From the IMG/VR virus record IMGVR_UViG_3300028394_002328, positions 186,001-250,000 of that record: a DNA stretch of 64,000 bases; one strand, 5' to 3'. Position 1 is the stretch's first letter. Every line of letters begins with the position of its first letter. The translations under genes and the position numbers were made by a program. Of the stretch, positions 1-64,000 are shown piece by piece. The notes beneath the pieces are model-generated. The model saw only the letters and a program-made list of their open reading frames with translations. It had not been told where the DNA came from and did not search any database.

Positions 1-66
1 CCCTTCATTCCTGATACTATGCCCGATGAAATCTCTGAAACTATTTTGCGACACAGAACTGTGTAA
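1..66 (+). CDS. 3' end of a gene truncated by the window edge (PFIPDTMPDEISETILRHRTV*)
   Basis: Open frame 1 from base 1 to TAA at 64-66, directly before the clpA ribosome-binding site; product not identifiable. Confidence 0.45.
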   Translation, partial: PFIPDTMPDEISETILRHRTV

Positions 67-86
67 ATATTTAAAAGGAAACTAAT

Positions 87-2351
87 GTGAGTAATTCACC
101 CGAAATTGAAACTATCATTGAAAGGGCTATTGCCTTTGCTAAAGAAAAAAATCATCAATATTGCACAGTAGAACATCTGTTATTGTCTCTTATTAACTTT
201 CCACCATTCAAAAAGTGTTTAGTTAATTTTGGTGCAGATATTGATACAATGAACGATGAAGTGAATGCATATCTTAACGGAATGCATGCCATTGAATCTA
301 AAAATAATGAAACTACTCCAAGAAAAACCAATAGTTTAGAGCGTGTTATTAACCGTAGCGTAACACAAGTATTGTTTACAGGTCGTCGCCAAGTAACAAC
401 TATTGACCTTTATCTTAGTATTGCTAGCGAGGGTAATAGCCATGCTCATTATTTCTTGTTGAAATATGGTATTAATAAGGCTGAGTTCGTTCAACACTGG
501 CAGAAAACATATAAGGGTCAAGAATATACAGGTAATTTGTCTGACCAACAAGCAGATGAAATCTTAGAAGAATATACTATCAATCTTACTACACTAGCCA
601 AAGAAAATAAACTAGAACCTGTTATTGGTCGTAGCAAAGAACTTGATGATATTATCAATGTATTGGCTAAACGGTTTAAGTCAAATGTACTAATGGTAGG
701 TGACCCAGGTGTAGGTAAAACTGCTATTGTTGAAGGTCTAGCACAGGCTATCAACAATGGAGATATCCCCCAGTTTCTCAATGGTTATCAATTGTATTCA
801 CTTGAGATTGGTAGTCTACTTGCTGGTAGTAAATATCGCGGTGACTTTGAAGAAAAAGTCAAACATGTTATTGACGCACTTAACACCAAAAAGAAAGCAA
901 TTCTCTTTATTGATGAAGCACATACTATGCAGGGTGCGGGTGGTGCTAGCAATGGTAGTGTAGACTTTGCTAATATGATTAAGCCAGCAATTACTAAAGG
1001 TACACTTAAGGTTATTGCTAGTACTACTTGGGAAGAGTTTTACGAAAGTTTTGAAAAAGATCGGGCGCTAATGCGTAGGTTCTATCGTATTGGTATTGAT
1101 GAGCCAAGTCAGGATAGTACTGTTCGTATCTTGTCAGGATTAAGCACTAGGTTGAATGATTTCCATCAAGTAGAAATCACTGATGAAGCAATCAAAGCCG
1201 CAGTAGAAAGTTCAGGCCGTTATATTCATGACCGTAAAAATCCTGATAAGTCTATTGATTTGCTTGATGCAGCCTGTGCTAAACAGCGTGTATTGGGTAA
1301 TGAAGGTGCGGTAATTACTAAAGAACTTATCTTTGAACAAGTAGAAAAATATACTGGAGTACCTGCTGATAAACTAAAAGGTGATAATTTCAGTAAGATT
1401 CAGAACTTGGAAATTAATATCAAAGGTAAACTCTACGGTCAAAATGAAACCGTTGAAAAAGTCCTTGAGCGAGTATATGTTAGTTTTGCAGGTATTGGTA
1501 ATGATACTAAGCCTACAGCAAGTTTCTTGTTCTTAGGCCCAACTGGTACAGGTAAAACTGAACTTGCGAAATTGTTAGGTAAGAACCTTGATATGCCTTT
1601 ACTTAAGTATGACATGACCGAATATGGAGAAAAACATAGCGTTAGCAGTTTGATTGGACCTCCCCCAGGTTATGTTGGGTTTGGTGATAGTCAAGTATCA
1701 GGTGGTCGTTTGATTAACGATTTGAGTAAGAACCCACATAGTATTCTATTGTTTGATGAGGTAGAAAAAGCTCACCCAGATATTTTTAATATCTTTTTAC
1801 AAATGCTAGACGAAGGACGTATTACCGGTAGTAATGGTAAAGAAGTAAGTTGTAAGAATACTATTATTATCATGACCAGTAACTTGGGATCGAGTGATAG
1901 TGAACGCAATAACATTGGCTTTGGTGATCAAGAAAAAACAGGTGAAGATGACCGAGCGTTGAAAGAATTCTTCAAGCCTGAGTTTAGAAATCGTTTGGAT
2001 CTAGTATGTAAGTTTAACAAACTAGATATGTTGAGCATTAAGAAAATTGTTATTAAGTTTACCGAAGAACTTAAAAAGAGTCTTATTGATAAACATAACA
2101 TCACACTTAAACTTACTGAGCCAGTTATCACTTATTTGGCTGAAACAGGTTATGATAAGAAAATGGGTGCTCGTCCACTAGCCCGTAAGATTGATGAATT
2201 GATTCGTGTACCATTGAGTAAAAAGATTCTATTCAACAATATTAAAAATGCTAATGTTACAGCGGTATTAGAAGATTCTGAAATTGTATTCAACACTGTT
2301 CAAAAACTAGCAGCCAAGGTAAATGAGGATGGAATCATTGAAGTCAACTAA
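87..2351 (+). CDS. clpA: ATP-dependent Clp protease ATP-binding subunit ClpA
   Basis: Clp N-domain (HQYCTVEHLLLSL), two AAA+ modules (GDPGVGKT / LFIDEAH; GPTGTGKT / LLFDEVEKAH), FKPEFRNRLD, GARPL; GTG start after AAGGA. Confidence 0.93.
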   Translation: MSNSPEIETIIERAIAFAKEKNHQYCTVEHLLLSLINFPPFKKCLVNFGADIDTMNDEVNAYLNGMHAIESKNNETTPRKTNSLERVINRSVTQVLFTGRRQVTTIDLYLSIASEGNSHAHYFLLKYGINKAEFVQHWQKTYKGQEYTGNLSDQQADEILEEYTINLTTLAKENKLEPVIGRSKELDDIINVLAKRFKSNVLMVGDPGVGKTAIVEGLAQAINNGDIPQFLNGYQLYSLEIGSLLAGSKYRGDFEEKVKHVIDALNTKKKAILFIDEAHTMQGAGGASNGSVDFANMIKPAITKGTLKVIASTTWEEFYESFEKDRALMRRFYRIGIDEPSQDSTVRILSGLSTRLNDFHQVEITDEAIKAAVESSGRYIHDRKNPDKSIDLLDAACAKQRVLGNEGAVITKELIFEQVEKYTGVPADKLKGDNFSKIQNLEINIKGKLYGQNETVEKVLERVYVSFAGIGNDTKPTASFLFLGPTGTGKTELAKLLGKNLDMPLLKYDMTEYGEKHSVSSLIGPPPGYVGFGDSQVSGGRLINDLSKNPHSILLFDEVEKAHPDIFNIFLQMLDEGRITGSNGKEVSCKNTIIIMTSNLGSSDSERNNIGFGDQEKTGEDDRALKEFFKPEFRNRLDLVCKFNKLDMLSIKKIVIKFTEELKKSLIDKHNITLKLTEPVITYLAETGYDKKMGARPLARKIDELIRVPLSKKILFNNIKNANVTAVLEDSEIVFNTVQKLAAKVNEDGIIEVN

Positions 2352-3021
2352 GTCAATTATTGATAAGTACGAAGAACGGGATCATTACTATTATAACAAG
2401 TTTAAGTATCGGGCTAAATTTCATCTAAAAGGTATCAGGGTATCTATATACTGTGATGATAAAATAGAGTTACCTAATAGGCTAGATAGACCTCGATCTA
2501 AATTTTTTAAAGATTGGTCTGAAATTAACATTCAGCCAATTGAAAATTGGATAGATTGGCGCAATCTTAATAAACCAACTAAACTTATGACTTACCGTAT
2601 TGAGGGTAATAATATTAGTGTGTTTAGTAATGATTTAACTTTACTTGAATCATTGAAAACTTTAGGTGAAGAAATAGATATTCAATATACTGAAGTTAAA
2701 AATGTTTTAACTTATGTAGGTACTAAAACTTTTGTAAGAGATCCAAAGCATAAGTTTCGTATTCATCTTAAAGCAGTCAAGGTAGATAATAATGTATTAG
2801 ATAATTTGCGTAGTATGATTACTAATAATACATCTTTATACCCTAGTAAAGGATTTGAACATTGGCTATCTATAATGCCGCGAACATGGCGACATAAATA
2901 TACCAATGCGGCACATTTCATAGATTATGATGATGAAAGTATGTTGACTTATCTACTAATAGTACATGGCAATATATTTGGTAAAAAATATAAACTAGAA
3001 AAACGGCAACAGGCTGAATAG
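2323..3021 (+). CDS. hypothetical protein
   Basis: 232 aa ORF overlapping the clpA stop, typical phage codon use; no motif recognised. Confidence 0.65.
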   Translation: MRMESLKSTKSIIDKYEERDHYYYNKFKYRAKFHLKGIRVSIYCDDKIELPNRLDRPRSKFFKDWSEINIQPIENWIDWRNLNKPTKLMTYRIEGNNISVFSNDLTLLESLKTLGEEIDIQYTEVKNVLTYVGTKTFVRDPKHKFRIHLKAVKVDNNVLDNLRSMITNNTSLYPSKGFEHWLSIMPRTWRHKYTNAAHFIDYDDESMLTYLLIVHGNIFGKKYKLEKRQQAE

Positions 3022-3024
3022 AAT

Positions 3025-3032
3025 GATAAATA
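3025..3032 (+). promoter_or_regulatory. T4-like late promoter motif GATAAATA
   Basis: Resembles T4 late TATAAATA. The same core precedes genes at 4588, 5559, 14571, 16620, 33769, 46965, 48555, 48998, 51661, 55917, 59019, 60963 (+) and 42008-42015, 60913-60918 (-). Confidence 0.65.
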
Positions 3033-3051
3033 CTCTACAAACGGAGTGTTT

Positions 3052-3222
3052 ATGGCAAAGATTGTTGAGGATGCAATTGTAATCAAGTTTAGTAAAATTG
3101 TCAAAGACCATGAAGGCAAAGATGTTGTAGTTATTGCTAATAGAGAAATTCAGCAAGCACTAGAGCAGGTTGCTCAAGAACTTGTCGGCGATTCTATTGT
3201 AGTAGAAGTGGTTTCAGCGTAA
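3052..3222 (+). CDS. small hypothetical protein (56 aa, MAKIVEDAIVIKFSK...VEVVSA), not in the ORF track
   Basis: GGAG SD upstream, late motif at 3025, TAATG overlap with the next gene. Confidence 0.7.
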   Translation: MAKIVEDAIVIKFSKIVKDHEGKDVVVIANREIQQALEQVAQELVGDSIVVEVVSA

Positions 3223-3608
3223 TGAGCCAGGCTACTACACTTATTCTGTTACCTGAAACTGCCTATGTTAATCCAGGCAATGGTGCCCCATACACCGTAA
3301 CAGGCACTTCTAATCCAGCGGCTGCATATTACTTAGGCAACCGTGATTTACAAACAGTAGCCGTTAAATTAACTCAGGTAACAGGTAACATTGTTATTGA
3401 GGCTAGTCTAGCCACTAGTCCTACAAGTAGTGATTGGTTTCAAGTTTATATGCTAGTAGCAAATGCTAATGCTGCGCCTAACACAGCACCTGAATTAGCA
3501 AGCAATGCTAGCGTATATACAAACATCGAAGGGAATTTTGTTTACATGAGAGCCAAGATTGAAGATTTCAACTCTGGTATCTTACACTATGTAAAATTAA
3601 GTTATTAA
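3222..3608 (+). CDS. hypothetical protein, possibly virion-associated beta-rich protein
   Basis: 128 aa ORF translationally coupled in a late operon; beta-strand-like composition. Confidence 0.65.
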   Translation: MSQATTLILLPETAYVNPGNGAPYTVTGTSNPAAAYYLGNRDLQTVAVKLTQVTGNIVIEASLATSPTSSDWFQVYMLVANANAAPNTAPELASNASVYTNIEGNFVYMRAKIEDFNSGILHYVKLSY

Positions 3609-3634
3609 AAAACTGTAACAATAAGGAGATACAC

Positions 3635-3874
3635 ATGTCAACAGTTGATCAATTGAAAGAGCATTTTGATTCATTTTTAGCAGAGGATGCTAAATTTGAA
3701 AGTGGTAATGCCGCTGCAGGAACTCGTGCCCGTAAAGCACTGCAAGAAGTAGCAAAACTAGTTAAACAACGCCGTGGTGAAATCACTGAAGTTAAGAATG
3801 CTAGAAAAGAAGCTAAAACAGCGGTAGTTGAAGAAGTAAAGCCAGCTAAAGCTAAAAAAGCAAAAGCCGCTTAA
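3635..3874 (+). CDS. histone H1-like (Hc1 family) DNA-binding protein
   Basis: GNAAAGTRARKAL matches the Hc1-family GNKAAGTRARK signature; Lys/Ala-rich tail; AAGGAG SD. Confidence 0.7.
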   Translation: MSTVDQLKEHFDSFLAEDAKFESGNAAAGTRARKALQEVAKLVKQRRGEITEVKNARKEAKTAVVEEVKPAKAKKAKAA

Positions 3875-3877
3875 TAA

Positions 3878-4567
3878 ATGAAAACTTTGGTAGTAATTTC
3901 GGGTGGTTTCCATCCTTTTCATGCAGGACATATGGCATTGTATAACACTGCCAAAAAAACATTTCCTGATGCCGATGTAGTAGTCGGTGCTACTAATGTA
4001 CAAAAAGATAGACCATTTCCTTTTAAGGTTAAACAGAAATTAGCACAAGTATCAGGTGTTCCTCCTAAAAACTTTGTAGAAGTTACAAGACAGTTTTCAT
4101 CACAAGATCCTGAGATTGCTAAAAGAATCGGTGATCCTGAAGATACTATATTAATTTTTGTTCGTAGTGAAAAAGATAAAAACGAAGCACCTTTACCGTG
4201 GAGTTTAAATCCTGATGGTTCAGTGCCTGTTGGTAAAAGAACAGGTAAGCCATTAAGCAACTACTTACTACCTTATAAAGGAAATGAAAACAATTTAGAA
4301 CCATTGACTAAACATGCTTATATGGCATATTTACCTACAGTAGAGTTTGGACCTGGTATTACTAGTGCTACAGAGATTCGTAATGCATGGCCCACATTAA
4401 ATGATAAGCGTAAAACCGCAATGGTTATGAGTCTTTATCCTGCAACACAAAAGAATCCTGCATTAGCAGCCAATGTTGTTGCTATGTTAGATCAGGTTAT
4501 GGGTGCTGCTGATACTGCTGACACACTAAATGAAGATATAAATCAAGATTATTTAGAAGAAAAATAA
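3878..4567 (+). CDS. cytidylyltransferase-like (HIGH-motif) nucleotidyltransferase
   Basis: VVISGGFHPFHAGH (HxGH) N-terminal motif and TSATEIR (SxT/S-type) motif. Confidence 0.75.
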   Translation: MKTLVVISGGFHPFHAGHMALYNTAKKTFPDADVVVGATNVQKDRPFPFKVKQKLAQVSGVPPKNFVEVTRQFSSQDPEIAKRIGDPEDTILIFVRSEKDKNEAPLPWSLNPDGSVPVGKRTGKPLSNYLLPYKGNENNLEPLTKHAYMAYLPTVEFGPGITSATEIRNAWPTLNDKRKTAMVMSLYPATQKNPALAANVVAMLDQVMGAADTADTLNEDINQDYLEEK

Positions 4568-4617
4568 TTTGACAGTATCCTCGTACAGTAAATAACTGTA
4601 TCATTTATGAGGATCAC

Positions 4618-5520
4618 ATGTCAGAAGAAAAAACAGTCCCTGTAGAAGAACTACAGGAAATTGCCGAGCAGGCACAACAAGAACAAACATCAGAAGAGAA
4701 GCCAGCAGAGCAAGCTCCACAAGCCGGTCAGGTTCAAGTTAATGTAGACTTCTTGCGTACTACAAGAGTTCATATTTCAATGCCATGCTATGGTGGTATG
4801 CTTACTGAATCTACATTTATGAGTTTCATTAAGTGGGCTAATACTGCTAGACAACTTGGCATTGATTGGACATTGGAAACAATGGTCAATGAAAGTCTTA
4901 TCAGCCGTGCAAGAAACACATTGACTGCTAAGTTTCTAGATATGCCTGATGCTACACATTTATTCTTTGTTGACGCAGATATTGGTTGGGAACCATGGCA
5001 TCTACTAGTATTGCTTAACCGTGATAAAGATGTTATTGGTGGATTGTATCCAATGAAAACTATGCCCATCAAATGGGTAGTTAATGGATTTGAAGGTGCT
5101 GAAGAAGGACCCGATGGATTACAAGAAGTTAGTAAAGCAGGTACAGGATTCTTGTTAATGAAGAAACATGTATTTGAAAAGTTAAAAACTCATCCAGCAG
5201 TTAAACAATACAAGAATGATATTGGACTTGATCCAAAATATGATCAGCACTTGAAAACTTATTTTGATACAGCGGTTCGTCAAAATCGTTATTATTCTGA
5301 GGATTGGACCTTCTGCGAAAATTGGCGTGATTTAGGTGGAAAGATTTGGGTAGACAAGCGTGTATTACTACGCCATAGTGGTAGTTATGTTTTCTGTATG
5401 GAAAATCAAGAACACTTACTTAAGACTGTTGGACCAATGTTCTTAGAACAACAAATGGCAACAGGATTAAAACTAATTGACAAAGACGGTAAAGAAGTTA
5501 CATCAATTAAGCCAGCATAA
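4618..5520 (+). CDS. GT-A fold (GT2-like) glycosyltransferase
   Basis: ISMPCY, ESLISRARN, LFFVDADI (DxD), GTGFLLMK, SEDWTFC, LRHSG motifs. Confidence 0.75.
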   Translation: MSEEKTVPVEELQEIAEQAQQEQTSEEKPAEQAPQAGQVQVNVDFLRTTRVHISMPCYGGMLTESTFMSFIKWANTARQLGIDWTLETMVNESLISRARNTLTAKFLDMPDATHLFFVDADIGWEPWHLLVLLNRDKDVIGGLYPMKTMPIKWVVNGFEGAEEGPDGLQEVSKAGTGFLLMKKHVFEKLKTHPAVKQYKNDIGLDPKYDQHLKTYFDTAVRQNRYYSEDWTFCENWRDLGGKIWVDKRVLLRHSGSYVFCMENQEHLLKTVGPMFLEQQMATGLKLIDKDGKEVTSIKPA

Positions 5521-5544
5521 AAAGGGGGCTTAAGCCCCTTTTTT
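5521..5544 (+). terminator. intrinsic terminator, possibly bidirectional
   Basis: AAAGGGGGC-TTAA-GCCCC-TTTTTT hairpin directly after the stop codon. Confidence 0.8.
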
Positions 5545-5571
5545 AATAATTGAGTCCAGATAAATATATAC

Positions 5572-6564
5572 ATGGACATTAAAACACTAGAATCATTTAA
5601 GTTATCGGATGCAGTAACATTCCATAACCAATTAAATCCTAAATTATTTGTAGGTCAAAAATTACTACCACAGGTAAAAAAGCAATTATTATTAATCGCA
5701 AAGGATTTCACTGATAATTTAGGTATACAAAACTTAAACATTAAAGATATTACTGTATCAGGATCCAACGCAGCATATAGTTATACACCACATAGTGATT
5801 TAGATTTACATATTATAGTAGATATGAGTAATATGAACAATGATGATGTATACCGTGAGTTGTTTAATGCCAAGAAAACTATTTACAATGATTCACATAA
5901 CATTACTGTACATGGTATTCCTGTAGAGTTATATGTACAAGATGAAGCCGAACCTGTAAAAAGTTTAGGTGAGTATAGTTTATTACAAGATAAATGGTTA
6001 AGATATCCCACTAAGCGCAGAGCAAACTTAGACCAAAACGCAACTAAAGCCAAATTTGACAAATTAGAAAAATTAATTCATTTAGCATTAAGATCAAAAA
6101 ACTTAAAAAAAATATTAGAAGTATTAAAGACTATCAAGCGATATAGACAAGCAGGGTTAGAGAAAGGTGGTGAATTTGGTCCTGAGAATTTAGCGTTTAA
6201 AGCATTGCGTAGTCAGGGGCTAATTACTAAACTATACGCATTAAGGGATCGGTTACATAGTGAAAAGTTAACGATTGAAACTATGTATCAGGATATAGAT
6301 GAAGATTCTCCAATGCAATTTGCTGCTGAAAAGACACCACCAATAAATCCATATGGTGGACTAAAAGATAGACAGTATCGCGGGGGAATATCAGAAGCAA
6401 GTGGGTATATTCCAAGTGAAAAAGAGAAAAATGATCCTCGGTGGAAAACCGGATTAACGGTGGATGTGAAACCTAATTCTATTAAAAAGAATGCCAAAGC
6501 ATTTGGGTTTAATACTAGTAGAGCGGGTATTCCACCTACATTAAAACCTTCAGGTGAAATATGA
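5572..6564 (+). CDS. DNA polymerase beta-superfamily nucleotidyltransferase domain protein
   Basis: VSGSNAAYSYTPHSDLDLHII = GS...DxD motif, with a third acidic residue in VELYVQD; preceded by late motif at 5559. Confidence 0.7.
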   Translation: MDIKTLESFKLSDAVTFHNQLNPKLFVGQKLLPQVKKQLLLIAKDFTDNLGIQNLNIKDITVSGSNAAYSYTPHSDLDLHIIVDMSNMNNDDVYRELFNAKKTIYNDSHNITVHGIPVELYVQDEAEPVKSLGEYSLLQDKWLRYPTKRRANLDQNATKAKFDKLEKLIHLALRSKNLKKILEVLKTIKRYRQAGLEKGGEFGPENLAFKALRSQGLITKLYALRDRLHSEKLTIETMYQDIDEDSPMQFAAEKTPPINPYGGLKDRQYRGGISEASGYIPSEKEKNDPRWKTGLTVDVKPNSIKKNAKAFGFNTSRAGIPPTLKPSGEI

Positions 6565-6770
6565 CAGTAACATTCTCAGGTGGAGTTAGAATAGCAGGTG
6601 GAACCACATTCTCTCCTCCCGTATCTTCATTGCCAATTAAAAGTGTTATCTTTTCGGATATGGAAGTAATCTCAACATCGTTATTAATGCTAAATACAAG
6701 ATTAACAACTACATTGAGTATTACACCGGCAAAAAGTTATGCTCAATCAATATTATTCGGGAGCGATTAA
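6561..6770 (+). CDS. hypothetical protein
   Basis: 69 aa ORF with ATGA overlap; N-terminus (MTVTFSGGVRIAGG) resembles the starts of the fibre-like genes at 13124 and 14581. Confidence 0.5.
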   Translation: MTVTFSGGVRIAGGTTFSPPVSSLPIKSVIFSDMEVISTSLLMLNTRLTTTLSITPAKSYAQSILFGSD

Positions 6771-7142
6771 ATGGCCAATCCAAATATTCTAGCGGCAACA
6801 ACTATAACAGGGAATACCACCTATTTGATTCCCGCTAATACAAGTGTCAATACATGGACCGCATTGACACCATCAGCAAATACTGTACATAAAATTGAAA
6901 ATATAACTGTTTCAAATGTTACTGGTAATGCAGTACCAATAACTCTTTCAATTAATAGTGCTATTAGTGGTGGTGGTACAGCGTATAGAATAGCATATCA
7001 AATTAGTGTACCATCAAATGCGTCATTGATTCTAACAGATAAAACTACATCATTTTATGTAACAGAAACTCAGAGTGTGGTAGCCACAGTAGGAACAGCC
7101 AGCGCACTGGAATTAGTAGCAAGTTACGAAGCTATAACCTAA
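6771..7142 (+). CDS. putative virion/fibre-associated protein (MANPNI... type)
   Basis: 123 aa Thr/Ser-rich beta-type ORF heading the glycine-rich array. Confidence 0.65.
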   Translation: MANPNILAATTITGNTTYLIPANTSVNTWTALTPSANTVHKIENITVSNVTGNAVPITLSINSAISGGGTAYRIAYQISVPSNASLILTDKTTSFYVTETQSVVATVGTASALELVASYEAIT

Positions 7143-7149
7143 TCTAACA

Positions 7150-8013
7150 ATGTCACAGCGTTATACTGGCGGAATACTTTCAGCAGCATTAACTGGTTTG
7201 AATTCGCCAGTTACCACTGTTGAGTATTTGGTTGTCGCTGGTGGTGGCGGGGGTGGACGTGAAACTAATACTTCGGGTGTCGGTGGCGGTGGTGGTGCGG
7301 GTGGTTTACTAACTGCAACAGGGTTTTCTATAACAGTTGGAACTTCTTACACCGTTACGATTGGTGCTGGCGGTGCAGGGCTAAATACTTCGACAGGTGC
7401 AGTTGGAAACAACGGCTCTAATTCTGTTTTTGGTTCTATTACCGCAATTGCTGGTGGTGGCGGTGGAGGAACGACTTTACAAGCGGGTAATACTGGCGGT
7501 TCAGGTGGTGGTGGATCAATTTTTGGCGGTGGAGGTGCGGCTGGAACGGCTGGACAAGGTAATGCTGGCGGAACACACAACACAACTTATAACTCTGCTG
7601 GTGGTGGTGGTGGCGCAGGTTCAGTAGGCGGTAATGCTGGCGCTTATGGTGGTGGCTCTGGTGGGACAGGATTAAGTTCATCCATATCTGGCACACAAGT
7701 TCAGTACGCTGGCGGCGGCGGCGGCGCTACTACTTTAACAAACGCTTCTTTGGGTGGTGGTGGCGGGGGTGGTAATGGTGCGCTCTACTCAGCATCATCG
7801 TTCGGTGGTGGTGGTTTAGCCAATACAGGTGGTGGTGGCGGTGGGGGTTCAAATGGCCCTGCACCATCAGGCTCAGGAGGCTCTGGCATAGTCATCATCC
7901 GTTACCCATCATATCTAGCCTCGGCAACATCAACGACTGGAAGCCCACAAACATACATAGATGGCAGTTGGCGAGTGTATGTATGGGTAAGTAGTGGTAC
8001 AATAACTTTTTAA
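7150..8013 (+). CDS. glycine-rich domain protein, putative fibre/adhesin subunit
   Basis: VEYLVVAGGGGG ... GGSGIVIIRYP ... SSGTITF architecture. Confidence 0.75.
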   Translation: MSQRYTGGILSAALTGLNSPVTTVEYLVVAGGGGGGRETNTSGVGGGGGAGGLLTATGFSITVGTSYTVTIGAGGAGLNTSTGAVGNNGSNSVFGSITAIAGGGGGGTTLQAGNTGGSGGGGSIFGGGGAAGTAGQGNAGGTHNTTYNSAGGGGGAGSVGGNAGAYGGGSGGTGLSSSISGTQVQYAGGGGGATTLTNASLGGGGGGGNGALYSASSFGGGGLANTGGGGGGGSNGPAPSGSGGSGIVIIRYPSYLASATSTTGSPQTYIDGSWRVYVWVSSGTITF

Positions 8014-8023
8014 GAATATAACA

Positions 8024-10084
8024 ATGGCACAAGGATTATTCACTCTCAGACAGCAAGTACAGGGCATAGTTCAAAAGGCTTGGATTGCGCCCGCAGGCAC
8101 TTCTGCTGGTGTGTTCAATGGTACTAGCCAGTATTTGACTGTTCCTTATAGTTCAGCGTTTAACTTTGGGACTGGTGATTTTACTATTGAGGGCTGGATT
8201 AACCTAAGTTCTTTAAGTGTAAATTACTATGTTCTTGCTGGAACTTGGACTACTGGAACTTCAGACGAGTGGCTAATACAAATTCAAAACAATAATACTA
8301 TTAGATTTTTAACAACCGCTGGAACAAGTTTTTATTCGGCTACTATAACAACTGGAGTGTGGTATCATATTGCAGGTGTTAGAAGCGGGTCAACAATAAC
8401 ACTGTATGTGAATGGTGCAAGCGTTGGCAGTTATACTAATGCAAATAGTATAGGATCGGTTAGCAAGACTGTTTACATTGGTGCACAAGAAACAGCAATT
8501 TGGTATGTGAATGGTTACATTAGTAACTTCCGTATCGTAAAAGGTACCGCACTTTATACGTCTAATTTTGCAATTCCATCAGCCCCACTGAGAAATATAA
8601 CAGGCACTTCGTTACTAACTCTACAAAACGCTACAATTGTTGATAATAGTAGTAACGCATCCACAATTACAAACGTTGGGTCTGCGACCACTTCAACTAT
8701 ATCGCCAACGGCAATCCCAGTTAATGGACTCTCGCCCCCAGCAGTAGACTACCTTGTAGTTGCTGGTGGTGGAGGTGCGTCACAAGGTGGCGGTGGTGCA
8801 GGAGGATTACTTCAAGGATCTATACCAGTTACGACTGGTTCTGCTCTCACAGTAACAGTTGGTGGTGGTGGCGGTGCTTATACACAAGGACAAAATTCAG
8901 TTTTTTCAAGCATCGTAGCCATTGGCGGCGGGGCAGCGGCTAGTGGTACAGGTGGCTCTGGAGGTGGCGGGAATAATTCAACAGGACAACAGGGTACGTT
9001 CGGTCAAGGCAATACTGGTGGAGCAGGTAGCGCAACAGCAAGTCCGTATGCTGGTGGGGGTGGAGGAGGTGCTGGAACAGTTGGATTAAACGCAATTTCA
9101 ACAGTCGCGGGAAATGGTGGTGCAGGAATTGCGTCTGCTATTTCTGGAACTATTACAACTTATGCTGGTGGAGGTGGAGGAGGTGGGCCGACTAATGGTA
9201 CAGGTGGTGTAGGTGGAGGTGGCAATGGTGATGCAGATGGTACAGTAAACAGAGGAGGAGGTGGCGGCGGCGGATACGCAGGAGGTCCAAAATCAGGTGG
9301 CTCCGGTATTGTCATCCTAAGTTACCCTGATATATACGCTGGAGCAGCCGCAACTACTGGTAGCCCAACAGTCAGCACCAGCGGGTCGGGGAGTTTATTG
9401 CCGGGAAGCACATCAAGTTGGATCTACTACGCGGCTCAATCCGGGTTTGCTTTTGGCACTGGTGATTTTACGATTGAGTTTTGGACTAATTTTTATAGTA
9501 CGACCAGCGGCGCTAGTGGAACGAGTTATCTTTTAGATTTCCGTGGCGCTAGTAATCCGGCTAATTCTTCACTTGGTATTTTTCAAAACAGCGGTGGACT
9601 GCAATTATTTACGCAATCAGGACTTAATCCTAATTACGGAACGCCATCAATTAACACTTGGTTAAACATAGCGGTATCTAGGGTTAGCGGAACATTGTAT
9701 TGGTTTGTAAACGGAAGTCTTGTTAGTTCCGGAGCAGACACCACTAATTACACCGTTGGCTCAACTGGCCCGTCTTTTATGGGGTCGAGTTATTATAACA
9801 ACTACGGCTTGCAAGGTTACATGAGTAATATTCGTGTAATAAAAGGCACTGGATTATACACCTCTAATTATACTGCAACCACAACGCCTTATACTGCTGT
9901 TACAAATACGCAATTGCTTTTGAATACGGTTTCCGGCGGTTATTTAGCAGATGGGTCTACAAACTCTTACGCCGCATCAGTAGCAGGAACTGTGGCATGG
10001 AATCAACTCTCACCATTCGCAACTGGTTTAGGATACAAGAACCGTGTGTACACATACACGGGTAGCGGTTCAATAACCTTCTAA
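8024..10084 (+). CDS. glycine-rich protein with two LamG/concanavalin A-like lectin domains
   Basis: Two FGTGDFTIE.W ... WxHIA/WLNIA ... YISNFRIVKG/YMSNIRVIKG units around one VDYLVVAGGGG domain. Confidence 0.78.
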   Translation: MAQGLFTLRQQVQGIVQKAWIAPAGTSAGVFNGTSQYLTVPYSSAFNFGTGDFTIEGWINLSSLSVNYYVLAGTWTTGTSDEWLIQIQNNNTIRFLTTAGTSFYSATITTGVWYHIAGVRSGSTITLYVNGASVGSYTNANSIGSVSKTVYIGAQETAIWYVNGYISNFRIVKGTALYTSNFAIPSAPLRNITGTSLLTLQNATIVDNSSNASTITNVGSATTSTISPTAIPVNGLSPPAVDYLVVAGGGGASQGGGGAGGLLQGSIPVTTGSALTVTVGGGGGAYTQGQNSVFSSIVAIGGGAAASGTGGSGGGGNNSTGQQGTFGQGNTGGAGSATASPYAGGGGGGAGTVGLNAISTVAGNGGAGIASAISGTITTYAGGGGGGGPTNGTGGVGGGGNGDADGTVNRGGGGGGGYAGGPKSGGSGIVILSYPDIYAGAAATTGSPTVSTSGSGSLLPGSTSSWIYYAAQSGFAFGTGDFTIEFWTNFYSTTSGASGTSYLLDFRGASNPANSSLGIFQNSGGLQLFTQSGLNPNYGTPSINTWLNIAVSRVSGTLYWFVNGSLVSSGADTTNYTVGSTGPSFMGSSYYNNYGLQGYMSNIRVIKGTGLYTSNYTATTTPYTAVTNTQLLLNTVSGGYLADGSTNSYAASVAGTVAWNQLSPFATGLGYKNRVYTYTGSGSITF

Positions 10085-10094
10085 GGATAATATT

Positions 10095-11015
10095 ATGAGT
10101 CAAACTTTATTAGGAGGTTTTCTAAGCGCAACATTTAATCCCATGACGGATCAAAAGACTAGCACGGTGGAATACCTTGTTGTTGCTGGTGGCGGTGGGG
10201 CACAAACTGGTGGTGGAGGTGCTGGTGGATTATTAACTGCGGCTGGTTTTGCTGTTGCGGCAGGTTCTGCGTTAACTATTACTGTTGGCAGTGGTGGACC
10301 GTCAGCGACAAATGGGAGCAATTCGGTATTTAGTTCAATTACTGCAATTGGCGGTGGTGCTGGTGGTGCTCAAGAGTCTAATGGAAGTTCTGGCGGTTCT
10401 GGAGGCGGTGGTGGGCAATGGTATAGTGTTGCCGGGCCTTATACTGGAGGTGCTGGAACATCAGGACAAGGATTTGCTGGTGGGACAGGCAATCCAGCAG
10501 CATACAATCCTAATACTCAAGCCTTTGGTGGTGGCGGGGGAGGTGGTGCTGGTTCTGTTGGGGGAAGTATTGTTGCTGGTGTTTATTGCAAAGGTAATGG
10601 CGGTGCTGGAATATGTTCATCTATAACAGGTACTTCTATATTCTACGCAGGTGGTGGCGGGGGTAGATCGTATATTGGTAATGTTGGTGATCCTTGGGGC
10701 GGTGGTAATGGTGGTGCAGGAGGCGGTGGCGGTTCTAGCACAAATGGCGCAGGACTTGGTGGTATTACAAGATCAACCAACAATGGGCAAGATAGCGTAG
10801 CTAGTGGCAGAGGTGGTAATGGAGGGGCAAACTCAGGCGGCGGAGGTGGAGGGGCAAACTCAGGAACTAACGGGTCTGGCGGTTCCGGCATAGTCATCAT
10901 TCGTTATCCAAGAAATCTAGCACCACCTGTAAGCACAACAGGCAATCCACAAATTTTATACAACAATGGATATCAGATATATATTTGGACCAGTAGTGGT
11001 TCAATAACTTTCTAA
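10095..11015 (+). CDS. glycine-rich domain protein, paralogue of 7150..8013
   Basis: Same MSQ...GG.LSA start, VEYLVVAGGG and GIVIIRYP...SSGSITF end. Confidence 0.75.
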   Translation: MSQTLLGGFLSATFNPMTDQKTSTVEYLVVAGGGGAQTGGGGAGGLLTAAGFAVAAGSALTITVGSGGPSATNGSNSVFSSITAIGGGAGGAQESNGSSGGSGGGGGQWYSVAGPYTGGAGTSGQGFAGGTGNPAAYNPNTQAFGGGGGGGAGSVGGSIVAGVYCKGNGGAGICSSITGTSIFYAGGGGGRSYIGNVGDPWGGGNGGAGGGGGSSTNGAGLGGITRSTNNGQDSVASGRGGNGGANSGGGGGGANSGTNGSGGSGIVIIRYPRNLAPPVSTTGNPQILYNNGYQIYIWTSSGSITF

Positions 11016-11032
11016 AATAAGAGGAAAATAAA

Positions 11033-11389
11033 ATGGCACATTTTGCAAAAGTAGAAAACGGCATAGTCACTCAAGTGATTGTGATTGAGCGTGATGTTCT
11101 TGAATTAGGACATTGGGGTGATCCTAGTAGTTGGGTTCAAACCAGTTATAACACACAAGGTGGAGTACATACACAAGGTGGCACACCATTGCGTAAGAAT
11201 TACGCAGGCATCGGGTACACTTATGATAGTGAACGTGATGCTTTTATTCCACCTAAACCATATGCTAGTTGGGTATTAGATGAAGAAACATGTTTGTGGA
11301 ATCCACCTACACCTATGCCATCAGATGGTAAGATGTATACATGGGATGAAGAAACAACAAGTTGGACTGAAGTCGTAATACCAGCATAA
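11033..11389 (+). CDS. small Trp/Pro-rich phage protein, possibly fibre assembly factor
   Basis: MAHFAKV...WVQTSYN...RKNYAGIGYTYD...DAFIPPKPY.SW.LDE.TC.W.PP.P.P; strong GAGGA SD; role inferred from position among fibre-like genes. Confidence 0.65.
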   Translation: MAHFAKVENGIVTQVIVIERDVLELGHWGDPSSWVQTSYNTQGGVHTQGGTPLRKNYAGIGYTYDSERDAFIPPKPYASWVLDEETCLWNPPTPMPSDGKMYTWDEETTSWTEVVIPA

Positions 11390-11400
11390 GGATAATAGAG

Positions 11401-13116
11401 ATGCCAGCATACAGTGGAATGTGGACGCTGAGCCAAGTTGCTCAAGCAATTAGAAATAGTGATTGGACAGGTGTCCCTCCTACTGTAGTAGAGTATTTGA
11501 TTGTTGCTGGCGGTGGTGGTGCGGGAAGTCAATTAGCTGGCGGCGGTGGCGCAGGTGGATTGCTTGCTGGCTATGCAGGCATAACTTTGGGTACTTCATA
11601 CTTTGTGACCGTAGGTGCTGGTGGTACTGGTACTTCTGGGCAATCTAGTACAGGCACAAATGGAGAAAATTCTGTTTTTGACTCTACAACTTCTGGTGCT
11701 TTTACAGGGCGAATTGTTGCAACGGGTGGCGGAGTTGGTGCATCTTTAGTCGCTGTTGGCGGTATAGCACCGGGTGGAAATGGCGCATCGGGTGGTTCTG
11801 GTGGCGGTGGCGCTACGCAGTATGTTACTGGTTTGGGCGCTTCTGGCATCTCTGGACAAGGAAATGCTGGTGCAAATGGAAGTGCTTATGCTGGTGCTGG
11901 CGGTGGCGGTGGCGGTGCAGGAACCAATGGTTTAGTAGCAAATACAACTACAGGTGGCAATGGCGGTGCAGGAATAGCGTCTGCCATATCTGGAACTGTT
12001 ACTACTTATGCTGGCGGTGGTGGCGGCGGCGCTAACGCTACTGGGGGAGCAGGTGGCGTAGGAGGCGGTGGTACGGGCGGCGGGTCATCTGCCGCAGTTT
12101 ATGGAACTGCAAACACAGGCGGTGGTGCTGGTGGTGGTGCGGGGAGTGACGGTCGAGGCGGTAATGGCGGTTCAGGCATTGTAGTCATACGCTATTCAGG
12201 AGTTGTTCAATACTTTACTGGTGGAACGGTTACTTGCACAGGTGGCTATGTTATTCATACATTCACTTCTTCTGGTACACTAGCGCCAACAACTCCCGCA
12301 TACTTAGTAAACTTACCACCTAATACAGTAATTTTCTACAGTTCTGGAATATGGGTAGCACCAGCAGGTTCAACCTCAGTTGAATACTTGGTTGTAGCTG
12401 GAGGTGGAGGTGGTGGGTCTGGTGGAACAGGATCAGGTGGTGGTGGCGCAGGTGGATATCGTACCGCAACAGGACTTTCTGTTACTGCCGGTACTTCTTA
12501 TACTGTTACTGTTGGTGCTGGCGGAACAGGTGGATATGGAGCAACTACATCTCAAGCCGCAGGGGTCAGCGGAAATGATTCAATTTTTAGTTCTATAACA
12601 TCAACAGGTGGAGGTGGCGGTGGATCAGAAATATCTTCCCCAAGCATAAATTACGCTGGAAAGTCTGGTGGTTCTGGTGGTGGTCCAATTACTTCTGGAG
12701 CGGCTGGAGCAGGAAATACACCGTCAACAACACCATCTCAAGGAAACAATAGCGGAACTGCTAGTTCATCTGCCCCAAATTACGGAGGTGGTGGAGGCGG
12801 CGGTGCGGGTTCTGTTGGTGGTAATGGGTCCGAAACTGTAGGTGGTGCAGGTGGATCTGGCACAGCATCATCTTTATCAGGTACTTCAGTAACATATGCT
12901 GGTGGAGGCGGCGGCGGAACATATAACGGTGGTACAGGCGGATCGGGTGGATCAGGTGGAGGTGGTGCTGGTTCTGCTAGTGGATTAACAACTGGTAGTA
13001 ATGGTACTGCTAATTTAGGTGGGGGAGGAGGTGCCGGCGCTTATACACCAACCGGTACATATAGATCAAACGGTGGCAACGGTGGCAGCGGCATCGTAAT
13101 CATCAAGTGGAGTTAA
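11401..13116 (+). CDS. protein with two tandem glycine-rich domains
   Basis: Two VEYL.VAGGGG ... GGSGIV.I units. Confidence 0.75.
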   Translation: MPAYSGMWTLSQVAQAIRNSDWTGVPPTVVEYLIVAGGGGAGSQLAGGGGAGGLLAGYAGITLGTSYFVTVGAGGTGTSGQSSTGTNGENSVFDSTTSGAFTGRIVATGGGVGASLVAVGGIAPGGNGASGGSGGGGATQYVTGLGASGISGQGNAGANGSAYAGAGGGGGGAGTNGLVANTTTGGNGGAGIASAISGTVTTYAGGGGGGANATGGAGGVGGGGTGGGSSAAVYGTANTGGGAGGGAGSDGRGGNGGSGIVVIRYSGVVQYFTGGTVTCTGGYVIHTFTSSGTLAPTTPAYLVNLPPNTVIFYSSGIWVAPAGSTSVEYLVVAGGGGGGSGGTGSGGGGAGGYRTATGLSVTAGTSYTVTVGAGGTGGYGATTSQAAGVSGNDSIFSSITSTGGGGGGSEISSPSINYAGKSGGSGGGPITSGAAGAGNTPSTTPSQGNNSGTASSSAPNYGGGGGGGAGSVGGNGSETVGGAGGSGTASSLSGTSVTYAGGGGGGTYNGGTGGSGGSGGGGAGSASGLTTGSNGTANLGGGGGAGAYTPTGTYRSNGGNGGSGIVIIKWS

Positions 13117-13123
13117 ATATAAT

Positions 13124-14548
13124 ATGGGCATGACATTAACATCTGGACTATTAATAGGATCAGGAATAATTATTGAAGGGTTAACTGTACCTAATGCGCC
13201 CACTATTGGCACAGCAACGGCCACTGGTTCAACTACAGCAACAATATCTTTTACTGCACCTTCTTATAACGGTGGTGCATCTATCACTAGCTACACCGCA
13301 GTTAGTAGTCCAGGAAATATTACCGGTACATTAAGTCAAGCCGGTTCAGGCACTATTACTGTTACTGGACTATCCCAAAATACTAGTTATACATTTACTG
13401 TATATGCTACTAATAGAATTGGAAATAGCACAAACAGTAGCGCAAGCAATAGTATCACAACATTTACAGTACCTGGTGCACCTACTATTGGTACTGCTAC
13501 AACTACCGGTCCAACAACTGCTACAGTCACATTTACTGCACCTGCTAGTAATGGAGGTAGTACAATTACTAGTTATACAGCGGTTAGCAGCCCAGGAAAT
13601 ATTACCGGTACATTAAATCAAGCAGGTTCAGGTACAATTACAGTAAGTGGCTTAACCGCTAGTACTTCTTATACATTTACAGTGTACGCAACAAATGCCA
13701 TAGGTAATAGTGCTAATAGTAGTGCAAGTAATCAAATAACAACACAATCATCGACACCAACTTCAGTTGAATACTTGGTAGTTGCTGGTGGGGCAGGAGG
13801 TGGCGGAAATCATGGTGGTGGAGGCGGAGCCGGTGGTTATAGAACTTCAACTTTATCTGTTTCAGTATCTACCGCATATACTATAACAGTTGGCGCCGGT
13901 GGTGGGGCTAGTCAAATTGGTCAAAATTCCGTATTTTCTTCAATTACTGCTACAGGTGGGGGCTATGGAAGTACAGGTGGTGATGGATCATCTCCCCCAG
14001 CCGGAGGATCAGGTGGCGGTGGCAACGGCTACAACAATATAGTAGGTGGTGCCGGTAATACACCATCAACTTCTCCATCTCAAGGTAATAACGGCGGTAC
14101 AGGAGTTTATTATTATAACACTACTGGTGCTGGTGGTGGCGGAGCAGGTGCTGTCGGTGCAAACAGTGGTGACAATGTTGCTGGTGCAGGCGGTGCCGGT
14201 AGCGCATCATCTATTACTGGATCGTCAATTACTTATGCAGGTGGAGGTGGAGGTGGAGTTAGATTCTCTGGAACTGTTGGCGCTGGTGGTAGTGGTGGTG
14301 GAGGAGCAGGTGGAATAGAGTTTAACACTGGATCTGCTGGTACACCAAACACTGGTGGAGGTGGCGGAGGTGGCGGAGGCAATAATGGGGGCGGGGGTGC
14401 AGGTGGTTCTGGTATAGTTATTATTGCTTATCCTAATACATATACAGCGCCGGTATCAATATCTGGTGGTTTAACTTATGACCAACCCACTAGATCAGGT
14501 TATAGAGTGTATCGTTTCACACAAGGTACTGGTACTATTACTTGGTAA
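13124..14548 (+). CDS. two fibronectin type III domains plus glycine-rich domain
   Basis: Two PxAPTIGTAT...FTAP...ITSYTA...YTFTVYATN repeats, then VEYLVVAGG domain ending GTITW. Confidence 0.8.
   Translation: MGMTLTSGLLIGSGIIIEGLTVPNAPTIGTATATGSTTATISFTAPSYNGGASITSYTAVSSPGNITGTLSQAGSGTITVTGLSQNTSYTFTVYATNRIGNSTNSSASNSITTFTVPGAPTIGTATTTGPTTATVTFTAPASNGGSTITSYTAVSSPGNITGTLNQAGSGTITVSGLTASTSYTFTVYATNAIGNSANSSASNQITTQSSTPTSVEYLVVAGGAGGGGNHGGGGGAGGYRTSTLSVSVSTAYTITVGAGGGASQIGQNSVFSSITATGGGYGSTGGDGSSPPAGGSGGGGNGYNNIVGGAGNTPSTSPSQGNNGGTGVYYYNTTGAGGGGAGAVGANSGDNVAGAGGAGSASSITGSSITYAGGGGGGVRFSGTVGAGGSGGGGAGGIEFNTGSAGTPNTGGGGGGGGGNNGGGGAGGSGIVIIAYPNTYTAPVSISGGLTYDQPTRSGYRVYRFTQGTGTITW
13190..13745 (+). 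repeat. tandem duplication encoding two FN3 domains (~280 bp unit)
   Basis: Both copies share CCAGGAAATATTACCGGTACATTAA and most of the protein sequence; end points approximate. Confidence 0.8.
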
Positions 14549-14580
14549 AATAATAATCATCAGATGGAGTTAAATACAAT

Positions 14581-16575
14581 ATGCCAATAACAATTACAGG
14601 TGCAGCAGTTACAGGTGGAGCATTAATTACAGTAGCTGGCGATCCATATTTTCCATATGTTCCTTTATTATTGAACACAACAAGCACTAATACTCAAACA
14701 AATAACACTTTTTTAGATAACAGTACAAATAACTTCACGATTACTCGCAACGGAACTCCGACGCAGGGTTCTGTGACTCCGTATTGGCCTAATGGTCAGT
14801 GGAGTAATTATTTTAATGGTACCACGGATTATTTAAGCGTTCCTACTACTACTGCTTTACAGTTTGGCACAGGTGATTTTACTTTTGAATTTTGGATGTA
14901 TTTAAATTCAACCGTGAGCAATCTTGCTGAAATTTATAATACAGCCGACACTAACACTACAAATTACAGTCATTCAATAATTTGTAATTCTACAAATTTA
15001 GTGTTATATTTAAGTAGTACAGGAAGTTCTTGGAATATAGCGAGCGGCACTATTATAACTAGTAATGCTTCATTACTTAATACATGGGCCCATGTTGCTC
15101 TTGTAAGAAATGGAACGACATTTACAGTATATGTTAATGGGGTATCAAAAACTACAGTAACTTCTGCTTTGGCACTATTTTCTAACACTGGTAATATTAC
15201 TTTTGGGCATTTTCCAACTGGTTTTAATGATTACTTTCCGGGATATCTTTCAAATGTTCGTATTGTAAAAGGAACTGCAGTTTACACCGCCAACTTCACG
15301 CCACCGACAACCCCGCTTACCGCAATCACCAACACATCTCTTCTCACCTGCCAATCTAACCGTTTTATTGACAACAGTGCCAATGCTCTTGCAATCACAC
15401 TCAGCGGCACTCCCAAAGTCCAGGCATTCCAACCGTTTTCACCCTCCGCTTCGTACACCACTGCGGCGTATGGTGGAAGTGTGTATTTTAATGGGTCAAG
15501 CGATTATCTGTCGTTGACCAATTCAACGACATTAAACCCCGGAACGGGAAATTTCACACTTGAATATTGGGTGTATTTTAACGCACTAAATCAAGGAAAT
15601 ATATACGACGGGTCAATCAACGGAGTTTCTACAGCATTAAACGCATCCAGTCAATTTTCAGTTGGACAATCAAATGTAGCATATCTTTTGAATGACACTG
15701 TTGCGGCAGTTACAGGGCAATGGTATCACATTGCTATAGCAAGGTCTGGAACAACACTGTCACTATTCAAAAATGGAACAAGAGTAGCAACTGCAACAAA
15801 CTCTACTAATTTTGTTTCATCTACGGCAAATCGCATTGGCTGGAATGGAGTATCAATATATCTCAATGGATACGTCTCTAATTTGCGTTTTATTGTTGGT
15901 GGGACGCCTGTATATGACCCAACACAGACAACAATAACTGTTCCCACATCGCCAGTCAGTGCAAGTGCCACATTACTTGTCAATGGAACCAACGCAGGAA
16001 TTTACGACGCTGCGGTACAGAACAACGTGATTACAATCGGGGATGCTCAGGCCAGCACCACACAGTCTAAGTGGTCGCCAACGAGCATGAAGTTTGACGG
16101 AACCGGCGACTGGCTGACGGCTATTGACGGGCCGCAACTTCAGCTTGGTACGGGAGATTTTACAATTGACGGTTGGGTTTATTTGTCGGCAACTGGTGTT
16201 GCTTACGGGATTATTAGTAAAGGCACGGCGTCAACTGGGTGGTCTGTCAACGTCACTTCTGGCAACAAACTTCAGTTTAGCTATACCGCGTCTAACTTGA
16301 CCGGCGCTACCTCATTAGCTTCGGCTACTTGGTATTACTTTGCTGTTGTCCGGTCTGGAAGCGCAACCGAAAACTTAAAGGTCTATTTAAACGGAACGGC
16401 AGACGCTACCAGCGGCGGCGCTGTAACGGACAATTTTAATCAAACCAGCATTTTGTATGTTGGCGCAGACCGTGTTGGTGGAAGCGCACTAAACGGGTAT
16501 CTCCAAGACTTACGAATTACCAAAGGCGTTGCTCGCACTATCACAACACCAACATCAGCGTTCCCAACACAATAA
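14581..16575 (+). CDS. triple LamG/concanavalin A-like lectin domain protein (putative receptor binding)
   Basis: Three G(T/N)G(D/N)FT.E/D.W.Y ... W.H/Y.A ... SN.R/QDLR units; TAAATA motif at 14571. Confidence 0.78.
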   Translation: MPITITGAAVTGGALITVAGDPYFPYVPLLLNTTSTNTQTNNTFLDNSTNNFTITRNGTPTQGSVTPYWPNGQWSNYFNGTTDYLSVPTTTALQFGTGDFTFEFWMYLNSTVSNLAEIYNTADTNTTNYSHSIICNSTNLVLYLSSTGSSWNIASGTIITSNASLLNTWAHVALVRNGTTFTVYVNGVSKTTVTSALALFSNTGNITFGHFPTGFNDYFPGYLSNVRIVKGTAVYTANFTPPTTPLTAITNTSLLTCQSNRFIDNSANALAITLSGTPKVQAFQPFSPSASYTTAAYGGSVYFNGSSDYLSLTNSTTLNPGTGNFTLEYWVYFNALNQGNIYDGSINGVSTALNASSQFSVGQSNVAYLLNDTVAAVTGQWYHIAIARSGTTLSLFKNGTRVATATNSTNFVSSTANRIGWNGVSIYLNGYVSNLRFIVGGTPVYDPTQTTITVPTSPVSASATLLVNGTNAGIYDAAVQNNVITIGDAQASTTQSKWSPTSMKFDGTGDWLTAIDGPQLQLGTGDFTIDGWVYLSATGVAYGIISKGTASTGWSVNVTSGNKLQFSYTASNLTGATSLASATWYYFAVVRSGSATENLKVYLNGTADATSGGAVTDNFNQTSILYVGADRVGGSALNGYLQDLRITKGVARTITTPTSAFPTQ

Positions 16576-16651
16576 ATAATTAGTTCTTGGTAAACTAAGT
16601 ATCGTTCATAACAGGTTAAGATAAATACTTAATCTAGTACGGAATACTGTT

Positions 16652-17770
16652 ATGAAAATTAATCAAATTATCTTAGAAACGTCTGCTGGTGCTACTGGTT
16701 CAGGATCGGTAGCCACTGTTGCTAAACCTATGGGAGAAACACAAAGTAGATACCCAGAGGTAAAAGGTCTAAAGCCAATAGATAAACTTAACGGTAAGAA
16801 AAAAGGTCCATATAGCAACTCTCTTTCAGAAAGTAAAGTAGCAGAAGCAAAACTGGAAGAAGATGATTTAATTATAGTTCCTGGACAAAGCAAAAGATTC
16901 AAGCCAGGACTAATTTCAAAAGCGGAAGATAGAACTGACCATGAAGTTGAAATGGCATTAAGTGACTTATATCAAGCATATAAGAATGCTAAAAAAACTT
17001 ATATGCTTCTAAAAAATAGAACCGAAGAAGAAGGTCTTGAAGGGTGGGTACAAGAAAAGATTATCAAGGCTAATGACTATCTAACTGCTATTCGTGAATA
17101 TTACGAACATCAGGCTATACAAAATGAAATGACTGGTGGAGTTATTGGTAATGGTATGGCAGGTGAAAGTGCTACTAAAAAAGTAAATCCATATGCTGTT
17201 GGTATGTCACAAGCAATGAAATCAACAGGTGACAAACCACCTTTGAAAAAGAGTACGATAGTCAAAGGTCATCATATAGCAAAAAAGATTAAACAACAAG
17301 ATATTGAAGAAGGTTGGAAAAGCAAACTAGCAGGCGCCGCTCTTGCTGGTGCTGCTGCTTTTGGCGGGGGCGGTGCTCATGCAGGTGGAATGTCATTGCC
17401 TCCCGCAGGATTGACACCAGCCCAAGCTCAAGAATTTACAAACGCCCAATTTGCAGGACAACAAGCAATAAATCAACATGCTGCTCAACAAGCAGGAAAA
17501 ATTGACTATCGCAAAGATGGTCCAATTACAAAAAGTTCATTAGGACATAAACTAGAATATGGTATTCCTGTAAATGCCAAAGGTGATTTTATCAATCCTA
17601 ATAGATTACCAAACATTCATGAATTGCCTAGGGACGAAATAGAAGCTATGGCTGAAGCATATCAAGCTTGGCTTAAAGACTATTTGAGTCGTTGGCCCAA
17701 TGCTAAACAACAGGCAGATGGATCAATGCAAGGTCTCAAACCAGGTCTTGCTCCGATGTACCCTAAATAA
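16652..17770 (+). CDS. modular late protein, putative internal-head polyprotein
   Basis: Late motif at 16620; MKINQIILE start; unrelated blocks separated by Glu-ending linkers (LSE, VAE, AGE, IEE). Confidence 0.6.
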   Translation: MKINQIILETSAGATGSGSVATVAKPMGETQSRYPEVKGLKPIDKLNGKKKGPYSNSLSESKVAEAKLEEDDLIIVPGQSKRFKPGLISKAEDRTDHEVEMALSDLYQAYKNAKKTYMLLKNRTEEEGLEGWVQEKIIKANDYLTAIREYYEHQAIQNEMTGGVIGNGMAGESATKKVNPYAVGMSQAMKSTGDKPPLKKSTIVKGHHIAKKIKQQDIEEGWKSKLAGAALAGAAAFGGGGAHAGGMSLPPAGLTPAQAQEFTNAQFAGQQAINQHAAQQAGKIDYRKDGPITKSSLGHKLEYGIPVNAKGDFINPNRLPNIHELPRDEIEAMAEAYQAWLKDYLSRWPNAKQQADGSMQGLKPGLAPMYPK

Positions 17771-17779
17771 TTTGATACT

Positions 17780-20290
17780 ATGGCCAATACTTTAAGAAAA
17801 TTTCAATACATATTAGAAGGTATTGATCAAGAACATTTAACTGATATTTTAGTTAAACGGTTAAAATCACGCTATCCTGATATCAGTACAAAATACGAAG
17901 AAGATGTATTACATGATGCGGCTATGGATGTTGCATCTTTTCACGCTGGTGCAGAAGAATTAGGCACTAGTGATATTGGGGCAATGATTAGAGAAGTCAT
18001 TAAAAATTTAGAAAGATTTAATGAGCGTGGTCAGGGTGAAAAAATGATTCCAAACTCAGTTAGAGGTTGGAGAATGAATGAAGAAACAGAACCTGAGCGT
18101 GTAGTTAGACAATTAAAAGCAGCAAAAAAGTATTTAGGTCAAGATCCTGAACCAAAAAAAGAACCTGAAGAGAAAGAAACAAACGAATCATACTGGGGCG
18201 GACCTAGTCCAGCACAATTGCGTTTTAATCGTGCTTTAAAAAAACAACAAAATAGTCCTGAAAATAAAGCAGATAGAGAAAAGTTTCAAAAAGAACTAGA
18301 CCGTATTATGCCTCCGCCGAAAAAAGAGCCTGAAGACAAAGAGGTGACTGAAGGTGCTGCGATATCAACTAGTGGAAAAACTGACTCAGGTTACACTTGG
18401 AAGTTTGAAGCAGGGCGTGAAGTGCCTTTTAAAACAGATATAGATGTAAACACATTTATTAGAGTAACTGATCCTGCTGGTAAGACTGTTGCTGGTGTTT
18501 GGGCAGATGTAGCGGGTGATTCACTAGTAGTTGAATATTCTCAAGTGTTTGATGAAGAGTTAAGAGGCAAAGGTCTTTATACAGATTTGTTAAAAAGTTT
18601 AAGTAAACAGTATGATGTAACATCAGATACAGATACGAATAATGCCGCTGTTAGCATTTATAAACGGTTAGGTGCAGATTATGATGCTCGCCAAGAAAAG
18701 CATACATTGCGTAAACAAGGTGTAGCGGAAGGCTCAGACCAAAATTATTTGTCTCAGATACCCAACTTGACTTGGAAACCAGTAAGCCGTAGTGTATGGA
18801 ATACTATACAAGACGAAGGACTCGATGAAGAACAAGATGCACCTAACCATACTGATTGGGTGATGGCCAATTTGACGATTAGTCCAAAAGATTCACAGGC
18901 ACTGCAAGCATTTGACAATGACGCTATTGAAGATTTCAACAGATTTGACATACATCTAAAATCCCGTTACCCTGGACTCACTGACTTAATTGATTATGAT
19001 AGAGGAACTGTAACTATTGTAAAGACAGTAACAGAGCAAGGTGTGGCGGAAGGCCGAAAAAAGAAAAACAAAAAAACTTCAAGATCCTTAGGCAGATATT
19101 TCTTCCCGGGCTATGGCTATTATGGTAGTGGAGAATCTGGTGAAGGCGGTGGTGATGGCGGCGGAGGAGAAAGTATGGCGGAAGGCACTAATGTTGACAT
19201 TGGTGGTATACAATTAAATGTTGTGGCTGATGGAGCTGAGGTAATCATTCGTCCATCTGTAGATGGATATCAAGCTGGTTATGCAGTATTTGACCGTGAT
19301 GGTAGTACTCTAGTACCTGCTGATCTTGCTATAGATGAAGAGTTTCGTGGTCAAGGCATCGCTAAAACCATTTACGATTATGTAAAGAGTCTTGGATTTA
19401 CTATTCGTCGCAGTAGTGATCAAACCAAAGCTGGTAAACACTTTTGGGATAAAAATCGCGGAGAAGATAGTCAAGTATGGGAGCAAACAATGACACTAGA
19501 AGAACTTGATGAGGCATGTTGGAAAGGTTATCATAAAGAAGGCATGAAGACCATGTTTGGCAAACGCTATCCTAACTGTGTGAAGAACACTAATGAAGAC
19601 CACCAACAATGTCCTGAATGCGGTGGTCCAATGTTTAGTGAAGAAATGATTAACGAAAAGAAAGATGCTTGCTACTATAAAGTTAAGAGCCGTTATAAAG
19701 TATGGCCCAGTGCGTATGCCAGTGGTGCATTAGTAAAGTGTCGCAAAAAAGGTGCTAGCAACTGGGGCAATAGCACAAAAAATGAAAGTTCTATATTAGA
19801 AGGTCTAGAACAAACTGATGAAAACTTACATAAATGGTTCAAAGAGAAGTGGGTAAGATTTGGTCCTGATGGCAAGATACGCGGTGATTGTGCTAGAGGA
19901 GATGATAGTGAGGGTAAACCAAAATGTTTACCACAAAGTAAAGCACAGAATTTAGGTAAGAAGGGTCGTGCTAGTGCGGCTGCTAGAAAGCGTAGAGAAG
20001 ATCCAAACCCCGAGCGTAGTGGTAAAGCAATCAATGTTGCTACTAAAAAGAAAACTTCCGAGAGTTCAATTCTTCAAGGAATAAGTGAAACAAAAGGCTT
20101 ACCAATGCCAGGTTCGTATGAACAAGAAAATAAACCTTTTCTTAGAAAAGGTGAACAGAAACTTATGGCTCTTACTACTGAACAAGAAGAATTAGATGAG
20201 AAGTGGAGTAATAAGTATAAGAGAAGTATTAATTGTAACAATCCAAAAGGATTTTCACAAAAGGCTCATTGCCAAGGAAAAAAGAAATGA
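17780..20290 (+). CDS. modular polyprotein with two GNAT-like domains and Cys/Lys-rich C-terminal modules
   Basis: GNAT motif A twice (DEELRGKGLYTDL; DEEFRGQGIAKTIY); QGVAEG linker twice; CWKGY..PNCVK, DACYYKVKSRY.VWPSAYASG and KWS.KYKRSINC.NPKGFSQKAHC modules. Confidence 0.7.
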   Translation: MANTLRKFQYILEGIDQEHLTDILVKRLKSRYPDISTKYEEDVLHDAAMDVASFHAGAEELGTSDIGAMIREVIKNLERFNERGQGEKMIPNSVRGWRMNEETEPERVVRQLKAAKKYLGQDPEPKKEPEEKETNESYWGGPSPAQLRFNRALKKQQNSPENKADREKFQKELDRIMPPPKKEPEDKEVTEGAAISTSGKTDSGYTWKFEAGREVPFKTDIDVNTFIRVTDPAGKTVAGVWADVAGDSLVVEYSQVFDEELRGKGLYTDLLKSLSKQYDVTSDTDTNNAAVSIYKRLGADYDARQEKHTLRKQGVAEGSDQNYLSQIPNLTWKPVSRSVWNTIQDEGLDEEQDAPNHTDWVMANLTISPKDSQALQAFDNDAIEDFNRFDIHLKSRYPGLTDLIDYDRGTVTIVKTVTEQGVAEGRKKKNKKTSRSLGRYFFPGYGYYGSGESGEGGGDGGGGESMAEGTNVDIGGIQLNVVADGAEVIIRPSVDGYQAGYAVFDRDGSTLVPADLAIDEEFRGQGIAKTIYDYVKSLGFTIRRSSDQTKAGKHFWDKNRGEDSQVWEQTMTLEELDEACWKGYHKEGMKTMFGKRYPNCVKNTNEDHQQCPECGGPMFSEEMINEKKDACYYKVKSRYKVWPSAYASGALVKCRKKGASNWGNSTKNESSILEGLEQTDENLHKWFKEKWVRFGPDGKIRGDCARGDDSEGKPKCLPQSKAQNLGKKGRASAAARKRREDPNPERSGKAINVATKKKTSESSILQGISETKGLPMPGSYEQENKPFLRKGEQKLMALTTEQEELDEKWSNKYKRSINCNNPKGFSQKAHCQGKKK
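18716..19054 (+). repeat. dispersed repeat CAAGGTGT(A/G)GCGGAAG encoding QGVAE linker
   Basis: Copies at 18716-18733, 19037-19054, partial 19176-19186, and 41407-41422 on the minus strand (16/16 identical to 19037-19052). Confidence 0.8.
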
Positions 20291-20333
20291 AAGATTATGA
20301 TTTTTATTGGAACAGAAAAGGATACCCAAAGAT

Positions 20334-20774
20334 ATGTTAGTAGATAATTTAAAAGTACTGTTAGCTAGTACACAAGCGTTTGCTATCAAGTCACAAAACT
20401 TTCATTGGAATGTTGAAGGCAGTAATTTCCCACAATATCACGAATTCTTTAATACATTATATGAAGATGTAAATGCTACCATAGATCCAATTGCCGAGTA
20501 TATTAGAATCCTAGGTCATTACACACCAGGCAGTTTATCTAGATATGCTGAATTAAGTATTATTCAAGACCAAACAAAGATTCCTCGTGCTCAATTAATG
20601 TTTGCTGAATTATTACAAGATTGTCACACATTAAGCCAATTAGTTGTTAATATGTTTGATGAAGCAACAAATGAGCGTCAACAAGGCATTGCTAATTACA
20701 TGGCTGAACTACAAGACTTGTATGGTAAAAAAGCTTGGTTTATTAATTCCACACTTAAAACTGAGCGTGAGTAA
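20334..20774 (+). CDS. dps: Dps/ferritin-like DNA protection protein
   Basis: NFHWNVEG.NF.QYHEFF..LYE...D.IAEYIR.LG is the Dps signature; ATG at 20334 preferred over TTG 20307. Confidence 0.88.
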   Translation: MLVDNLKVLLASTQAFAIKSQNFHWNVEGSNFPQYHEFFNTLYEDVNATIDPIAEYIRILGHYTPGSLSRYAELSIIQDQTKIPRAQLMFAELLQDCHTLSQLVVNMFDEATNERQQGIANYMAELQDLYGKKAWFINSTLKTERE

Positions 20775-21547
20775 TGAGACTTAATGAATTTGTGGTTGAC
20801 GAAGAAATAGTACAAGATGCTATTGTTAGAATACCACAGACTGAAATATTCAGTCAAGGTGATGATTATATCGGTCAATTAGAACGAGCGGCTAGCACAC
20901 AAATAAGTGCGATGTTTAAAAAGTTAAAGCCTGTACCTGATGATCAGGATTTAAGATATGGTATTATTCCAAAAGATGACGTTGGTCAATATCATGTTAT
21001 TATAGTTAATAACACTGATAGAATAATTGGTGACTTAGTATTATCTCCAGTAAAAGATTTTCCATTACAACCTGCATATACTGTAGAGTTCGTTACTGTC
21101 GCAGAAGAATATCGTGGCATGGGTGTCGGTAATCTATTATATAAGATAGCACTTAGAGATCAGGGAATACAATTAATAGCAGGCGAAAGCCAAACAGTAG
21201 GTGGTCGTAGAAATTGGATCAGTTTAAGTAAAACACCCGGTGTTATGATATCAGGGTGGGGTTGGGTCAATGTAAGTGAACAGGCTAATAGTAATCCTGA
21301 ACTAGTTAAAATTCAAAAGAAATTTGAAAAGTCAATGACAAAAGCAGGAGCAAAAAGTTTAGGTGTAAATAAAGGCCCTTCGAATACACTGTCTCGTGCG
21401 ATTAATAAACATTGGTATTTGTTCCCAGTACATGCTGGTGAAAAAGAATTTAAAGCAATCAATAACTCAATAAAGATTTATTATAATGATGTGTACAATC
21501 TTCCATTTTTATACAAGGTTGGATTGTTAGCAAATTGGGGTAATTAA
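20774..21547 (+). CDS. GNAT-like acetyltransferase domain protein
   Basis: VEFVTVAEEYRGMGVGNLLY motif A and QT.GG...W; MRLNEF start. Confidence 0.65.
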   Translation: MRLNEFVVDEEIVQDAIVRIPQTEIFSQGDDYIGQLERAASTQISAMFKKLKPVPDDQDLRYGIIPKDDVGQYHVIIVNNTDRIIGDLVLSPVKDFPLQPAYTVEFVTVAEEYRGMGVGNLLYKIALRDQGIQLIAGESQTVGGRRNWISLSKTPGVMISGWGWVNVSEQANSNPELVKIQKKFEKSMTKAGAKSLGVNKGPSNTLSRAINKHWYLFPVHAGEKEFKAINNSIKIYYNDVYNLPFLYKVGLLANWGN

Positions 21548-21559
21548 CTAAATAATAAT

Positions 21560-23290
21560 ATGAGAGCATTAGAATTTTTAAACGAAACCCAAGTCTTGGA
21601 CGAAATAGATATGAGTCCAAGCTCATTAAAGCAGTTAGCAGCAGGCACCGGTGCCATGGCAGGTATGGAATTTGAAATGTATGTGCCTGATGTTGCAGGA
21701 GGTGAAGATGAAGATTCAAGCCCAGAACCTGATTATGATGAAGATCAACCTGCAAGAAGTCTTGACCAAATATATGAATTTTTTGAAGCCGATGGTGAGT
21801 GGAATAGCCCATTTGAAGTTGGTAGATTACATAGCAAATTACAAGAAGAATATACAGAATGGGTAAGTGAAAAAATAAGTGAAGATTGGGATCATTCTCC
21901 AACCGAACATGTATATCAATGGGCAAAAGAAAATATTGAATATGAAGATAGAGATGAACTTGAAAAAATAGTTGAAAAGGCTGTAGAAGAAGGTCATGGT
22001 AATGAAATATATGATCAAGCGGATGAGGCTTTTAGAGAATCTATGCTTGAAGAATATATGAATGATGACTCAAATGAAAGAGAGTTTTTAAGAGATTCAG
22101 GCATTAGATTCATGAGTGATATTGAATCAGGCTATGACATTACTTGGCCATATTGGACATATCCAGAGGTTGGAGGTGAAAGAACTATAAAACAAGTTGC
22201 TTTACAGTTTATGACAGACTTAGGTCTTAACAACATAGCGGTAAGTGATAGTTACCACGGTTCTTATTATATGTCAAGCGGAGGCAACGATTGGACACCT
22301 ATTGGCCGTAGTAAACCAAATGATACTTACACTATAGAGCCAGATGGTAGTCTTACATCAAAGAAAGAACCCAGTGATTCAGGTTTAGAATTTGTAAGTA
22401 ATCCATTGCCCTTAGATGAAATGATCAATAGTTTAAATGAAGTAGTTCAATGGGCTAGAACAAATATTTGTTATACTAATAGAAGTACAGGTTTACACAT
22501 GAATGTAAGTGTACCTGGGTGCAGCCGTGAAAAATTAGACTATGTAAAACTTGCGCTATTATTAGGTGATGAATATGTATTAGACCAATTTGGTCGTTCA
22601 GCAAATAGTTTCGCAAAAAGTGCAATGAGTAGTTTACAGTCTAGAGCCACTTATATGCAAAGTGAACCGGAGTTACTTACCTTTTTTGATGAAATGAGAA
22701 AGGGTTTAAGTGTAGAGGCAGCAAAACTTATTCATAGTGGAAATACTAGCAAATATGTTAGTATTAATACTAAAGAGGGTTATATTGAATTTCGCAGCCC
22801 AGGTGGCGATTGGTTAAATGAAGATATACCTAAATTAGAAAATACACTATTAAGATTTGTAGTAGCATTAGATGCCGCTTGTGACCCACAAAAATATCGT
22901 ACAGAATATCTTAAAAAATTATATAAATTATTAAAACCTACAACTAAAGGCGATGCACTTGATGTTTTTGCCAAGTATTCATCTGGACAATTACAGAAAC
23001 AAGACTTAATAACTTTACTTAAAAGAGCAAGAGGTATACAAAAACCTATTCAGCCTATTCAAGCAAAAGTAAGTGCTGGCCCTGCTGAACCTGCATTTGG
23101 TCAACCACCAAGTAGGATGCCTGAATATCAAATTTATGACAGTAGAACTGGTGAAGAATATGAACTTTTTCAGGCATACGATGATGAAGCCGCGTTGAGT
23201 CGTTTAGATGATTATCGCCGCATGGCTAGAAATAGTGCTAGTTCGCTAGATCCTAATAGGTTTGTTCTCCGTCATGTGGTAAATGGATAA
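21560..23290 (+). CDS. putative amidoligase (COOH-NH2 ligase type)
   Basis: GMEFE, IEPDGSL, GLEFVS.P, STGLHMNVS, KYVSIN, IEFRSPG motifs; MRALEFLNE start. Confidence 0.75.
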   Translation: MRALEFLNETQVLDEIDMSPSSLKQLAAGTGAMAGMEFEMYVPDVAGGEDEDSSPEPDYDEDQPARSLDQIYEFFEADGEWNSPFEVGRLHSKLQEEYTEWVSEKISEDWDHSPTEHVYQWAKENIEYEDRDELEKIVEKAVEEGHGNEIYDQADEAFRESMLEEYMNDDSNEREFLRDSGIRFMSDIESGYDITWPYWTYPEVGGERTIKQVALQFMTDLGLNNIAVSDSYHGSYYMSSGGNDWTPIGRSKPNDTYTIEPDGSLTSKKEPSDSGLEFVSNPLPLDEMINSLNEVVQWARTNICYTNRSTGLHMNVSVPGCSREKLDYVKLALLLGDEYVLDQFGRSANSFAKSAMSSLQSRATYMQSEPELLTFFDEMRKGLSVEAAKLIHSGNTSKYVSINTKEGYIEFRSPGGDWLNEDIPKLENTLLRFVVALDAACDPQKYRTEYLKKLYKLLKPTTKGDALDVFAKYSSGQLQKQDLITLLKRARGIQKPIQPIQAKVSAGPAEPAFGQPPSRMPEYQIYDSRTGEEYELFQAYDDEAALSRLDDYRRMARNSASSLDPNRFVLRHVVNG

Positions 23291-23305
23291 CAAAAGGAGT
23301 ATATT

Positions 23306-23743
23306 ATGAAAAAAATTATAGCAATCGCATTATTGGTAATATCAACTACGGTTGACGCACAAAAAACACCACAAGGTGTTATATACGATTTCCCTATTAC
23401 TAGAGTATTAGATGGTGATACAGTAGCATTTCAGGCTACATTTTTACCACCTCCACTTAAACAAGAACTTAGTATAAGAGTATTTGGTGTAGATACTCCT
23501 GAAAAAGGATTTAGAGCCAAATGTCCACAAGAAGATCAAAGAGGACAGGCTGCTTCCGCATTTACAAAAGATTTAGTATCTCATGCACAAAAACGCCAAG
23601 TTGTTATCATGGACTGGGATAAATTTGGTGGGCGTGTATTAGGCGATGTAATCCTTGATGGTAAGAGTTTACGTGAACAACTTATTACAAATAATTATGC
23701 TAGAGCATACTTTGGCGAAGCAAAACAATCTTGGTGTAATTAA
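23306..23743 (+). CDS. staphylococcal nuclease-like (thermonuclease) with signal peptide
   Basis: RVLDGDT, IRVFGVDTPE, DKFGGRVLG motifs; MKKIIAIALLVISTTVDA signal peptide. Confidence 0.85.
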   Translation: MKKIIAIALLVISTTVDAQKTPQGVIYDFPITRVLDGDTVAFQATFLPPPLKQELSIRVFGVDTPEKGFRAKCPQEDQRGQAASAFTKDLVSHAQKRQVVIMDWDKFGGRVLGDVILDGKSLREQLITNNYARAYFGEAKQSWCN

Positions 23744-23748
23744 TATAA

Positions 23749-24324
23749 ATGATAACTGAATCATTCGTTGGTGAAACTGCGGTTATGGAGTTATATAAAA
23801 AACTCCCTGGCCTATCCAAACACAACTATAATACCATTGATAAATTAATGCGGATAATTGCACAAAAGCATGAACTTAGTAGTGATGCATTGAATGATTT
23901 ATTTGTGAAAAAATTTAATCGTAGTCCTGATAGTTGGGTTAAAGGAAAATTAGACGAATCTGATGTTGAATGTGATTTAGAACAAGAAGTAGAAAAGTTT
24001 GTAGATTGGGCTGCTAAAAAGTTGAATTTACAAACCACTCCCAAAATTGAACTAAGCATGGATACTGAAGAAGCACAAACTAATCATCATACTGGTAGCC
24101 ATACTGATGGTGATAACAGTGTTTGGGTATATGCTAAAAACCGTAATTTGGTTGACATACTAAGAACGGTATTTCACGAATTGGTTCATGTCAGACAAGG
24201 TGAATTGAATATGATTAAACCGGGATCTAGTTACCCTGGCAGCCCAATAGAAGTCATGGCAGATTGTTTAGCTGGCAAGTATATTAAGATATACGGTGAA
24301 AAGAATCACCATATTTTCCAATGA
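23749..24324 (+). CDS. zincin-like metallopeptidase domain protein
   Basis: RTVFHELVHVRQ (HExxH) with downstream E in SPIEV. Confidence 0.65.
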   Translation: MITESFVGETAVMELYKKLPGLSKHNYNTIDKLMRIIAQKHELSSDALNDLFVKKFNRSPDSWVKGKLDESDVECDLEQEVEKFVDWAAKKLNLQTTPKIELSMDTEEAQTNHHTGSHTDGDNSVWVYAKNRNLVDILRTVFHELVHVRQGELNMIKPGSSYPGSPIEVMADCLAGKYIKIYGEKNHHIFQ

Positions 24325-24725
24325 GACATTTTGAATTTATTACCGAACAGAAATCAATCACACAACATACCGAAGGTGGTTCGTTAGAAGGGTATGTTAT
24401 GTCTACAGATAAACCCAATATTAATAACTACTTACAAAGTCAAGGTGCAACACCTGAGTTAATAGACAATATCGCAAAACGGTATAAAACTTTGGGGTTA
24501 ATAAGAAACATGTATGTAGATGATGATTATCGTGGTCAAGGCATTGGTAATGATTTAGTAAGCAACGCAATTGATGATGCTGCTAATAACGGCGCAGAAG
24601 CCATTATATTAATCTCAGATACCGACGAAGATAACCCATTTGATTTAACAAAATGGTATGAGGGTTTTGGGTTTGAAGTAGTGGGTACGGCGGGTAATAA
24701 CCCTGTAATGATACTTGATCTTTAA
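24321..24725 (+). CDS. GNAT family acetyltransferase
   Basis: MYVDDDYRGQGIG motif A and L..WYEGFGF motif B; MRHFEFITE start. Confidence 0.8.
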   Translation: MRHFEFITEQKSITQHTEGGSLEGYVMSTDKPNINNYLQSQGATPELIDNIAKRYKTLGLIRNMYVDDDYRGQGIGNDLVSNAIDDAANNGAEAIILISDTDEDNPFDLTKWYEGFGFEVVGTAGNNPVMILDL

Positions 24726-24743
24726 GTCATCTTGTGTTATCAT
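24715..24743 (+). promoter_or_regulatory. sigma70-type promoter, probably giving a leaderless tilS-like mRNA
   Basis: TTGATC-17 nt-TATCAT; ATG at 24750 lies 6 nt after the -10 box and has no SD. Confidence 0.5.
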
Positions 24744-24749
24744 ACACAG

Positions 24750-25343
24750 ATGCTTAAATTACTTTTTCCATTACCCAAAAAATTGACCGTTGCTTGTAGC
24801 GGCGGTGTAGATAGTATGGCTGTATTAGATTTCTTGCGTAGAAATCATGAGGTTACTGTGGCCTTTTATCATCATAGTACACCTAACAGCGATGCTGCAT
24901 ATCAATTTGTAGCCAATTATTGTAGTGAACATGATTTACCACTATTCTTTGGAAAACTAAACGAATCCAAACCCAAAGAATTAAGTCAAGAAGAGTTTTG
25001 GAGAAATAAGCGTTACGATTTTCTTCGTGGATTTGACACGGTAATTACAGCACATCATTTAGATGATTGTGTAGAAACATATATTTGGTCATCATTACAC
25101 GGAAAAGCAAAACTCCCACATAGATATGTCCGTGGAAATGTTATGCGACCATTTTTAACTACTCCAAAAACAGAATTCATTTCATGGTGTGAACGACACC
25201 ATGTTAAATGGAGTGAGGATATCAGCAATAAAGACACTAATTATACTAGAAATTATATCAGACACGAACTAATGCCACATGCATTAAAGGTTAATCCTGG
25301 ATTAAGAACTACTGTTAAAAAAATTGTTGAGCGAGGTGGTTAA
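24750..25343 (+). CDS. tilS: TilS-like PP-loop ATPase (tRNA(Ile)-lysidine synthase catalytic domain only)
   Basis: VACSGGVDSM, TAHHLDD.VET, RPFL, W.ED.SN.D..YTRNYIRH; lacks the TilS C-terminal domains. Confidence 0.75.
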   Translation: MLKLLFPLPKKLTVACSGGVDSMAVLDFLRRNHEVTVAFYHHSTPNSDAAYQFVANYCSEHDLPLFFGKLNESKPKELSQEEFWRNKRYDFLRGFDTVITAHHLDDCVETYIWSSLHGKAKLPHRYVRGNVMRPFLTTPKTEFISWCERHHVKWSEDISNKDTNYTRNYIRHELMPHALKVNPGLRTTVKKIVERGG

Positions 25344-25985
25344 ATTAAACCTAGTATTGCATTATTCATGAATCATCCAGAATGCAGTGTATTATGTTGC
25401 TCTGGAATGTACGAAGCATTATCATGTGACTTTAATATAGAAATATTGCCGTTTAAAGATGTTAAATTAAAAAAACTTAAGAAGTATCACATTGTAGCCT
25501 TTCCTGGTGGTATTGGCGATAGCGATTCGTTTGAACATCTACTTAAAAACCGTGCTGATGATGTAACCGAATATATTCATAACGGTGGTAGGTACTTGGG
25601 CATTTGCATGGGAGCATACTGGGCAGGCAAATACTATTTTAAGTTGCTTGATGATGTAGAACCAGTACAATATATCAAACGCCGTAAAAGCGATATTAAA
25701 CGAAGTTATGCAACCATAGCAGATGTATTATGGAATGATGAACCACAATCAATGTACTTTTATGATGGGTGTGCATTGATAGGTGACCAAAATAAAATGA
25801 GTATTGTGTCAACCTATGCCAATGGTGATCCAATGGCTATCTACCAAAAACGAATTGGTTTGATTGGGTGCCACCCTGAAAGTATGCCAAGTTGGTACGA
25901 CAGACCCTATCTACAATCATATTGGCATGAATTTGCCCATCATAAACTACTATTATCATTTGTCAACAACTTAATGAAAGCGTAA
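25344..25985 (+). CDS. class I glutamine amidotransferase-like (BPL_N-type) protein; probable ATT start
   Basis: FPGG, YLGICMGAY (nucleophile Cys), CHPE (His-Glu); in-frame IKPSIALF precedes first ATG (25368) and follows SD GAGGTG. Confidence 0.72.
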   Translation: MKPSIALFMNHPECSVLCCSGMYEALSCDFNIEILPFKDVKLKKLKKYHIVAFPGGIGDSDSFEHLLKNRADDVTEYIHNGGRYLGICMGAYWAGKYYFKLLDDVEPVQYIKRRKSDIKRSYATIADVLWNDEPQSMYFYDGCALIGDQNKMSIVSTYANGDPMAIYQKRIGLIGCHPESMPSWYDRPYLQSYWHEFAHHKLLLSFVNNLMKA

Positions 25986-26009
25986 TTGACCCGTAATTAC
26001 GCAAAAAGT

Positions 26010-26038
26010 TTGACTTTGTTACGCACATACTGTATACT
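26010..26038 (+). promoter_or_regulatory. sigma70 promoter for the replication operon
   Basis: TTGACT-17 nt-TATACT. Confidence 0.75.
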
Positions 26039-26061
26039 AAATTACTTCACAAGGAGAATCT

Positions 26062-26322
26062 ATGACTGCACGAACTTTTAGCGCAGAAGCAAAAATTAAG
26101 CTTACCCAAATGATCAACGAAGGCATGGCTACCATGCATGAAATTGATACACTAAACGGTGGCTTGAATGATACCATTAAAGCAGTAGCCGAAGAACTAG
26201 AGATTAAGGCTAGCACATTGAAGAAAGCAGTAAAAATTGCTCATAAGGCTAGTTTGGGTCAGACTAACAAAGACCATGACGAACTCAATACGATTTTGGA
26301 GACGGTTGGCAAAACCCTATGA
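26062..26322 (+). CDS. small helical DNA-binding protein, T4 DsbA-like
   Basis: 86 aa, ..DTIKAVAEELEIK.STLKKAVKIAHK pattern, directly upstream of the polymerase. Confidence 0.5.
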   Translation: MTARTFSAEAKIKLTQMINEGMATMHEIDTLNGGLNDTIKAVAEELEIKASTLKKAVKIAHKASLGQTNKDHDELNTILETVGKTL

Positions 26323-29033
26323 GTTATGTAGACGCTATACATGACCGCAATGGCGACAAGATATTTGTCGTAGAACGGACTACCCAAGGTACAAGGACTT
26401 TTAAAGAGTACCCTGCTAACTATACATTTTATTACAGCGATCCTAAGGGCAAATATCGTAGTCTTTATGGCGATCCTGTAAACAAATTCAGTACAAGAAA
26501 ACGTGCTGAGTTTGAAAAGGAGCGTAGGATTCATTCAGGTAAGAAATTATTTGAAAGTGATATCAATGTAGTCTTTCGCTGCCTTTCAGAGAATTATCTG
26601 AAAATTGATCCTCCTAAGTTGCATACATGCTTCTTTGACATTGAGGTTGATTTTGATCCTGAAAAGGGCTTTAGTCCCACTAGTGATCCATTCAACCCTG
26701 TAACAGCAATTAGTATGTATTTGGATTGGCTAGACCAATTGTTTACTCTATGTATTGCTCCTAAACATATGTCCGAAGAAACGGCACAAGAAATTGTAGG
26801 AGAATTTGATAACACTATCCTTTTTAAAAGTGAAAAGGAAATGTTTGATATGTTCTTTCAGTTGATTGACAATGCCGATGTTCTAACTGGTTGGAACTCA
26901 GAAGGATACGACATACCCTACATGATCAATCGTGTTACTAGGGTAATGAGTAAAGATGATACCCGTAAGTTTTGTTTGATGGGTCAGATGCCTAAGCCAA
27001 GAACTTATGAAAGGTTTGGAAAAGAAGAGCAAACATATGACTTAGTTGGTCGTATTCACATGGACTATCTACAGTTGTACAAAAAATACAATTATGAAAG
27101 TCGCCATAGCTATAAACTAGACTCTATCGGTGAGATGGAAGTTGGTGAAAATAAAACACAATATGAAGGTACTCTTGACCAATTGTATAACAAGGACTTT
27201 AAAAAGTTCCTTGAGTATAACAGGCAGGATACTATGTTGTTGGTTAAGATTCACAACAAGTTGAAATTTCTAGATTTAGCAAATGCTCTAGCACATGAGA
27301 ACACAGTGCTATTGCCAACAGTGATGGGTTCAGTTGCAATGATTGAAATGGCAATCATGAACGAAGCCCATGAGCGTGGTTTAGTAGTCCCTGATAAAAA
27401 ACGAAAGGAAGGAAGTAATGATGAACAACAAGCGGCAGGTGCCTATGTTGCTACGCCCAAAAGGGGCATTCACGAATGGGTCGGAGCAGTTGACATTAAC
27501 AGTCTTTACCCGTCAGCAATCCGCGCTCTTAACATGGCCCCTGAGACCATTGTCGGTCAGGTCAGGCAATCACTCACTAACCAATACATGCAAGACAAAG
27601 GCAAAAGGTTAGCCAACGAAAAGAAACGTGCTAAAGAAGATGACGATGCCGTAACTGGTAGTATTCTATGGGAAGGCTTGTTTGGCTCACTAGAATATAC
27701 TGCTATTATGAACCAAGAACGCGGCACAATGCTTACACTAGACTATGAAGATGGTCGTAGTGAAGAAATGAGTGCGGCAGAGATTTGGAAATTAATCTTT
27801 GATAGTCACAAGCCTTGGATACTTAGTGCTAATGGTACTATATTTAAGTATGACCAAGAAGGTGTGATTCCTGGTCTACTATCACGTTGGTATAGTGATC
27901 GTAAGGTCATGCAAAAGAAACTTAGAGAATCTACTACTGACGAAGATAAAGAGTATTGGGATAAGCGTCAATTAGTGCGTAAGATTTTGCTTAACTCAGC
28001 ATACGGCGCACTATTAAACGAGCATTGTCGTTTCTATGACAAGCGTATCGGTCAAAGTGTTACTCTAAGCGGTAGACAGATTGTTAAGCATATGATGAGT
28101 ACCATCAATGAAACAATCACTGGTGAATATAACCACGATGGTTCTGCGATTGTCTATGGAGATACTGACAGTTGCTACTTTAGTGCTTATGCTAGTTTGC
28201 AACCACAAATAAAAGGTGGTGAATTAGAGTGGAATAAAGAAACTTGTATTGGCTTGTATGATGGTATTGCCGATCAGGCTAACGATTCATTTCCTGCTTT
28301 CATGGAACGAGCATTTCATGCTCCAAGAAAGAATGGAGAAATCATCAAGGCTGGCCGTGAATTGATTGGTGATCGTACACTGTTTATCACAAAGAAACGT
28401 TATGCTATCAATATCTTTGACAAAGAAGGTAAGCGCAAAGATAAAGACGGTAAAATGGGTGACGTTAAGGCTATGGGCCTTGATTTGAAACGAGCGGATA
28501 CTCCTAAATACATTCAAGACTTTTTGATGGACGTCTTGTGTATGGTATTGCAAGAGGGTAAAAGCCGCGAAGAAGTCATTGAAAAAATCAAAGAGTTTAA
28601 GAAAACACTAAGTGAACAGGACAGTTGGACTAAAGGATCTCCTAAAGGTGTAAACAAACTTACAACGTATGGAGACTTGGAAGCTAACAGTAAAACTGGT
28701 CGTGCTAATATGCCAGGACATGTTAGAGCGGCATTGAACTATAACTACTTACGCAGAGTTAATGGTGACAATTATTCTATGAAAATCGTTGATGGAATGA
28801 AGGTTATCGTTTGTAAACTAAAACAAAATGCGTTAGGGTTCACTAGTATTGCATATCCAACTGATGAATTAAGGTTACCTGCTTGGTTCTGTGAACTTCC
28901 ATTTGATGATAACGAAATGGAACGTACATTAGTAGATGAAAAAATAGAAAATTTGCTAGGTGTATTAGGTTGGGATTTGCGTAGTAATACTAATACTAAT
29001 TCAACATTTGACCAATTGTTTACATTTGGGTAA
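26319..29033 (+). CDS. family B DNA polymerase (T4 gp43-like)
   Basis: Exo I FFDIEVD, Exo II GWNSEGYD, Exo III YNRQD; pol motifs VDINSLYPS, KILLNSAYG, YGDTDS; KKRYA; no intein or intron seen. Confidence 0.96.
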   Translation: MSYVDAIHDRNGDKIFVVERTTQGTRTFKEYPANYTFYYSDPKGKYRSLYGDPVNKFSTRKRAEFEKERRIHSGKKLFESDINVVFRCLSENYLKIDPPKLHTCFFDIEVDFDPEKGFSPTSDPFNPVTAISMYLDWLDQLFTLCIAPKHMSEETAQEIVGEFDNTILFKSEKEMFDMFFQLIDNADVLTGWNSEGYDIPYMINRVTRVMSKDDTRKFCLMGQMPKPRTYERFGKEEQTYDLVGRIHMDYLQLYKKYNYESRHSYKLDSIGEMEVGENKTQYEGTLDQLYNKDFKKFLEYNRQDTMLLVKIHNKLKFLDLANALAHENTVLLPTVMGSVAMIEMAIMNEAHERGLVVPDKKRKEGSNDEQQAAGAYVATPKRGIHEWVGAVDINSLYPSAIRALNMAPETIVGQVRQSLTNQYMQDKGKRLANEKKRAKEDDDAVTGSILWEGLFGSLEYTAIMNQERGTMLTLDYEDGRSEEMSAAEIWKLIFDSHKPWILSANGTIFKYDQEGVIPGLLSRWYSDRKVMQKKLRESTTDEDKEYWDKRQLVRKILLNSAYGALLNEHCRFYDKRIGQSVTLSGRQIVKHMMSTINETITGEYNHDGSAIVYGDTDSCYFSAYASLQPQIKGGELEWNKETCIGLYDGIADQANDSFPAFMERAFHAPRKNGEIIKAGRELIGDRTLFITKKRYAINIFDKEGKRKDKDGKMGDVKAMGLDLKRADTPKYIQDFLMDVLCMVLQEGKSREEVIEKIKEFKKTLSEQDSWTKGSPKGVNKLTTYGDLEANSKTGRANMPGHVRAALNYNYLRRVNGDNYSMKIVDGMKVIVCKLKQNALGFTSIAYPTDELRLPAWFCELPFDDNEMERTLVDEKIENLLGVLGWDLRSNTNTNSTFDQLFTFG

Positions 29034-29040
29034 ACTAGTA

Positions 29041-29069
29041 TTGACATTCGCAATAAATTCCACTATTAT
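29041..29069 (+). promoter_or_regulatory. sigma70 promoter
   Basis: TTGACA-17 nt-TATTAT upstream of the clamp / dpdA operon. Confidence 0.7.
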
Positions 29070-29112
29070 ACGACGTATAAATGCCTAAATATTTTAAACA
29101 TAAAGGAAAAAC

Positions 29113-29844
29113 ATGAAAGATAATTTACAAGATTTAGTTGAACATACATATGGATTAGGTAAGCTAGACCTAATTAAAATCGTGGGTACTAAAACATCAA
29201 CACAGATGTTTGCATTGTCTGAGGACAAAAGCGTTATATTTTCAGGTAATTTTAAAACTCCAATTATTGAGTTTGATGGCACATTTGGTATGCCAAACTT
29301 AAGCAAACTCAAAACAATTTTGGGATTTGAAGATTATGATGAAAATGCTATCATTACAGTTTCTACACAAAAAACTGATGAAGGTGTACAGCCTAGTGCT
29401 ATTTTGTTTGAAACAAAAACTAGTGATTTCGTAAATAATTATAGGTTTATGAAGAAATCAGTAGTAGAAGATAAAATTAAAAGTGTTTCTTTTAAAGGTG
29501 CTACTTGGAACATAGAATTTGAGCCCACAGTAGCAGGTATTTTACGTTTGAAAAAACAGCATCAAGCCAATAGTGAAGAAGAAACTTTTACGGTTAAGGT
29601 TGAAAATGGTGATCTTAAAATTTACTTTGGAGATCCAACTACTCACTCAGGCAATTTTATATTTTATCCACAAGTAACAGGAACGTTGGCTAGATCAATG
29701 ATGTGGCCTATTAAAACTTTCTTGGCAATTATGGACTTGCCAGGTGACAAAACCGTAAGAATTTCTGATCAAGGTGTAGCTGAAATTGTCATTGACAGTG
29801 GACTTGCTATATACTACTATCGTTTACCGGCTCAAATTAAATGA
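29113..29844 (+). CDS. probable DNA polymerase sliding clamp (gp45-like)
   Basis: 243 aa alternating beta/alpha pattern typical of clamps, adjacent to the polymerase; no short diagnostic motif. Confidence 0.6.
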   Translation: MKDNLQDLVEHTYGLGKLDLIKIVGTKTSTQMFALSEDKSVIFSGNFKTPIIEFDGTFGMPNLSKLKTILGFEDYDENAIITVSTQKTDEGVQPSAILFETKTSDFVNNYRFMKKSVVEDKIKSVSFKGATWNIEFEPTVAGILRLKKQHQANSEEETFTVKVENGDLKIYFGDPTTHSGNFIFYPQVTGTLARSMMWPIKTFLAIMDLPGDKTVRISDQGVAEIVIDSGLAIYYYRLPAQIK

Positions 29845-30173
29845 TTAGAATTAACCACTCAGGTGGTGTGCCGTTTTTTCAAAATGATACGTCATACAAT
29901 TTACCATCTTCAACTGGTGCTGTTCAATGGAACGGTAATAGTAAAAAATTTCAAGTAAGCAGCGGTGGTAGTTGGATAGATATTGAAAATTCAATAAATT
30001 TAAATGCTGACCATGACTACCTGATGGTTATGCGGTGGGCTAGAGAAAAAATGCATGAAGAACACGAACTAGAAAGGCTGGCAAAAGAAAATACTACTCT
30101 TAAAGATTTAGTTGACCAACTCAACTACACTAAAGAGCAGATTAAAGTAGTTACAACGCTCTTGAAAGCATAA
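29841..30173 (+). CDS. hypothetical protein with C-terminal coiled coil
   Basis: Coupled ORF (ATGA and TAATG overlaps). Confidence 0.65.
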   Translation: MIRINHSGGVPFFQNDTSYNLPSSTGAVQWNGNSKKFQVSSGGSWIDIENSINLNADHDYLMVMRWAREKMHEEHELERLAKENTTLKDLVDQLNYTKEQIKVVTTLLKA

Positions 30174-31720
30174 TGGAACAAGTAAATCTATCAACATCAC
30201 ACAATCCCGATTGGGCACTATTCTTACCAGCAGTTAGTAGTTTTTATATTGCTGGCTTAGGTAAGCAACGCAATGGCGAACAGTATTTTGACTCAGCAAG
30301 AATTCCTAAAGGTTTTGGTGGTGATGTAGAAAAACTTAATTTTCTTAATAGCAAAGAAGGATTGTACTATTACAAGTGGGGCCTGTATAGTGCAGGTCAT
30401 GCTAACTTAGATACTACTAAAGTTGACTTCAACGAAAGTATTATCCGTGATCGTGAAGCAGGTACTTTCATGCTAGGTGACAGTGGGGGCTTTCAAATTC
30501 TAAAAGGTCAATGGCCTGCTGATTGGAAAGATCCTAACTGTCCCAAAGCAATGATTAAGCGTAAGGCAGTCCTTAATTGGATGGACACATACATGGACTA
30601 TGGTATGTGTCTTGATATTCCTTCGCAATCTCTACGCACATTTCACTTAAAAGATCCAAAGACAGGTAAGTCATTGCATGGCATCAGTACTATTCAAGAG
30701 GCTATTGATGCTACACATATCAATAACAAATATTTTATTGAGAACCGTAATGGTAACTGTAAGTTCTTAAATGTTCTACAGGGTCTTACTCATACTCAAA
30801 GTGATCAGTGGTATGAAGAGATGAAAAAATATTGTGATCCAAATATCTATCCCGAGAATCATTTCAATGGTTGGGCATTTGGGGGACAAAATAAAATTGA
30901 TATTCATCTTACTCTCAAACGTATCGTAGGCATTATTCATGACGGTCTTCTCCAAGAAGGTAAACATGATTTGATTCACTGTTTGGGTACAAGTATCTTG
31001 GAATATGCTGTATTGTTTACAGATATTCAACGAGCGGTTCGCAAATATCATAATCCAAAACTACAGATTACTTTTGACTGTGCCAGCCCATTCTTCAGTG
31101 CGGCTAAAGGACTAGCATATTTCAATACCAGTATTGAGCATAATAAAAAATGGTCCTATAGCATGGAAAAAACCGCAGAGAAAAAATCCTATGCTAATGA
31201 TACTCGCAAATTCCGTGATGCGGTATTACAAGATGGTATCCATAAAGTGTTTACAGATAGTCCTGTAACTGATAGAATGCTGTTAAAGGATCTGTGCTAT
31301 AGGGGTCAAGGATTCATTGGTCAACATGGTAAAGAAACAAAAACTAGTTGGGATACTCTAAGTTATACTCTACTTCAATCTCATAATGTATACCAGCATA
31401 TCTATGCTGTACAAGAGGCTAATCGCAGATATGAACAGGGTGTGATTCCAAAGATGATTATGAATGAAACTTTTGAGCGTATTCGTTTTAGTGAAATTGT
31501 AGATGAAATTTTCTCTCTCAACGACCGCCAAAAGAGTTTGGACTTAATTGATTATCATAGTAGATTTTGGATGCAGATGCAAAGTGGTAGTCAAGGGTTT
31601 AGTGGTAAGAAAACTGTAAACGCTAGAACTATGTTTGATCAATTGTTTACTACTGAAGAACCCAAAGAAGAAGTAATTGAAGATAGTGATGACTTAATGC
31701 TTGAGGTACTAGGAGATTAA
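30173..31720 (+). CDS. dpdA: DpdA-like tRNA-guanine transglycosylase paralogue (DNA 7-deazaguanine insertion)
   Basis: TGT-fold motifs in order: GDSGGFQ, CLDIP, VLQG, WAFGG, IHCLG, FDCASP, SHN; lies in an operon with folE/queD/queE. Confidence 0.8.
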   Translation: MEQVNLSTSHNPDWALFLPAVSSFYIAGLGKQRNGEQYFDSARIPKGFGGDVEKLNFLNSKEGLYYYKWGLYSAGHANLDTTKVDFNESIIRDREAGTFMLGDSGGFQILKGQWPADWKDPNCPKAMIKRKAVLNWMDTYMDYGMCLDIPSQSLRTFHLKDPKTGKSLHGISTIQEAIDATHINNKYFIENRNGNCKFLNVLQGLTHTQSDQWYEEMKKYCDPNIYPENHFNGWAFGGQNKIDIHLTLKRIVGIIHDGLLQEGKHDLIHCLGTSILEYAVLFTDIQRAVRKYHNPKLQITFDCASPFFSAAKGLAYFNTSIEHNKKWSYSMEKTAEKKSYANDTRKFRDAVLQDGIHKVFTDSPVTDRMLLKDLCYRGQGFIGQHGKETKTSWDTLSYTLLQSHNVYQHIYAVQEANRRYEQGVIPKMIMNETFERIRFSEIVDEIFSLNDRQKSLDLIDYHSRFWMQMQSGSQGFSGKKTVNARTMFDQLFTTEEPKEEVIEDSDDLMLEVLGD

Positions 31721-31721
31721 T

Positions 31722-31925
31722 ATGCCTTATAAAAATCGTATAGAAACTATTAAACAAAGTATCAAACTATTAGAATCTAGAATTTATTCATACAATGAAT
31801 ATGATGCGGAAACTGTATTTGATATGCGGCGTCAAGTACTTATTTTGAGTACTGAATTGAACAAACTTACTAAATTGCAATGGGAAGAAGAACACGACCG
31901 AGTTAACTTTGAGGATGACCATTAA
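31722..31925 (+). CDS. hypothetical protein
   Basis: 67 aa coupled ORF. Confidence 0.6.
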   Translation: MPYKNRIETIKQSIKLLESRIYSYNEYDAETVFDMRRQVLILSTELNKLTKLQWEEEHDRVNFEDDH

Positions 31926-32375
31926 ATGGAACAAGTATTGCTAGCAAAACAAGAAAAGCGTAATCGTATTAAAGATCAGGCTAAACGCATGATTTGGGTT
32001 ACTTTTCAAAAAGAAGGTATTCACTGTTACCCTTCTGCATCTATTGATGCTAATTTGGCAACAGGTGATGAATATGATGTAAGTTTTTTAGGAACTCCGC
32101 ATCGTCACATTTTTCATTTCAATGTGGCGATTCAAGTATTTCACAACGACAGGGATATTGAATTTATTCAGTTTAAGCGATGGTTAGAGAACCTTTATCG
32201 TGGCACACTTGAACTAAATTACAAAAGTTGTGAAATGATTAGTGATGACCTTTATCAGTCTATTGCTAATCGCTATCCCGACCGTGACATTCATATCACT
32301 ATTTCAGAAGATGGTGAGAACGGTGCCACAATTTACTATAATACAACTAAACCTTATCAACAACTTGCTATTTAA
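31926..32375 (+). CDS. QueD-like T-fold protein, candidate DpdL (CDG decarboxylase)
   Basis: EGIH, LGTPHRHIF (LxxxHRHxF), DIEF, SCEM, SEDGENG; second T-fold protein in addition to the canonical queD. Confidence 0.68.
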   Translation: MEQVLLAKQEKRNRIKDQAKRMIWVTFQKEGIHCYPSASIDANLATGDEYDVSFLGTPHRHIFHFNVAIQVFHNDRDIEFIQFKRWLENLYRGTLELNYKSCEMISDDLYQSIANRYPDRDIHITISEDGENGATIYYNTTKPYQQLAI

Positions 32376-32385
32376 AGGAAATAAA

Positions 32386-32595
32386 ATGGCTAAAATTAAA
32401 TTTCAACCTAATCCCCGTGTTCATGCAATTTTCGATGACCTTGACAAGTACCGCGAATTTTGTGTAGATTATGGATTTAAATTTGATGAAGCAGACCTCT
32501 ACAGCACTAAAAGCTACGTCTATAGGCAATTCACTAAACATCTTTCAGGTAAAACTGTAAAGAGTATATGGGATATTGATACTAAGGCTAATTAA
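32386..32595 (+). CDS. hypothetical protein (MAKIKFQPNP...)
   Basis: AAGGA SD before ATG 32386; shorter than the track ORF starting 32242. Confidence 0.65.
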   Translation: MAKIKFQPNPRVHAIFDDLDKYREFCVDYGFKFDEADLYSTKSYVYRQFTKHLSGKTVKSIWDIDTKAN

Positions 32596-33770
32596 TGCGT
32601 AAACTATTTTACATGGGTCTTGAGCCGTATAAGGCCCGATACACTCTACAACTACAAGAATGGAATGAACGTGTATTTAAGCGGCGTAAGATTAACTATG
32701 TAATCGTACCCGGCGAAACACTAACTACTGACCAATCTATTGTTACTGGTCAGGTCCTAGATGCACATGGTCGCACATACTTTGGTATGAGCCAATTAAT
32801 GAATCTAGTTAAGTTGATGAAGGCAGGTGAATGCAGTAATGAAGATGTTATATACTTTGAGGACATGTTTCAACCAGGAATCGAGAGTCTACCCTATATC
32901 CTCAATCAAATCAGTCCTGAGCATTGCCCTCGCATTTTTGTTCGCTGTCTTGCTCAGTCTATTGATCCAGATGATTTTGTTCATGTCTGGGGTATGTCAG
33001 AGTGGATGGGCCATTATGAAAAAATGGTTGACTCGTTCGTAGATGGTGTACTTGCTACTAACGAAGAAATGGTAATGCATATGAAGGTAGCAGGTTGGAG
33101 GGCTCCAATCTATAATATTTCAGGGCTTGCATTTGGTCGTGATGAAGTACAAAGCCGTGTTGAGCAAATTAAAAACTTCAATGATCGGCGTATGCGTGTA
33201 GTGTTCAGTTCACGTTGGGATCAGGAAAAACAACCTGATTTTTATATGGATCTGATTGAAGCATATCATGCCTCACATCCAAATCATAATACCGAATTTG
33301 TTATCTGTAGCGGTGGTAGTCTTAAGTCAAATAACCAATCTTACATGAGTAGGACTCGCAAATTTCAAGAAAAAGGTTTGCTAACGGTTTATGAAAACTT
33401 AGAAAAAAATGCTTATTATAATATCCTTAATGATAGTAGGGTTGTCTTTAATTGCGCCCTTCAAGATTGGGTTTCCAACACAGTCAGTGAAGCAGATAGT
33501 CTTGGGTGTAATGTTTTATTCCCTGCTTATCGGTCTTTCCCTGAGACTTTTTCTAATGACCATACAAGACTTTATGTACCTTGGTCAATAGAAGATGCAC
33601 TAGCAAAACTAGAAAAATTGTTGGCTAAACCTCACGTTAATATTGGTAAGATTAGTAAATATAATGATGGTACTATTGACCGTATTTGTGACATTCTACA
33701 AGATAAAGGTGATAGTATGTTGAGAATGTCTACTGACTATCGTAAATATCTCAGAGAAAATAAGTATTGA
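32595..33770 (+). CDS. GT-B fold glycosyltransferase
   Basis: VVFSSRWDQEKQP and VFNCALQDWVSNTVSEA...GCNVLFPAYRSFPE, the GT4-like nucleotide-sugar binding region. Confidence 0.75.
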   Translation: MRKLFYMGLEPYKARYTLQLQEWNERVFKRRKINYVIVPGETLTTDQSIVTGQVLDAHGRTYFGMSQLMNLVKLMKAGECSNEDVIYFEDMFQPGIESLPYILNQISPEHCPRIFVRCLAQSIDPDDFVHVWGMSEWMGHYEKMVDSFVDGVLATNEEMVMHMKVAGWRAPIYNISGLAFGRDEVQSRVEQIKNFNDRRMRVVFSSRWDQEKQPDFYMDLIEAYHASHPNHNTEFVICSGGSLKSNNQSYMSRTRKFQEKGLLTVYENLEKNAYYNILNDSRVVFNCALQDWVSNTVSEADSLGCNVLFPAYRSFPETFSNDHTRLYVPWSIEDALAKLEKLLAKPHVNIGKISKYNDGTIDRICDILQDKGDSMLRMSTDYRKYLRENKY

Positions 33771-33837
33771 TAAATACTAATGTCACACAAAGGTGACAAA
33801 ATGTCAAAACAAAACCATCACAACGGAGGGTTATCAA

Positions 33838-34512
33838 ATGTCGTACAATAAAACCAAAACAGATCCTGAACTAGGACTATTAGTACATGAATATCTAGTA
33901 AAGATGGGAGTTGAAACTCCTGTTATTTCAAACGGTATTGATCGTAAAGAAAAGATTGATAAAATTGAGAATCATTTTCGTGAGATTATGGGGATTCTCG
34001 GCCTAGACTTAACTGATGATAGTCTAATAGAAACACCTAACCGTGTTGCTAAAATGTATGTAAATGAAATTTTTTGGGGACTCGATTTTGAAGCATTCCC
34101 AAAATGTACTACAGTAGACAATAAAATGCACTATAATGAAATGGTGGTTGAACGTAATATCAACGTTCAAAGTAACTGCGAACATCATTTTGTAATCATT
34201 GATGGATTAGCAACTGTAGCATATGTACCAAAAAGAAAGGTATTAGGTCTAAGTAAAATTAATCGCATTGTAGAATACTTTAGCAAGCGCCCACAAATTC
34301 AAGAACGGTTGACTGAACAGATTTTCTATGCACTACAATTTATCCTTGAAACAAATGATGTTGCGGTTATGATTGATGCCCAACATTATTGTGTCAAAAG
34401 CCGAGGTGTAGAAGATACAGGTAGTAGTACTGTTACTACTAGGCTTGGCGGTGGATTCAAATCTGATCCTGAAGTTCGTAATGAATTTTATCAGATTGCA
34501 AGGATGCGTTAA
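33838..34512 (+). CDS. folE: GTP cyclohydrolase I
   Basis: ETPNRVAKMY, SNCEHHF, GLSKINRIV, RPQIQERLT, HYCVKSRG; GGAGG SD before ATG 33838. Confidence 0.95.
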   Translation: MSYNKTKTDPELGLLVHEYLVKMGVETPVISNGIDRKEKIDKIENHFREIMGILGLDLTDDSLIETPNRVAKMYVNEIFWGLDFEAFPKCTTVDNKMHYNEMVVERNINVQSNCEHHFVIIDGLATVAYVPKRKVLGLSKINRIVEYFSKRPQIQERLTEQIFYALQFILETNDVAVMIDAQHYCVKSRGVEDTGSSTVTTRLGGGFKSDPEVRNEFYQIARMR

Positions 34513-34637
34513 TGTTAACTATATTGACCTTGATTGTAATTGTTGCTATAACTTATATTATGTTTTTTAAAACTACAATCAATAGTAATTGCAATGGAAA
34601 TTGCAATCAAGGTCGCAACTGTACATGTAAGGTATAA
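34512..34637 (+). CDS. 41 aa membrane-anchored Cys-rich peptide (…CNGNCNQGRNCTC), not in the ORF track
   Basis: TAATG coupling to folE; hydrophobic N-terminus and four Cys. Confidence 0.6.
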   Translation: MLTILTLIVIVAITYIMFFKTTINSNCNGNCNQGRNCTCKV

Positions 34638-34639
34638 AG

Positions 34640-34876
34640 ATGGGATTTAAAAAACCATTAGAATTAAGTACAGTCGTTTATCAGATTAGCGCGGCTGGAA
34701 GAGAACTAACTAGTCCATATAACGATGGATTTACACAATGGGAAATCAAAAAAGAATTATATTACATTAAGTTTCTTTTAGATGATATAATTGAACGATC
34801 TGGTACGTTTAATGGCGAAGAGGAATTCTTAAAAGAAGAATCTCAAAAAAGAATGATCAACATACTAAAAAGGTAA
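34640..34876 (+). CDS. hypothetical protein
   Basis: 78 aa ORF in operon. Confidence 0.65.
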   Translation: MGFKKPLELSTVVYQISAAGRELTSPYNDGFTQWEIKKELYYIKFLLDDIIERSGTFNGEEEFLKEESQKRMINILKR

Positions 34877-34880
34877 TAAA

Positions 34881-35084
34881 ATGAAAGAATTTGTGCTTAA
34901 AGATATGAATCAATACACAGTTAGAGTTAAGAAAAATAGGTGTTTGAGACCACAAGAGTTGACTCATATTGAGTTTATCCAAGAAAGTAAAAACGATAAA
35001 GGTGAAGTAGTAGATACTTCAACCTATCAATTTTTCTTAACTGACAGTGAAATTAAAACTCTAGTAGCCAATTTGGTTGAATAA
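34881..35084 (+). CDS. hypothetical protein
   Basis: 67 aa ORF in operon. Confidence 0.6.
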   Translation: MKEFVLKDMNQYTVRVKKNRCLRPQELTHIEFIQESKNDKGEVVDTSTYQFFLTDSEIKTLVANLVE

Positions 35085-35085
35085 T

Positions 35086-35631
35086 ATGGCTAAGTTTTAT
35101 TCAACCAAAACTTATGGTAATGACAGAGGATTAAGTTGTTGTTTTAGACAATGGCGAGCTAAACACAGTCATTGTAGTACATTACATGGATACAGTATTG
35201 GTATTAAATTAGTATTTGAATGCGAAACATTGGATGACAAAAACTGGTGTATGGACTTTGGTGGACTAAAAGAATTCAAAGCATGGGCTGATTATATGTT
35301 TGACCATACACTAATTATTGCTGAAGATGATCCTCATCTAGAATTTTTCAAGCAAATGGCATTGATTGACACAAACTGGACTTTGCCCGAAACCGGTCCA
35401 GATGAAATGCGAGTTGATAGAAATAATTTCGAGCCATACCAAAGAGGCTCTCTATGTGATTTACGCATTGTAGAAGGTGTAGGTTGTGAGATGTTTGCTA
35501 AAATGGCATATGACAAAATGGCTGAGTTGTTAGACGGTGGTAATATGCGATATCCCATTAACCCTAATGTAAGAATTAAAAGCGCCGAGGTTTTCGAGCA
35601 TGGAGCCAACTCAGCTACCTACGAGGGTTAA
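35086..35631 (+). CDS. queD: 6-carboxy-5,6,7,8-tetrahydropterin synthase QueD
   Basis: SHCSTLHGYS, MDFGGLK, FDHT, GCEMFA, VFEHGANSA. Confidence 0.88.
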   Translation: MAKFYSTKTYGNDRGLSCCFRQWRAKHSHCSTLHGYSIGIKLVFECETLDDKNWCMDFGGLKEFKAWADYMFDHTLIIAEDDPHLEFFKQMALIDTNWTLPETGPDEMRVDRNNFEPYQRGSLCDLRIVEGVGCEMFAKMAYDKMAELLDGGNMRYPINPNVRIKSAEVFEHGANSATYEG

Positions 35632-35782
35632 ACTTTGGCGATTATGGAGCAAGGCATTGGGAGAAAAGTCCGGTGCCACGGATCAAGAAAGTGACCTAAT
35701 AGCTTTGGTTAGAACTTGTATTGTGATATCATATATAATTACAAATATGTTTATCATAGCAGGGATTATACGACATTGGTAA
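35600..35782 (+). CDS. small membrane protein
   Basis: WRLWSKALGEK...D.IALVRT followed by a hydrophobic helix. Confidence 0.55.
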   Translation: MEPTQLPTRVKLWRLWSKALGEKSGATDQESDLIALVRTCIVISYIITNMFIIAGIIRHW

Positions 35783-35800
35783 TTAATTTAGGAATTTAAA

Positions 35801-35989
35801 ATGAGTGATGTTAGAAATCGCATGGCAGAATTAATGGAACCTATTGACAAGCAAATTATGATGTGCGATAATAGGGAAGATTTGCTAATGTTAGCCTGTG
35901 CTATGTTGACTTCAGTTAAAACGATATTTGACCAAGAGTTAGGTAAAAAAGCCCGTATCCAATTATTTAAAGATTATATAGATGAGTAA
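35801..35989 (+). CDS. hypothetical protein
   Basis: 62 aa ORF with AGGA SD. Confidence 0.6.
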   Translation: MSDVRNRMAELMEPIDKQIMMCDNREDLLMLACAMLTSVKTIFDQELGKKARIQLFKDYIDE

Positions 35990-36833
35990 TATTAAGATAA
36001 GCGAACTGTTCTATTCCATACAAGGAGAAGGTCGTTATATGGGGGTGCCTAGTGTGTTCCTTCGCACATTTGGCTGTAATTTTACCTGTGATGGTTTTGG
36101 TATGCCACGCGGAGGAACAAGTATTGAACGAATTCAAGTTGGATTGTTACATGAAGGAAATCCTTATAAAAATTATAAAGATTTGCCCCTTGTAAGTACA
36201 GGTTGTGACAGTTATGCAAGTTGGGATCCAGCATTTAAAGATTTGAGTCCTGTACTTACTACTGATGCTATCGTTAATCGCATTATGGAAATTCTTCCAT
36301 ATAATGAATGGCGTGATGAACATTTGGTTATTACAGGTGGAGAACCATTGCTAGGTTGGCAAAAACAATATCCTGATCTATTAAATCATCTTAAAATGCA
36401 TGGTTTAAAAGAAATTACTTTTGAAACAAATGGTACTCAAAAACTAACTTCAGAATTTAAATCAGCATTAAAAGAATGGAGCAAATGGTACAATAGAGAA
36501 ATTACATTTAGTGTTAGTGCCAAACTGCCTTGTAGCGGTGAAATATGGGAAGATGCTATTAAACCTAAGGTAGTATGTGAATATGAACAATATGGCACTT
36601 CCTATCTAAAGTTTGTTATTGCTACAGAACAAGATTTTGCTGATGCCAAAAATGCTATTGCTGAATTTCGTGGTGCAGGATTTAAAGGACATGTATATCT
36701 AATGCCAATTGGTGGTGTGGAAAGTATTTACTCTATGAATAATAAAAATGTAGCCATGCTAGCAATGAAGCATGGACTAAGATACAGCGATAGACTCCAG
36801 GTACCTCTGTTCAAAAACGAATGGGGTACTTGA
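35982..36833 (+). CDS. queE: 7-carboxy-7-deazaguanine synthase QueE (radical SAM)
   Basis: ISELFYSIQGEG, FLRTFGCNFTC...CDS, VITGGEP, FETNG, SVSAKL, RLQVPLF. Confidence 0.92.
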   Translation: MSNIKISELFYSIQGEGRYMGVPSVFLRTFGCNFTCDGFGMPRGGTSIERIQVGLLHEGNPYKNYKDLPLVSTGCDSYASWDPAFKDLSPVLTTDAIVNRIMEILPYNEWRDEHLVITGGEPLLGWQKQYPDLLNHLKMHGLKEITFETNGTQKLTSEFKSALKEWSKWYNREITFSVSAKLPCSGEIWEDAIKPKVVCEYEQYGTSYLKFVIATEQDFADAKNAIAEFRGAGFKGHVYLMPIGGVESIYSMNNKNVAMLAMKHGLRYSDRLQVPLFKNEWGT

Positions 36834-38173
36834 TGAGGACGTATGATAAACGAATTGGTTTTTTAGTTAGTTTCCAAACACTAGTACCTCATGGTGGTAT
36901 AGGACAATTCGCTAAAAGTTTCTGCGAATTGATGGATAGTCATAATATTAAAGTTGATATTATTACTGACAAAGAACCAAAAAATAATGAGTTTGTAAAC
37001 TCATTAAAAGCAAATATTGTTTATCCTACTGAGTCATTCACATACACAGATCATAGTAATATCTTTATGTATGGTGATACCTTTTGCTATGAACGAATGG
37101 CTAACTTTCGCAACGCAATAATTAAAGCCACAACCAATAACCTATATGACGCATTAATTTGTAACACATATGAAACTATACAAGTTGCTAGTACAATGGG
37201 TCTTGAAGATGTAATTCAAATCATTGCCTATACTCATTTAGAAAGTCAAATCTTTAAGGATACTAAAAATCCTTTCTTACATAGTACCAATGAAATGATG
37301 CGTAATCAATTAGAAATGAATGGATTGTATGTAGGAACACAAAGCAAATTCAATCAAATTTCAATGAGCAATAGCGCATGGCATCTACCTATTCCAATTA
37401 CTGAGCGTGGGTTACTAGAAGAACATCATAAACCACGTGAAGGTGTATTGTTTATTGGTCGTTGGGAAGAAGGTAAAAATCCCGAAACATATTTAGAGTT
37501 GATTGAAAAAACTAAGTTACCTGCGAGGGTAATGACTAATGCCAATGGTGCAAAAAAGTTTGAAGAACGCTTTAAAAAGATAGGCGTAACTGATTATAAA
37601 ATTGCTGTTAGTATTATTGGTAAAGAAAAAGTAGATTTCATTACTAGTTGTAGAGTAGCATTCAATCCTAGTACAGTAGAAAGTTATGGTATGGCTTTCT
37701 ATGAGCAACATATTCAATTACCTACAGTTGTTTTAGAAAATCAACGTTGGACTAATAACTTTGATAAAAATCATTTCTTTACTGTAAATAAAAAGAACAT
37801 GGTTGAAACTGTATTAGATTTATACAACAATGTTCCTGATGCTAAAACATGGTATGCTAATAATATATTAGAAGTATATCAGAGTAAAGAGAATGATGTA
37901 TTTCACAAATGGAATGAATGTTTTAACAAGTTTACTAGTAAACAATCAAACAGTAATACCGCAAAAATATGTGAAGAAACTACTGTAAAGTATATTGATT
38001 TTACTAATAGTTTAGGTCGTAGATTATTGTGTATTGACGATATTAAATCTGTATTGACAAACAAACATAAATTCCGTATAATATACACAGATAATGATAC
38101 ATACTTATCTAAAGATCCAACATTTGAACCAGTAGAGGAAGTAACAGGCTTAAGCCTATTTGAAGGATTATGA
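36833..38173 (+). CDS. GT-B fold (GT4-like) glycosyltransferase
   Basis: PHGGIGQF N-terminal loop, LFIGRWEEGKNP, PSTVESYGMAFYE; TGATG coupling to queE. Confidence 0.78.
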   Translation: MRTYDKRIGFLVSFQTLVPHGGIGQFAKSFCELMDSHNIKVDIITDKEPKNNEFVNSLKANIVYPTESFTYTDHSNIFMYGDTFCYERMANFRNAIIKATTNNLYDALICNTYETIQVASTMGLEDVIQIIAYTHLESQIFKDTKNPFLHSTNEMMRNQLEMNGLYVGTQSKFNQISMSNSAWHLPIPITERGLLEEHHKPREGVLFIGRWEEGKNPETYLELIEKTKLPARVMTNANGAKKFEERFKKIGVTDYKIAVSIIGKEKVDFITSCRVAFNPSTVESYGMAFYEQHIQLPTVVLENQRWTNNFDKNHFFTVNKKNMVETVLDLYNNVPDAKTWYANNILEVYQSKENDVFHKWNECFNKFTSKQSNSNTAKICEETTVKYIDFTNSLGRRLLCIDDIKSVLTNKHKFRIIYTDNDTYLSKDPTFEPVEEVTGLSLFEGL

Positions 38174-38988
38174 AAAAAGTATTAATAACAGGTAGTTCAG
38201 GATACATTGGCAGTCATCTTACTAATCTATTAAAAGATGAATATGAAGTACATGGACTTGATCGTGTTGAACCACAAGTAGCACCACATACATTTTATCA
38301 TTGTGACATTAACCGTCAGTTTAACTTAGATGAAGAGTTTGATGCTGTAGTACATTTAGCCGCTCTAGTTAATGTAGGAGAAAGTGAAAAGCAACCTATT
38401 CAATACTACATTACTAACCTAAATGGTACTATGAATGTAGTTAATAAGATAAAAACTAAAAACTTTATTTTTTCTAGTACCGGTGCTGCACAAGACTGTA
38501 TAAGTGCATATGGTATTAGTAAGCGAGCGGCAGAAGATGTAGTAAGGTCGTATTCTGAAATGGTTAGTATGGACTATACTATCTTTAGATTTTATAATGT
38601 CATTGGTAGCACAGTAGTTAATCCTACTAACCCAGATGGGTTATTTTACAATTTAATTAAAGCTCGGGCGACTGGTCAATTTACTATACATGGTAGTGAT
38701 TATAATACTAGTGATGGCACTTGTGTTAGAGATTATGTTCATGTAGATGAGATTTGTAATTCTATTAAATTGGCAATTGAACGGCCAGCAAATCAAACAG
38801 AAGCATTAGGTCATGGTAAAGGATATACTGTTAAAGAAATGGTAACTATCTTTGAAAGTATTAATAATTGTAAAATCAATGTGAAGACAGGCCCTCGTAG
38901 AAAGGGTGATATTGAACATTATGTACTTAAGAACCCATCATCTTACATGCATGAGTTGTATAATATTGGTCAACTACTAAAGATTTAA
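38170..38988 (+). CDS. NAD-dependent nucleotide-sugar epimerase (GalE-like SDR)
   Basis: ITGSSGYIG, HLAALVNVGES, FSST, YGISK (YxxxK), FRFYNV, DGTCVRDYVHV. Confidence 0.88.
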   Translation: MKKVLITGSSGYIGSHLTNLLKDEYEVHGLDRVEPQVAPHTFYHCDINRQFNLDEEFDAVVHLAALVNVGESEKQPIQYYITNLNGTMNVVNKIKTKNFIFSSTGAAQDCISAYGISKRAAEDVVRSYSEMVSMDYTIFRFYNVIGSTVVNPTNPDGLFYNLIKARATGQFTIHGSDYNTSDGTCVRDYVHVDEICNSIKLAIERPANQTEALGHGKGYTVKEMVTIFESINNCKINVKTGPRRKGDIEHYVLKNPSSYMHELYNIGQLLKI

Positions 38989-38990
38989 AT

Positions 38991-40349
38991 TTACTTTAAA
39001 CCTGCACTGACCCAAGGATCAGCAATTACTAGAGTATCATCTCTCTGCATTACATTGCTATAATCATGTGCGATAATATCATTACTAAATCCTAATTTAG
39101 TACCGGTTGCTGTAACTGATTTAAGTGTTTTATAGAAATTAGTATATTGACGATATTGCGGATCTAATGGACTGCCTTCGTCAATACTATACATCATATC
39201 TATAATCATTTCATCATAGTCAGGATCTAATTCTTCTAATCGTTCCATAACTACCTGATCAAACTTTTCAACTCCCAATTGAATTGGTTGTTTAGTAGTT
39301 TCTATAAACTTAGGTAAGTGTGGGTTATTAGCATTTTTCTCGCAATAATTAAGAAATGCTAAGAATGGATTTTTAGCGGTAGAGATATCGCCATTCTCAG
39401 GTATTAATACTTTAATTACTGGACCTTCTTCTTTAGCAAAAACATGTGCGTCTGTACCATGACCGATATAACTATAGCCTAATTTATTCATATAATCATT
39501 AAGCATGTTGACATGTTTATTATAGTCAAACTCGGTTAATTCTTGCTCTTCAATTTTTCTAGCAACGATACCTTTATTCTTTATTAATTTCTCTTCATCC
39601 CACCTAACTGGGTTAATCATTGGATACAAGTATTTGGTATCGGTGGCTCCGATATCAAACAGACTTCTCGGTGGAACTAGATGTTGTTTTCTAAGTTTAT
39701 CAAACTTTTCAGCATCTACTACTATTGGTTCCCCAATAGTTACTTGACCAATCGCAACTGCAGGGCCATTACCAGTTCTAACAATACCAACCGTTCTACC
39801 AACATATGGTCTAAGACTGTCAGTTTTTCTAGATTCGTATTTCTTTTTGCCGTCAACAATTAAACTAGCATAGTCAGTATTGCCATCACTTCTGACATTG
39901 ATGCCAATAGTTGGTTTATTGTCTGTATTTTCTGTTATATTTTTTTCTGATGGCTTGACAATCTCTGCACTTGATAAATCTAATGGTCCTGCTATCCAAT
40001 ACTCATCAATATCATCAGATTCATACTTCCACGCATTAGGATCATAGTTAGCACTAGTCATACCCTTTGTTCGCATAAAAGTTTTATGTCCTGGTATTGG
40101 ATATATTTTATTAGATATTTTACTAGCATTAATTCTAATTAATGTATCTCCTGTCCATCTACTAATATGTTCTTTATCAGTAAAACTATTACCGGGTATC
40201 ATTTTCCCTTCTGATTCTATATAGTGAGCATAACCTCTTTTCACTGGTAATTTTTTAGAATCAATATACTTTTGAAATTGATTTCCTTCTACCCACTTAT
40301 ATAGATAGGTGGGTACTTGAACTGATTCTAATAACTCTTTAATACGCAT
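38991..40349 (-). CDS. tripartite protein: ART-like domain + ASCH domain + Ser/Thr kinase-like domain
   Basis: LYK...GNSFT...DEY (ART-like, weak); GINV...LIVDGKKKYESR...AIGQV (ASCH); IGHGTDAHVF, VIK, MERL, HDYSNVM, VIADP (kinase); MRIKELLE start. Confidence 0.65.
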   Translation of the reverse strand: MRIKELLESVQVPTYLYKWVEGNQFQKYIDSKKLPVKRGYAHYIESEGKMIPGNSFTDKEHISRWTGDTLIRINASKISNKIYPIPGHKTFMRTKGMTSANYDPNAWKYESDDIDEYWIAGPLDLSSAEIVKPSEKNITENTDNKPTIGINVRSDGNTDYASLIVDGKKKYESRKTDSLRPYVGRTVGIVRTGNGPAVAIGQVTIGEPIVVDAEKFDKLRKQHLVPPRSLFDIGATDTKYLYPMINPVRWDEEKLIKNKGIVARKIEEQELTEFDYNKHVNMLNDYMNKLGYSYIGHGTDAHVFAKEEGPVIKVLIPENGDISTAKNPFLAFLNYCEKNANNPHLPKFIETTKQPIQLGVEKFDQVVMERLEELDPDYDEMIIDMMYSIDEGSPLDPQYRQYTNFYKTLKSVTATGTKLGFSNDIIAHDYSNVMQRDDTLVIADPWVSAGLK

Positions 40350-41950
40350 TAATGCTTCAATAATAGAGTGCCTAATACACCAGGGTCATTTGCCGTTAAA
40401 TCAGGCTCCCCGGGGGCAACAATAACATTCCACTTCATGGATTTATTATTTTTACCCTTAGTATTCCATTCATCATAACTTAGAATACTATTTTTGCTTA
40501 TACCATACTTATCGGCGAGGCGCTGTTTTAGTTCAGGTAATTCATCAGGTATTACTTGCCATTGACCTTCAGGTCCTTTAACTAAATTCTTTTTAGAATC
40601 CTTAACTAATAGGTCATAAAACAAACTACTAGGAACGATACGACTATTCTTAGTTGTGTCTAAGTTTGGATCATTTCTCTTAATTTGTTTTTCTTGGCTA
40701 GTACTTGCGCCTTCACTCCAATTAATAATAAAGTTGCTAGGCTTACTAGCCATTGCAGCCTTTGCTACTTTAGTATAAGCATAAAACTTAACATCAGGTA
40801 ATGAGTTTGCAAGGTCAAATGCCATGTCCATATACTCAGGGCTAAAGAAGTCTCCAGCATCATGCCAACGAATACTTACTGAATAACCACCTTTTTTACC
40901 CTTTGCTTCTTCTTTACTAATTTCTTGTGTTAGTTGTTCAAAGAACTCATCAGGATGATTTAGTAGATATGTAAGTATACGACCATCGCTTAACCACGGA
41001 CCAGCGAATTGAACTTTACCGCCCTTCATAGCAAAGCAATCTACTTTACAACTACCAGCACCTGGACATGTATTAACAACAATTAACTCATTTGTATTTT
41101 CATCTAGTGCGATACCAACTAGAGCAGCAAATCCAATGTTAAAAAATTGTTCTTGTGCTCCATCACTATGCTTCATCTTCTCATTCTTTTTAAGAAGTGA
41201 TTTTGGTCTTTCCTTTAACCCTGCTTTAATAGCGTCAGTATTATATTTTTTACCGTCAGCATTATAGTATCCAACTACTGAACTACGATGGACATAAGGT
41301 AAATTATATTTGTCTGTTTTCTTCTTTTCTTGATTACGAATACGGTCTAGATAATCTGTTAACTCTTGACCTTTTAATTCACGGGTGCTAGCAGGTAGTG
41401 CTGTTGCTTCCGCCACACCTTGTTCGTGTAGTTTTTTGTTAGGATCTCTAACATCAGGAAAATCCCATTTATTGGTTTGTGAAAATTCTTCTCTAGCTTC
41501 TCTTCTAGACATGCCATATATTTTTTCAAATTCTCGATCAGATAATTCAGGATCATCAAGGTCCATGTCTAACTCAGCCATCTTGCTTTCCGACACATTA
41601 ACTACGGGTTTATTTCCGTAAACTTTTCTATCTTTACCTATTATTCTTCCGGTTTCGCTTCTACTACCAATGTGCTTACTGGCTAAACTTTGACCAGGTT
41701 TTACTCTTACACGATTTGGCGGTAATTGTGTAATCTTTCCACCTTTATTTAAAAAGTCTGCTACAGCATCATCGGTTTCTTTACTAAAATCAGATTTCAT
41801 CTTGAAATCTTCATCTACTTCCTGTTCGGGTTCAGGTTCCTCACCTTGTGCGGATTTAGCAATAAATTGCTGAGGGGTCATTATTTGGATACCTTCAGGA
41901 GCACCTGGTAATTCTGGTTCAACTCCCTCAAATAATTCTTTAATATTCAT
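40349..41950 (-). CDS. modular protein with C-terminal GP88-like (radical SAM-like) domain
   Basis: TCPGAGSCKVDCFA, IRWHDAGDF, FYAYTK; MNIKELFE start and QGVAE linker. Confidence 0.65.
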   Translation of the reverse strand: MNIKELFEGVEPELPGAPEGIQIMTPQQFIAKSAQGEEPEPEQEVDEDFKMKSDFSKETDDAVADFLNKGGKITQLPPNRVRVKPGQSLASKHIGSRSETGRIIGKDRKVYGNKPVVNVSESKMAELDMDLDDPELSDREFEKIYGMSRREAREEFSQTNKWDFPDVRDPNKKLHEQGVAEATALPASTRELKGQELTDYLDRIRNQEKKKTDKYNLPYVHRSSVVGYYNADGKKYNTDAIKAGLKERPKSLLKKNEKMKHSDGAQEQFFNIGFAALVGIALDENTNELIVVNTCPGAGSCKVDCFAMKGGKVQFAGPWLSDGRILTYLLNHPDEFFEQLTQEISKEEAKGKKGGYSVSIRWHDAGDFFSPEYMDMAFDLANSLPDVKFYAYTKVAKAAMASKPSNFIINWSEGASTSQEKQIKRNDPNLDTTKNSRIVPSSLFYDLLVKDSKKNLVKGPEGQWQVIPDELPELKQRLADKYGISKNSILSYDEWNTKGKNNKSMKWNVIVAPGEPDLTANDPGVLGTLLLKH

Positions 41951-41970
41951 GATAATTTTTCCGTAAATAG

Positions 41971-41999
41971 TTGACTTTATTGTGCAACGGTGTTACACT
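41971..41999 (+). promoter_or_regulatory. sigma70 promoter for uvsE, overlapping a divergent late motif
   Basis: TTGACT-17 nt-TACACT; GATAAATA on the minus strand at 42008-42015. Confidence 0.7.
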
Positions 42000-42031
42000 A
42001 CATAGACTATTTATCACTTTGGACTTTTAAC

Positions 42032-43063
42032 TTGACAAATCAATCTATTAAACGTATTGGCTTTGCCTGCAAATTCTCAGAAATCAACAAGAAAGGAGAA
42101 ATCTCTAGCGTTGAAGGGCTTAACACAGGTGGCACTACACTTACCTTTCTTAAAAAAGCAAAACGTGAAGTAGCCGAACAAAAGATGTGGGATGTAATGG
42201 AAAAGAACATTACCAACACTCATAATTTGGTCAAACGTATTGCTACACTAGATCCTGCACTAAGAATGGTTAGGCTAACTAGTGATATGATGACTGGATA
42301 TACACATGGTGATTGGGAATACTTTTACAAACAAGGTGATGTTCGTAGGCGAATGGAAGAACTTTTTGCGCCAATTGGTGACACGGCAAGGGATAATGAT
42401 GTTAGGCTTTCTTTTCATCCAGGTCAGTTTACAGTTCTTGCAAGTGCTAGTGAAGAAATCATAAATAACTCTATAAAGGAATTTGAATATCATGTTGACA
42501 TGGCTCGGTGTATGGGATACGGCAAGGAATTCCAAGACATTAAAATCAACGTACACATCTCGGGTAAACGCGGTCCCCAAGGTATCAAGGACGTGGTTGG
42601 ACGCTTATCCCCCGAAGCAAGAAATTCAATCACCATTGAAAACGACGAAATCTCATGGGGTATCGAGGCTAGCCTAGAGTTGGTAGATACCTGTGCTTTG
42701 GTTTTCGATCTACATCATCATTGGGTAAAAACAGGCGAGTATATTAACGCAAATGATCCACGTATTCAAAAAATTATTGATAGCTGGCGCGGTATTAGGC
42801 CTACTCTTCACTACTCTGTTAGCCGTGAAGACTATCTTATTAATCATGCCCCAGACACCCTACCCAATCATCATGCACTGATTGAGTCTGGTAGTAATAA
42901 ACAAAAACTCAGGGCTCACAGCGACTATTATTGGAATGATGCGGTGAACGATTGGGCATTGACTTTCTATGATAAATTTGATATCATGTGCGAGAGCAAG
43001 GCGAAAAATCTAGCTAGTTTTAAACTACTTGATAGGTACAAACAAAAGGTAAGTTATGCTTGA
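42032..43063 (+). CDS. uvsE: UV-damage endonuclease UvsE/UVDE
   Basis: KRIGFACK, VRLTSD, RLSFHPGQF, IENDE, FDLHHHW, HSDY, DIMCESKAKNLA; probable TTG start at 42032. Confidence 0.9.
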   Translation: MTNQSIKRIGFACKFSEINKKGEISSVEGLNTGGTTLTFLKKAKREVAEQKMWDVMEKNITNTHNLVKRIATLDPALRMVRLTSDMMTGYTHGDWEYFYKQGDVRRRMEELFAPIGDTARDNDVRLSFHPGQFTVLASASEEIINNSIKEFEYHVDMARCMGYGKEFQDIKINVHISGKRGPQGIKDVVGRLSPEARNSITIENDEISWGIEASLELVDTCALVFDLHHHWVKTGEYINANDPRIQKIIDSWRGIRPTLHYSVSREDYLINHAPDTLPNHHALIESGSNKQKLRAHSDYYWNDAVNDWALTFYDKFDIMCESKAKNLASFKLLDRYKQKVSYA

Positions 43064-43487
43064 TAAATTAAAGAAATTATTTCAGAAACAACCCGAACCA
43101 CAAGTTCAAGAACCAGTTAAGAAAGAACCTAAGCCTCGTGCTCCTAAGGAAGAAGTTAAACTTACTCCCAAAGAGTTGGCAACTAAAAATGGTGAACCTT
43201 ATGTTGGTATCATTAGTATTGAACTAGATCCAAACAATATTGGTAATGGTAGTTTTGAACTAGATTGGAATGATAAATTCATTATAAATCTTATAAAGGC
43301 TGGTTATAAAATTAAGGAAAATGATAAAGATAGTGAGATTATAGATAGATGGTTTCAAACAGTAGCACGAAATATTGCACTAGAAGTCTATGAACAACAA
43401 CAAGCCGATCCAGACATGAGAGGTATGGCAGATATGCGTAACATTAGAAGTAAAGATTTGGGCAACGGACGTAGCGAGGTAGCGTAA
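43056..43487 (+). CDS. hypothetical protein
   Basis: 143 aa ORF overlapping the uvsE end. Confidence 0.7.
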   Translation: MLDKLKKLFQKQPEPQVQEPVKKEPKPRAPKEEVKLTPKELATKNGEPYVGIISIELDPNNIGNGSFELDWNDKFIINLIKAGYKIKENDKDSEIIDRWFQTVARNIALEVYEQQQADPDMRGMADMRNIRSKDLGNGRSEVA

Positions 43488-43493
43488 AAAGGC

Positions 43494-43521
43494 TTGCATT
43501 TAAATTTTTTTCGTGTATAAT
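43494..43521 (+). promoter_or_regulatory. sigma70 promoter
   Basis: TTGCAT-16 nt-TATAAT upstream of the 43579 cassette. Confidence 0.6.
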
Positions 43522-43578
43522 TACTTTGTGCGTTGAATAATATTCTTTGCACAGTCATTTAACACAAAGGAGAAAAAA

Positions 43579-44784
43579 ATGACAACACCTACTTTTAAAT
43601 TTGCCTGGGTACCTAACTCAAAACAAGTCACTGTTACAGATCGTCCAATTAATGAGTTGGACAAACAGCCCGGATACATTGACCAACATAGCATTGAAGG
43701 ATTAGCCCAACTTTTTGTTGATAGTCCTGAGTATACCCAACTCAAACAACTTTTAGAAACAGCCGAGTTTAAACTCAGTCGTAAGGGCAAACCTCAACGA
43801 TACAGCCAAATGCCCAAAATGAAACGAATTGCTATTCGTCATTTGTTATCGGCTCTTGCTGTACAAAGGAAAATTAATTTCGATCACCTTGTTCGTATTA
43901 TCACAACTTGGGATAGCCGCCGACCTGCAACAATCAATGTTATCAAATTGCCTAAAAGCAACACATGTTATATCACCGACGGTCAGCACACGGTGCTTGC
44001 AATTGCCTTACGTGCCAAACTAGGTATGTTTCCTGATGTTGATCCTGCGGATTGGTTAGATATTGAAGTCAACTGTCAGGTAGTCGAGACCAGTGATTTT
44101 AGTTTTGCCCGTGAACATTTCTTAGGAATCAACGGCGAAGATAAACTCCCTATCATTCCATTCGAAAACCACAAAATTCATGTATTTGGCAAGCGCTTAG
44201 ATTCACCAGACAACGAAACACAAGAAAAGTATGAACTTGCTAATCGTATTCAAACTGAATTAGAAAGTTGGAATCTTATTCCGGTACACCCTGACAGTCC
44301 TGATCGTTTTAAGGCAGGTGCGGTAGTTCACAGCAACTTATTGTCTAAATTAGATGTACATGATGTTCGTTTCCTAGGTGAGAATCACTATACATATTGG
44401 CCTCAAGAACCTCTTGACCCTATTGAAATGTTGCCTTTCCAAGAACTTCGTAAGAAGCTTATCAAAGAAGGTGCTGATTTTACTACTACTGAATTCAAAG
44501 AATTCATGCGTGACTTGAATGCTTTGGTTAAAGAAGTTGCTGGAGGTTGGCCTGAATTTAAGAATCTTACACAATCGTTGTATCCAACATATTATAAAGA
44601 TGCTTTTGGTGATATACCTGCAGGGTGCCCTAAAGATGCATCACTAGTTTTGTTAATGCAACTGTATCTTAAGGCAGGCGGAACATACCAATATGTTCCT
44701 AAAAGCCTGTATACTCGATACTGCGAAAACAATTCTAACATGTTCAAACAACTTACCCCTGCACAAAAGGCAAAATTCAAATGA
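43579..44784 (+). CDS. ParB/Srx-like (DGQH-motif) domain protein
   Basis: Q..INF.HL..I...W....P..I.V.......YITDGQHT..A; AAGGAG SD. Confidence 0.6.
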   Translation: MTTPTFKFAWVPNSKQVTVTDRPINELDKQPGYIDQHSIEGLAQLFVDSPEYTQLKQLLETAEFKLSRKGKPQRYSQMPKMKRIAIRHLLSALAVQRKINFDHLVRIITTWDSRRPATINVIKLPKSNTCYITDGQHTVLAIALRAKLGMFPDVDPADWLDIEVNCQVVETSDFSFAREHFLGINGEDKLPIIPFENHKIHVFGKRLDSPDNETQEKYELANRIQTELESWNLIPVHPDSPDRFKAGAVVHSNLLSKLDVHDVRFLGENHYTYWPQEPLDPIEMLPFQELRKKLIKEGADFTTTEFKEFMRDLNALVKEVAGGWPEFKNLTQSLYPTYYKDAFGDIPAGCPKDASLVLLMQLYLKAGGTYQYVPKSLYTRYCENNSNMFKQLTPAQKAKFK

Positions 44785-45206
44785 GTATGATGTTATATAT
44801 TGCAGAGGTGTACGGTAAAATTAAACCCGGTATCACTAAAAAAGCTAGATCCCGAATAATTTCATATGATAAAGGAAACAATAACCCCACAGTTCATCAT
44901 CTGTATGTTGCGGTAGATGGTTACGACGAACATGTAAAAAATTGTGAGAGTTATTTAATGAGGGAACTATTTTCCTTCTTAGAAAATCCTCAAGGTAATC
45001 ATAAACCAAGTGAATACGTGGATCCTAAATACACACACATAACCGCAGACTATGTGCGTCTTATAGTTGAAGATAGGATCAAATGTCATCCACTTAAGAT
45101 GAAACGGGTAAAGCAAGTTTTCTTGCCCATTACACGTTATAATATGAAAACTATTGTCGATGGAATAAAAAACTTTCCGGATAAATACCTAGAAGATATT
45201 TCTTGA
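44781..45206 (+). CDS. GIY-YIG/T5orf172-like protein
   Basis: LYIAEVYGKIKPGIT....R...Y...N pattern and E in NCES; ATGA coupling to the upstream gene. Confidence 0.55.
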   Translation: MSMMLYIAEVYGKIKPGITKKARSRIISYDKGNNNPTVHHLYVAVDGYDEHVKNCESYLMRELFSFLENPQGNHKPSEYVDPKYTHITADYVRLIVEDRIKCHPLKMKRVKQVFLPITRYNMKTIVDGIKNFPDKYLEDIS

Positions 45207-45231
45207 CAATAAAACCAGGTAGTCGTATAAT
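45203..45231 (+). promoter_or_regulatory. consensus sigma70 promoter
   Basis: TTGACA-17 nt-TATAAT. Confidence 0.85.
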
Positions 45232-45245
45232 TATTATACGACTAC
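45219..45245. repeat. perfect 13 bp inverted repeat over the -10 box (GTAGTCGTATAAT-T-ATTATACGACTAC)
   Basis: Arms 45219-45231 and 45233-45245 are exact reverse complements. Confidence 0.9.
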
Positions 45246-45257
45246 TTAAGGACCTAT

Positions 45258-46262
45258 ATGAATTACGCACTCATTGATACCGCAAATACCTTCTTCCGTG
45301 CTCGGCATATTGCTAGTCGCAATAGTACTGTTGAGGAGAAAGTGGGTATGGCCCTGCATCTTACATTAGCAAGTGTAAATCAGGTCGTTAAAAAATTTAA
45401 AATCGACCACGTAGTCGTATGTCTAGAAGGTCGCAGTTGGCGTAAGGATTACTACAAACCTTATAAAGCTAATCGCAAGTTAGATGAATCTGCTATGACT
45501 GAAGCAGATGTAGCCGAAAACAAAATGTTTTGGGAAACGTATGATATGTTTACTACATTCATGCGTGAAAAAACTAATGTCAGTGTACTCAGGCACGAAC
45601 GGGCTGAAGCTGACGATATCATTGCCCGTTTTGTTCATTTACATCCCGATGATACGCATTACATTATTTCTTCTGACACTGATTATATCCAACTTATTAG
45701 TGAAAACGTACATCAGTACAACGGTATCACTAACCAACTTATCACTACCGAGGGATACCATGATGAGAAAGGACGTCTTGTAATAGATAAGAAAACAAAA
45801 GAACCTAAACTATTAGGTGATCCTAAATTTCATCTATTTGAAAAATGTATGCGAGGTGATTCAAGCGACAATGTATTTTCAGCGTACCCCGGCGTCCGTA
45901 CTAAAGGTAGTAAAAATAAGGTTGGATTGATTGAGGCATATGCCGACCGTACAAAGCAAGGGTTTCATTGGAATAACATGATGCTTCAACGTTGGGTAGA
46001 TCATGAGGGTGTTGAAAATCGGGTTAGGGATTGTTATGAACGTAATCGTACCCTAATTGACTTGACAGCACAGCCCGAAGATATTAAAATATCGGTTGAT
46101 GATAGAATCAAAAAAGATGTTCGTACTACTACAACCTCTCAGGTAGGTGCTCACTTTATGAAATTTTGTGGCAAGTATGAATTGACTAAAATTAGTGAAC
46201 AAGCAGAAACATATGCTAAGTGGTTAAACTCGCCTTACAACGGTCATCTCACTCAAATCTAA
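45258..46262 (+). CDS. 5'-3' exonuclease / T4 RNase H-like flap endonuclease
   Basis: LIDTAN, EGRSWRK.YY..YKANR, EADDII, ISSDTDY.QL, GDSSDN. Confidence 0.9.
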   Translation: MNYALIDTANTFFRARHIASRNSTVEEKVGMALHLTLASVNQVVKKFKIDHVVVCLEGRSWRKDYYKPYKANRKLDESAMTEADVAENKMFWETYDMFTTFMREKTNVSVLRHERAEADDIIARFVHLHPDDTHYIISSDTDYIQLISENVHQYNGITNQLITTEGYHDEKGRLVIDKKTKEPKLLGDPKFHLFEKCMRGDSSDNVFSAYPGVRTKGSKNKVGLIEAYADRTKQGFHWNNMMLQRWVDHEGVENRVRDCYERNRTLIDLTAQPEDIKISVDDRIKKDVRTTTTSQVGAHFMKFCGKYELTKISEQAETYAKWLNSPYNGHLTQI

Positions 46263-46274
46263 GGAATTTTCAAA

Positions 46275-46520
46275 ATGAGTAAAGAAATCACTATCAATGG
46301 TCTTACCGACAAACAAGTAGCAATGCTAGATATCATGTGGGGACTGGGCTCCCAAGAAGAATTCAATGATTGGGTAGCTACCTTGTCAACCGATGACCGT
46401 GAACTAGCAGAGCAGTTGTATTGGCTTTTGCTTATTGAAATTGCTGAAAGCGATACCGATGAAGATTATACAGAAGCAAATGAAGTGCTAAAGGCTTTTA
46501 TGCTTAATAAAAAGGAATAA
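46275..46520 (+). CDS. hypothetical protein
   Basis: 81 aa acidic ORF with AAGGA SD. Confidence 0.65.
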   Translation: MSKEITINGLTDKQVAMLDIMWGLGSQEEFNDWVATLSTDDRELAEQLYWLLLIEIAESDTDEDYTEANEVLKAFMLNKKE

Positions 46521-46521
46521 C

Positions 46522-46980
46522 ATGTCTGAAATTGTAGCTAAACCTATTGTTAAGGATCAATATTGGGTCATCACTGATGGTGATAAAAAAATTGGTAATG
46601 TGATCGCCAATGGTTCAGGATTTGATGTTAAAATGAATGGGTCTCAGACTCATTACAAAACTACCACTGAACTCAAGCGTACAACCAATATTGAATTCCA
46701 AACACTAAAATCTAACAAAACTAAAATCCAACTTCCTTTCGCTAACTATCCCACAACTGGAAAGATTTACAACTCTATTTTAGATATTAAGCGAAAACTT
46801 CATATCTATACTAAGACGCCCAAAAGCAAGTGTTTTCATGCAGCCGGTTGGTTCGTTCTAAATCATACAGGAGAAAACGAAGTAGTATTTTGTCCTAAGT
46901 ATATTTTTGTACAACGGTATCCATATATGGGTCCCTTCAAAACTAAATTGGACGCTGAACACCAGATAAATAATCAATGA
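46522..46980 (+). CDS. hypothetical protein
   Basis: 152 aa ORF with AAGGA SD. Confidence 0.7.
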   Translation: MSEIVAKPIVKDQYWVITDGDKKIGNVIANGSGFDVKMNGSQTHYKTTTELKRTTNIEFQTLKSNKTKIQLPFANYPTTGKIYNSILDIKRKLHIYTKTPKSKCFHAAGWFVLNHTGENEVVFCPKYIFVQRYPYMGPFKTKLDAEHQINNQ

Positions 46981-47183
46981 TTTATATTAAAAGGTTCATT
47001 GACAAAGTGTCTGTAGTAGAAAGCAAACAAAATAAAGATTTTGTTATGCCTCTCATTGAGGCTAGAGGCCTTCGTGATGAACTGGCTAAAATTTTAGTAG
47101 AGTATTACGAAAAAAATACTGACAAAAAGCCAGTTGATGAACCAGTAATACAAATTGAATTAAAAGCTGGATCATTCAAATGA
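46977..47183 (+). CDS. hypothetical protein
   Basis: ATGA-coupled ORF; late motif at 46965. Confidence 0.6.
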   Translation: MIYIKRFIDKVSVVESKQNKDFVMPLIEARGLRDELAKILVEYYEKNTDKKPVDEPVIQIELKAGSFK

Positions 47184-47479
47184 GTAGAACACAGCCCAAA
47201 GTCTTGCTAGAAATAGTAGATAAGACAACTTACAAATGCGACCAAATCGTAGAAGCTAGTGGTATTTGGGCTGTGTTTTACGAGGGACAACCAATTAATC
47301 TCAAGTCACAACACTACTTGGATAGTGAGTCTACTCCTAAGTATAAAAAGACTAGCTTTAGTAATCCAGGTCACGCAAGAAACCTTTGTCGTAAATTGAA
47401 TGTACAATTCAAAACAGACAAATTTACCGTTGTGTTTATGAACAACGGGAGAACAGTTTATCCTGATGATCAGGCATAA
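47180..47479 (+). CDS. hypothetical protein (MSRTQPKVLLE...SNPGHA.NL..KLN)
   Basis: ATGA-coupled ORF. Confidence 0.7.
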   Translation: MSRTQPKVLLEIVDKTTYKCDQIVEASGIWAVFYEGQPINLKSQHYLDSESTPKYKKTSFSNPGHARNLCRKLNVQFKTDKFTVVFMNNGRTVYPDDQA

Positions 47480-47870
47480 GACTACTAAAAAAATAATTAC
47501 AGAAACGGTATTAAAAGAAATACCACAACATTTACATATCTACCATGAAATCCCAGTTGAAGACCTAATGTTCAAGTGGTGGATGACAGGTAGACAAGAA
47601 GGACTAAGATTAACTGATGAAGGTATGGTAGCATTTCAATTGGCTGAAATATCTCATTATGATTATGAATTTAAACAAGAAGGGCAAAGTTGGCATAGTT
47701 TTGTACTTGAAGTAAACAAAAAAATTAAATGTCCATATTACTTGGGTGTAAATAAAACTGAAACGAAAAAACTTCCCTACATCAGACTGTATGACAGTAA
47801 GGTTGCTATGATGGTAGGATTATATGGCAACTTACATGAATATTTAAATTCTATAAAGGTGAGACAATGA
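47466..47870 (+). CDS. hypothetical protein
   Basis: 134 aa overlapping ORF. Confidence 0.65.
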   Translation: MIRHKTTKKIITETVLKEIPQHLHIYHEIPVEDLMFKWWMTGRQEGLRLTDEGMVAFQLAEISHYDYEFKQEGQSWHSFVLEVNKKIKCPYYLGVNKTETKKLPYIRLYDSKVAMMVGLYGNLHEYLNSIKVRQ

Positions 47871-48013
47871 CCGAAGAAAACAAACCAAAAAAACCAACTG
47901 TCACTTTGCCAGTTAAAAAAACCTCACAGTTTAATCAACCCAAAATTCCTAAACCAAACACGAAAGGGTTTGGCGGAACTAACGTAGTTCGCAGAACTGG
48001 GCGTGGACGATAA
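47867..48013 (+). CDS. 48 aa basic peptide (…VRRTGRGR), not in the ORF track
   Basis: ATGA coupling, AAGGTGAG SD, Lys/Arg/Pro-rich. Confidence 0.6.
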   Translation: MTEENKPKKPTVTLPVKKTSQFNQPKIPKPNTKGFGGTNVVRRTGRGR

Positions 48014-48109
48014 AATAATTGTCAACGAAATCTGTAACTCAAGCGTTAATAGATATAGATACACGATGTATCTAAACTCTCTTTCATTTAACTTATAAAG
48101 GAAATACAA

Positions 48110-48322
48110 ATGAAAACAATCGCAACTTTGATCGCTGGACTTTTCGCTGTTACTGCTTTTGCTGCTGAGCCTGCTAAGGCCCCAGCCGCAGCTCCTGCTG
48201 CTGCTCCTGCTGCTGATATTAAGCTTCCAGCTAAGAAAGACGAGAAAAAAAGTGAAGGTGCACCTGCTGCCAAGGCAGACGCAAAGGCTGCTACGCCAGC
48301 TGCCGCGCCCGCAGGTAAGTAA
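48110..48322 (+). CDS. small exported Ala/Pro/Lys-rich protein
   Basis: Signal peptide MKTIATLIAGLFAVTAFA followed by APAAAPAAAPAA repeats; AAGGA SD. Confidence 0.75.
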   Translation: MKTIATLIAGLFAVTAFAAEPAKAPAAAPAAAPAADIKLPAKKDEKKSEGAPAAKADAKAATPAAAPAGK

Positions 48323-48494
48323 TTTTTGTTTAGATGATGATGGCGATGGTATCACTATTGAAGACTTGGACTTACAATCAGGATACCGTCGACACATTAT
48401 CACACCAAAAAAGATAATAGTATCTGAACTTGATGAATATATTAAATTCAGATTACTATTATCTAGGTACTTAGCACTTAGGAAGTACGATACG

Positions 48495-48520
48495 AAATGG
48501 GGATAATATCCCCATTTTTT
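48495..48520 (+). terminator. intrinsic terminator
   Basis: AAATGGGGAT-AAT-ATCCCCATTT stem followed by T run. Confidence 0.7.
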
Positions 48521-48607
48521 AACTAGCTAATTGTTGCACTGCAATATGTTAGGACTAAATACATTAGTAGAAACCATAAGTGACTACTAAATAAAAGGAA
48601 ACATATA

Positions 48608-48760
48608 ATGTTAACACTAATTGACAAGTTTATTAATTTATTGGATCGGTTTACCTCACATAAAACAGATTTAGAAAGATTTATTATTGCACACAATCCA
48701 TGTCACGGTGGTGATGTAGATAATCTTATCCGTCAATTCACATACGGAAGAAAGGCCTAA
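48608..48760 (+). CDS. 50 aa micro-ORF (MLTLIDKF...FTYGRKA)
   Basis: AAAGGA SD, late motif at 48555. Confidence 0.65.
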   Translation: MLTLIDKFINLLDRFTSHKTDLERFIIAHNPCHGGDVDNLIRQFTYGRKA

Positions 48761-48761
48761 T

Positions 48762-48857
48762 ATGAAAATCATCAACAAATTTTATGAGTGGTTAGCCGTT
48801 TGGAGCGAAGTCGTTTATAATTATCGTAAACGCAATAACATTCATCACTACTATTAA
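48762..48857 (+). CDS. 31 aa micro-ORF (MKIINKFYEWL...HHYY)
   Basis: 1 nt after previous stop, AAGG SD. Confidence 0.55.
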   Translation: MKIINKFYEWLAVWSEVVYNYRKRNNIHHYY

Positions 48858-48860
48858 ACT

Positions 48861-48938
48861 ATGGACATGATAAACTTTATTATCGCATTACGCCATTTTT
48901 TAAAGTTTGATCCTAAAGATTTTGAGGTTCATCCATAA
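48861..48938 (+). CDS. 25 aa micro-ORF (MDMINFIIAL...EVHP)
   Basis: Packed between neighbours; TAATG coupling downstream. Confidence 0.45.
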   Translation: MDMINFIIALRHFLKFDPKDFEVHP

Positions 48939-48997
48939 TGTGGCCCGTTACAGATGAAGAATGGGAACAATTAAATTTCCCTGAGAAATTTAAATAA
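48938..48997 (+). CDS. 19 aa micro-ORF (MWPVTDEEWEQLNFPEKFK)
   Basis: TAATG coupling, GAGG SD upstream. Confidence 0.5.
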   Translation: MWPVTDEEWEQLNFPEKFK

Positions 48998-49012
48998 GAT
49001 AAATATTACATT

Positions 49013-49264
49013 ATGATTAATCCCTTTCTAGCATGGACTACCCCTTCCACATCATTAACTCCAGAGTTTTTTATTGATTCATTGCAAGGGGTTAAACGGG
49101 ATCTAACTAATAGAATGATCACGGATCCTAAGATGAATAGGGCCGCTCATAACTATATTAATAGCCAAACCGAGTTTGCCAAAATGTTAGTCTCTAACAC
49201 TGTTGAACTTGGAAAATATTCTATGGATTGTATTTCAGAGAGGTACTTTCCAAAGAAGGACTAA
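49013..49264 (+). CDS. small amphipathic helical protein, possibly phasin-like
   Basis: FIDSLQGVKR.LT...A.NYI.SQTEFAK pattern; late motif at 48998; phasin call is weak. Confidence 0.45.
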   Translation: MINPFLAWTTPSTSLTPEFFIDSLQGVKRDLTNRMITDPKMNRAAHNYINSQTEFAKMLVSNTVELGKYSMDCISERYFPKKD

Positions 49265-49306
49265 TCCACCTAATGGATCGACATTACACACACATAGGAG
49301 AAAAAA

Positions 49307-49573
49307 ATGTCAGACTACACACCAAAACTTCCCGAAGTTAAATTTAACCGCAATGGTTATGAAATCCGCACAGAAATCCTCGATATGGCCAAAAGCCTTA
49401 TGATGGAGGAATACCACGCTAAATTCCACGGTTGGGAAATCTCGGCACAGCGTGATGAAAAGTCAGGCACTGTTATTACCACAGTTGGTATGCCACAGTT
49501 TCCTGGACTTGAGCAGGTATTATCAACGGCAGAAAAGATGTATGCCTTCGTTAACGCAGGCGCTAAGAAGTAA
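49307..49573 (+). CDS. conserved-looking phage hypothetical protein (NGYEIR.EIL.MAK)
   Basis: AGGAG SD, followed by a terminator. Confidence 0.7.
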   Translation: MSDYTPKLPEVKFNRNGYEIRTEILDMAKSLMMEEYHAKFHGWEISAQRDEKSGTVITTVGMPQFPGLEQVLSTAEKMYAFVNAGAKK

Positions 49574-49590
49574 GGGTAAATAAACCCAAA

Positions 49591-49614
49591 GCCCCCGAAA
49601 GGGGGTATTTTTTT
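49591..49614 (+). terminator. intrinsic terminator with GAAA tetraloop
   Basis: CCCCC-GAAA-GGGGG followed by TATTTTTTT. Confidence 0.85.
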
Positions 49615-49617
49615 GGC

Positions 49618-49646
49618 TTGACAATTAATTTTTATGGTGTTACAAT
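49618..49646 (+). promoter_or_regulatory. sigma70 promoter
   Basis: TTGACA-17 nt-TACAAT right after the terminator. Confidence 0.75.
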
Positions 49647-49672
49647 TATAAATATCCTAAAGGGGATTTATA

Positions 49673-49963
49673 ATGAGTACCGAAGAAGATAAGTTCAAGC
49701 ATTCCAAACGTTTACTTAAAGATGAAAATGCTGTAAAAAAACAAGTTAAGATTGCCAAAGAACATGGTGTTCCTATCAAAGACTCTCATAAATTTGCCAA
49801 ACAACATGCATTAAATTGCGGTAATCCAAAATGTGTAATGTGCGCTAATCCTAGAAAAACCTTTAATGAATTAACATTGCAAGAACGCCGCATGTTTCAG
49901 GATATTGATAAAGAAACTGATAAACATAGTAACGGTTTAAAAACTAAAGACACTGACAAATAA
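49673..49963 (+). CDS. basic protein with CGNPKCVMC putative Zn motif
   Basis: 96 aa ORF with AAGGGG SD. Confidence 0.7.
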   Translation: MSTEEDKFKHSKRLLKDENAVKKQVKIAKEHGVPIKDSHKFAKQHALNCGNPKCVMCANPRKTFNELTLQERRMFQDIDKETDKHSNGLKTKDTDK

Positions 49964-49981
49964 TTATTTAGGAGATAACAA

Positions 49982-50371
49982 ATGGCAACTTGGAAACTAT
50001 CAACCGCGTCAAAGAAAAATGCTGTAGAAAAGCAATATTGGACTAAAGAGGGTGTCACTATTATCCGAGAAGAAGGTTATCGTTGGGGAACCTTCTATTG
50101 TGAAAGTGATGAACAGCCTAATATTGACCTTGACAATGAAAATGGGTATGATCTTACTAATTCCGACTATGATTGGGAGTTAGACAATCTTGATGATGGT
50201 TGTTGGGTTGAGTGGGATTTCCCTGAGGATATGGATGAAGAGGAACAAGAACAATTTCTTGCATTATGTGAAGAGGATTATATTGAAGGCCTAGAAGGTG
50301 ATGGATGGATCAATGATAATACTGAATACTTGTTCTATGGTCCATTAGAATTGGAAGAGATTGATGAATGA
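49982..50371 (+). CDS. acidic hypothetical protein
   Basis: 129 aa ORF with AGGAG SD. Confidence 0.75.
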   Translation: MATWKLSTASKKNAVEKQYWTKEGVTIIREEGYRWGTFYCESDEQPNIDLDNENGYDLTNSDYDWELDNLDDGCWVEWDFPEDMDEEEQEQFLALCEEDYIEGLEGDGWINDNTEYLFYGPLELEEIDE

Positions 50372-50489
50372 ATCAATTGGGTTTTTAAAATATTTAAATA
50401 ATCCTATTATTATGTTATCCGCATTTGGAATAACCGCATTAATATTAATTGCTTCTTTAATCTACATTATTAAGGATTCTATGTCATGA
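50364..50489 (+). CDS. small membrane peptide (start may be 50364 or 50412)
   Basis: Open frame ending in hydrophobic helix MLSAFGITALILIASLIYII. Confidence 0.4.
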   Translation: MNESIGFLKYLNNPIIMLSAFGITALILIASLIYIIKDSMS

Positions 50490-50569
50490 TTTCAGATAAA
50501 CATGTAATGGGCTTTATTTTATTTGGATATGCTATAGTGTTGTGTATGATACTCATGGGGATCGTCTAA
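50486..50569 (+). CDS. 27 aa membrane peptide (MISDKHVMGFILFGYAIVLCMILMGIV)
   Basis: ATGA coupling, single hydrophobic helix. Confidence 0.45.
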   Translation: MISDKHVMGFILFGYAIVLCMILMGIV

Positions 50570-50586
50570 CAGACCGATCCTGACGG

Positions 50587-50632
50587 TTGACAATAATTGG
50601 GCACGGCTATATAATAGAATCTTAGACAGTTA
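50587..50632 (+). promoter_or_regulatory. repeated early sigma70 promoter cassette, copy A
   Basis: TTGACA-17 nt-TATAAT; 27/30 nt identical to 50840-50869; TATAATAGAATCTTAGACAGTTA identical to 63765-63787. Confidence 0.88.
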
Positions 50633-50648
50633 GATAACGGAGTACGCA

Positions 50649-50843
50649 ATGGTAACCCAAGCACAATACACAAACTCGGTAGACTTCTTCAGCCTGTTCG
50701 AAGCCGACACTTTTTCTATGGAAATGTCGGATGATACGACGGGAAACTGGGAAGGTTACATTGGCATCGGTGGAGAATTGGTACAGGCTGCAGGCTTCGA
50801 TGCTATCACCGGTAATGGCTGGTACGACGATACACTGATTTGA
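50649..50843 (+). CDS. early hypothetical protein (64 aa)
   Basis: ACGGAG SD; stop TGA is part of the next promoter's TTGACA. Confidence 0.7.
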   Translation: MVTQAQYTNSVDFFSLFEADTFSMEMSDDTTGNWEGYIGIGGELVQAAGFDAITGNGWYDDTLI

Positions 50844-50869
50844 CAATAATTGGTTTCGGCTATATAATA
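50840..50869 (+). promoter_or_regulatory. repeated early sigma70 promoter cassette, copy B
   Basis: TTGACAATAATTGG-TTT-CGGCTATATAATA. Confidence 0.88.
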
Positions 50870-50899
50870 TACACATACACTGAGAAAACGGAGTAACAA

Positions 50900-51574
50900 A
50901 TGGCTCGCTATCAACGCCCAGTTCTGAATCTTGATGCTGACACTGTTTGGTCGGCTGCTTGTGCGGCTCAACGTATCAACGGTGAGTATGTCAAGGCTGT
51001 TACCTCTTATGTGACTAACGAGGACATTCTTCCCGAGTCTGAGCAGACTCCTCCTAAAGAAATCAACCGCGATATTATCAACCGTTTGGTTGCCGATCCG
51101 AGTCTGATCACCGATGCTGACCGTGTTCAGGCTGAGGCTGTTCGTAAGTACTACAAAGCGTTTACTTTCAAAATCCTTCAAGGTAAGATGTTGTCGGAGT
51201 TTGACAACAACGCAATGGTTATCTCTAACCGCGATGTTATCGAATCCAACTATGATGTTGCGGTGATCGCAAGTCTCCCTGCTTCGTATGAGCGGGCCGT
51301 CAAGCGTGACAATCTTAACCGTAAGATTGACAGTGCGTCGGGTGGATTTGTTGGTCGTGTTGGTGATAAAGTTAAACTCACTGTTGAGGTTATTCGTAGT
51401 GTGTTTAGCCAGCAGTGGAACGTGTTCTTTATCACTGGTATCACTACTGACGATCAGCCGGTGTTCTTCAGCTATCGTGAAACTATCCCAACTGGCAAGA
51501 CAATTGTTGCTCAGGGTACAGTTAAGGCTCACCGTGATAACACTACCCAACTCAATCGGGTGAAACTTGTCTAA
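50900..51574 (+). CDS. early protein with probable C-terminal OB fold
   Basis: FVGRVGDKVKLTV.V...F......I.......VFFS......G..I...GTVKAH...TQLNRVK is OB-fold-like. Confidence 0.6.
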   Translation: MARYQRPVLNLDADTVWSAACAAQRINGEYVKAVTSYVTNEDILPESEQTPPKEINRDIINRLVADPSLITDADRVQAEAVRKYYKAFTFKILQGKMLSEFDNNAMVISNRDVIESNYDVAVIASLPASYERAVKRDNLNRKIDSASGGFVGRVGDKVKLTVEVIRSVFSQQWNVFFITGITTDDQPVFFSYRETIPTGKTIVAQGTVKAHRDNTTQLNRVKLV

Positions 51575-51660
51575 GTTAGAAAGGACAATTCAATTGGTAG
51601 GAATCATCACTATGGTGATTTCTATCACTTACTTGCTAAATCATTATATTGGTAAGTGCA

Positions 51661-51668
51661 TATAAATA
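51661..51668 (+). promoter_or_regulatory. exact T4 late promoter consensus TATAAATA
   Basis: 40 nt upstream of the 51708 gene. Confidence 0.55.
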
Positions 51669-51707
51669 TTTTTTGTGAAATTCAAACACAAACAAGTAGA
51701 GGATAAA

Positions 51708-52112
51708 ATGGGTCTTGATATGTATGCTTATGTTGGGAACCCCGGACAACGTGACGATTATTGGTATAAGAGTTTGGATAGGGATTCTACTGTTAATAAG
51801 CCCCGTGACATTGCATATTGGCGTAAACATCCTAATCTACATGGTTGGATGGAACAACTTTGGGTTAGCAAAGGTAAACCTGGAAGAAAGCATGACGATT
51901 CCGATTTCAATGGAATTGAACTTGAACTGACTTGGGAAGATGTTGACGCACTTGAACGGGCAGTTAAACACGGCATGCTTCCTTCTACCAATGGTTTTTT
52001 CTTTGGAAATCCCTCAGATGATGTATACTACGAACGGGATTTGGAATTCTGTATCAATGCTAAGACAGAATTGTTCCTAGGGTTGAGAGTTTTTTACAAT
52101 TCAAGTTGGTAA
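51708..52112 (+). CDS. phage hypothetical protein (MGLDMY...YWRKH.NLHGWM family)
   Basis: GAGGA SD before ATG 51708. Confidence 0.75.
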   Translation: MGLDMYAYVGNPGQRDDYWYKSLDRDSTVNKPRDIAYWRKHPNLHGWMEQLWVSKGKPGRKHDDSDFNGIELELTWEDVDALERAVKHGMLPSTNGFFFGNPSDDVYYERDLEFCINAKTELFLGLRVFYNSSW

Positions 52113-52114
52113 TT

Positions 52115-52459
52115 ATGGCAGGCTACAACGCAATACTAGAACTTCGCAGACTAGAATCAGAATTAGATCAAATTGGTCTTATGCTTACGGCACCTAAACA
52201 TGGTTGGGGCAGTGACATGAGTGACCGCGCAGGGGTTCAGCCCAAAGACGCAGATAGTCTACCTATCTACTGCCGTGATGCTGAAGTTATGTGCGGTTCA
52301 TTAAGTGAAATTCGTATTTGGTTGAATGGCATTCAATGGGCTCGCAAGTATGACCAAATGTTGTTTGGTCAAAAACATGACAAGAACCGTGAACGCAAAG
52401 AACAAGATGAACGCAATCGCCAATTGGTGAGTATTATCACTAAAGGAGAAAAAGAATGA
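52115..52459 (+). CDS. hypothetical protein
   Basis: ORF packed between neighbours. Confidence 0.65.
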   Translation: MAGYNAILELRRLESELDQIGLMLTAPKHGWGSDMSDRAGVQPKDADSLPIYCRDAEVMCGSLSEIRIWLNGIQWARKYDQMLFGQKHDKNRERKEQDERNRQLVSIITKGEKE

Positions 52460-53784
52460 GCGCAAGTTGGATTAACAAACTGAATGAGAGTGATAGCCGA
52501 CTGTACAAGGAAGATATTATTCGACAAGCCCTCGAGGCAAGTGTCCTTGGTAGTACTAATGCTGTTAATTTTTTGACATTGACTAAGGTCTGCTACAATC
52601 CTTATGTAACATTTGGTGTTCGTCAAATCCCAAGTACAGAAGGTATTACTGGTGCTGAAAATCCTTGGGAAGAGTTTAATGACCTTCTACACAATCTTGG
52701 TCAACGAGGTCTAACTGGTAATGCTGCTAGGGACGCTATTGAAGATATGAGCCTTAGGTTTGATAGCGAAGAATGGAATACATTCTGTGCTCCTGTACTT
52801 AGGCGAGACCTTCGTGCAGGTGTATCAGAAAAAACGATTAACAAAATCTGTAAGAAAACAGATTACGAAATCCCTGTTTTTGCTTGCCAATTGGCTGCTA
52901 ATAGCGAAGGTCGCCCTGAAATGAAGGGTGTCAAACGCCTTGAGCCTAAGTTGGATGGTGTCAGGGTACTAATGATGGTTATGGTATCTGATACGGGAAA
53001 TGCAGTATTTTCGTATAGTCGTAATGGTAAACTGTTTGAAAACTTCACCCATATTGAAAATCAGATTGGTGAGTACTTACCAAAATTGATTAGGCATAAC
53101 CGTTCATTGATGAAGGGTTTTGTACTTGACGGTGAGGTTATTGGAAATTCTTTCCAAGAATTGATGCGTCAGGCTCGCCGTAAAGAAAATGTACAAGCTA
53201 CTGATTCAGTATTCAACATTTTTGATATAATCCCAATTGATGATTTTCGTCGAGGATATTGGAACGCTCAACTTGAAAAGCGTATTGAGATGCTAGAATA
53301 CATGCGTCCTGTAATTGATGTATTGCCCAACGTAGAGTTGCTTCCGCACATTATGGTAGACCTTGATACCAGTGAAGGTAAAGACCAACTTATGCGTTAT
53401 GCTAAGGATCAAGTCAATGCAGGGTTCGAGGGTATTATGATTAAGGATGTTGGTGCTCCTTACGAATGCAAGCGTAATACATTTTGGATGAAGTGGAAGC
53501 CAACTATTACAGTTGATTTAGAGGTGATCGGTGTTGAAGAGGGTACTGGAAGAAATGTAGGACGACTTGGAGCACTGGTTTGCTCAGGCGTAGATGATGG
53601 GAAATTTATCACAGTCAATGTGGGTAGTGGCTTTAGCGACGGTGATAGAGATGATTATTGGACTAATCGGAATTTTATCATTGGTCGCACTTGTGAAATC
53701 TTGTGTGATGTAATTACACAAAACCAAGATGGTACATATAGTTTGCGTTTCCCACGCTTTATTCGGTTTAGGGATGATAAATGA
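52456..53784 (+). CDS. lig: ATP-dependent DNA ligase
   Basis: EPKLDGVR (KxDG), VLDGE, FEGIMIK, WMKWK, VGSGF, SLRFPRF. Confidence 0.94.
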   Translation: MSASWINKLNESDSRLYKEDIIRQALEASVLGSTNAVNFLTLTKVCYNPYVTFGVRQIPSTEGITGAENPWEEFNDLLHNLGQRGLTGNAARDAIEDMSLRFDSEEWNTFCAPVLRRDLRAGVSEKTINKICKKTDYEIPVFACQLAANSEGRPEMKGVKRLEPKLDGVRVLMMVMVSDTGNAVFSYSRNGKLFENFTHIENQIGEYLPKLIRHNRSLMKGFVLDGEVIGNSFQELMRQARRKENVQATDSVFNIFDIIPIDDFRRGYWNAQLEKRIEMLEYMRPVIDVLPNVELLPHIMVDLDTSEGKDQLMRYAKDQVNAGFEGIMIKDVGAPYECKRNTFWMKWKPTITVDLEVIGVEEGTGRNVGRLGALVCSGVDDGKFITVNVGSGFSDGDRDDYWTNRNFIIGRTCEILCDVITQNQDGTYSLRFPRFIRFRDDK

Positions 53785-53999
53785 GTAAAGAAGCCATGCG
53801 TGAGGCTCTAGAAGCATTAGAGTGGATGCGTGTGGCTTTCAAACAAAACAGTCAGGGCAGACAAGTTGCTGATTCGGCAATAGAAGCATTGAAAATGGCA
53901 CTTGGGCCTGAGGTTTTGGAATTTGACATACTTGACAAGTACGACCAAGTAATTTACAATACAGGAAACATTAAAGGAAATTTTACAAATGAAAATTAG
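53781..53999 (+). CDS. hypothetical protein
   Basis: ATGA coupling to ligase; its 3' end doubles as a promoter. Confidence 0.5.
   Translation: MSKEAMREALEALEWMRVAFKQNSQGRQVADSAIEALKMALGPEVLEFDILDKYDQVIYNTGNIKGNFTNEN
53932..53960 (+). promoter_or_regulatory. sigma70 promoter inside the 53781 ORF
   Basis: TTGACA-17 nt-TACAAT. Confidence 0.65.
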
Positions 54000-54384
54000 C
54001 GAATTATCAGAATCACTCGACCTTATTCAATTAGCAACCATTAGTGATAAAGCACTTGATGATGTTTATCATTATGGACGAAGTACTCCTGGCAAGAACT
54101 TTGGATGGCTCGCTAATTTAGAATCAGCAAAAGCGGCACTGAAACTTATCCAACAAGGTGCTACCGATGTTGATGTTATTGCCGATGCTATTCACGATGG
54201 TTGGAATATTACTGCCATGGCAGATTACAACGGTGAGTTGGATCTAGACACTCCTACACCCGATGAAAAGAAATTGAAACGGTATAAGTTGGCACAACAG
54301 AGTTATGCACAACTTCCTGAAGAAGAGAAAGAAAAAGACCGAGTAGTTGCTCGGGCATTGTTAAAAGCATTAAAAGGAATTTAA
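53989..54384 (+). CDS. RyR-repeat-like domain protein
   Basis: AIHDGW ... YAQLPEEEKEKDR matches the RyR-domain H..W ... Y..L.E.EK.KDR pattern. Confidence 0.55.
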   Translation: MKISELSESLDLIQLATISDKALDDVYHYGRSTPGKNFGWLANLESAKAALKLIQQGATDVDVIADAIHDGWNITAMADYNGELDLDTPTPDEKKLKRYKLAQQSYAQLPEEEKEKDRVVARALLKALKGI

Positions 54385-54385
54385 A

Positions 54386-55696
54386 ATGGTAACATTAGTT
54401 AAACATGAATGGCATCAAGTTGATTCACAATTTGCCTTTGAGTTAGACTCTGATAAACTCAGCGAAATTTATCCTGAGTTAGAGGAAGAAGAAATTGAAG
54501 CAATGATGGCACAGATTGAAGCCGGCGAAGTTAGCGTTGAAGAAATTGTTAACGAAGCGTGGGACAATGATGTAGAAATTGAATGGGATCGCCAATATGA
54601 TGATTGGTGGACCGATCGTAAGGGTGGGTATGATATTACCTATGAACTAGGTAACGAAAAAAGTTGGCATACTCCTGCAGAGGAAGCACCTGATACAACT
54701 AAATGTACTAAGTGTCGTTGGACTGGTAAAAACTACGAAACACGCACTCAGCACCATCGTGTTGACGGCACAGTAATTGAAAATTATCACTCTACTGAAG
54801 AAGTATCGGATCACACCAGTGATGTATGCCCAATGTGTGACAGTTCAGTTGAGTTGACCGAAGCAGGTGTAGCAGAAGAAGAAAAACGCAAAGCACAAAA
54901 AGAAAAATGGGCAAAAGCCAGAGAGGAAAAAGAAATGGCTGTTGAAAAAGAAAACATTGATCTTGACGGAGGTTTGAGTGCCGTTAATGAACAAGAAGAA
55001 ATCACCGATGAAGAAGAAGAATTGGTAGCGCCGGCGTGGCCGTTCCCTGAAGTTGAAGTACTTCCTAACTATCCTGCAGGTGAGTATGCTATTCGTATTT
55101 GGGGTCGTACCCGTGAAATTGGTGTAGGTACTATCTCTAAAGAACAGTATGAACACTGGAGTGATTCAGACCATGAGGATGATCTTAGTGATGCACTAAA
55201 TGAAAGTTATGACTATGATGAAAACGAAACTCCTGAAAATGCTCGGTTTAATCATGCCTACTATGAATACCAAGATGTAAAATCATTTTGGGGTTTTGAT
55301 GAAGATGATACTCATATGACTATCACCAATAGTGATAATGAGGAAATCTATGACGGTACCCTAGAAGATTTCATTTATCAGGCACACGGTGATAGATTTT
55401 CACGTTGGGAAGCCACTGAAGAAGAGGAAGAATTATATACTGAAGATTTGGGTACAGGTTACTTTGTAATGTGGACTCAAGGTGGTAAGGGCAGTTGTAT
55501 TCAGACTTCAATTGAAACTGAAGGTAAAGAATTCGATCCACGCAAACTAAGTTATAAAACTTGGGATGTTCAAGGAAGTTCTGTGGTACATCGGTTGATG
55601 TATGACGGGTATGAACTTGAAGATGAGGGCATGGACTCACATAAAGACAACTGGCGTGGTCAATGGAGCGAATTCTCGGTTCATCATAATGCATGA
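54386..55696 (+). CDS. highly acidic hypothetical protein with CxxC...CxxC
   Basis: CTKC and CPMC; very high Asp/Glu content; AAGGA SD. Confidence 0.7.
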   Translation: MVTLVKHEWHQVDSQFAFELDSDKLSEIYPELEEEEIEAMMAQIEAGEVSVEEIVNEAWDNDVEIEWDRQYDDWWTDRKGGYDITYELGNEKSWHTPAEEAPDTTKCTKCRWTGKNYETRTQHHRVDGTVIENYHSTEEVSDHTSDVCPMCDSSVELTEAGVAEEEKRKAQKEKWAKAREEKEMAVEKENIDLDGGLSAVNEQEEITDEEEELVAPAWPFPEVEVLPNYPAGEYAIRIWGRTREIGVGTISKEQYEHWSDSDHEDDLSDALNESYDYDENETPENARFNHAYYEYQDVKSFWGFDEDDTHMTITNSDNEEIYDGTLEDFIYQAHGDRFSRWEATEEEEELYTEDLGTGYFVMWTQGGKGSCIQTSIETEGKEFDPRKLSYKTWDVQGSSVVHRLMYDGYELEDEGMDSHKDNWRGQWSEFSVHHNA

Positions 55697-55895
55697 TTTT
55701 GTAGGAAAGTCTTATGTTTTCCCTGACGGTGATAGCATCACCGTCACTCAAGTTAAGGTTCGTGACGGTAACGAAGAATGGGTGACATATCAAACAAAGC
55801 AAGGACCCGGTGTCCCTCGCAAGTTAGTTATGTCATTACATGAATTCAATAACACATATGGATATCTGTTTAAAGGTGAGGACAATAACAAGTGA
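55689..55895 (+). CDS. hypothetical protein (MHDFVGKSY...)
   Basis: ATG 55689 overlaps the previous stop; shorter than the track ORF. Confidence 0.6.
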   Translation: MHDFVGKSYVFPDGDSITVTQVKVRDGNEEWVTYQTKQGPGVPRKLVMSLHEFNNTYGYLFKGEDNNK

Positions 55896-55930
55896 TAATT
55901 TAAACCATTAAGTAACAATAAATACTTACT

Positions 55931-57487
55931 ATGCTTAAAAGAATATTCACTCTTACCAACCTCACACTATTAACTGCGCTGACACTAAGCACTATTGCAG
56001 CTTGGTATAGTATTCTAGGATTAACAGCAATCTTTGCGGCTGCTGTTATTCCCATTATTATAATGGGTAGCGCACTAGAAATATCAAAGGTTGTTACCAC
56101 TGTTTGGTTGCACAAATACTGGCCTAAAGTAAAATGGACTATGCGTGTCTATCTTGTAGCTGCCGTCATAGCACTTGCTTTCTTAACCAGTATGGGAATC
56201 TTTGGCTTCTTAAGTAAAGCACATAGTGATCAGGGCCTAGTATCAGGTGACGTGGCTGCTAAGATAGCAATTTATGATGAAAAAATTAAAACAGCAAGGG
56301 AAAATATAGATGTTAACCGTAAGGCGCTTAAACAACTTGATGAATCAGTGGACCAAGTTATGGGTCGAAGTACGGATGAGAAAGGTGCCGATAAAGCCGT
56401 GGCTCTACGTAGGAATCAACAAAAAGAGCGTGGGCGTCTCCTTGCTGAAATTGAAGCCGAACAGAAAAAAATTAGTAGTCTTAATGAAGAAAGGGCACCC
56501 ATTGCTGCCGAAATACGCAAAGTAGAAGCGGAAGTTGGCCCAATCAAATACATAGCCGCTCTTATCTACGGTGATAACCCTGATGCTAACCTACTTGAAA
56601 GAGCAGTACGATGGGTAATTATTCTTATTGTAAGTGTGTTTGATCCATTAGCACTAACTCTTGTATTAGCGGCAAATGGTAGTAGGGTGTGGGATAGAGA
56701 AGAACCTAAAGTAGAAGAAAAACCCGAAGAAGAACCTGAGTATGAACCAGATGATGGTCCACTTACCGAAGAGCAAATAGAACAAGTTGAAGAAACGGTA
56801 GAGAAACCTGTAATAGATGAGTACGCTTATTTGAAAAAGCCGTGGAAAGGGTTTACATCTGGTTCTACAGTTGGATTAGTCTCTAAACCTGAAGAAAAGA
56901 TTGAAGAACAGCCTGAAGAAATCCCTTGTTTCAAATGCGGAACGACTTTAATGAATGCCCCAGGTATTGGATTGTTCTGTCCAAATCTAAAGTGTGATGT
57001 TAGAGATGGTCCTTTTGAAGAGGAAGAATCAGTTGAACTAATAGTAGAACCTAAGGCAGAGTCAATAACAATTGAAACTACAGGGGTGACTAAAGAAAAA
57101 CCATATAGAGAAATTGATGAAGATTATGTGTTAACTAGTGACGGAAAACACATTCGTAAGGAAGCATTAAAAGAAATGCGTCCTGATTTATTCACTATCA
57201 AAGCCGATATGGCTAATCAGATTAGTACGAACTTTGGAGCACAATTTCCAAAGTTCTCTAATAAGGGCGATGTATTTGTAAGAGTAGATATATTACCTAA
57301 TAAGGTATACAAATTTGATGGTAACAAATGGATAGAGATAAACAAAGAGTTATCCGATTCATACTTGTATGACCAAGCATATATTCAATTTTTAATTTCA
57401 AAAATAGATTCGGGAGAATATGAAGTTGATTTATTATCTGATAACGAAAAGGCACAGATTGCATCGTACCTAAGTTCATCTAAATAA
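55931..57487 (+). CDS. multi-pass membrane protein with coiled coil and acidic C-terminal region
   Basis: About three N-terminal hydrophobic helices, heptad coiled coil, a further TM (WVIILIVSVFDPLALTLVLAA); late motif at 55917. Confidence 0.75.
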   Translation: MLKRIFTLTNLTLLTALTLSTIAAWYSILGLTAIFAAAVIPIIIMGSALEISKVVTTVWLHKYWPKVKWTMRVYLVAAVIALAFLTSMGIFGFLSKAHSDQGLVSGDVAAKIAIYDEKIKTARENIDVNRKALKQLDESVDQVMGRSTDEKGADKAVALRRNQQKERGRLLAEIEAEQKKISSLNEERAPIAAEIRKVEAEVGPIKYIAALIYGDNPDANLLERAVRWVIILIVSVFDPLALTLVLAANGSRVWDREEPKVEEKPEEEPEYEPDDGPLTEEQIEQVEETVEKPVIDEYAYLKKPWKGFTSGSTVGLVSKPEEKIEEQPEEIPCFKCGTTLMNAPGIGLFCPNLKCDVRDGPFEEEESVELIVEPKAESITIETTGVTKEKPYREIDEDYVLTSDGKHIRKEALKEMRPDLFTIKADMANQISTNFGAQFPKFSNKGDVFVRVDILPNKVYKFDGNKWIEINKELSDSYLYDQAYIQFLISKIDSGEYEVDLLSDNEKAQIASYLSSSK

Positions 57488-57565
57488 ATTACCAAATAAC
57501 TTTAATTTTTCCAATAATTATGACATAATTTATTGTGTCACAAATTCTTTCAAGATATATACTTC

Positions 57566-58765
57566 ATGACCTTAGAAAATAAAATCACCCACTGCACTTT
57601 TTGTGGAAGCCACAAAGAAGTTGTAAAAAAGTTAATTGTCAGCGAATCGGTTGCAATTTGCAGTGATTGCATTGAACTATGTAATCAACTAATCAATGAT
57701 GATTCTTCAGTTGAATCTGAAAAAATAGAACATCAAACCTATGATGCTATTCAAATTAAAGAGTATTTGGATCAGCATATCATAGGACAAGCTGATGCTA
57801 AAATGATTCTCAGTGTTGCTATAGCAAATCACTTTAAACGAATTACACATCCTCCTGAAGATTTAGAAATCCAAAAGGGAAATGTGTTACTAATTGGTCC
57901 TACTGGATCAGGTAAAACGTTACTAGCAAAAACTGTAGCAAAGTTTTTGAATGTACCATTTGTAGTTGCTGATGCTACATCATTAACAGAAGCAGGTTAC
58001 GTTGGTGATGATGTTGAAAGTATGATTAGTATGTTAGTTAATTCAGCCGGCGGTGATGTTAAAAAAGCAGAACGCGGTATTGTATTCATTGACGAAATTG
58101 ATAAGATTGCCCGTAAAGGTGAATCTACTAGCATTACCCGTGATGTATCGGGGGAAGGTGTTCAACAAGCACTACTTAAATTAGTAGAGGGTACTATATG
58201 TCGTATTCCTGCAGGTGGTGGTAGAAAACATCCCGGTGGTGATATGTTAGAAGTTAATACTAAAAACATTTTATTCATTTCAGGTGGTGCATTTGTAGGC
58301 CTATATGATATTATTAAATCAAGGGTCAAGGGCACTAGAATTGGTTTCGGTGCTAATGTTATTGCCAACCATGAAGATATTGAACTAAATTTAGTTTCGC
58401 CCGATGATTTAACTAAGTTTGGAATGATTCCTGAGTTCATTGGTAGATTTACTACATCAGTTGTTCTAACTGATTTAGATAGGGATGAACTACTTAAGGT
58501 ATTAACAGAAATCAAAAATAACTATATAAACCAATACCAATATCTATTTTCACTAGATAATATTGATTTGAATTTTGATACCGAAGCATTAGAGCAAATA
58601 GTAGATAATTGCCTAGAACTTAAAACAGGTGCTCGTGGTCTACATACTGAAATTGAACGGTGCTTAATGCCACATATGTATAATGCTCGCAAATACCATG
58701 ATCATGGTATAACCGTGATAAATATTAGTCAGGACATGGTGATTAATCCACAACCATTAGTATGA
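57566..58765 (+). CDS. clpX: ATP-dependent Clp protease ATP-binding subunit ClpX
   Basis: C4 zinc finger (CTFC...CSDC), GPTGSGKT, TEAGYVGDDVE, FIDEIDK, RDVSGEGVQQALLK, GARGL. Confidence 0.95.
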   Translation: MTLENKITHCTFCGSHKEVVKKLIVSESVAICSDCIELCNQLINDDSSVESEKIEHQTYDAIQIKEYLDQHIIGQADAKMILSVAIANHFKRITHPPEDLEIQKGNVLLIGPTGSGKTLLAKTVAKFLNVPFVVADATSLTEAGYVGDDVESMISMLVNSAGGDVKKAERGIVFIDEIDKIARKGESTSITRDVSGEGVQQALLKLVEGTICRIPAGGGRKHPGGDMLEVNTKNILFISGGAFVGLYDIIKSRVKGTRIGFGANVIANHEDIELNLVSPDDLTKFGMIPEFIGRFTTSVVLTDLDRDELLKVLTEIKNNYINQYQYLFSLDNIDLNFDTEALEQIVDNCLELKTGARGLHTEIERCLMPHMYNARKYHDHGITVINISQDMVINPQPLV

Positions 58766-58983
58766 GTTCAAAGGGCAGAAAAGTATTAGTACAAGACGGT
58801 AATGTAGAAAAGGCGCTAAGAAAATTTAAAAAGAAAATTAGCGAAGATGGCCTGCTCCAAGAAGTTCAAGACCGTAGATTTTATAATAAGCCAACCGAAA
58901 AAAGAAAAGTTGCTAAAGCCCAAGCAAAGAAACGTTGGAAAAGATTTTTAAATAGTCAAGAAATTCCTAAGAAACTTTTTTAA
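58762..58983 (+). CDS. rpsU: 30S ribosomal protein bS21
   Basis: V.V.DGNVEKALRKFKKK...GLLQE...RRFY.KPTEKRK. Confidence 0.9.
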   Translation: MSSKGRKVLVQDGNVEKALRKFKKKISEDGLLQEVQDRRFYNKPTEKRKVAKAQAKKRWKRFLNSQEIPKKLF

Positions 58984-59018
58984 CCAAAATAGTAGAATTT
59001 TTTACGAAAATTATTTAT

Positions 59019-59062
59019 GATAAATACTGTTGTAGATGCCGATAGTCGGGTCTACAATCAGT
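59019..59062 (+). promoter_or_regulatory. late motif followed by a long 5'-leader hairpin before the small HSP gene
   Basis: GATAAATA 59019-59026; ACTG-TTGTAGA..CCGA-TAG-TCGG..TCTACAA-T-CAGT stem. Confidence 0.6.
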
Positions 59063-59089
59063 CATCTTGCTTATTAAAGGAGAAAACAA

Positions 59090-59536
59090 ATGACAAATAC
59101 ATTATCCCTTCGTTCCCTTGACATTCCGTCACTTCATAAGTTTGGTATCGGTTTCGATACAATGTTTGATGAACTTATGAGACAAACTTCCGCACAACAA
59201 CAAACAAATTATCCACCATACAATGTTGTGAAACATAGTGAGGATAAGTTTACCATTGAATTGGCAGTTGCTGGTTTTAAAAATGGTGACATTGATGTTA
59301 CTGTAGAAAAGAATCAACTAACCGTCAAGGGTGAAAAAGCAGTTAATTTGGATGAAACAGTTGAATATCTACATCGTGGTATTAGTGCCCGTAATTTCAT
59401 TAGAACTTGGACGCTAGCCGATCATGTTGAAGTAACTGGTGCTGTTGTATCTGATGGTATGTTGACTATCAATTTAGAACGTCAAATTCCTGAAGAGCAA
59501 AAACCCAAGAAGATTGCTATTACCTACACTAAATAG
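59090..59536 (+). CDS. small heat-shock protein (Hsp20/IbpA-like)
   Basis: NYPPYNVVK, IELAVAGF, YLHRGISARNF.R.W.LA, DGMLTI.L, PEEQKPKKI.I. Confidence 0.92.
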   Translation: MTNTLSLRSLDIPSLHKFGIGFDTMFDELMRQTSAQQQTNYPPYNVVKHSEDKFTIELAVAGFKNGDIDVTVEKNQLTVKGEKAVNLDETVEYLHRGISARNFIRTWTLADHVEVTGAVVSDGMLTINLERQIPEEQKPKKIAITYTK

Positions 59537-59547
59537 TATAGTAGCGT

Positions 59548-59576
59548 ATGTGTGCAGCATCCGCTGCACACATTTT
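59548..59576 (+). terminator. perfect 11 bp hairpin, terminator/attenuator-like
   Basis: ATGTGTGCAGC-ATCC-GCTGCACACAT-TTT between the sHSP gene and clpS; T tail is short. Confidence 0.6.
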
Positions 59577-59590
59577 ATGAGAGAACTAAA

Positions 59591-59896
59591 ATGTCCAAAG
59601 CCGATACTAAAATCAAAATTAAACCAAACTTGGGTCTTAAAGAACCGCCCCTTTTCAAAATCATTTACATGAATGATGATGTTACATCTATGGAATTTGT
59701 AATCAATTCTTTGGTTGATTATTTTAACTATAGTAATGAATCTGCCGCTTCAATTACAGATAGCATTCATGAACATGGTAGTGCGGTAGTTGCTATTTTA
59801 CCCTATGAAATCGCAGAGCAAAAGGGCATTGAAGTAACACTAGATGCAAGAACACATGGTTATCCTCTTCAAATCAAAGTAGAGGTTGAGTCTTAA
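59591..59896 (+). CDS. clpS: Clp protease adaptor ClpS
   Basis: KEPPLFKIIYMNDDVTSMEFV, IH..G.AVV....YEIAEQK, YPLQI. Confidence 0.9.
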   Translation: MSKADTKIKIKPNLGLKEPPLFKIIYMNDDVTSMEFVINSLVDYFNYSNESAASITDSIHEHGSAVVAILPYEIAEQKGIEVTLDARTHGYPLQIKVEVES

Positions 59897-60573
59897 ATTT
59901 CTATATCAATTCTTTTAGCCCAATAAGGGCTACTATTATTATATGGATTATTAAAATAGTTGACACTATTCAATGTAGTGTCAACTATTTTTCCATATGT
60001 ACCAAATCCCCAATGTGAAACCTTAGATTCCATATCTGCTAATAGTGTAATTACTAACTCAGGAACACCTTTAAGATTTTTAGGGGTTTCTCCAAAATAC
60101 AAATCATTACTAGGCACAGCACTAGTTAACACGAATATTTTTTTCACATCCAAATGTTTTTGTAACTTTTGTATTGAATTTTTTAGATATACTAAATCAC
60201 TATAACGGTTGATCTCTACTGATTCAGTAACCGAATCAGTATGCCATCCATTAGCACCCAATATAGCAATACCATCAATCAACACAACATGATGGTATAA
60301 TAACGCAACACTAGTAATCTTATTACAAATATTAGCTATTTCATGTGTTCTTTTTTCTATAGATTCTGCATTCTCATATTCTAGTGCACCAGGTATATAA
60401 AATATACCTTGATAGAAGTTTGATAGGTATTTAAGGGTGTTTAATAAAACACCCATGTCAGAACTTACATTACCGGCTACTACGCAATATAGACTAGTAG
60501 CCTTATCTTCCCAATTAAAACTATCTTCCGATGAAAGATTTAAATCACTGATTAAATCAAACCCTATCTTCAC
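59893..60573 (-). CDS. calcineurin-like metallophosphoesterase with degenerate motifs
   Basis: ISDLNL (normally SDLH), VAGNV (normally AGD), PGALE (normally GNHE). Confidence 0.6.
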   Translation of the reverse strand: MKIGFDLISDLNLSSEDSFNWEDKATSLYCVVAGNVSSDMGVLLNTLKYLSNFYQGIFYIPGALEYENAESIEKRTHEIANICNKITSVALLYHHVVLIDGIAILGANGWHTDSVTESVEINRYSDLVYLKNSIQKLQKHLDVKKIFVLTSAVPSNDLYFGETPKNLKGVPELVITLLADMESKVSHWGFGTYGKIVDTTLNSVNYFNNPYNNSSPYWAKRIDIEI

Positions 60574-60893
60574 TTCGCTACAGTCATTTTAGGTTTTTTT
60601 GCTCTAGGCTTAGCAGCAGGTTTAGGCTGTTCGGCAGTTGTAGATTCTACCGTAGCTTTTTTAGCTCTTGTTCTTTTTGGTTTAGCAACTACTTCAGGTT
60701 GCTCTACTGTTTCTACTACGGCAGGAGTTTCTACTACAGACTCGCTAACAGTAGCAACAGGTACAGTAGGTTCAGTAACAGGCCATGCATTAGCTTCTTC
60801 AACTGGAGCAATCTTAGATGCTTCTCTGCTTCTAAAGTATAACAGGCATCCAATAATACCTATCACTACAACCAAAACAATAATTACTTCCAT
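60570..60893 (-). CDS. membrane-anchored low-complexity protein with basic tail
   Basis: N-terminal TM helix, Pro/Val/Glu linker, KPKRTRAKK tail; AGGAG SD and TAAATA upstream on minus strand. Confidence 0.7.
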   Translation of the reverse strand: MEVIIVLVVVIGIIGCLLYFRSREASKIAPVEEANAWPVTEPTVPVATVSESVVETPAVVETVEQPEVVAKPKRTRAKKATVESTTAEQPKPAAKPRAKKPKMTVAK

Positions 60894-60977
60894 CATATAT
60901 CTCCTAAACAAGTATTTAACATAACCTCTACCAAATCTAATATTATTTAATTAGGTAAGAAGAATAAATACTAAACT

Positions 60978-62555
60978 ATGCGTGATTTACTAAACCTCAT
61001 CCAAACCCTATCTGAAGCTAGCACTCTGAGTGCATCGGAGATTATAAATCGGACCGGTAGATTTGAAAAATTCATATCAATGATTGCTAATCAACAGCCG
61101 TTTTATACTATTGATCAAGAATCGGTGATTGCTGACCCTTCCGAAGCAGACCGTTTCCAACAATTATATGATAATGGCAAATTTTCAGGTACTCTTAAAA
61201 TTAAATTAGAAGATGGTAGGCAAATTCTATTAAGTCAATTGTTAAAAACCTCTGATTTAGGAGGACAGGCTAAAACAGGTGAAGAGGGTGAAGAAACTGG
61301 TAAAGAATCAGCTTTATTAAAACCTTCTCAGATTAAAATCACTGACAAAGACATTCCTGCTAGTCAATTAGGAGAAACAATTATTAATAACAGTGTGCTG
61401 CAATCTACTGATTATGGAAGATTAGTCATTGAAATGGCTGAAACTATTATGAATGGTGGGAACCCAGTTATCTCCAAAGATGTTCCTTCCAAGATTAAAG
61501 ATAGTATTGTTGACTACGCAGGTGAGTATTTAGGTGTGTTGGCACTAGTATCGGGTACTTCCCGTTTCCCTAGAAAGAAGGGTTTTACTGAATGGCTAGG
61601 AAGTGATGTATCTGAGTTAATTATTAATTTTCCAGGTAAAGCTAATACTAACATAGCCGATAGCTATGCCAGCATTTCTAACGATAAAACAAATCACAAA
61701 ATTAATATTTCAAGTAAAGGTCAAGGTGGCGGTGCTCCTCCAAGTGTAAGTGGATTAAAGGTACCTGATGAAATTAGAAATAATCCTGATTATCTTGGTG
61801 CAGTAGGTTTCATTGATTTATGTGATAATGGCACTAAAAAGGTTCCCGCTAAAATATCTTTACCATCACCTAGAACTATTAGCTCCGTCTTTGCTGCTAT
61901 GAATTTATTAAATGAAGTAGCACCCGAATCTATCCCGCAGAAATTTAAATCAGTGTTACCGTGGGATGTTAATAAAATTACAAAAGATGTAAAACAAAGC
62001 ATCGAAGATTTTAAAAAAAATGTGCAGCCATCTAGGCCTAATTCTTATCCAGGTAAGATGCCAGGCTATGATATATTTTTTAATGACATTAAATTTCAAA
62101 AACCAAGTAGCGACGGTGGAAAGTTAACTCATGCAGTTAAATTAGCAGTGATGAATGCAGTAAACGAAGGCCAAGCTATTCCTGAATTCCAAGATGTGGT
62201 ATTATCCATTTTAGATATGAACTTCATTCAGCAATACGCAGACTTTGATCCTAAGAGTAGAATAATGAGCTTTGCTACACAATGGCCTGCTAAACTTGAA
62301 GGAAAAATTACATTAGAATCTAAATCAGGAGGAACTGATCCAACTAAAGGTGGATTCAGTTTTAAATTAGCCAATACAGCACCTAAAACTGATTTGGAAG
62401 AGCCTGATGAACTAGGGGCAGGCGTCGAACCTGATGATGGTGTTATAGGTACGGTATCCGATTTGTCTACATCATCAATGGATATTGTTAATCCAAAAAG
62501 AAGAGAGCCAAAAGAACCTAAACCATCAGGAGATGTTGGGCGTAAAAAACGTTGA
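60978..62555 (+). CDS. large late hypothetical protein, possibly PD-(D/E)xK nuclease-like
   Basis: Late motif at 60963; N..IADSY......INISSKG resembles a D..x(S/E)xK core (weak). Confidence 0.55.
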   Translation: MRDLLNLIQTLSEASTLSASEIINRTGRFEKFISMIANQQPFYTIDQESVIADPSEADRFQQLYDNGKFSGTLKIKLEDGRQILLSQLLKTSDLGGQAKTGEEGEETGKESALLKPSQIKITDKDIPASQLGETIINNSVLQSTDYGRLVIEMAETIMNGGNPVISKDVPSKIKDSIVDYAGEYLGVLALVSGTSRFPRKKGFTEWLGSDVSELIINFPGKANTNIADSYASISNDKTNHKINISSKGQGGGAPPSVSGLKVPDEIRNNPDYLGAVGFIDLCDNGTKKVPAKISLPSPRTISSVFAAMNLLNEVAPESIPQKFKSVLPWDVNKITKDVKQSIEDFKKNVQPSRPNSYPGKMPGYDIFFNDIKFQKPSSDGGKLTHAVKLAVMNAVNEGQAIPEFQDVVLSILDMNFIQQYADFDPKSRIMSFATQWPAKLEGKITLESKSGGTDPTKGGFSFKLANTAPKTDLEEPDELGAGVEPDDGVIGTVSDLSTSSMDIVNPKRREPKEPKPSGDVGRKKR

Positions 62556-62579
62556 CAAAGAATAAAATTCCTGTATAAT
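62552..62579 (+). promoter_or_regulatory. sigma70 promoter for clpP
   Basis: TTGACA-16 nt-TATAAT; upstream stop TGA lies inside the -35 box. Confidence 0.7.
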
Positions 62580-62604
62580 AGTTATTATTTTACAAAGGAA
62601 TTTT

Positions 62605-63195
62605 ATGAGTTTAGTCCCAATTGTACTTGAGCAAACATCCCGCGGCGAACGCAGTTATGATATCTATAGTCGGCTGTTGCGTGACCGTGTAATTCTCCTA
62701 GAAGGGGAAGTTCATGACCAAATGGCAAATCTGATTGTTGCTCAATTACTTTACCTTGAAAGTGAAGATAGCAATAAGGATATTAATCTTTACATTAACT
62801 CACCGGGTGGATCAGTTACCGCAGGTATGGCTATCTATGATACTATTCAATTTATTACACCTGATGTTTCAACCATTGTTATGGGACAGGCATGTAGTAT
62901 GGGTAGTTTGTTAGCACAAGCAGGTGCTAAAAATAAACGGTTGATTTTACCTAATGCTCGCCATATGATTCATCAACCAAGCGGTGGTGCACGTGGTCAG
63001 GCTACTGATATGGAAATTCAAGTAAAAGAAATCCTTGAAATGAAGCGTAATCTTACCAACATCTATGTTAAACACAATTCAAAGGGAAAGACTTTTGAGG
63101 AGTTGACTAGGGATATGGAACGAGACCGATTCATGTCCGGTGAAGAAGCGGTTGAGTATGGACTAGCCGACCGTATCATTGACAAGCGGCCGTAA
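62605..63195 (+). CDS. clpP: ATP-dependent Clp protease proteolytic subunit ClpP
   Basis: [33 protein letters not shown] (Ser), MIHQPSGG (His), ERD.FM (Asp). Confidence 0.96.
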
Positions 63196-63197
63196 AT

Positions 63198-63226
63198 TTG
63201 ACAATAAATGGGCAGTGATGTATAAT
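63198..63226 (+). promoter_or_regulatory. repeated early promoter
   Basis: TTGACAATAAATGG...TATAAT with 17 nt spacer. Confidence 0.85.
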
Positions 63227-63257
63227 GAAATTATACGCTAAGAAAACGGAGAAACAA

Positions 63258-63467
63258 ATGGAATTTGAATCAATTGTTGTCAACACGATCAAACCATTGC
63301 TGGGCTCAGGAGAGCAAGTAGATTTCAGTTATGGCACACTGTTCGTAAATTGTGCCGAAGACACAGCCCGTTGTATTTTTCACACACTTTGTGACAACTT
63401 CGGCGGAGTCAACAAGGTCCGCATCAGCAAGTGTGGTGAAGAATTCGCCTTCGATTTTGTCGCTTGA
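63258..63467 (+). CDS. early hypothetical protein (69 aa)
   Basis: ACGGAG SD before ATG 63258; track start 63225 lies within the -10 box. Confidence 0.7.
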   Translation: MEFESIVVNTIKPLLGSGEQVDFSYGTLFVNCAEDTARCIFHTLCDNFGGVNKVRISKCGEEFAFDFVA

Positions 63468-63492
63468 CAATAAATGGTTTTGGATCTATAAT
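63464..63492 (+). promoter_or_regulatory. repeated early promoter
   Basis: TTGACAATAAATGG...TATAAT with 17 nt spacer; contains the upstream stop codon. Confidence 0.85.
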
Positions 63493-63522
63493 ACTTGTAT
63501 TGAATCAACAAAAGGTCACAAA

Positions 63523-63723
63523 ATGACACAGTTTATTGCTAAAGGTTACATTGAAAACGGTGACTCAGCCATTCTTTGGAGAATGGCCGACTATCACTAT
63601 CAACTGGAAGTTGGGTTTGGAACACCTAGACAACGGTCCATTGATTTGACGGATACCGAGTACTACGATGCTTATTGTATGTTGCAGGCAATTTGTATGG
63701 ATAAAGTGGAAGTTGTTGCGTAA
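63523..63723 (+). CDS. early hypothetical protein (66 aa, MTQFIAKGY...)
   Basis: AAGG SD downstream of promoter 63464; shorter than the track ORF. Confidence 0.7.
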   Translation: MTQFIAKGYIENGDSAILWRMADYHYQLEVGFGTPRQRSIDLTDTEYYDAYCMLQAICMDKVEVVA

Positions 63724-63741
63724 AAACAACATTACCAAAGG

Positions 63742-63787
63742 TTGACAATAAATCAGGTTCCCTGTATAATAGAATCTTAGACAGTTA
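63742..63787 (+). promoter_or_regulatory. repeated early promoter cassette
   Basis: TTGACA-17 nt-TATAAT plus 23 nt identical to 50610-50632. Confidence 0.88.
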
Positions 63788-63803
63788 AACAACGGAGTTC
63801 AAA

Positions 63804-64000
63804 ATGCGTACACCAACTATCATCAACGGTCTGAAAAACTCTCAAAAATTCCGTGTGATTTTCAAGGGCGATGGCTCTGAAAATGACGTTGGACTTTACA
63901 TGACGGTAAAGCAAATGTCTGAAATGTTTGCTACGACCAACGCCCGCTCATTGTGTTATGAAGCCCTTGAGATGTTGGTTTCTGAGCGCAAATATATGAA
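63804..64000 (+). CDS. early hypothetical protein, truncated by the window end (MRTPTIING...)
   Basis: ACGGAG SD; frame open to base 64000. Confidence 0.65.
   Translation, partial: MRTPTIINGLKNSQKFRVIFKGDGSENDVGLYMTVKQMSEMFATTNARSLCYEALEMLVSERKYM

What the first reader, a model, noticed from the sequence alone, without database searches (positions are those of the whole stretch)
24715..25985. tilS-like and GATase genes are in one frame split by a single TAA; the GATase appears to need an AUU start or read-through
Seen: ...GAG CGA GGT GGT TAA ATT AAA CCT AGT ATT GCA TTA TTC ATG. The hydrophobic strand PSIALF lies upstream of the first ATG, and SD GAGGTG (25333-25338) sits 5 nt before ATT 25344. 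The tilS-like gene itself looks leaderless. Known: AUU initiation is rare and IF3-sensitive (infC); class I GATase folds start with a hydrophobic beta strand. Inference: either non-canonical initiation control or a recently split / read-through ATPase-GATase fusion.
Basis: partly seen in the sequence, partly recalled or inferred. Interest (0 to 1): 0.6.

Follow-up and report, generated by a model that had tools for sequence, protein, structure and literature searches.

The report
Phage amidotransferase gene starting at ATT

Summary
The tilS-like gene (24750-25343) and the GATase-like gene share one frame, separated only by TAA 25341-25343. ATT 25344 follows directly. GAGGTG 25333-25338 lies 5 nt before ATT, and the first ATG is 25368.

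Homologues settle the start. Over 5,000 relatives begin M-K-P-x-I-A-L-F-x-N-H-P-E-C-S, and the window has ATT exactly where they have Met. Of 78 related viral loci outside the window's clade, 77 have ATG, GTG or TTG at or within a few codons of that position (one lay too near its contig end to check). Only the window's clade (seven loci counting the window's own, 87-100% DNA identity) has TAA-ATT.

Within that clade, all six nucleotide differences in the seven codons before ATG 25368 are synonymous, including AGT/TCT for Ser. The SD and ATT never vary. The predicted fold puts residues 4-9 in strand beta-1, and solved stand-alone glutaminases begin at model residues 2-3.

Read-through or a split fusion is not supported. 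No fusion homologues turned up, TAA is the genome's main stop, no suppressor tRNA is present, and in relatives the two genes lie on opposite strands.

The "leaderless" remark on tilS is supported by a conserved extended -10 box ending 6 nt before the ATG. Verdict: AUU initiation coupled to tilS termination, much like thrS-infC. It is a new member of a known kind.

The parts
24715..24743 (+). Sigma-70-type promoter: -35 TTGATC (24715-24720), 17-nt spacer, extended -10 TGtTATCAT (24735-24743). It ends 6 nt before ATG 24750, so the predicted transcript start falls on or next to the A of the ATG.
   Evidence: 9 of 12 matches, TG present; the same TGnTAnnnT + 6 nt + ATG geometry, without an SD, in the window's clade and in about 12 further phage loci whose TilS-like proteins are 54-75% identical.
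24750..25343 (+). tilS-like gene of 197 aa: PP-loop ATPase, catalytic N-domain only, with the SGGVDS motif. Probably translated from a leaderless mRNA.
   Evidence: PF01171 3e-35; TIGR02432 126 bits against a 93.6 cut-off; full-length TilS model only 65.5 of 606 bits. In L007 an in-frame TAG lies directly before the ATG, which fixes the start.
25333..25340 (+). Shine-Dalgarno GAGGTGGT, embedded in the last codons (R-G-G) of the tilS-like gene, 5 nt before ATT.
   Evidence: It is invariant in all seven loci of the clade even though the codons just before it differ (GAG CGA versus GAA AGA). The R-G-G tail is specific to this clade; relatives end in -NKN, -GKI or -KQR.
25341..25343 (+). TAA stop of the tilS-like gene, directly abutting the ATT.
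   Evidence: TAA is the stop of 215 of 318 crude gene calls. None of the 18 phage tRNAs has a stop-reading anticodon.
25344..25346 (+). ATT, the proposed start codon of the GATase-like gene.
   Evidence: It aligns with the Met start of the homologues and is invariant in the clade.
25347..25367 (+). Seven codons (K-P-S-I-A-L-F) upstream of the first ATG. They encode strand beta-1 of the fold.
   Evidence: They match the family consensus K-P-x-I-A-L-F. All changes between lineages are synonymous: CCT/CCC, AGT/TCT, ATT/ATA, GCA/GCG and TTA/CTA. The model has strand E4-9 with pLDDT about 90.
25368..25370 (+). First canonical ATG (Met9), used as the start in the public gene calls. No SD precedes it, and it lies at the end of strand beta-1.
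   Evidence: P0001, 205 aa; the Atlas holds the sequence only from residue 9.
25344..25985 (+). GATase-like gene, 213 codons from ATT. BPL_N / class-I glutamine amidotransferase fold with a conserved Cys88-His177-Glu179 triad.
   Evidence: C88, H177, E179 invariant; pLDDT 89.1; Pdx2/HisH; Z 19.5, rmsd 2.5, 177 aligned.
25980..26002 (.). Inverted repeat (8 pairs) overlapping the GATase stop codon. It may mark the 3' end of the two-gene unit. On the + strand it is followed by A's, not T's.
   Evidence: A new promoter-like site (26010-26038, TTGACT-17-TATACT) and an AGGAG SD precede the next gene, at 26062.

Best explanation
The GATase-like protein is made as a 213-residue protein whose translation starts at AUU 25344. 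It is the second cistron of a short early transcript. That transcript begins at or next to the AUG of the tilS-like gene, so it is leaderless and driven by a sigma-70-type extended -10 promoter. Ribosomes reach the AUU in two ways: de novo through the strong SD GAGGUGG(U) placed 5 nt upstream inside the last tilS codons, and by re-initiation after terminating at the directly adjacent UAA. Initiator tRNA reads AUU with a third-position mismatch, so the product should begin fMet-Lys-Pro, like its homologues. The likely consequence is several-fold lower output than from AUG, tied to tilS translation and sensitive to IF3. What is shown: the codons between ATT and the ATG are under protein-level selection; ATT sits at the homologous start position; the SD is conserved. 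What is inferred: the act of initiation at AUU, the coupling, and the IF3 sensitivity.
For: (1) Alignment of 29 homologues out of 5,513 hits: all begin M/V-K-P-x-I-A-L-F-x-N-H-P-E-C-S, and the window reads I-K-P-S-I-A-L-F-M-N-H-P-E-C-S. (2) Of 78 IMG/VR loci outside the window's clade, the 77 that could be checked all have ATG, GTG or TTG at the homologous codon or within a few codons of it. Only the window's clade has TAA-ATT. Two database proteins that seemed to start at the inner Met (P0048, P0028) have an upstream ATG and were simply mis-called. (3) Within the clade (GATase gene DNA 87-100% identical), the 21 nt before ATG 25368 carry six nucleotide differences, all synonymous, including the two-base Ser switch AGT/TCT. 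Under a uniform substitution model, four random changes keep the peptide in 0.11% of trials and two in 3.9%. (4) ATT, TAA and GAGGTGG never vary although neighbouring codons do. (5) In the AF2 model (pLDDT 89.1), strand beta-1 is residues 4-9, so a start at Met9 would delete it. Solved stand-alone glutaminases (Pdx2, HisH) align from their residue 1 to model residues 2-3. (6) ATG 25368 has no SD. (7) Precedent: the E. coli thrS-infC junction is UAA GGU AUU. There AUU gave about a quarter of the AUG yield, and twice the yield of an uncoupled AUU (PMC3592434).
Against: There is no direct evidence of translation: no proteomics, no ribosome profiling, and the host is unknown. Synonymous-only change shows that the codons are translated but does not by itself separate AUU initiation from UAA read-through. 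The clade supplies only three or four lineages and 21 nt, so the statistics are thin. A shorter product from ATG 25368 may be made as well. AUU efficiency figures come from E. coli, not from the unknown host.
Confidence: 0.77

Rival explanations
1. Translation starts at ATG 25368, as the public gene calls have it, and gives a 205-residue protein that lacks strand beta-1. The upstream 24 nt would be only an untranslated spacer.
For: ATG is the only canonical start in the ORF. Gene callers chose it (P0001; Atlas record). Met occurs at this position in a few homologues too.
Against: No SD lies before it. The 21 nt upstream change only synonymously and at the same rate as the gene as a whole. This start would remove a core strand that every checked homologue encodes.
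Confidence: 0.1
2. Read-through of TAA 25341 yields a TilS-GATase fusion of about 410 residues, either as a programmed event or as the remnant of a recently split fusion gene.
For: The two genes share a frame and are separated by a single stop. PP-loop plus class-I GATase is a known pairing, as in GMP synthetase (general knowledge). A predicted complex got weak support: score 0.50 against a best control of 0.00. Of the calibration set, only 5 of 78 solved complexes but all 4 passing mismatches scored 0.60 or under.
Against: Searching with the read-through product (X at the stop) found 208 longer homologues; none of the 120 listed carries PF01171 and all are 226-296 aa. TAA is the genome's commonest stop, and no suppressor tRNA is among the 18 tRNAs. 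In relatives the GATase gene lies on the opposite strand inside the same gene block, so the ancestral state was two separate genes. A conserved SD at start-codon spacing would be pointless for read-through.
Confidence: 0.03
3. The ATT is a tolerated, mildly deleterious ATG-to-ATT mutation kept alive by coupling to tilS. The gene is drifting toward loss and there is no regulatory meaning.
For: Only one clade has it. The GATase is dispensable in the sense that many phages lack it: no match was found in the INPHARED phage collection.
Against: The state has persisted across about 13% DNA divergence with 56 synonymous against 15 non-synonymous codon differences, so the gene is under purifying selection. 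The SD is embedded in a clade-specific TilS tail. This rival concerns why the ATT exists, not where translation starts, so it is compatible with the main explanation.
Confidence: 0.1

Closest known systems
E. coli thrS-infC junction (the AUU start of IF3) and pcnB (also AUU)
   Same: An AUU start codon placed directly behind the UAA of the preceding gene (infC: UAA GGU AUU; here: UAA AUU), with an SD inside the upstream gene's 3' end. In both, translation is a mix of de novo initiation and re-initiation (PMC3592434). AUU is discriminated against by IF3 (PMC9723500).
   Different: The gene here is not a translation factor, so no autoregulatory loop is expected. The stop and start are juxtaposed with no spacer. 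The upstream cistron appears to be leaderless. The gene belongs to a phage, and only one clade of a large family has this start.
Stand-alone class-I glutaminase subunits (Pdx2/YaaE, HisH, two-subunit GMP synthetase subunit A)
   Same: The fold (Z 17-19.5, rmsd 2.5-2.8 over about 177-185 residues), the size, the Cys-His-Glu triad, and an N-terminus 1-3 residues before strand beta-1.
   Different: Sequence identity is only 14-20%. The protein belongs to the BPL_N family (PF09825), whose viral members are uncharacterised. No synthase partner has been identified. It has extra conserved Cys and His residues (HPECS, WH..HH).
Phage-encoded short TilS (Pseudomonas jumbo phages MIJ3 and PA5oct)
   Same: About 200 residues, PP-loop N-domain only, 44% identical, and annotated as tRNA(Ile)-lysidine synthase (PMC6892783).
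   Different: Those phages have no GATase gene next to it or anywhere in the phage collection, and their tilS has an SD rather than a promoter abutting the ATG.
Leaderless mRNAs such as lambda cI
   Same: A -10 box about 6-7 nt before an AUG, with no SD. Leaderless translation is inhibited by excess IF3 (PMC9031893).
   Different: Here the leaderless cistron is followed by a second cistron that is SD-led and AUU-initiated. The transcript start itself has not been mapped.

Membership tests
AUU-initiated bacterial/phage genes (infC, pcnB type) | No canonical start codon can give the conserved full-length N-terminus. | tested here: met
   The ORF opens directly after TAA. The only ATG, GTG or TTG before residue 10 is ATG 25368 (Met9), which lies at the end of strand beta-1.
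AUU-initiated bacterial/phage genes (infC, pcnB type) | The AUU sits at the position of the homologues' start codon, with an SD at working distance. | tested here: met
   Alignment A1 and the 77 checked outgroup loci. GAGGTGG lies 5 nt upstream and is invariant in the clade.
AUU-initiated bacterial/phage genes (infC, pcnB type) | The product begins with fMet decoded at AUU, and expression rises when IF3 is low. | not testable with these tools
   This needs N-terminal sequencing, toeprinting, or reporters in infC mutants.
Class-I glutamine amidotransferase (triad GATase) | A Cys-His-Glu triad on a nucleophile elbow within the flavodoxin-like fold. | tested here: met
   C88 (in G-I-C-M-G), H177 and E179 are invariant in 30 sequences. 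PF00117 scores 28.4 bits (cut-off 22.8) and PF09825 36 bits (cut-off 24.2). Pdx2/HisH match at Z 19.5.
Class-I glutamine amidotransferase (triad GATase) | Glutaminase activity coupled to a synthase partner. | not testable with these tools
   No partner is known. The TilS-like neighbour got only weak support in complex prediction: 0.50 against a control of 0.00.
TilS, tRNA(Ile)-lysidine synthetase | A PP-loop N-terminal catalytic domain with the SGGxDS motif. | tested here: met
   SGGVDS is present. TIGR02432 scores 126 bits against a 93.6 cut-off, with all 189 positions matched.
TilS, tRNA(Ile)-lysidine synthetase | C-terminal tRNA-binding domains, as in full-length TilS of about 320-440 aa. 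| tested here: not met
   The protein has only 197 residues, and the full-length model NF007942 scores 65.5 bits against a 606 cut-off. It is therefore filed as TilS-like, a minimal form.
TilS, tRNA(Ile)-lysidine synthetase | A substrate tRNA-Ile(CAU) is available. | tested here: inconclusive
   The phage encodes a tRNA with a CAU anticodon and a G1-C72 pair, so it is not an initiator. ATA codons are frequent, at 21.3 per 1000. Ile2 and elongator Met were not told apart.
Leaderless mRNA | The transcript 5' end lies at or next to the AUG, with no SD. | tested here: inconclusive
   The promoter geometry is conserved across about 19 loci, but the transcript start has not been mapped. The only RNA library laid gave no contig here.
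Fused PP-loop-GATase enzymes (GMP synthetase type) | Both domains lie in one polypeptide in relatives. | tested here: not met
   None of the 120 listed longer homologues (of 208) has PF01171. In relatives the two genes lie on opposite strands.

The most novel reading that the evidence does not exclude
In phages that carry both genes, the minimal TilS-like PP-loop enzyme and the GATase might work as a two-subunit, glutamine-dependent amidotransferase, built like two-subunit GMP synthetase. It would adenylate a pyrimidine C2 carbonyl and add ammonia instead of lysine, giving a tRNA or nucleotide modification not yet described. The leaderless plus UAA-AUU design would then serve to tie the two subunits' synthesis together and to the host's IF3 state.
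Probability: 0.07. Interest if true: 0.75.

Novelty: new member of a known kind. Interest (0 to 1): 0.35.

Why it matters
There are three practical points.

1. Every public record of this protein's clade (P0001, and the Atlas entry) starts at Met9 and lacks a core strand. Anyone expressing or modelling it from those records would be working with a truncated protein.

2. This is a clean, comparatively supported natural AUU start outside infC and pcnB, with the stop and start codons juxtaposed. It could serve as a test case for gene callers and for studies of re-initiation at near-cognate codons.

3. The operon combines three features that the literature reports as inhibited by excess IF3: a leaderless first cistron, re-initiation, and an AUU start. 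If confirmed, its expression would report the host's initiation-factor state during infection.

None of this changes a general principle. The GATase family itself (over 5,000 clusters, mostly viral, function unknown) is probably the more valuable target.

Tried and rejected
- **Phage collection and PHROGs.** tblastn of the GATase against the INPHARED phage collection gave no match. PHROGs has no family for either protein.
- **RNA structure at the junction (25290-25420).** Not different from shuffles, z = 0.18, so no structural switch is proposed.
- **Fusion search.** I repeated it with X at the stop, not with another genetic code, and found no fusion.
- **Independent non-canonical starts elsewhere in the family.** P0048 and P0028 looked N-terminally short, but both have an upstream ATG giving M-S-K-T-I-A-L-F and M-K-P-R-I-A-L-F. 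They are gene-caller artefacts.
- **ATT starts as a genome-wide habit.** The screen found only this gene.
- **A phage-encoded IF3.** None found with PF00707.
- **Coupling through a mini-ORF.** A +1-frame mini-ORF runs from GTG 25336 to TGA 25369-25371 and forms an ATGA overlap with ATG 25368. In the L004 lineage it ends early at TAG, so it is not conserved and I rejected it (sequences).
- **Functional linkage judged from neighbourhood.** All 16 loci where tilS and the GATase are adjacent share one gene block (SNase, 191-aa gene, tilS, GATase, dsbA-like). They therefore count as one observation, not independent ones. Two complete phage genomes, G002 and G006, have the GATase without any PP-loop gene.
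- **Complex prediction for TilS-like plus GATase.** Weak support only: 0.50 against a best control of 0.00, contacts agreeing in at least 83% of runs, partner pLDDT at least 91. It is not used as evidence of binding.
- **Other neighbours of the GATase in other clades** (DnaB-like helicase, DUF6267, metallophosphatase) gave no functional clue.
- **Literature searches** for BPL_N in phages and for leaderless late promoters returned nothing relevant.
- **The large HMMER search** was not run. The operators called it costly, and the word search already gave thousands of relatives.

Full report
**Setting.** The window is bases 186001-250000 of a 335,035-bp IMG/VR virus record estimated 95% complete. 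It has 37% G+C, a family-B DNA polymerase (26319-29033) and a T4 DsbA-like regulator next to the finding. It also carries 18 tRNA genes outside the window. Runs that hold this DNA are freshwater metagenomes. The organism is therefore an uncultured freshwater jumbo phage with T4-like replication genes.

**The observation.**
- The tilS-like ORF runs from ATG 24750 to TAA 25341-25343.
- ATT 25344 follows with no spacer and in the same frame.
- The next seven codons encode K-P-S-I-A-L-F, and the first canonical start is ATG 25368.
- GAGGTG lies at 25333-25338, 5 nt before ATT. It extends to GAGGTGGT if one G-U pair with the 16S tail is allowed.
- ATG 25368 has no purine-rich run before it.

Gene A matches the PP-loop family (PF01171, 3e-35) and the TilS N-domain equivalog (TIGR02432, 126 bits, cut-off 93.6). 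It has only 197 residues and fails the full-length TilS model. Gene B matches BPL_N and class-I GATase.

**Where gene B starts.** A word-based search found 5,513 homologue clusters, nearly all 205-225 residues long.
- In an alignment of 29 of them, the family begins M/V-K-P-x-I-A-L-F-x-N-H-P-E-C-S. The window's translation from ATT reads I-K-P-S-I-A-L-F-M-N-H-P-E-C-S, so ATT occupies the homologues' start codon.
- I fetched 80 related loci from IMG/VR and four contigs carrying the 93%-identical protein P0001, then read the codon aligned to residue 1 in each.
- Of the 78 IMG/VR loci outside the window's clade, the 77 that could be checked have ATG, GTG or TTG at that codon or within a few codons of it, and each keeps the strand. 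One locus lay too near its contig end to check.
- Only the window's clade has TAA-ATT: the window's own record (L003), L008 and L009, and L004-L007.
- Two database proteins that appeared to start at the inner Met (P0048, P0028) have an upstream ATG that the gene caller missed.

**Are the codons before the ATG translated?** Within the clade the GATase DNA is 87-100% identical. Against the L004 lineage, 56 codons differ synonymously and 15 non-synonymously. In the 21 nt between ATT and ATG the lineages differ at CCT/CCC, AGT/TCT, ATT/ATA and GCA/GCG. A further variant in an independent run has TTA/CTA.
- All six nucleotide differences are synonymous.
- The Ser switch AGT/TCT needs two changes through non-synonymous intermediates.
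- Under a uniform model, four random changes in this stretch keep the peptide in 0.11% of trials and two changes in 3.9%.
- The stretch changes at the same rate as the gene as a whole (4 of 24 nt against 12.6%), so it is constrained as protein, not as an RNA signal.

ATT, TAA and GAGGTGG are invariant, while the codons just before them differ (GAG CGA versus GAA AGA). The R-G-G tail that encodes the SD is specific to this clade. Relatives of TilS end in -NKN, -GKI, -KQR and similar.

**Structure.** AlphaFold2 with alignment A1 gives a confident model (pLDDT 89.1, pTM 0.89) with strand beta-1 at residues 4-9. Met9 is the last residue of that strand.
- Foldseek and VIA-align place the model among stand-alone class-I glutaminases such as Pdx2/YaaE and HisH. 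The best match is 2nv2_L at Z 19.5, rmsd 2.5 over 177 residues.
- Residue 1 of those solved chains aligns with model residues 2-3. The natural N-terminus of this fold therefore lies where the ATT is.
- Cys88, His177 and Glu179 are invariant.

**Read-through or split fusion.** I read the two genes through with X at the stop, without naming another genetic code, and searched with the GATase part. Only proteins of 226-719 residues were candidates. Of the 208 hits, the 120 listed are 226-296 residues long and none carries PF01171.
- TAA ends 215 of 318 crude gene calls, and none of the 18 tRNAs reads a stop codon.
- Two complete phage genomes, G002 and G006, have the GATase but no PP-loop gene.
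- PA5oct-like phages have the short TilS but no GATase.
- In the nearest other phages the gene block is SNase, a 191-aa gene, tilS, GATase, dsbA-like. This is the same block as in the window, but there the GATase lies on the opposite strand.
- The window's clade therefore arose by inversion of the GATase gene, not by splitting a fusion.
- In those relatives the GATase start is preceded by ATAAATA at 4-7 nt. That is the T4 late-promoter motif (my knowledge), placed so that the mRNA would be leaderless. After the inversion the gene lost that context and now depends on the tilS transcript, on an SD built into the TilS tail, and on ATT.

**The tilS start.**
- A promoter-like site (TTGATC, 17 nt, TATCAT, with TG upstream) ends 6 nt before ATG 24750.
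- The same geometry, TGnTAnnnT + 6 nt + ATG without an SD, is kept in four different upstream contexts within the clade. It is also kept in about 12 further loci whose TilS-like proteins are only 54-75% identical.
- In L007 an in-frame TAG directly precedes the ATG, which fixes the start.
- Genome-wide, ATAAATA piles up 4-7 nt before SD-less start codons in 22 genes, and four more genes have an extended -10 box exactly 6 nt before ATG. Leaderless or near-leaderless messages therefore look like a habit of this phage.
- The transcript start has not been mapped. The only RNA library laid gave contigs only at 25786-25965 and beyond 26053.

**Mechanism proposed.** An early leaderless transcript starts at 24750. 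Ribosomes translate tilS and stop at UAA 25341. The GATase is then initiated at the adjacent AUU, both de novo through the SD and by re-initiation.

The closest precedent is E. coli thrS-infC (UAA GGU AUU). In reporters, AUU there gave about a quarter of the AUG yield and twice the yield of an uncoupled AUU. The total was a roughly equal sum of re-initiation and de novo initiation (PMC3592434). Excess IF3 lowers re-initiation (PMC2268962) and leaderless translation (PMC9031893), and IF3 discriminates against non-canonical starts (PMC9723500). By inference, both cistrons would respond in the same direction to IF3. The phage encodes no IF3 of its own.

**What the genes do.**
- The TilS-like protein is most simply a minimal lysidine synthetase. 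The phage has a non-initiator tRNA(CAU) and uses ATA at 21.3 per 1000 codons.
- The GATase belongs to a large, mostly viral, uncharacterised BPL_N family.
- A predicted TilS-GATase complex got only weak support: 0.50 against a best control of 0.00. In calibration, 5 of 78 solved complexes but all 4 passing mismatches scored 0.60 or under. Given the independent distribution of the two genes, I do not claim that they bind.

**Verdict.** The AUU start is the best explanation (about 0.77), the fusion or read-through reading is disfavoured, and the leaderless remark is supported. This is a new member of a known kind. Its practical consequence is that public records hold a truncated protein.

Noticed in passing
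G000 whole genome (e.g. genome positions 168066, 170661, 172887, 241931, 246978; the last two are window 55931 and 60978): ATAAATA, the T4 late-promoter-like motif, lies 4-7 nt before SD-less start codons (21 ATG, 1 GTG) in 22 of 318 crude gene calls, many of them large genes. Four more genes have a sigma-70 extended -10 box exactly 6 nt before ATG. Leaderless or near-leaderless mRNAs seem to be a general habit of this phage, for early and late genes alike.
   Followed up: partly
window 24321-24725: The GNAT acetyltransferase gene (134 aa) just upstream of tilS is present only in the window's own lineage (L003, L008). It is absent from the 98%-related L009 and from L004, where the 191-aa gene abuts the tilS promoter. 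It looks like a recent insertion, and its 3' end now supplies the -35 box (TTGATC instead of TTGACT).
   Followed up: partly
G000 270988-282573 (outside the window), tRNA(CAU) at 274145-274222 minus strand: A cluster of 18 tRNA genes. The CAU-anticodon tRNA has a G1-C72 pair, so it is not an initiator, and it may be the tRNA-Ile2 substrate of the phage TilS. ATA makes up 31% of Ile codons.
   Followed up: partly
L028, L034, L044, L052, L055, L056, L058, L064, L070 (match at about 3001-3640, tilS at about 3630-4460 on the minus strand): In related phages the GATase gene is inverted relative to tilS and dsbA inside the same gene block, and it has its own ATAAATA + 4-7 nt + ATG start. The window's clade therefore changed the gene's strand, and probably its timing class from late to early.
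   Followed up: yes
L007:150-1397: This contig has a GATase identical in protein to L004's but a TilS-like protein only 75% identical to the window's (against 96% in L004). The TAA-ATT junction is the same. This suggests recombination close to the junction.
   Followed up: no
G001 (524,565-bp IMG/VR record): L019, L079, L088, L090: One huge phage carries two GATase copies (at about 71.6 kb and 182.7 kb) and two TilS-like copies (at about 17.9 kb and 511.6 kb), none of them adjacent.
   Followed up: no
L092:1477-2127 and L093:1438-2079: The database proteins P0048 (208 aa) and P0028 (192 aa) are N-terminally truncated gene calls. An upstream in-frame ATG restores the conserved strand.
   Followed up: yes
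window 25786-25965 and 26053-26100: Contigs from a lake metatranscriptome library (run X20) match the 3' part of the GATase gene and the start of the dsbA-like gene. This is a hint of expression, but DNA carry-over cannot be excluded.
   Followed up: no
L004:4952-8470 compared with window 26319-29033: In the 93%-related phage, three extra genes (260 aa on the minus strand, then 128 aa and 242 aa) lie between the dsbA-like gene and the DNA polymerase, and the polymerase call there is only 481 aa against 904 aa in the window. It may be a split or interrupted polymerase.
   Followed up: no
window 25336-25371: A +1-frame mini-ORF (GTG to TGA) overlaps ATG 25368 as ATGA. It is not conserved in the L004 lineage, so it is probably chance.
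   Followed up: yes

What the first reader, a model, noticed from the sequence alone, without database searches (positions are those of the whole stretch)
30173..36833. 7-deazaguanine DNA-modification locus without QueC but with a DpdL-like T-fold protein
Seen: dpdA-like, folE, queD, queE and a second QueD-like protein with LGTPHRHIF, directly downstream of the polymerase and clamp; no queC, queF or arcS in the window. Known: FolE-QueD-QueE yields CDG and DpdA exchanges it or a derivative for guanine in DNA; a QueD paralogue (DpdL; LxxxHRHxF motif as I recall it, to be verified) was described as decarboxylating CDG to 7-deazaguanine. Inference: the DNA carries dDG and/or dCDG as anti-restriction protection.
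Basis: partly seen in the sequence, partly recalled or inferred. Interest (0 to 1): 0.8.

Follow-up and report, generated by a model that had tools for sequence, protein, structure and literature searches.

The report
Deazaguanine DNA-modification genes with sugar transferases
An uncultured freshwater jumbo phage carries a known kind of gene set for replacing guanine in its DNA with a 7-deazaguanine. The set also contains a sugar-transferring enzyme that travels with it across unrelated phages, so the final base may carry a sugar, which has not been described.

Summary
Downstream of polB and the clamp lie a TGT-fold transglycosylase (30173-31720), a DpdL-family T-fold protein with LGTPHRHIF (31926-32375), FolE, QueD and QueE. 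No QueC, QueF or ArcS is in the window.

This matches the QueC-less DpdL systems of Cui et al. 2023, but DpdL's decarboxylase activity has never been shown. The closest tested relative (ACP17 DpdL, 52% identical) gave no dDG in E. coli.

- Two GT-B glycosyltransferases (32595-33770, 36821-38173) and a GalE-like epimerase belong to the block.
- The first glycosyltransferase (GT391) sits beside DpdL in seven phage lineages. It is in 80 of 83 IMG/VR DpdL loci without DpdA3 and in 0 of 11 with DpdA3, the type proven to make dDG.
- The transglycosylase belongs to a large family separate from the validated DpdA2 clade. It keeps the three catalytic Asp but lacks the structural Zn motif.

Most likely the module puts a QueC-independent 7-deazaguanine into DNA. 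The glycosyltransferase either glycosylates it or is a missing cofactor of this pathway variant. I rate it a new variant of a known kind.

The parts
26319..29033 (+). Family B DNA polymerase. Context: starts the + strand block.
   Evidence: Pfam DNA_pol_B_exo1 and DNA_pol_B in the source's gene calls. Closest is Sinorhizobium phage Phosso at 49.5%.
29113..29844 (+). Sliding clamp (context).
   Evidence: No Pfam hit. Clusters with the PA5oct and Phosso genes at the same position; the Phosso gene is annotated as sliding clamp.
29841..30173 (+). Small conserved ORF (110 aa) just upstream of the transglycosylase. Function unknown.
   Evidence: Found at this position in most of the 80 IMG/VR relatives.
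30173..31720 (+). TGT-fold base-exchange enzyme (DpdA-like, 515 aa) of the PA5oct gp316 type. Predicted DNA guanine transglycosylase.
   Evidence: AF2 pLDDT 90. PDB hits are all TGTs, E 2e-6 and Z 17-18. D103, D148 and D302 are invariant in 58 homologues and align to E. coli TGT D89, D143 and D264. No CxCxxC Zn motif in 0 of 58. Clade separate from DpdA2. 856 representatives at 50% clustering.
31722..31925 (+). Small ORF (67 aa). Function unknown.
   Evidence: Present in many close relatives.
31926..32375 (+). DpdL-family T-fold protein (QueD/PTPS paralogue). Proposed CDG decarboxylase.
   Evidence: LGTPHRHIF matches LxxxHRHxF. Identity is 69% to Phosso, 52% to ACP17 DpdL and 31% to phiST DpdL. 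Invariant H33, H59, H61, H73, S101-C102-E103 and E128. PTPS link from PHROG 17812, the atlas and the weak hit to PTPS homologue 2dj6.
32389..32595 (+). Small ORF (68 aa) between DpdL and the glycosyltransferase. Function unknown.
   Evidence: Kept between DpdL and GT391 in nearly all 80 close relatives.
32595..33770 (+). GT391: GT-B, GT4-like, probably retaining NDP-sugar glycosyltransferase. Conserved partner of DpdL.
   Evidence: Weak Pfam Glycos_transf_1. AF2 pLDDT 78.6, Z 20-24 to GT4 enzymes (BshA, MshA, PimA and others). R207, K212 and a D/E-x7-E299 motif are conserved. Homologues lie beside DpdL in BUCT-ZZ01 (63%), ACP17, X1, BCSR5, PA5oct and Phosso. Present in 80 of 83 non-DpdA3 IMG/VR DpdL loci.
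33793..34512 (+). FolE, GTP cyclohydrolase I.
   Evidence: Pfam E 5e-61; NCBIfam NF006824 at 328 bits against a cutoff of 202.
35077..35631 (+). QueD-like 6-carboxytetrahydropterin synthase.
   Evidence: Pfam PTPS E 1e-14; PHROG 2389 E 2e-34. Carries CSTLHGY at the site of the QueD CxxxHGH motif, as do the phiST and ACP17 QueD.
35982..36833 (+). QueE-like radical SAM enzyme (CDG synthase).
   Evidence: PHROG 2076 E 2e-51. NCBIfam QueE models hit below their cutoffs. Invariant C32, C36, C75 and TGGEP.
36821..38173 (+). GT450: second GT-B-like glycosyltransferase.
   Evidence: Weak Pfam Glycos_transf_1. 40% identical homologue inside the BUCT-ZZ01 deazaguanine cluster. Within reach of DpdL in only 13 of 73 GT391-positive loci, and also found in Erwinia jumbo phages without DpdL.
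38170..38988 (+). NAD-dependent sugar-nucleotide 4-epimerase/dehydratase (GalE-like). Last gene of the + strand block.
   Evidence: Pfam Epimerase E 2e-35; TIGR01179 galE at 163 bits, below its cutoff. In several relatives it lies directly after GT391. The next gene, 38991-40349, is on the - strand.

Best explanation
This is a phage module that replaces guanine in the phage's own DNA with a 7-deazaguanine made without QueC. A glycosyltransferase is an integral part of the module.

Inferred from family membership: FolE, QueD and QueE turn GTP into 7-carboxy-7-deazaguanine (CDG).

Proposed in the literature, never shown: the DpdL T-fold protein converts CDG into 7-deazaguanine.

Inferred from fold, catalytic residues and context: the TGT-fold enzyme at 30173-31720 swaps the deazapurine for guanine in DNA after replication. 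It would use D302 as nucleophile and D103 as general acid/base.

New inference from co-occurrence: the GT4-like enzyme next to DpdL, probably helped here by the second glycosyltransferase and the GalE-like epimerase that supplies the NDP-sugar, acts in the same pathway. Either it adds a sugar to the deazapurine, or it is a factor this transglycosylase type needs.

The function would be protection of phage DNA from restriction and other DNA-targeting defences.
For: - Gene identities.
- TGT fold with all three catalytic Asp.
- DpdL homology and motif.
- No QueC in the window or in any of 233 related DpdL loci.
- Gene order DpdA-like, DpdL, p68, GT391, FolE, QueD, QueE kept in 80 IMG/VR relatives.
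- GT391 homologues are adjacent to, or within four genes of, DpdL in seven unrelated phage lineages.
- Both glycosyltransferases sit in the module of the cyanophage BUCT-ZZ01, with the module transferred as a unit (63% and 40% identity).
- Of 23 phage records with a GT391-family gene, 18 carry DpdL.
- GT391 is in 80 of 83 non-DpdA3 DpdL loci and 0 of 11 DpdA3 loci; the median gap to DpdL is 624 bp.
- GT4 donor-binding and EX7E-type residues are conserved.
- PA5oct, which has the same architecture, has DNA resistant to enzymes with G in their sites and is hit by defences that sense modified G (PMC12191111).
- ACP17 dpdA + dpdL, expressed without the glycosyltransferase gene that lies between them, gave no dDG.
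Against: - No chemistry is available for this phage or any phage of this architecture.
- DpdL activity is unproven.
- 7-deazaguanine has no obvious hydroxyl or amine handle at C7 for a retaining O-glycosyltransferase, so the acceptor is unknown.
- The GT391 family also occurs in one phage group (PhiXhv-12/15/16, Ep026, Ep032) with no deazaguanine genes nearby.
- GT450 is only loosely linked.
- The co-occurrence counts are inflated by relatedness. Most IMG/VR loci belong to one clade.
- The transglycosylase lacks the Zn site that is conserved in TGT and bacterial DpdA.
- A host QueC could divert CDG to preQ0.
Confidence: 0.6

Rival explanations
1. The product is simply dDG and/or dCDG. The glycosyltransferases and epimerase sit in the block by chance of synteny and act on something else, such as another base, a virion protein or the host envelope.
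For: dDG is the measured product in DpdL phages phiST, phi19:2 and phi13:1. DpdL sequences from the two architectures are close to each other, for example RHph_I1_18 (DpdA3 type) at 63% to the window, so DpdL chemistry is probably the same. VH7D DpdA2 can insert CDG weakly. GT391 relatives occur without DpdL in the PhiXhv group.
Against: Chance synteny does not explain adjacency in seven unrelated lineages with different gene orders, nor the 80/83 against 0/11 split. ACP17 dpdA + dpdL alone gave no dDG. No hydroxymethylase or other glycosylation handle was found in the window.
Confidence: 0.27
2. The host's QueC, with or without QueF, finishes the pathway. The transglycosylase then inserts preQ0 or preQ1, and the phage genes only boost CDG supply.
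For: All DpdA enzymes tested so far accept preQ0. Most bacteria have QueC (general knowledge). The rest of the contig could not be searched.
Against: DpdL systems consistently lack QueC: 0 of 233 loci here, and this was stated for isolates by Cui et al.. A conserved DpdL would then have no role. phiST DNA contains dDG, not preQ0.
Confidence: 0.08
3. The module does not modify DNA. It makes a small molecule such as a glycosylated pterin or deazapurine, or it modifies tRNA.
For: The GT391 model resembles a cyanobacterial pteridine glucosyltransferase (5zer, Z 21) about as well as other GT4 enzymes. FolE and PTPS-like enzymes are also pterin enzymes.
Against: QueE and a TGT-fold enzyme point to a deazapurine base exchange. 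The block is embedded among replication genes (polB, clamp). PA5oct DNA is modified at G. The Z-scores do not discriminate within GT4.
Confidence: 0.05

Closest known systems
DpdL-containing dDG system of Cellulophaga phage phiST (Cui et al. 2023, PMC10516641)
   Same: FolE, QueD and QueE plus a DpdL with the LxxxHRHxF motif, no QueC, and a TGT-superfamily enzyme. DpdL is homologous at 31% identity, E 2e-9.
   Different: phiST uses the short DpdA3 (259 aa, no DSGGxQ) and has no GT391 nearby. It has MazG and a kinase-like ATPase instead. The window has a 515-aa TGT of another family plus glycosyltransferases. dDG is measured in phiST; nothing is measured here.
Acidovorax phage ACP17 module (its dpdL was tested by Cui et al. 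2023)
   Same: QueD, FolE, DpdA, GT391 homologue, DpdL and QueE next to polB. DpdL is 52% identical and the glycosyltransferase is homologous at E 2e-18.
   Different: Its transglycosylase belongs to the DpdA2 clade with nt-1 and VH7D. It has no second glycosyltransferase or epimerase. Its heterologous test left out the glycosyltransferase and gave no dDG.
Pseudomonas jumbo phage PA5oct (Wroclawvirus) deazaguanine system
   Same: Same order: polB, clamp, small ORF, transglycosylase of the same family (34% identity), GT391 homologue, DpdL (57%), then QueE. Its DNA is modified at G according to restriction tests. The system was noted by Iyer et al. 2021.
   Different: The chemical identity of its modification is unpublished in the papers held. 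No GT450 or epimerase lies in that block.
Synechococcus phage BUCT-ZZ01 (ON615601) module
   Same: QueE, QueD, FolE, GT450 homologue (40%), DpdA, DpdL and GT391 homologue (63%) in one block.
   Different: It is a T4-like cyanophage with a DpdA2-clade transglycosylase. Its cluster also holds a phosphoribosyltransferase.
Phage DNA glycosyltransferases acting on 5-hydroxymethylcytosine (T4 alpha/beta-GT; metavirome GTs, bioRxiv 10.1101/2023.12.21.572611)
   Same: GT-B fold enzymes encoded beside base-modifying genes. T4 AGT matches the GT391 model at Z 19.
   Different: Those act on a pyrimidine hydroxymethyl group. No purine or deazapurine acceptor is reported, and the word guanine does not occur in that paper. 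GT391 is nearer to GT4 enzymes such as BshA, MshA and PimA.

Membership tests
DpdL (proposed CDG decarboxylase; Cui et al. 2023) | Signature LxxxHRHxF in place of the QueD CxxxHGH motif | tested here: met
   L55-G-T-P-H59-R-H61-I-F63. Motif definition read from the paper. Aligned with the ACP17 and phiST DpdL.
DpdL (proposed CDG decarboxylase; Cui et al. 2023) | Sequence homology to the founding members (phiST CGPG_00067, ACP17 DpdL) | tested here: met
   tblastn: ACP17 52%, E 8e-36; phiST 31%, E 2e-9. phmmer gives the same result.
DpdL (proposed CDG decarboxylase; Cui et al. 2023) | QueD/PTPS-like T-fold | tested here: inconclusive
   The best PDB sequence hit is the PTPS homologue 2dj6, but at E 0.26. 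Atlas neighbours carry PF01242 in 10-20% of members, TM 0.68/0.86. hhalign to the window's QueD is weak. Cui et al. report HHpred 99.9% for phiST DpdL.
DpdL (proposed CDG decarboxylase; Cui et al. 2023) | Context: FolE, QueD, QueE and a DpdA, but no QueC | tested here: met
   Met for the 64-kb window and for 233 related loci.
DpdL (proposed CDG decarboxylase; Cui et al. 2023) | Decarboxylation of CDG to 7-deazaguanine | not testable with these tools
   Never shown experimentally. Heterologous expression failed.
TGT/DpdA transglycosylase superfamily | TIM-barrel TGT fold | tested here: met
   The Foldseek top 12 are all TGTs (E 2e-6 to 1e-4). VIA Z is 16.7-18.3 against 11 or less for other barrels.
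TGT/DpdA transglycosylase superfamily | Three invariant active-site Asp: general acid/base, base recognition and nucleophile | tested here: met
   D103, D148 and D302 are invariant in 58 homologues. They align with E. coli TGT D89, D143 and D264. Their roles are as described for bacterial DpdA D95, D130 and D256.
TGT/DpdA transglycosylase superfamily | Structural Zn site CxCx2Cx22H, conserved in TGT and bacterial DpdA | tested here: not met
   No CxCxxC in the window protein or in any of 58 family members. It is also absent from the ACP17, X1 and BUCT-ZZ01 DpdA2-like proteins, and present in E. coli TGT and the BCSR5 protein.
DpdA2 subfamily (nt-1, VH7D) | Groups with the validated DpdA2 proteins | tested here: not met
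   In the ML tree, nt-1, VH7D, ACP17, X1 and BUCT-ZZ01 form one clade (99/98). The window, PA5oct, Phosso and the metagenomic relatives form another, separated by a 98/94 split; long branches call for caution. hhalign to ACP17 DpdA gives only 96% probability over 179 columns. The paper's subfamily table (Supplementary Data S1) is not held.
DpdA3 subfamily (phiST, CP220) | Homology to phiST CGPG_00065 | tested here: not met
   hhalign probability 55%. Foldseek E 0.019 to phiST M4SLA5. Not in the DpdA3 BLAST cluster.
QueE (CDG synthase, radical SAM) | Three cluster Cys and a SAM-binding GGEP motif; family HMM match | tested here: met
   C32, C36, C75 and T118-G-G-E-P122 are invariant across seven phage QueE. 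PHROG 2076 E 2e-51. The NCBIfam QueE models hit below their cutoffs.
GT4-like retaining glycosyltransferases (GT-B) | Two-Rossmann GT-B fold with conserved R/K donor-phosphate residues and an EX7E-type motif | tested here: met
   AF2 model Z 20-24 to BshA, MshA, PimA, sucrose-phosphate synthase and others. R207, K212 and E299 are invariant, and position 291 is D or E. Pfam Glycos_transf_1 hits below its cutoff, 23.2 against 26.4 bits.

The most novel reading that the evidence does not exclude
The DpdL-GT4 pair marks an undescribed pathway variant whose end product is a sugar-bearing 7-deazaguanine in DNA. In this phage it could carry up to two sugars, drawn from an epimerase-supplied NDP-sugar. 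That would be the first glycosylated purine-type base in a viral genome and a ninth-plus natural 7-deazaguanine derivative. It would be installed by a Zn-less TGT family that is abundant in freshwater viromes.
Probability: 0.3. Interest if true: 0.85.

Novelty: new variant of a known kind. Interest (0 to 1): 0.6.

Why it matters
Eight 7-deazaguanine derivatives are known in phage DNA, and none carries a sugar. The step from CDG to 7-deazaguanine is still unproven.

DpdL systems come in two exclusive architectures: DpdA3 alone, or another transglycosylase plus a GT4 enzyme. This gives a concrete reason why the published ACP17 reconstitution failed. It also names the gene to add in the next experiment.

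The family is very common. DpdL was confirmed in 584-594 of the 600 IMG/VR stretches examined in each scan, and the transglycosylase family has 856 representatives at 50% clustering. It also occurs in PA5oct, a phage studied for therapy. The chemistry therefore bears on restriction evasion, on defences that sense modified G, and on sequencing and engineering of such phages.

Tried and rejected
- Megablast of the locus against 50,697 phage records found nothing. This is an uncultured lineage.
- Profile-against-PDB sequence searches did not identify the transglycosylase or GT391. Fold searches were needed.
- I considered the TilS-N-like PP-loop ATPase (24732-25343) and the GATase (25368-25985) upstream of polB as a QueC substitute. 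I rejected this as unsupported. The ATPase is of TilS type (TIGR02432, above cutoff). It has no similarity to QueC. Its homologues are absent from the DpdL modules of other phage families. It co-occurs only within the window's own clade.
- The long Bakedbeans ORF (383 aa) that ends in a DpdL domain was tested as a possible fusion clue. Its N-terminal part matches neither the glycosyltransferase nor the transglycosylase, nor any Pfam family.
I rebuilt the alignment from the window and IMG/VR loci only.
- Public runs are available only as Logan contigs, so no read-level signal of modification could be sought. RNA-library contigs at depth 2-4 do not prove transcription.
- The promoter and terminator scan gave no usable operon structure: promoter-like sites were only modestly above the shuffled expectation and scattered on both strands, and terminator-like sites were at chance level.
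- Walking the 335-kb contig with the look-up of encoding contigs would gain about 10 kb per look-up, so the whole-genome queC search was not feasible.
- The supplement of Cui et al. with the subfamily table is not held.

Full report
**Source.** The window is part of JGI metagenome 3300028394, contig Ga0304730_1000008 (335,035 bp). Window position 30173 equals record position 216173. The contig comes from an uncultured freshwater jumbo phage.
- Its PolB is closest to Sinorhizobium phage Phosso (49.5%) and Agrobacterium phage Atu_ph07 (46.7%).
- Megablast finds no phage record.
- The population is abundant and diverse in lake metagenomes. Many clusters at 82-100% identity exist for the transglycosylase. 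Word depth is about 150-360 in one run.

**Observation.**
- FolE is unambiguous.
- QueD and QueE are secure at family level: both have clear Pfam/PHROG matches, but their NCBIfam equivalog models hit below the curated cut-offs.
- QueE keeps three invariant Cys (C32, C36, C75) and TGGEP. A roughly 38-residue insert lies between the second and third Cys.
- The 149-aa protein at 31926-32375 carries LGTPHRHIF. Cui et al. 2023 define DpdL by LxxxHRHxF replacing the QueD CxxxHGH motif.
- That protein is 52% identical to ACP17 DpdL and 31% to phiST DpdL.
- No QueC, QueF or ArcS was found in the window with two QueC queries or with Pfam on all ORFs of 90 aa or more.

**The transglycosylase.** The 515-aa protein has no family-library hit, but it heads a large family of 856 representatives at 50% clustering.
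- A 58-sequence alignment has invariant S73, D103, S104, G106, D148, P150, H269 and D302, with GDSGGFQ.
- The AF2 model (pLDDT 90.1) matches only TGTs at the top of the PDB list. Z is 17-18 against 11 for other TIM barrels.
- hhalign puts D103, D148 and D302 on E. coli TGT D89, D143 and D264. These are the three Asp that are invariant and catalytic in TGT and bacterial DpdA.
- The structural Zn motif CxCx2Cx22H, conserved in TGT and bacterial DpdA, is absent from all 58 members.
- In a tree, the validated DpdA2 proteins (nt-1, VH7D) group with ACP17, X1 and BUCT-ZZ01. The window, PA5oct and Phosso proteins form a separate clade (long branches call for caution).
- Similarity to phiST DpdA3 is marginal.
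- I therefore call it a DpdA-like enzyme of the PA5oct gp316 type. It is not a member of DpdA2 or DpdA3. The published subfamily table could not be read.

Three further genes belong to the block.
- Inside the stated interval lies a 391-aa GT-B glycosyltransferase, here called GT391.
- Directly after QueE come a second glycosyltransferase (GT450) and a GalE-like epimerase.
- The - strand then begins at 38991.
- The GT391 model is a GT4-like fold, Z 20-24 to BshA, MshA, PimA and others. The donor-binding R207 and K212 and a D/E-x7-E299 motif are conserved.

**Linkage of GT391 to DpdL.** Homologues of GT391 lie next to DpdL, or within four genes of it, in several unrelated phages with different gene orders.
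- These are ACP17, PA5oct, Phosso, Xanthomonas X1/BUDD, Burkholderia BCSR5 and the cyanophage BUCT-ZZ01.
- In BUCT-ZZ01 both glycosyltransferases are in the cluster, at 63% and 40% identity.
- Among 50,697 phage records, the GT391 family is found in 23. Eighteen of those carry DpdL.
- The exception is one phage group (PhiXhv-12/15/16, Ep026, Ep032). There the glycosyltransferase sits with GlmS and a PIG-L deacetylase, and no deazaguanine genes are nearby.

**Two architectures.** The DpdL phages without GT391 near DpdL are phiST, Ahp1, Bakedbeans, D479 and RHph_I1_18. All of them carry a DpdA3-family gene. The seven lineages with GT391 carry other transglycosylases. I tested this split on IMG/VR with HMMs, using 94 DpdL loci that have at least 6 kb on both sides.

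| GT391 | Transglycosylase within reach | Loci |
|---|---|---|
| present | window's family | 68 |
| present | DpdA2-like | 3 |
| present | both | 1 |
| present | none | 8 |
| absent | DpdA3 | 11 |
| absent | window's family | 2 |
| absent | none | 1 |

- GT391 is therefore in 0 of 11 DpdA3 loci and in 80 of 83 others. Fisher p is 5e-12, but the loci are related and most fall in one clade.
- The median gap between DpdL and GT391 is 624 bp.
- DpdL sequences of the two architectures intermingle at 60% identity or more. DpdL probably does the same job in both.
- QueC is absent from all 233 DpdL loci.

**Interpretation.** The core reading stands. This is a QueC-independent 7-deazaguanine pathway with a base-exchange enzyme, of the kind described in 2023.
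- dDG has been measured only in DpdA3 phages. It was also measured in a Vibrio phage, VP1, whose gene set I did not examine.
- For the architecture seen here, the only experiment failed. ACP17 dpdA + dpdL gave no dDG, and the glycosyltransferase gene lying between those two genes was not included.
- PA5oct, the nearest cultured relative for the transglycosylase, has DNA modified at G. Its base is not identified in the papers held. Its deazaguanine system was noted in 2021.
- Known phage DNA glycosyltransferases act on hydroxymethyl-pyrimidines.
- I conclude that the glycosyltransferase is part of the pathway. Whether it glycosylates the deazapurine or serves another role with non-DpdA3 transglycosylases cannot be decided by computation. 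The acceptor atom is unclear, because 7-deazaguanine has no side-chain handle.

**Limits.**
- No chemistry is available for this architecture.
- No raw reads were available.
- The other 271 kb of the contig was not searched.
- The co-occurrence statistics are not phylogenetically independent.
- The T-fold of DpdL rests on the literature plus weak direct evidence.

**Verdict.** This is a new variant of a known kind, and it comes with a directly testable hypothesis.

Noticed in passing
window 24732-25343 and 25368-25985 (+): A TilS-N-type PP-loop ATPase (TIGR02432, 126 bits, above its cutoff) lies next to a class-I glutamine amidotransferase, just upstream of polB. This looks like an ATP-dependent amidation pair with an unknown substrate. 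It is not similar to QueC and is absent from the DpdL modules of other phage families.
   Followed up: partly
window 20774-24725 (+): A run of possible modification or ligase genes: a GNAT-like protein (257 aa), a 576-aa Amidoligase_2 protein, an SNase-like nuclease, an unknown 191-aa protein and a GNAT acetyltransferase. A ferritin-like protein lies at 20307-20774.
   Followed up: no
window 87-2351 (+); further genes somewhere in 38991-64000: The phage encodes its own proteostasis set. A ClpB-like double AAA+ protein lies at 87-2351. Pfam also finds ClpP, a ClpX zinc finger with AAA, ClpS and Hsp20 among the downstream ORFs. UvdE, an ATP-dependent DNA ligase and a 5'-3' exonuclease are there too. 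The individual ORFs were not assigned.
   Followed up: no
window about 6000-16600 (+): Five consecutive large ORFs carry Gly_rich_2 domains, two of them with Laminin_G_3, fn3 or PKD. GC here is 42-48% against about 35% elsewhere. These are probably a fibre or receptor-binding gene array.
   Followed up: no
L006 (phiST), L014 (Ahp1), L015 (Bakedbeans), L018 (D479), L005 (RHph_I1_18): In DpdA3-type DpdL loci, the short DpdA3 (no DSGGxQ motif in phiST gp042) is accompanied by a dNMP-kinase-like ATPase and a MazG or dUTPase-like pyrophosphatase. That pattern would suit a nucleotide-pool, pre-replicative route and the 100% replacement reported for DpdA3 phages.
   Followed up: partly
L017 (BCSR5) 12357-16207; L016 (X1) 7843-8376; L103 (PhiXhv-15) 6747-9981: GT391 homologues in BCSR5 and PhiXhv-15 are flanked by a PIG-L/BshB-type de-N-acetylase, and in PhiXhv-15 also by GlmS. 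This hints at a GlcNAc-then-GlcN sugar there. BCSR5 and X1 also carry PAPS-reductase-type PP-loop proteins inside the deazaguanine cluster.
   Followed up: partly
L019 (BUCT-ZZ01) 7447-7908: A phosphoribosyltransferase (Pribosyltran, E 3e-13) sits between QueE and QueD in the cyanophage module. It could turn a free deazapurine base into a nucleotide.
   Followed up: no
L015 (Bakedbeans) 11227-12378: The DpdL domain is the C-terminal third of a 383-aa annotated protein. The N-terminal 260 residues match nothing tested. This is either a fusion or a mis-called start.
   Followed up: partly
window 30173-36100: Lake metatranscriptome libraries hold short contigs at 99% identity or more over parts of the transglycosylase, the p68/GT391 junction, the FolE 3' end and QueD, at depth 2-4. 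The DNA run shows many strain variants and fragmented contigs at depth 150-360.
   Followed up: partly
window 1-20290 (ORF not resolved): One ORF has a weak cytidylyltransferase-like hit (PF01467, E 1e-4). It could be a nucleotide-sugar or NMN adenylyltransferase. Xanthomonas phage X1 has a similar gene about 8 kb from its cluster.
   Followed up: no

Follow-up and report, generated by a model that had tools for sequence, protein, structure and literature searches.

Predicted glycosyltransferases within the 7-deazaguanine gene cluster of a giant freshwater phage

A giant freshwater phage keeps two predicted sugar-transferring enzymes (GT1 and GT2) and a predicted sugar-nucleotide epimerase inside the gene cluster inferred to replace guanine in its DNA with 7-deazaguanine. 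We analysed a stretch of 64 kb, hereafter the window, from its 335-kb contig. A GT1-family gene sits beside the same deazaguanine gene, dpdL, in many unrelated phages, which suggests an undescribed sugar-bearing deazaguanine in DNA. We found no report of such a base. The DpdL branch of phage deazaguanine modification is already known; what is new is the comparative evidence linking GT1 to it.

Organisation of the cluster

An earlier note on the sequence alone had described two GT-B glycosyltransferases and a GalE-like epimerase interleaved with deazaguanine genes, and this observation holds: every gene it named is present at the stated coordinates on the + strand (Table 1). The overlaps that it gave were read directly from the sequence. 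The QueE stop TGA (36831-33) overlaps the ATG at 36833-35 (TGATG), and the GT2 stop and GalE start form ATGA at 38170-73. In addition, the stop of a conserved 69-aa ORF overlaps the GT1 start as TAATG. The TGATG coupling of GT2 to queE is particular to this genome and a few close relatives: QueE ends within 200 nt of GT2 in 5 of 45 loci, and 0.4-0.8 kb lies between the two genes in the six relatives that we inspected. The run of + strand genes ends with the epimerase, and the next genes (38991-41950) are on the - strand.

Table 1. Features of the deazaguanine cluster, in window coordinates, with the evidence for each predicted identity.
Coordinates	Strand	Feature	Evidence
30173-31720	+	DpdA-like DNA-guanine transglycosylase (TGT superfamily), 515-aa subfamily shared with PA5oct gp168	No Pfam or PDB sequence hit; TGT signature motifs LGDSGGFQ (D103), LNVLQG and FDCASP (D302) conserved in a 13-sequence family alignment; hhalign against the BUDD/ACP17/BUCT 'queuine tRNA-ribosyltransferase' family, E=9.4e-5, probability 59%, motifs in register; atlas look-alikes include TGT and DpdA clusters; PA5oct gp168 matches the family HMM at 3.8e-148
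31722-31925	+	67-aa ORF between the DpdA-like gene and DpdL	Conserved at 32-99% in some relatives; no Pfam family
31926-32375	+	DpdL (QueD paralogue; proposed 7-carboxy-7-deazaguanine decarboxylase)	LGTPHRHIF, exactly the published motif LxxxHRHxF (PMC10516641), which is present in 126 of 131 family hits; 52% identical to ACP17 gp125 and 31% to phiST CGPG_00067; phrog_17812
32386-32595	+	Conserved 69-aa ORF	119 HMM hits in related loci, none in the GenBank phages tested; no Pfam or NCBIfam family
32595-33770	+	GT1 (391 aa): GT-B, GT4-like glycosyltransferase	PF00534 E=5.7e-5, below Pfam's gathering score; 30 of 61 family members hit PF00534; R207 and K212 invariant, QDWVSxTLLEA motif conserved
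33793-34512	+	FolE, GTP cyclohydrolase I	PF01227 5.4e-61; NF006824 328 bits, above its cut-off
34640-35084	+	Two small ORFs (78 and 67 aa)	Partly conserved in relatives; no Pfam family
35077-35631	+	QueD (6-carboxy-tetrahydropterin synthase), phage type with CxxxHGY; likely start ATG at 35086	PF01242 9.8e-15; motif CSTLHGY; HGY in 76 of 79 family hits, including phiST and ACP17 QueD
35600-35989	+	Two small ORFs (60 and 62 aa)	Partly conserved; no Pfam family
35982-36833	+	QueE (7-carboxy-7-deazaguanine synthase, radical SAM)	TIGR03365 1.4e-16 and four other QueE models, all below their cut-offs; 48% identical to the annotated QueE of BUCT-ZZ01
36833-38173	+	GT2: GT-B, GT4-like glycosyltransferase with a ~75-aa C-terminal extension; alternative in-frame start ATG at 36821	PF00534 2.7e-3; HGGIGQF, GRWEEGKNP (R210, K215) and E283-x7-E291 conserved; two types, about 45% and about 70% identical to the window copy; 40% identical to the copy in the BUCT-ZZ01 module
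38170-38988	+	Short GalE-like NDP-hexose 4-epimerase (extended SDR, 272 aa)	PF01370 2.2e-35; TIGR01179 6e-48, below its cut-off; phrog_540; GSSGYIG, S103 and Y114-x3-K118 present

The earlier note had seen no hydroxymethylase or thymidylate-synthase-like gene in the window. Consistently, no thymidylate-synthase, hydroxymethylase or QueC family matched any of the roughly 70 window ORFs scanned with Pfam, the remaining ORFs being too short to encode one, and a tblastn search with a ThyA-like query found nothing in the window. The same query found no such gene in the BUCT-ZZ01 loci that we retrieved. These carry both GTs and cover all but ~3.7 kb (roughly 98%) of that genome, whose annotation lists only ThyX. 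The search in the window covers only 64 kb of the 335-kb contig.

Predicted folds of the glycosyltransferases

Both glycosyltransferases gave confident GT-B models with AlphaFold2 (GT1: pLDDT 95.2, pTM 0.92; GT2: pLDDT 86.2, pTM 0.86). Their nearest solved folds are retaining GT4 enzymes, and neither T4 AGT nor BGT, the enzymes to which the earlier note had compared them, is among the 50 best fold hits. The top PDB hits of GT1 in Foldseek are BshA, MshA, SenB, PimA and glycogen synthase (E 4e-12 to 1e-9), and its top hits in BFVD are an unnamed 370-aa viral protein (TM 0.82/0.86) and the ACP17 'glycosyl transferase family 1' protein. The PDB hits of GT2 are WlaC (6eji, 9e-12), BshA, sucrose-phosphate synthase, BGluT, TarM and MshA. 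The diphosphate-binding R/K and the EX7E-type motifs are conserved. These nearest solved folds act on small molecules, lipids or glycans, not on DNA, and neither GT is basic overall (pI about 6.1).

GT1 lies beside DpdL in unrelated phages

The arrangement is not a chance juxtaposition, since it recurs in 124 retrieved IMG/VR and MAG loci and in unrelated cultured phages. GT1 belongs to a large, phage-restricted family: the only five hits in 185,579 genomes are on MAG contigs, four of which carry the phage block. In the jumbo-phage family of the window, DpdL lies within 1 kb upstream of GT1 in 101 of 114 loci, and the DpdA-like gene within 3.5 kb upstream in 104 of 107. GT1-family genes also sit beside DpdL in Pseudomonas PA5oct, Sinorhizobium Phosso, Acidovorax ACP17, Xanthomonas BUDD and X1, and Synechococcus BUCT-ZZ01, and 2.7 kb from it in Burkholderia BCSR5. 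GT1 lies next to DpdL in at least six independent phage lineages. BUCT-ZZ01 shares only this module with the window (its PolB is 27% identical).

The linkage is found again in metagenomic contigs whose GT1 is only 31-41% identical to the query: the two genes are adjacent in four (loci L135, L136, L138 and L139) and about 1.4 kb apart in a fifth (L137). In another contig with a GT1 39% identical (P0151), in which DpdL could not be scored, GT1 shares 5.8 kb with PTPS and FolE genes. By contrast, the most distant GT1 relative examined (L140/L141, 26-30% identical) shows no Dpd gene within 5.5 kb. GT1 stays 75-82% identical where the DpdA-like protein falls to 34-52%, and its acceptor-side N-domain is as conserved as the donor side.

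Sugar-nucleotide tailoring genes are also embedded in the cluster. The GalE-like gene directly follows GT2 in 35 of 39 loci, but GT2 and the epimerase are linked to the cluster only in this phage family and in BUCT-ZZ01. A sister clade places deoxy/amino-sugar biosynthesis genes between GT1 and FolE, namely a dehydratase/epimerase and a DegT aminotransferase, to which some members add a sugar C-methyltransferase, an SDR and a B12 radical-SAM enzyme.

A model of deazaguanine glycosylation

The earlier note had proposed that a mono- or disaccharide is added to a deazaguanine derivative, with no characterised example known, and our analyses support this reading in part. The gene order, the recurrent linkage of GT1 to DpdL and the confident GT-B models are direct results of the analysis, whereas the activities of the enzymes and the product are inferred, in the absence of chemical data for any carrier of the module. 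We regard the following scenario as somewhat more likely than not. FolE, QueD and QueE would make 7-carboxy-7-deazaguanine from GTP (by homology), which DpdL would convert to 7-deazaguanine or a close derivative, following a published but unproven proposal. The 515-aa TGT-like protein would then exchange guanine in phage DNA for that base, as inferred from its conserved catalytic motifs. From gene linkage and predicted fold, GT1, a retaining-type enzyme, would transfer a sugar from an NDP-sugar onto the deazaguanine, most likely after its incorporation in DNA, as T4 does with hmC. In this phage, GT2 would add a second sugar and the GalE-like epimerase would supply the donor, for example UDP-Gal from UDP-Glc. 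The result would be a mono- or disaccharide-bearing deazaguanine that shields DNA from restriction and from modification-sensing defences.

Several precedents are compatible with this scenario. PA5oct DNA resists enzymes whose sites contain G, through a modification that has yet to be identified (PMC12191111), GT4-type enzymes glycosylate phage DNA bases (PMC13326640), and a GT4-type enzyme, HuiG, glycosylates the 2-amino group of a 7-deazaguanine natural product (bioRxiv 10.64898/2026.04.15.718813). The acceptor atom nevertheless remains unexplained. The pathway is the DpdL branch without QueC or QueF, and its proposed product has only C-H at position 7, with no hydroxyl or amino handle. One must therefore assume a C-glycosylation, an N2-glycosylation or a still unknown 7-substituent, and no GT4 C-glycosyltransferase is known to us. 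Furthermore, phiST, the only DpdL phage with measured DNA (100% dDG), lacks GT1, so DpdL does not require GT1.

Alternative explanations

The main alternative, which we consider possible but unlikely, is that GT1 works on the free deazaguanine base or a nucleotide-level intermediate. The sugar would then be a biosynthetic handle added before incorporation, or the product a soluble glycosylated 7-deazapurine as in huimycin or dapiramicin. The best solved-structure neighbours of GT1 are indeed small-molecule GT4 enzymes (BshA, MshA, SenB and LmbT), HuiG (a PF13439 GT) N-glycosylates a free 7-deazaguanine, and DpdL plus DpdA alone did not give dDG in E. coli (PMC10516641). DpdL clusters also repeatedly hold nucleotide-level enzymes: a PRTase in BUCT-ZZ01, HIT in clade B, MazG in phiST, and a phosphoesterase plus a dNMP kinase in locus D479. 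However, this fold similarity is generic for GT4, a DpdA-like transglycosylase accompanies GT1 in nearly all loci scored and TGT pockets are tight for the base, and phiST makes dDG without GT1. A soluble metabolite also offers no obvious benefit that would keep GT1 the most conserved gene of the block.

The remaining alternatives seem very unlikely. The GTs could glycosylate another modified base (5-hmC, 5-hoC or 5-hmU) made by genes outside the window, their position reflecting only a shared nucleotide-metabolism neighbourhood. GT4-like GTs do glycosylate 5-hydroxycytosine in phage DNA (PMC13326640), a ThyA-like gene lies about 8.5 kb downstream of GT1 in four loci (L034, L060, L064 and L065) and between QueE and FolE in phage MA9V-3, and the window covers only 64 kb of a 335-kb genome. 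Yet the searches for thymidylate-synthase-like genes in the window and in the retrieved BUCT-ZZ01 loci were negative, GT1 is adjacent to DpdL specifically in many unrelated backbones, and the PA5oct restriction pattern points to G. A role of the GTs in modifying the host envelope, a glycan, or phage or host proteins is suggested by some database names of close homologues ('glycosyltransferase involved in cell wall biosynthesis'), by the glycan-building role typical of GT4 enzymes, and by L140/L141, where a distant GT1 relative lies outside any recognisable Dpd context. It is at odds with the conserved adjacency to DpdL across lineages that share nothing else, with the phage restriction of the family, and with the strong conservation of the acceptor domain across hosts as different as Pseudomonas, Synechococcus and Xanthomonas. 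Least likely, FolE and the PTPS-family enzyme could also feed a pterin, from which GT2, with the SDR, would make a pterin glycoside, as cyanobacterial BGluT does with tetrahydrobiopterin. The fold hits of GT2 include tetrahydrobiopterin glucosyltransferases (9v0l at rank 4, TM 0.57/0.70, plus 9v0w, 5ze7 and 5zer), GT2 directly follows folE in BUCT-ZZ01, and the host of this phage, Synechococcus elongatus PCC 7942, makes biopterin glucoside. But the similarity is no better than to dozens of other GT4 enzymes, the SDR is a GalE-type extended SDR and not a sepiapterin reductase, QueE, DpdL and a TGT-like gene define a deazaguanine route, and the window family and the other carriers are not known cyanophages.

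Comparison with related systems

Among the closest known systems is the DpdL/dDG branch of Cellulophaga phage phiST (Cui et al. 2023, PMC10516641), with which the cluster shares FolE, QueD of the CxxxHGY type, QueE, DpdL with LxxxHRHxF and a TGT-superfamily transglycosylase; no QueC was seen. The DpdA-like protein belongs to the PA5oct gp168 subfamily, not to the 259-aa DpdA3 of phiST, and phiST lacks GT1, GT2 and the NDP-sugar epimerase. The final base is therefore expected to differ from plain dDG. The T-even DNA glucosyltransferases (T4 alpha-GT and beta-GT, T6 second-sugar GT) and the GT4-like GTs of glycosylated 5-hydroxycytosine phages (PMC13326640) are also GT-B enzymes encoded next to base-modification genes. 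There, separate enzymes add a first and a second sugar, and the sugar identity varies between relatives. Their acceptor is a hydroxyl on a modified cytosine made by a thymidylate-synthase homologue, a gene that we did not find here in the regions searched.

HuiG, a GT-B enzyme, and the dapiramicin GTs act on free bases in actinomycete secondary metabolism, in clusters lacking DpdA; dapiramicin carries a disaccharide. The tRNA queuosine glycosyltransferases QTMAN/GTDC1 and QTGAL glycosylate a 7-deazaguanine derivative already in a nucleic acid, and QTMAN is a GT4-like GT-B enzyme. Their acceptor is the cyclopentenediol of queuosine; the cluster has no PF12038 match and no queuosine side-chain genes, although one QTMAN cluster appeared among the atlas look-alikes of GT1 at rank 44. 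Finally, GT2 and the GalE-like gene were not seen in the block of the Pseudomonas jumbo phage PA5oct (Wroclawvirus), whose DNA carries a modified G, but this phage shares the same block with the window: a split PolB, a clamp-like protein, the DpdA-like gp168, the GT1-family gp167, DpdL gp166 and QueE gp162.

Organisation of the cluster

The analysed window comes from a 335-kb viral contig (IMGVR_UViG_3300028394_002328), of which the retrieved locus L009 is a 100% identical copy, and the same stretch is found in many freshwater metagenomes. Between a family-B DNA polymerase (PolB) and a switch to minus-strand genes lies one uninterrupted run of genes on the + strand, which includes the deazaguanine genes, two glycosyltransferases (GT1 and GT2), and a GalE-like epimerase. 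The observation made in the earlier note, that the glycosyltransferases and the epimerase are interleaved with the deazaguanine genes, is confirmed, and family searches support the gene names used there. FolE scores above the curated cut-offs and QueD above the Pfam cut-off, whereas QueE and both glycosyltransferases match only below their cut-offs. The overlaps that the note gave for queE/GT2 (TGATG) and GT2/epimerase (ATGA) are in the sequence. GT1 is similarly coupled (TAATG) to the basic 69-aa ORF that precedes it, which is conserved throughout the jumbo-phage family (119 hits) but was not found in the other GT1-carrying phages. A megablast of the region against GenBank phages found nothing.

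Coordinates of the features in the window and in related loci
Sequence	Coordinates	Strand	Feature
Window	87-2351, 57533-58765, 62605-63195		ClpB-like AAA+ chaperone, ClpX-like ATPase with a zinc finger, and ClpP protease
Window	7150-16575		Series of Gly_rich_2, Laminin_G_3 and fn3 proteins
Window	17780-25985		Run of GNAT acetyltransferases, Amidoligase_2 protein, SNase-like nuclease, PP-loop ATPase and glutamine amidotransferase
Window	21560-23290		Amidoligase_2 protein
Window	24732-25343		TilS-N-like PP-loop ATPase
Window	25368-25985		Class-I glutamine amidotransferase (GATase)
Window	26319-29033		Family-B DNA polymerase (PolB)
Window	29113-29844	+	Clamp-like 243-aa protein
Window		+	110-aa ORF
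Window	30173-31720	+	515-aa protein (putative DpdA)
Window		+	67-aa ORF
Window	31926-32375	+	149-aa protein (DpdL)
Window	32386-32595	+	69-aa ORF
Window	32595-33770	+	GT1
Window	33793-34512	+	FolE
Window		+	Two small ORFs
Window	35077-35631	+	QueD
Window		+	Two small ORFs
Window	35982-36833	+	QueE
Window	36833-38173	+	GT2
Window	38170-38988	+	GalE-like protein, 272 aa
Window	38991-41950 (- strand), 41990-43063, 45258-46262, 52456-53784		Convergent minus-strand genes including a GP88-family protein and a weak ASCH-domain match, followed by a UvdE UV endonuclease, a 5'-3' exonuclease and an ATP-dependent DNA ligase
L001 (Synechococcus phage BUCT-ZZ01)	7093-7554		Phosphoribosyltransferase (PF00156) between QueE and QueD
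L092 (sister-clade phage)	11200-20352		Sugar biosynthesis genes between GT1 and QueD/QueE
L149 (Chryseobacterium phage MA9V-3)	1599-2723		374-aa ThyA-like gene between QueE and FolE
L146 (Vibrio phage Bakedbeans gp176)	5227-6378		383-aa protein with DpdL as its C-terminal part
L142 (PA5oct)	1-3060		DNA polymerase split by a Hef-like homing endonuclease gene

The deazaguanine pathway

The set of genes for CDG synthesis (FolE, QueD, and QueE) is present. QueE matches five QueE models below their cut-offs and is 48% identical to the annotated QueE of BUCT-ZZ01. QueD has CxxxHGY, as do the QueD proteins of phiST and ACP17. The 149-aa protein carries LGTPHRHIF, i.e., the LxxxHRHxF motif (in place of CxxxHGH) by which Cui et al. 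2023 (PMC10516641) defined DpdL, a QueD paralogue. DpdL is the proposed 7-carboxy-7-deazaguanine decarboxylase of Cellulophaga phage phiST, whose DNA has all G replaced by 2'-deoxy-7-deazaguanosine. The protein is 52% identical to ACP17 gp125 and 31% identical to phiST CGPG_00067, and the motif holds in 126 of 131 relatives.

The 515-aa protein has no Pfam TGT or DpdA match, and PDB sequence searches gave nothing useful for the protein, for its family profile, or for the BUDD-type DpdA profile. Even so, its family conserves the classic TGT motifs DSGGFQ, QG, and FDC. An hhalign comparison of the single sequence with a three-sequence DpdA alignment was uninformative (probability 1.5%), and only a family alignment matched the 'queuine tRNA-ribosyltransferase' family of BUDD, ACP17, and BUCT-ZZ01 with the motifs in register (E=9.4e-5, probability 59%). 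It also has TGT and DpdA look-alikes in the protein atlas. We read it, at moderate confidence and from sequence alone, as the putative DpdA of this system. The 243-aa ORF was considered as a DpdA3 candidate and rejected because it has no similarity to phiST DpdA3 and its relatives are annotated as a sliding clamp in Phosso and as a structural protein in PA5oct.

No QueC, QueF, or thymidylate-synthase-like protein was found among about 70 window ORFs. We considered the PP-loop protein and the GATase located upstream of PolB as a substitute for QueC or Gat-QueC, but rejected both: the former is a TilS N-domain above its cut-off (TIGR02432), and the latter is present only in the closest relatives.

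Glycosyltransferases and epimerase

AlphaFold2 models built on family alignments are confident (pLDDT 95.2 for GT1 and 86.2 for GT2), and both are predicted two-domain GT-B folds with Rossmann-like domains. Their nearest solved structures are retaining GT4 enzymes: BshA and MshA (E about 1e-11), SenB, PimA, and glycogen synthase for GT1, and WlaC (9e-12), BshA, sucrose-phosphate synthase, BGluT, and TarM for GT2. GT2 conserves the donor-binding R210 and K215 and an EX7E motif (E283-x7-E291), while GT1 conserves R207, K212, and a variant QD291...E motif with Asp as the first acid. At the sequence level the two proteins are divergent families of their own. They score 23.2 and 17.7 bits against the gathering cut-off of 26.4 of Pfam Glycos_transf_1, although 30 of 61 GT1-family members match it at E<=1e-3. 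In PDB sequence searches, the GT1 profile hit only WlaC, weakly, and GT2 gave nothing useful.

The analogy with T4 alpha-GT and beta-GT drawn in the earlier note is not supported by these comparisons. Neither T4 enzyme is among the 50 best PDB fold hits of GT1 or GT2, there is no PHROG match, and a cyanophage 'DNA alpha-GT' appears only at rank 13 in BFVD, with a generic score. The overall charge of the glycosyltransferases gave no indication of DNA binding. The QTMAN_N domain (PF12038) of the tRNA-queuosine mannosyltransferase was found neither in GT1 nor in any of the 61 family members. Structures of the pteridine glycosyltransferase BGluT are among the GT2 fold hits (ranks 4, 13, 41, 43, and 47), with scores like those of many other GT4 enzymes, and are absent from the GT1 top 50. 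The epimerase keeps the NAD-binding motif (GSSGYIG) and the catalytic Ser/Tyr-x3-Lys (S103 and Y114GISK118), but it is a shortened GalE: it scores 163 bits against a cut-off of 262 for the full-length equivalog model TIGR01179, and has 272 aa against about 332, with a loop deletion and a short C-terminal domain.

Linkage between GT1 and DpdL

The comparative data, which were beyond the reach of the earlier note, show that GT1 is linked to DpdL. The nearest GenBank phage, Synechococcus phage BUCT-ZZ01, shares with the window only DpdL, GT1, FolE, QueD, QueE, and GT2, at 38-63% identity. Its polymerase is 27% identical and, apart from a 27%-identical epimerase and a 27%-identical exonuclease, nothing else matches. 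The module therefore moves as a unit. Using a profile of 61 diverse GT1 sequences, we found GT1-family genes beside DpdL in ACP17 (gp124, between the DpdA-like gp123 and DpdL gp125), BUDD, X1, Phosso (annotated there as a glycosyltransferase), PA5oct (gp167), and BUCT-ZZ01. In BCSR5, the GT1 gene lies 2.7 kb from DpdL.

A search for related loci with the diverse alignment returned only close relatives, so the distant contexts were obtained by searching for contigs that encode GT1 relatives. Contigs whose GT1 is only 31-41% identical to the query again show DpdL adjacent (loci L135, L136, L138, and L139) or about 1.4 kb away (L137). L136 and L137 also carry FolE and QueE, L137 carries QueD as well, and L139 carries QueE. 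The contig of another relative (P0151, 39% identical), on which DpdL was not scored, holds PTPS, FolE, and GT1 within 5.8 kb. One distant relative (L140/L141) shows no Dpd gene in 5.5 kb. In 124 IMG/VR and MAG loci of the window's own family, DpdL lies within 1 kb upstream of GT1 in 101 of 114, and the DpdA-like gene lies within 3.5 kb upstream in 104 of 107.

GT1 is the best conserved protein of the block: it stays 75-82% identical where the DpdA-like protein drops to 34-52% and PolB to 57-65%, and its acceptor-side N-domain is as conserved as its donor side. Scans of genome contigs found no cellular homologues of GT1 or GT2. Among 185,579 bacterial and archaeal genomes, GT1 relatives appear on only five MAG contigs, of which four carry the phage block and the fifth is a fragment. 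DpdL phages without a GT1 gene near DpdL also exist, namely the phiST group, RHph_I1_18, Ahp1, and Bakedbeans (a list that leaves out Roos, as well as D479 and MA9V-3, which were inspected only through their annotation). GT1 is therefore an add-on to the DpdL branch rather than a requirement for it. In Bakedbeans, DpdL appears as the C-terminal part of a larger protein (gp176), which may be a fusion with another pathway enzyme.

Sugar-nucleotide genes

GT2 is followed directly by the GalE-like gene in 35 of 39 loci. It comes in two types, about 45% and about 70% identical to the window copy, and in all six relatives inspected it lies 0.4-0.8 kb after QueE. A sister clade (PolB about 60% identical) lacks GT2 and carries instead, directly after GT1, a full-length epimerase/dehydratase and a DegT-type aminotransferase (L092, L029, L052, L063, L071, L085, and L089). 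L092 and L029 add an NDP-sugar C-methyltransferase and a short-chain reductase, whereas L092, L071, and L089 add a B12-binding radical-SAM enzyme. All these genes lie before FolE and QueD, between GT1 and QueD/QueE. Variable NDP-sugar tailoring genes nested inside the deazaguanine cluster are what one would expect if GT1 delivers a lineage-specific sugar to a constant acceptor.

A proposed pathway and its alternatives

The mechanism to which we commit is that CDG is made by FolE, QueD, and QueE, DpdL processes it, the DpdA-like enzyme puts the base into DNA, GT1 adds a sugar, GT2 adds a second one, and the epimerase supplies the donor. The gene content, the motifs, and the linkage of GT1 to DpdL are results of the analysis, but only the first step of this pathway rests on well-characterised homology. 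The remaining steps, including the presence of a deazaguanine base in virion DNA and the transfer of sugars to it, are inferred from motifs, predicted fold, and gene linkage. The weak point is chemical, because 7-deazaguanine has no heteroatom at position 7. The substrate may not be plain DG but dCDG or an unknown 7-substituted form. Alternatively, the electron-rich pyrrole carbon may be C-glycosylated, for which no GT4 precedent is known to us, or the 2-amino group may be N-glycosylated, as HuiG does on a free 7-deazaguanine. The latter would place the sugar in the minor groove, unlike nearly all known phage hypermodifications. The present evidence does not discriminate between these three options. 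The interpretation offered in the earlier note, that a mono- or disaccharide is added to a deazaguanine derivative, is thus partly supported: gene linkage strengthens it considerably, but in the absence of chemical evidence it remains an inference.

The most serious alternative, although we regard it as unlikely, is that the glycosyltransferases act on the free base or on a nucleotide precursor. Their fold neighbours are small-molecule glycosyltransferases, and DpdL clusters repeatedly contain genes that hint at a nucleotide-level route for deazaguanine: a phosphoribosyltransferase in the shared module of BUCT-ZZ01 (PF00156, 3e-13), MazG in phiST, HIT in clade-B relatives, and a phosphoesterase and a dNMP kinase near DpdL in D479. 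Glycosylation of a modified pyrimidine made elsewhere is very unlikely, since the fetched BUCT-ZZ01 loci, all but ~3.7 kb of that genome, show no ThyA-like gene and the restriction pattern of PA5oct implicates G. Against that, a ThyA-like gene does sit near some relatives' clusters, i.e., between QueE and FolE in MA9V-3, with homologues (34-35% identical) about 8.5 kb downstream of GT1 in one sub-clade of the window's family (L034, L060, L064, and L065). It could be an ordinary thymidylate synthase or a hydroxylating paralogue. A pterin-glycoside role for GT2 is suggested only by the generic fold hits to BGluT, and a cell-envelope or protein target does not explain the conserved pairing with DpdL.

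Full-text literature searches on deazaguanines in combination with glycosylation, DpdA, or PA5oct found no report of a sugar-bearing deazaguanine in DNA and no description of a glycosyltransferase associated with DpdL. A 2026 genome-mining preprint on 7-deazapurines does not cover phages. A study of END nucleases shows that PA5oct has a modified G and lists QueE and PTPS genes, but did not determine the base. The modified G of this relative is indirect support for a deazaguanine base in virion DNA.

Implications

All sugar-bearing DNA bases known so far in phages are pyrimidines (hmC, hoC, and hmU derivatives), and deazaguanine modifications are known only with small 7-substituents. The cluster described here differs from the known Dpd-type systems in being extended by glycosyltransferases. 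A glycosylated deazaguanine would be a new chemical class of DNA base and a new substrate class for GT-B enzymes, and could also explain why DpdL plus DpdA of ACP17 failed to reconstitute a product. A broader reading is possible, although somewhat less likely than not: GT1 would define a widespread, phage-specific class of DNA glycosyltransferase that decorates 7-deazaguanine in DNA, giving the first glycosylated purine-type base in any genome. The attachment might then be a C-glycosidic bond at C7 or C8 or a link to the 2-amino group, and the sugar would diversify between lineages, with a hexose plus a second hexose here and amino- or methyl-deoxysugars in the sister clade. In this view, the base would be common in freshwater jumbo phages and present in cultured phages such as PA5oct.

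The gene pair is abundant, with at least 8000 near-identical protein clusters and 820 cluster representatives at 50% identity. It also occurs in phages under study for therapy, such as the PA5oct-like Pseudomonas phages, whose modified G is targeted by END nucleases but is chemically undefined. The modification would affect restriction, CRISPR, and glycosylase defences, as well as the sequencing, both PCR and nanopore, of a large group of environmental phages.

Genomic surroundings

The run of genes just upstream of PolB, which includes the rejected PP-loop and GATase candidates, could be a second modification or peptide-ligation system. Further upstream, the Gly_rich_2, Laminin_G_3, and fn3 proteins lie in a stretch of 42-48% GC, against 33-36% in the modification cluster, and are probably fibre or decoration proteins. 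The ClpB-like, ClpX-like, and ClpP proteins together make a full Clp set in a jumbo phage. In PA5oct, the Hef-like homing endonuclease gene splits the DNA polymerase at the position syntenic with the intact PolB of the window.
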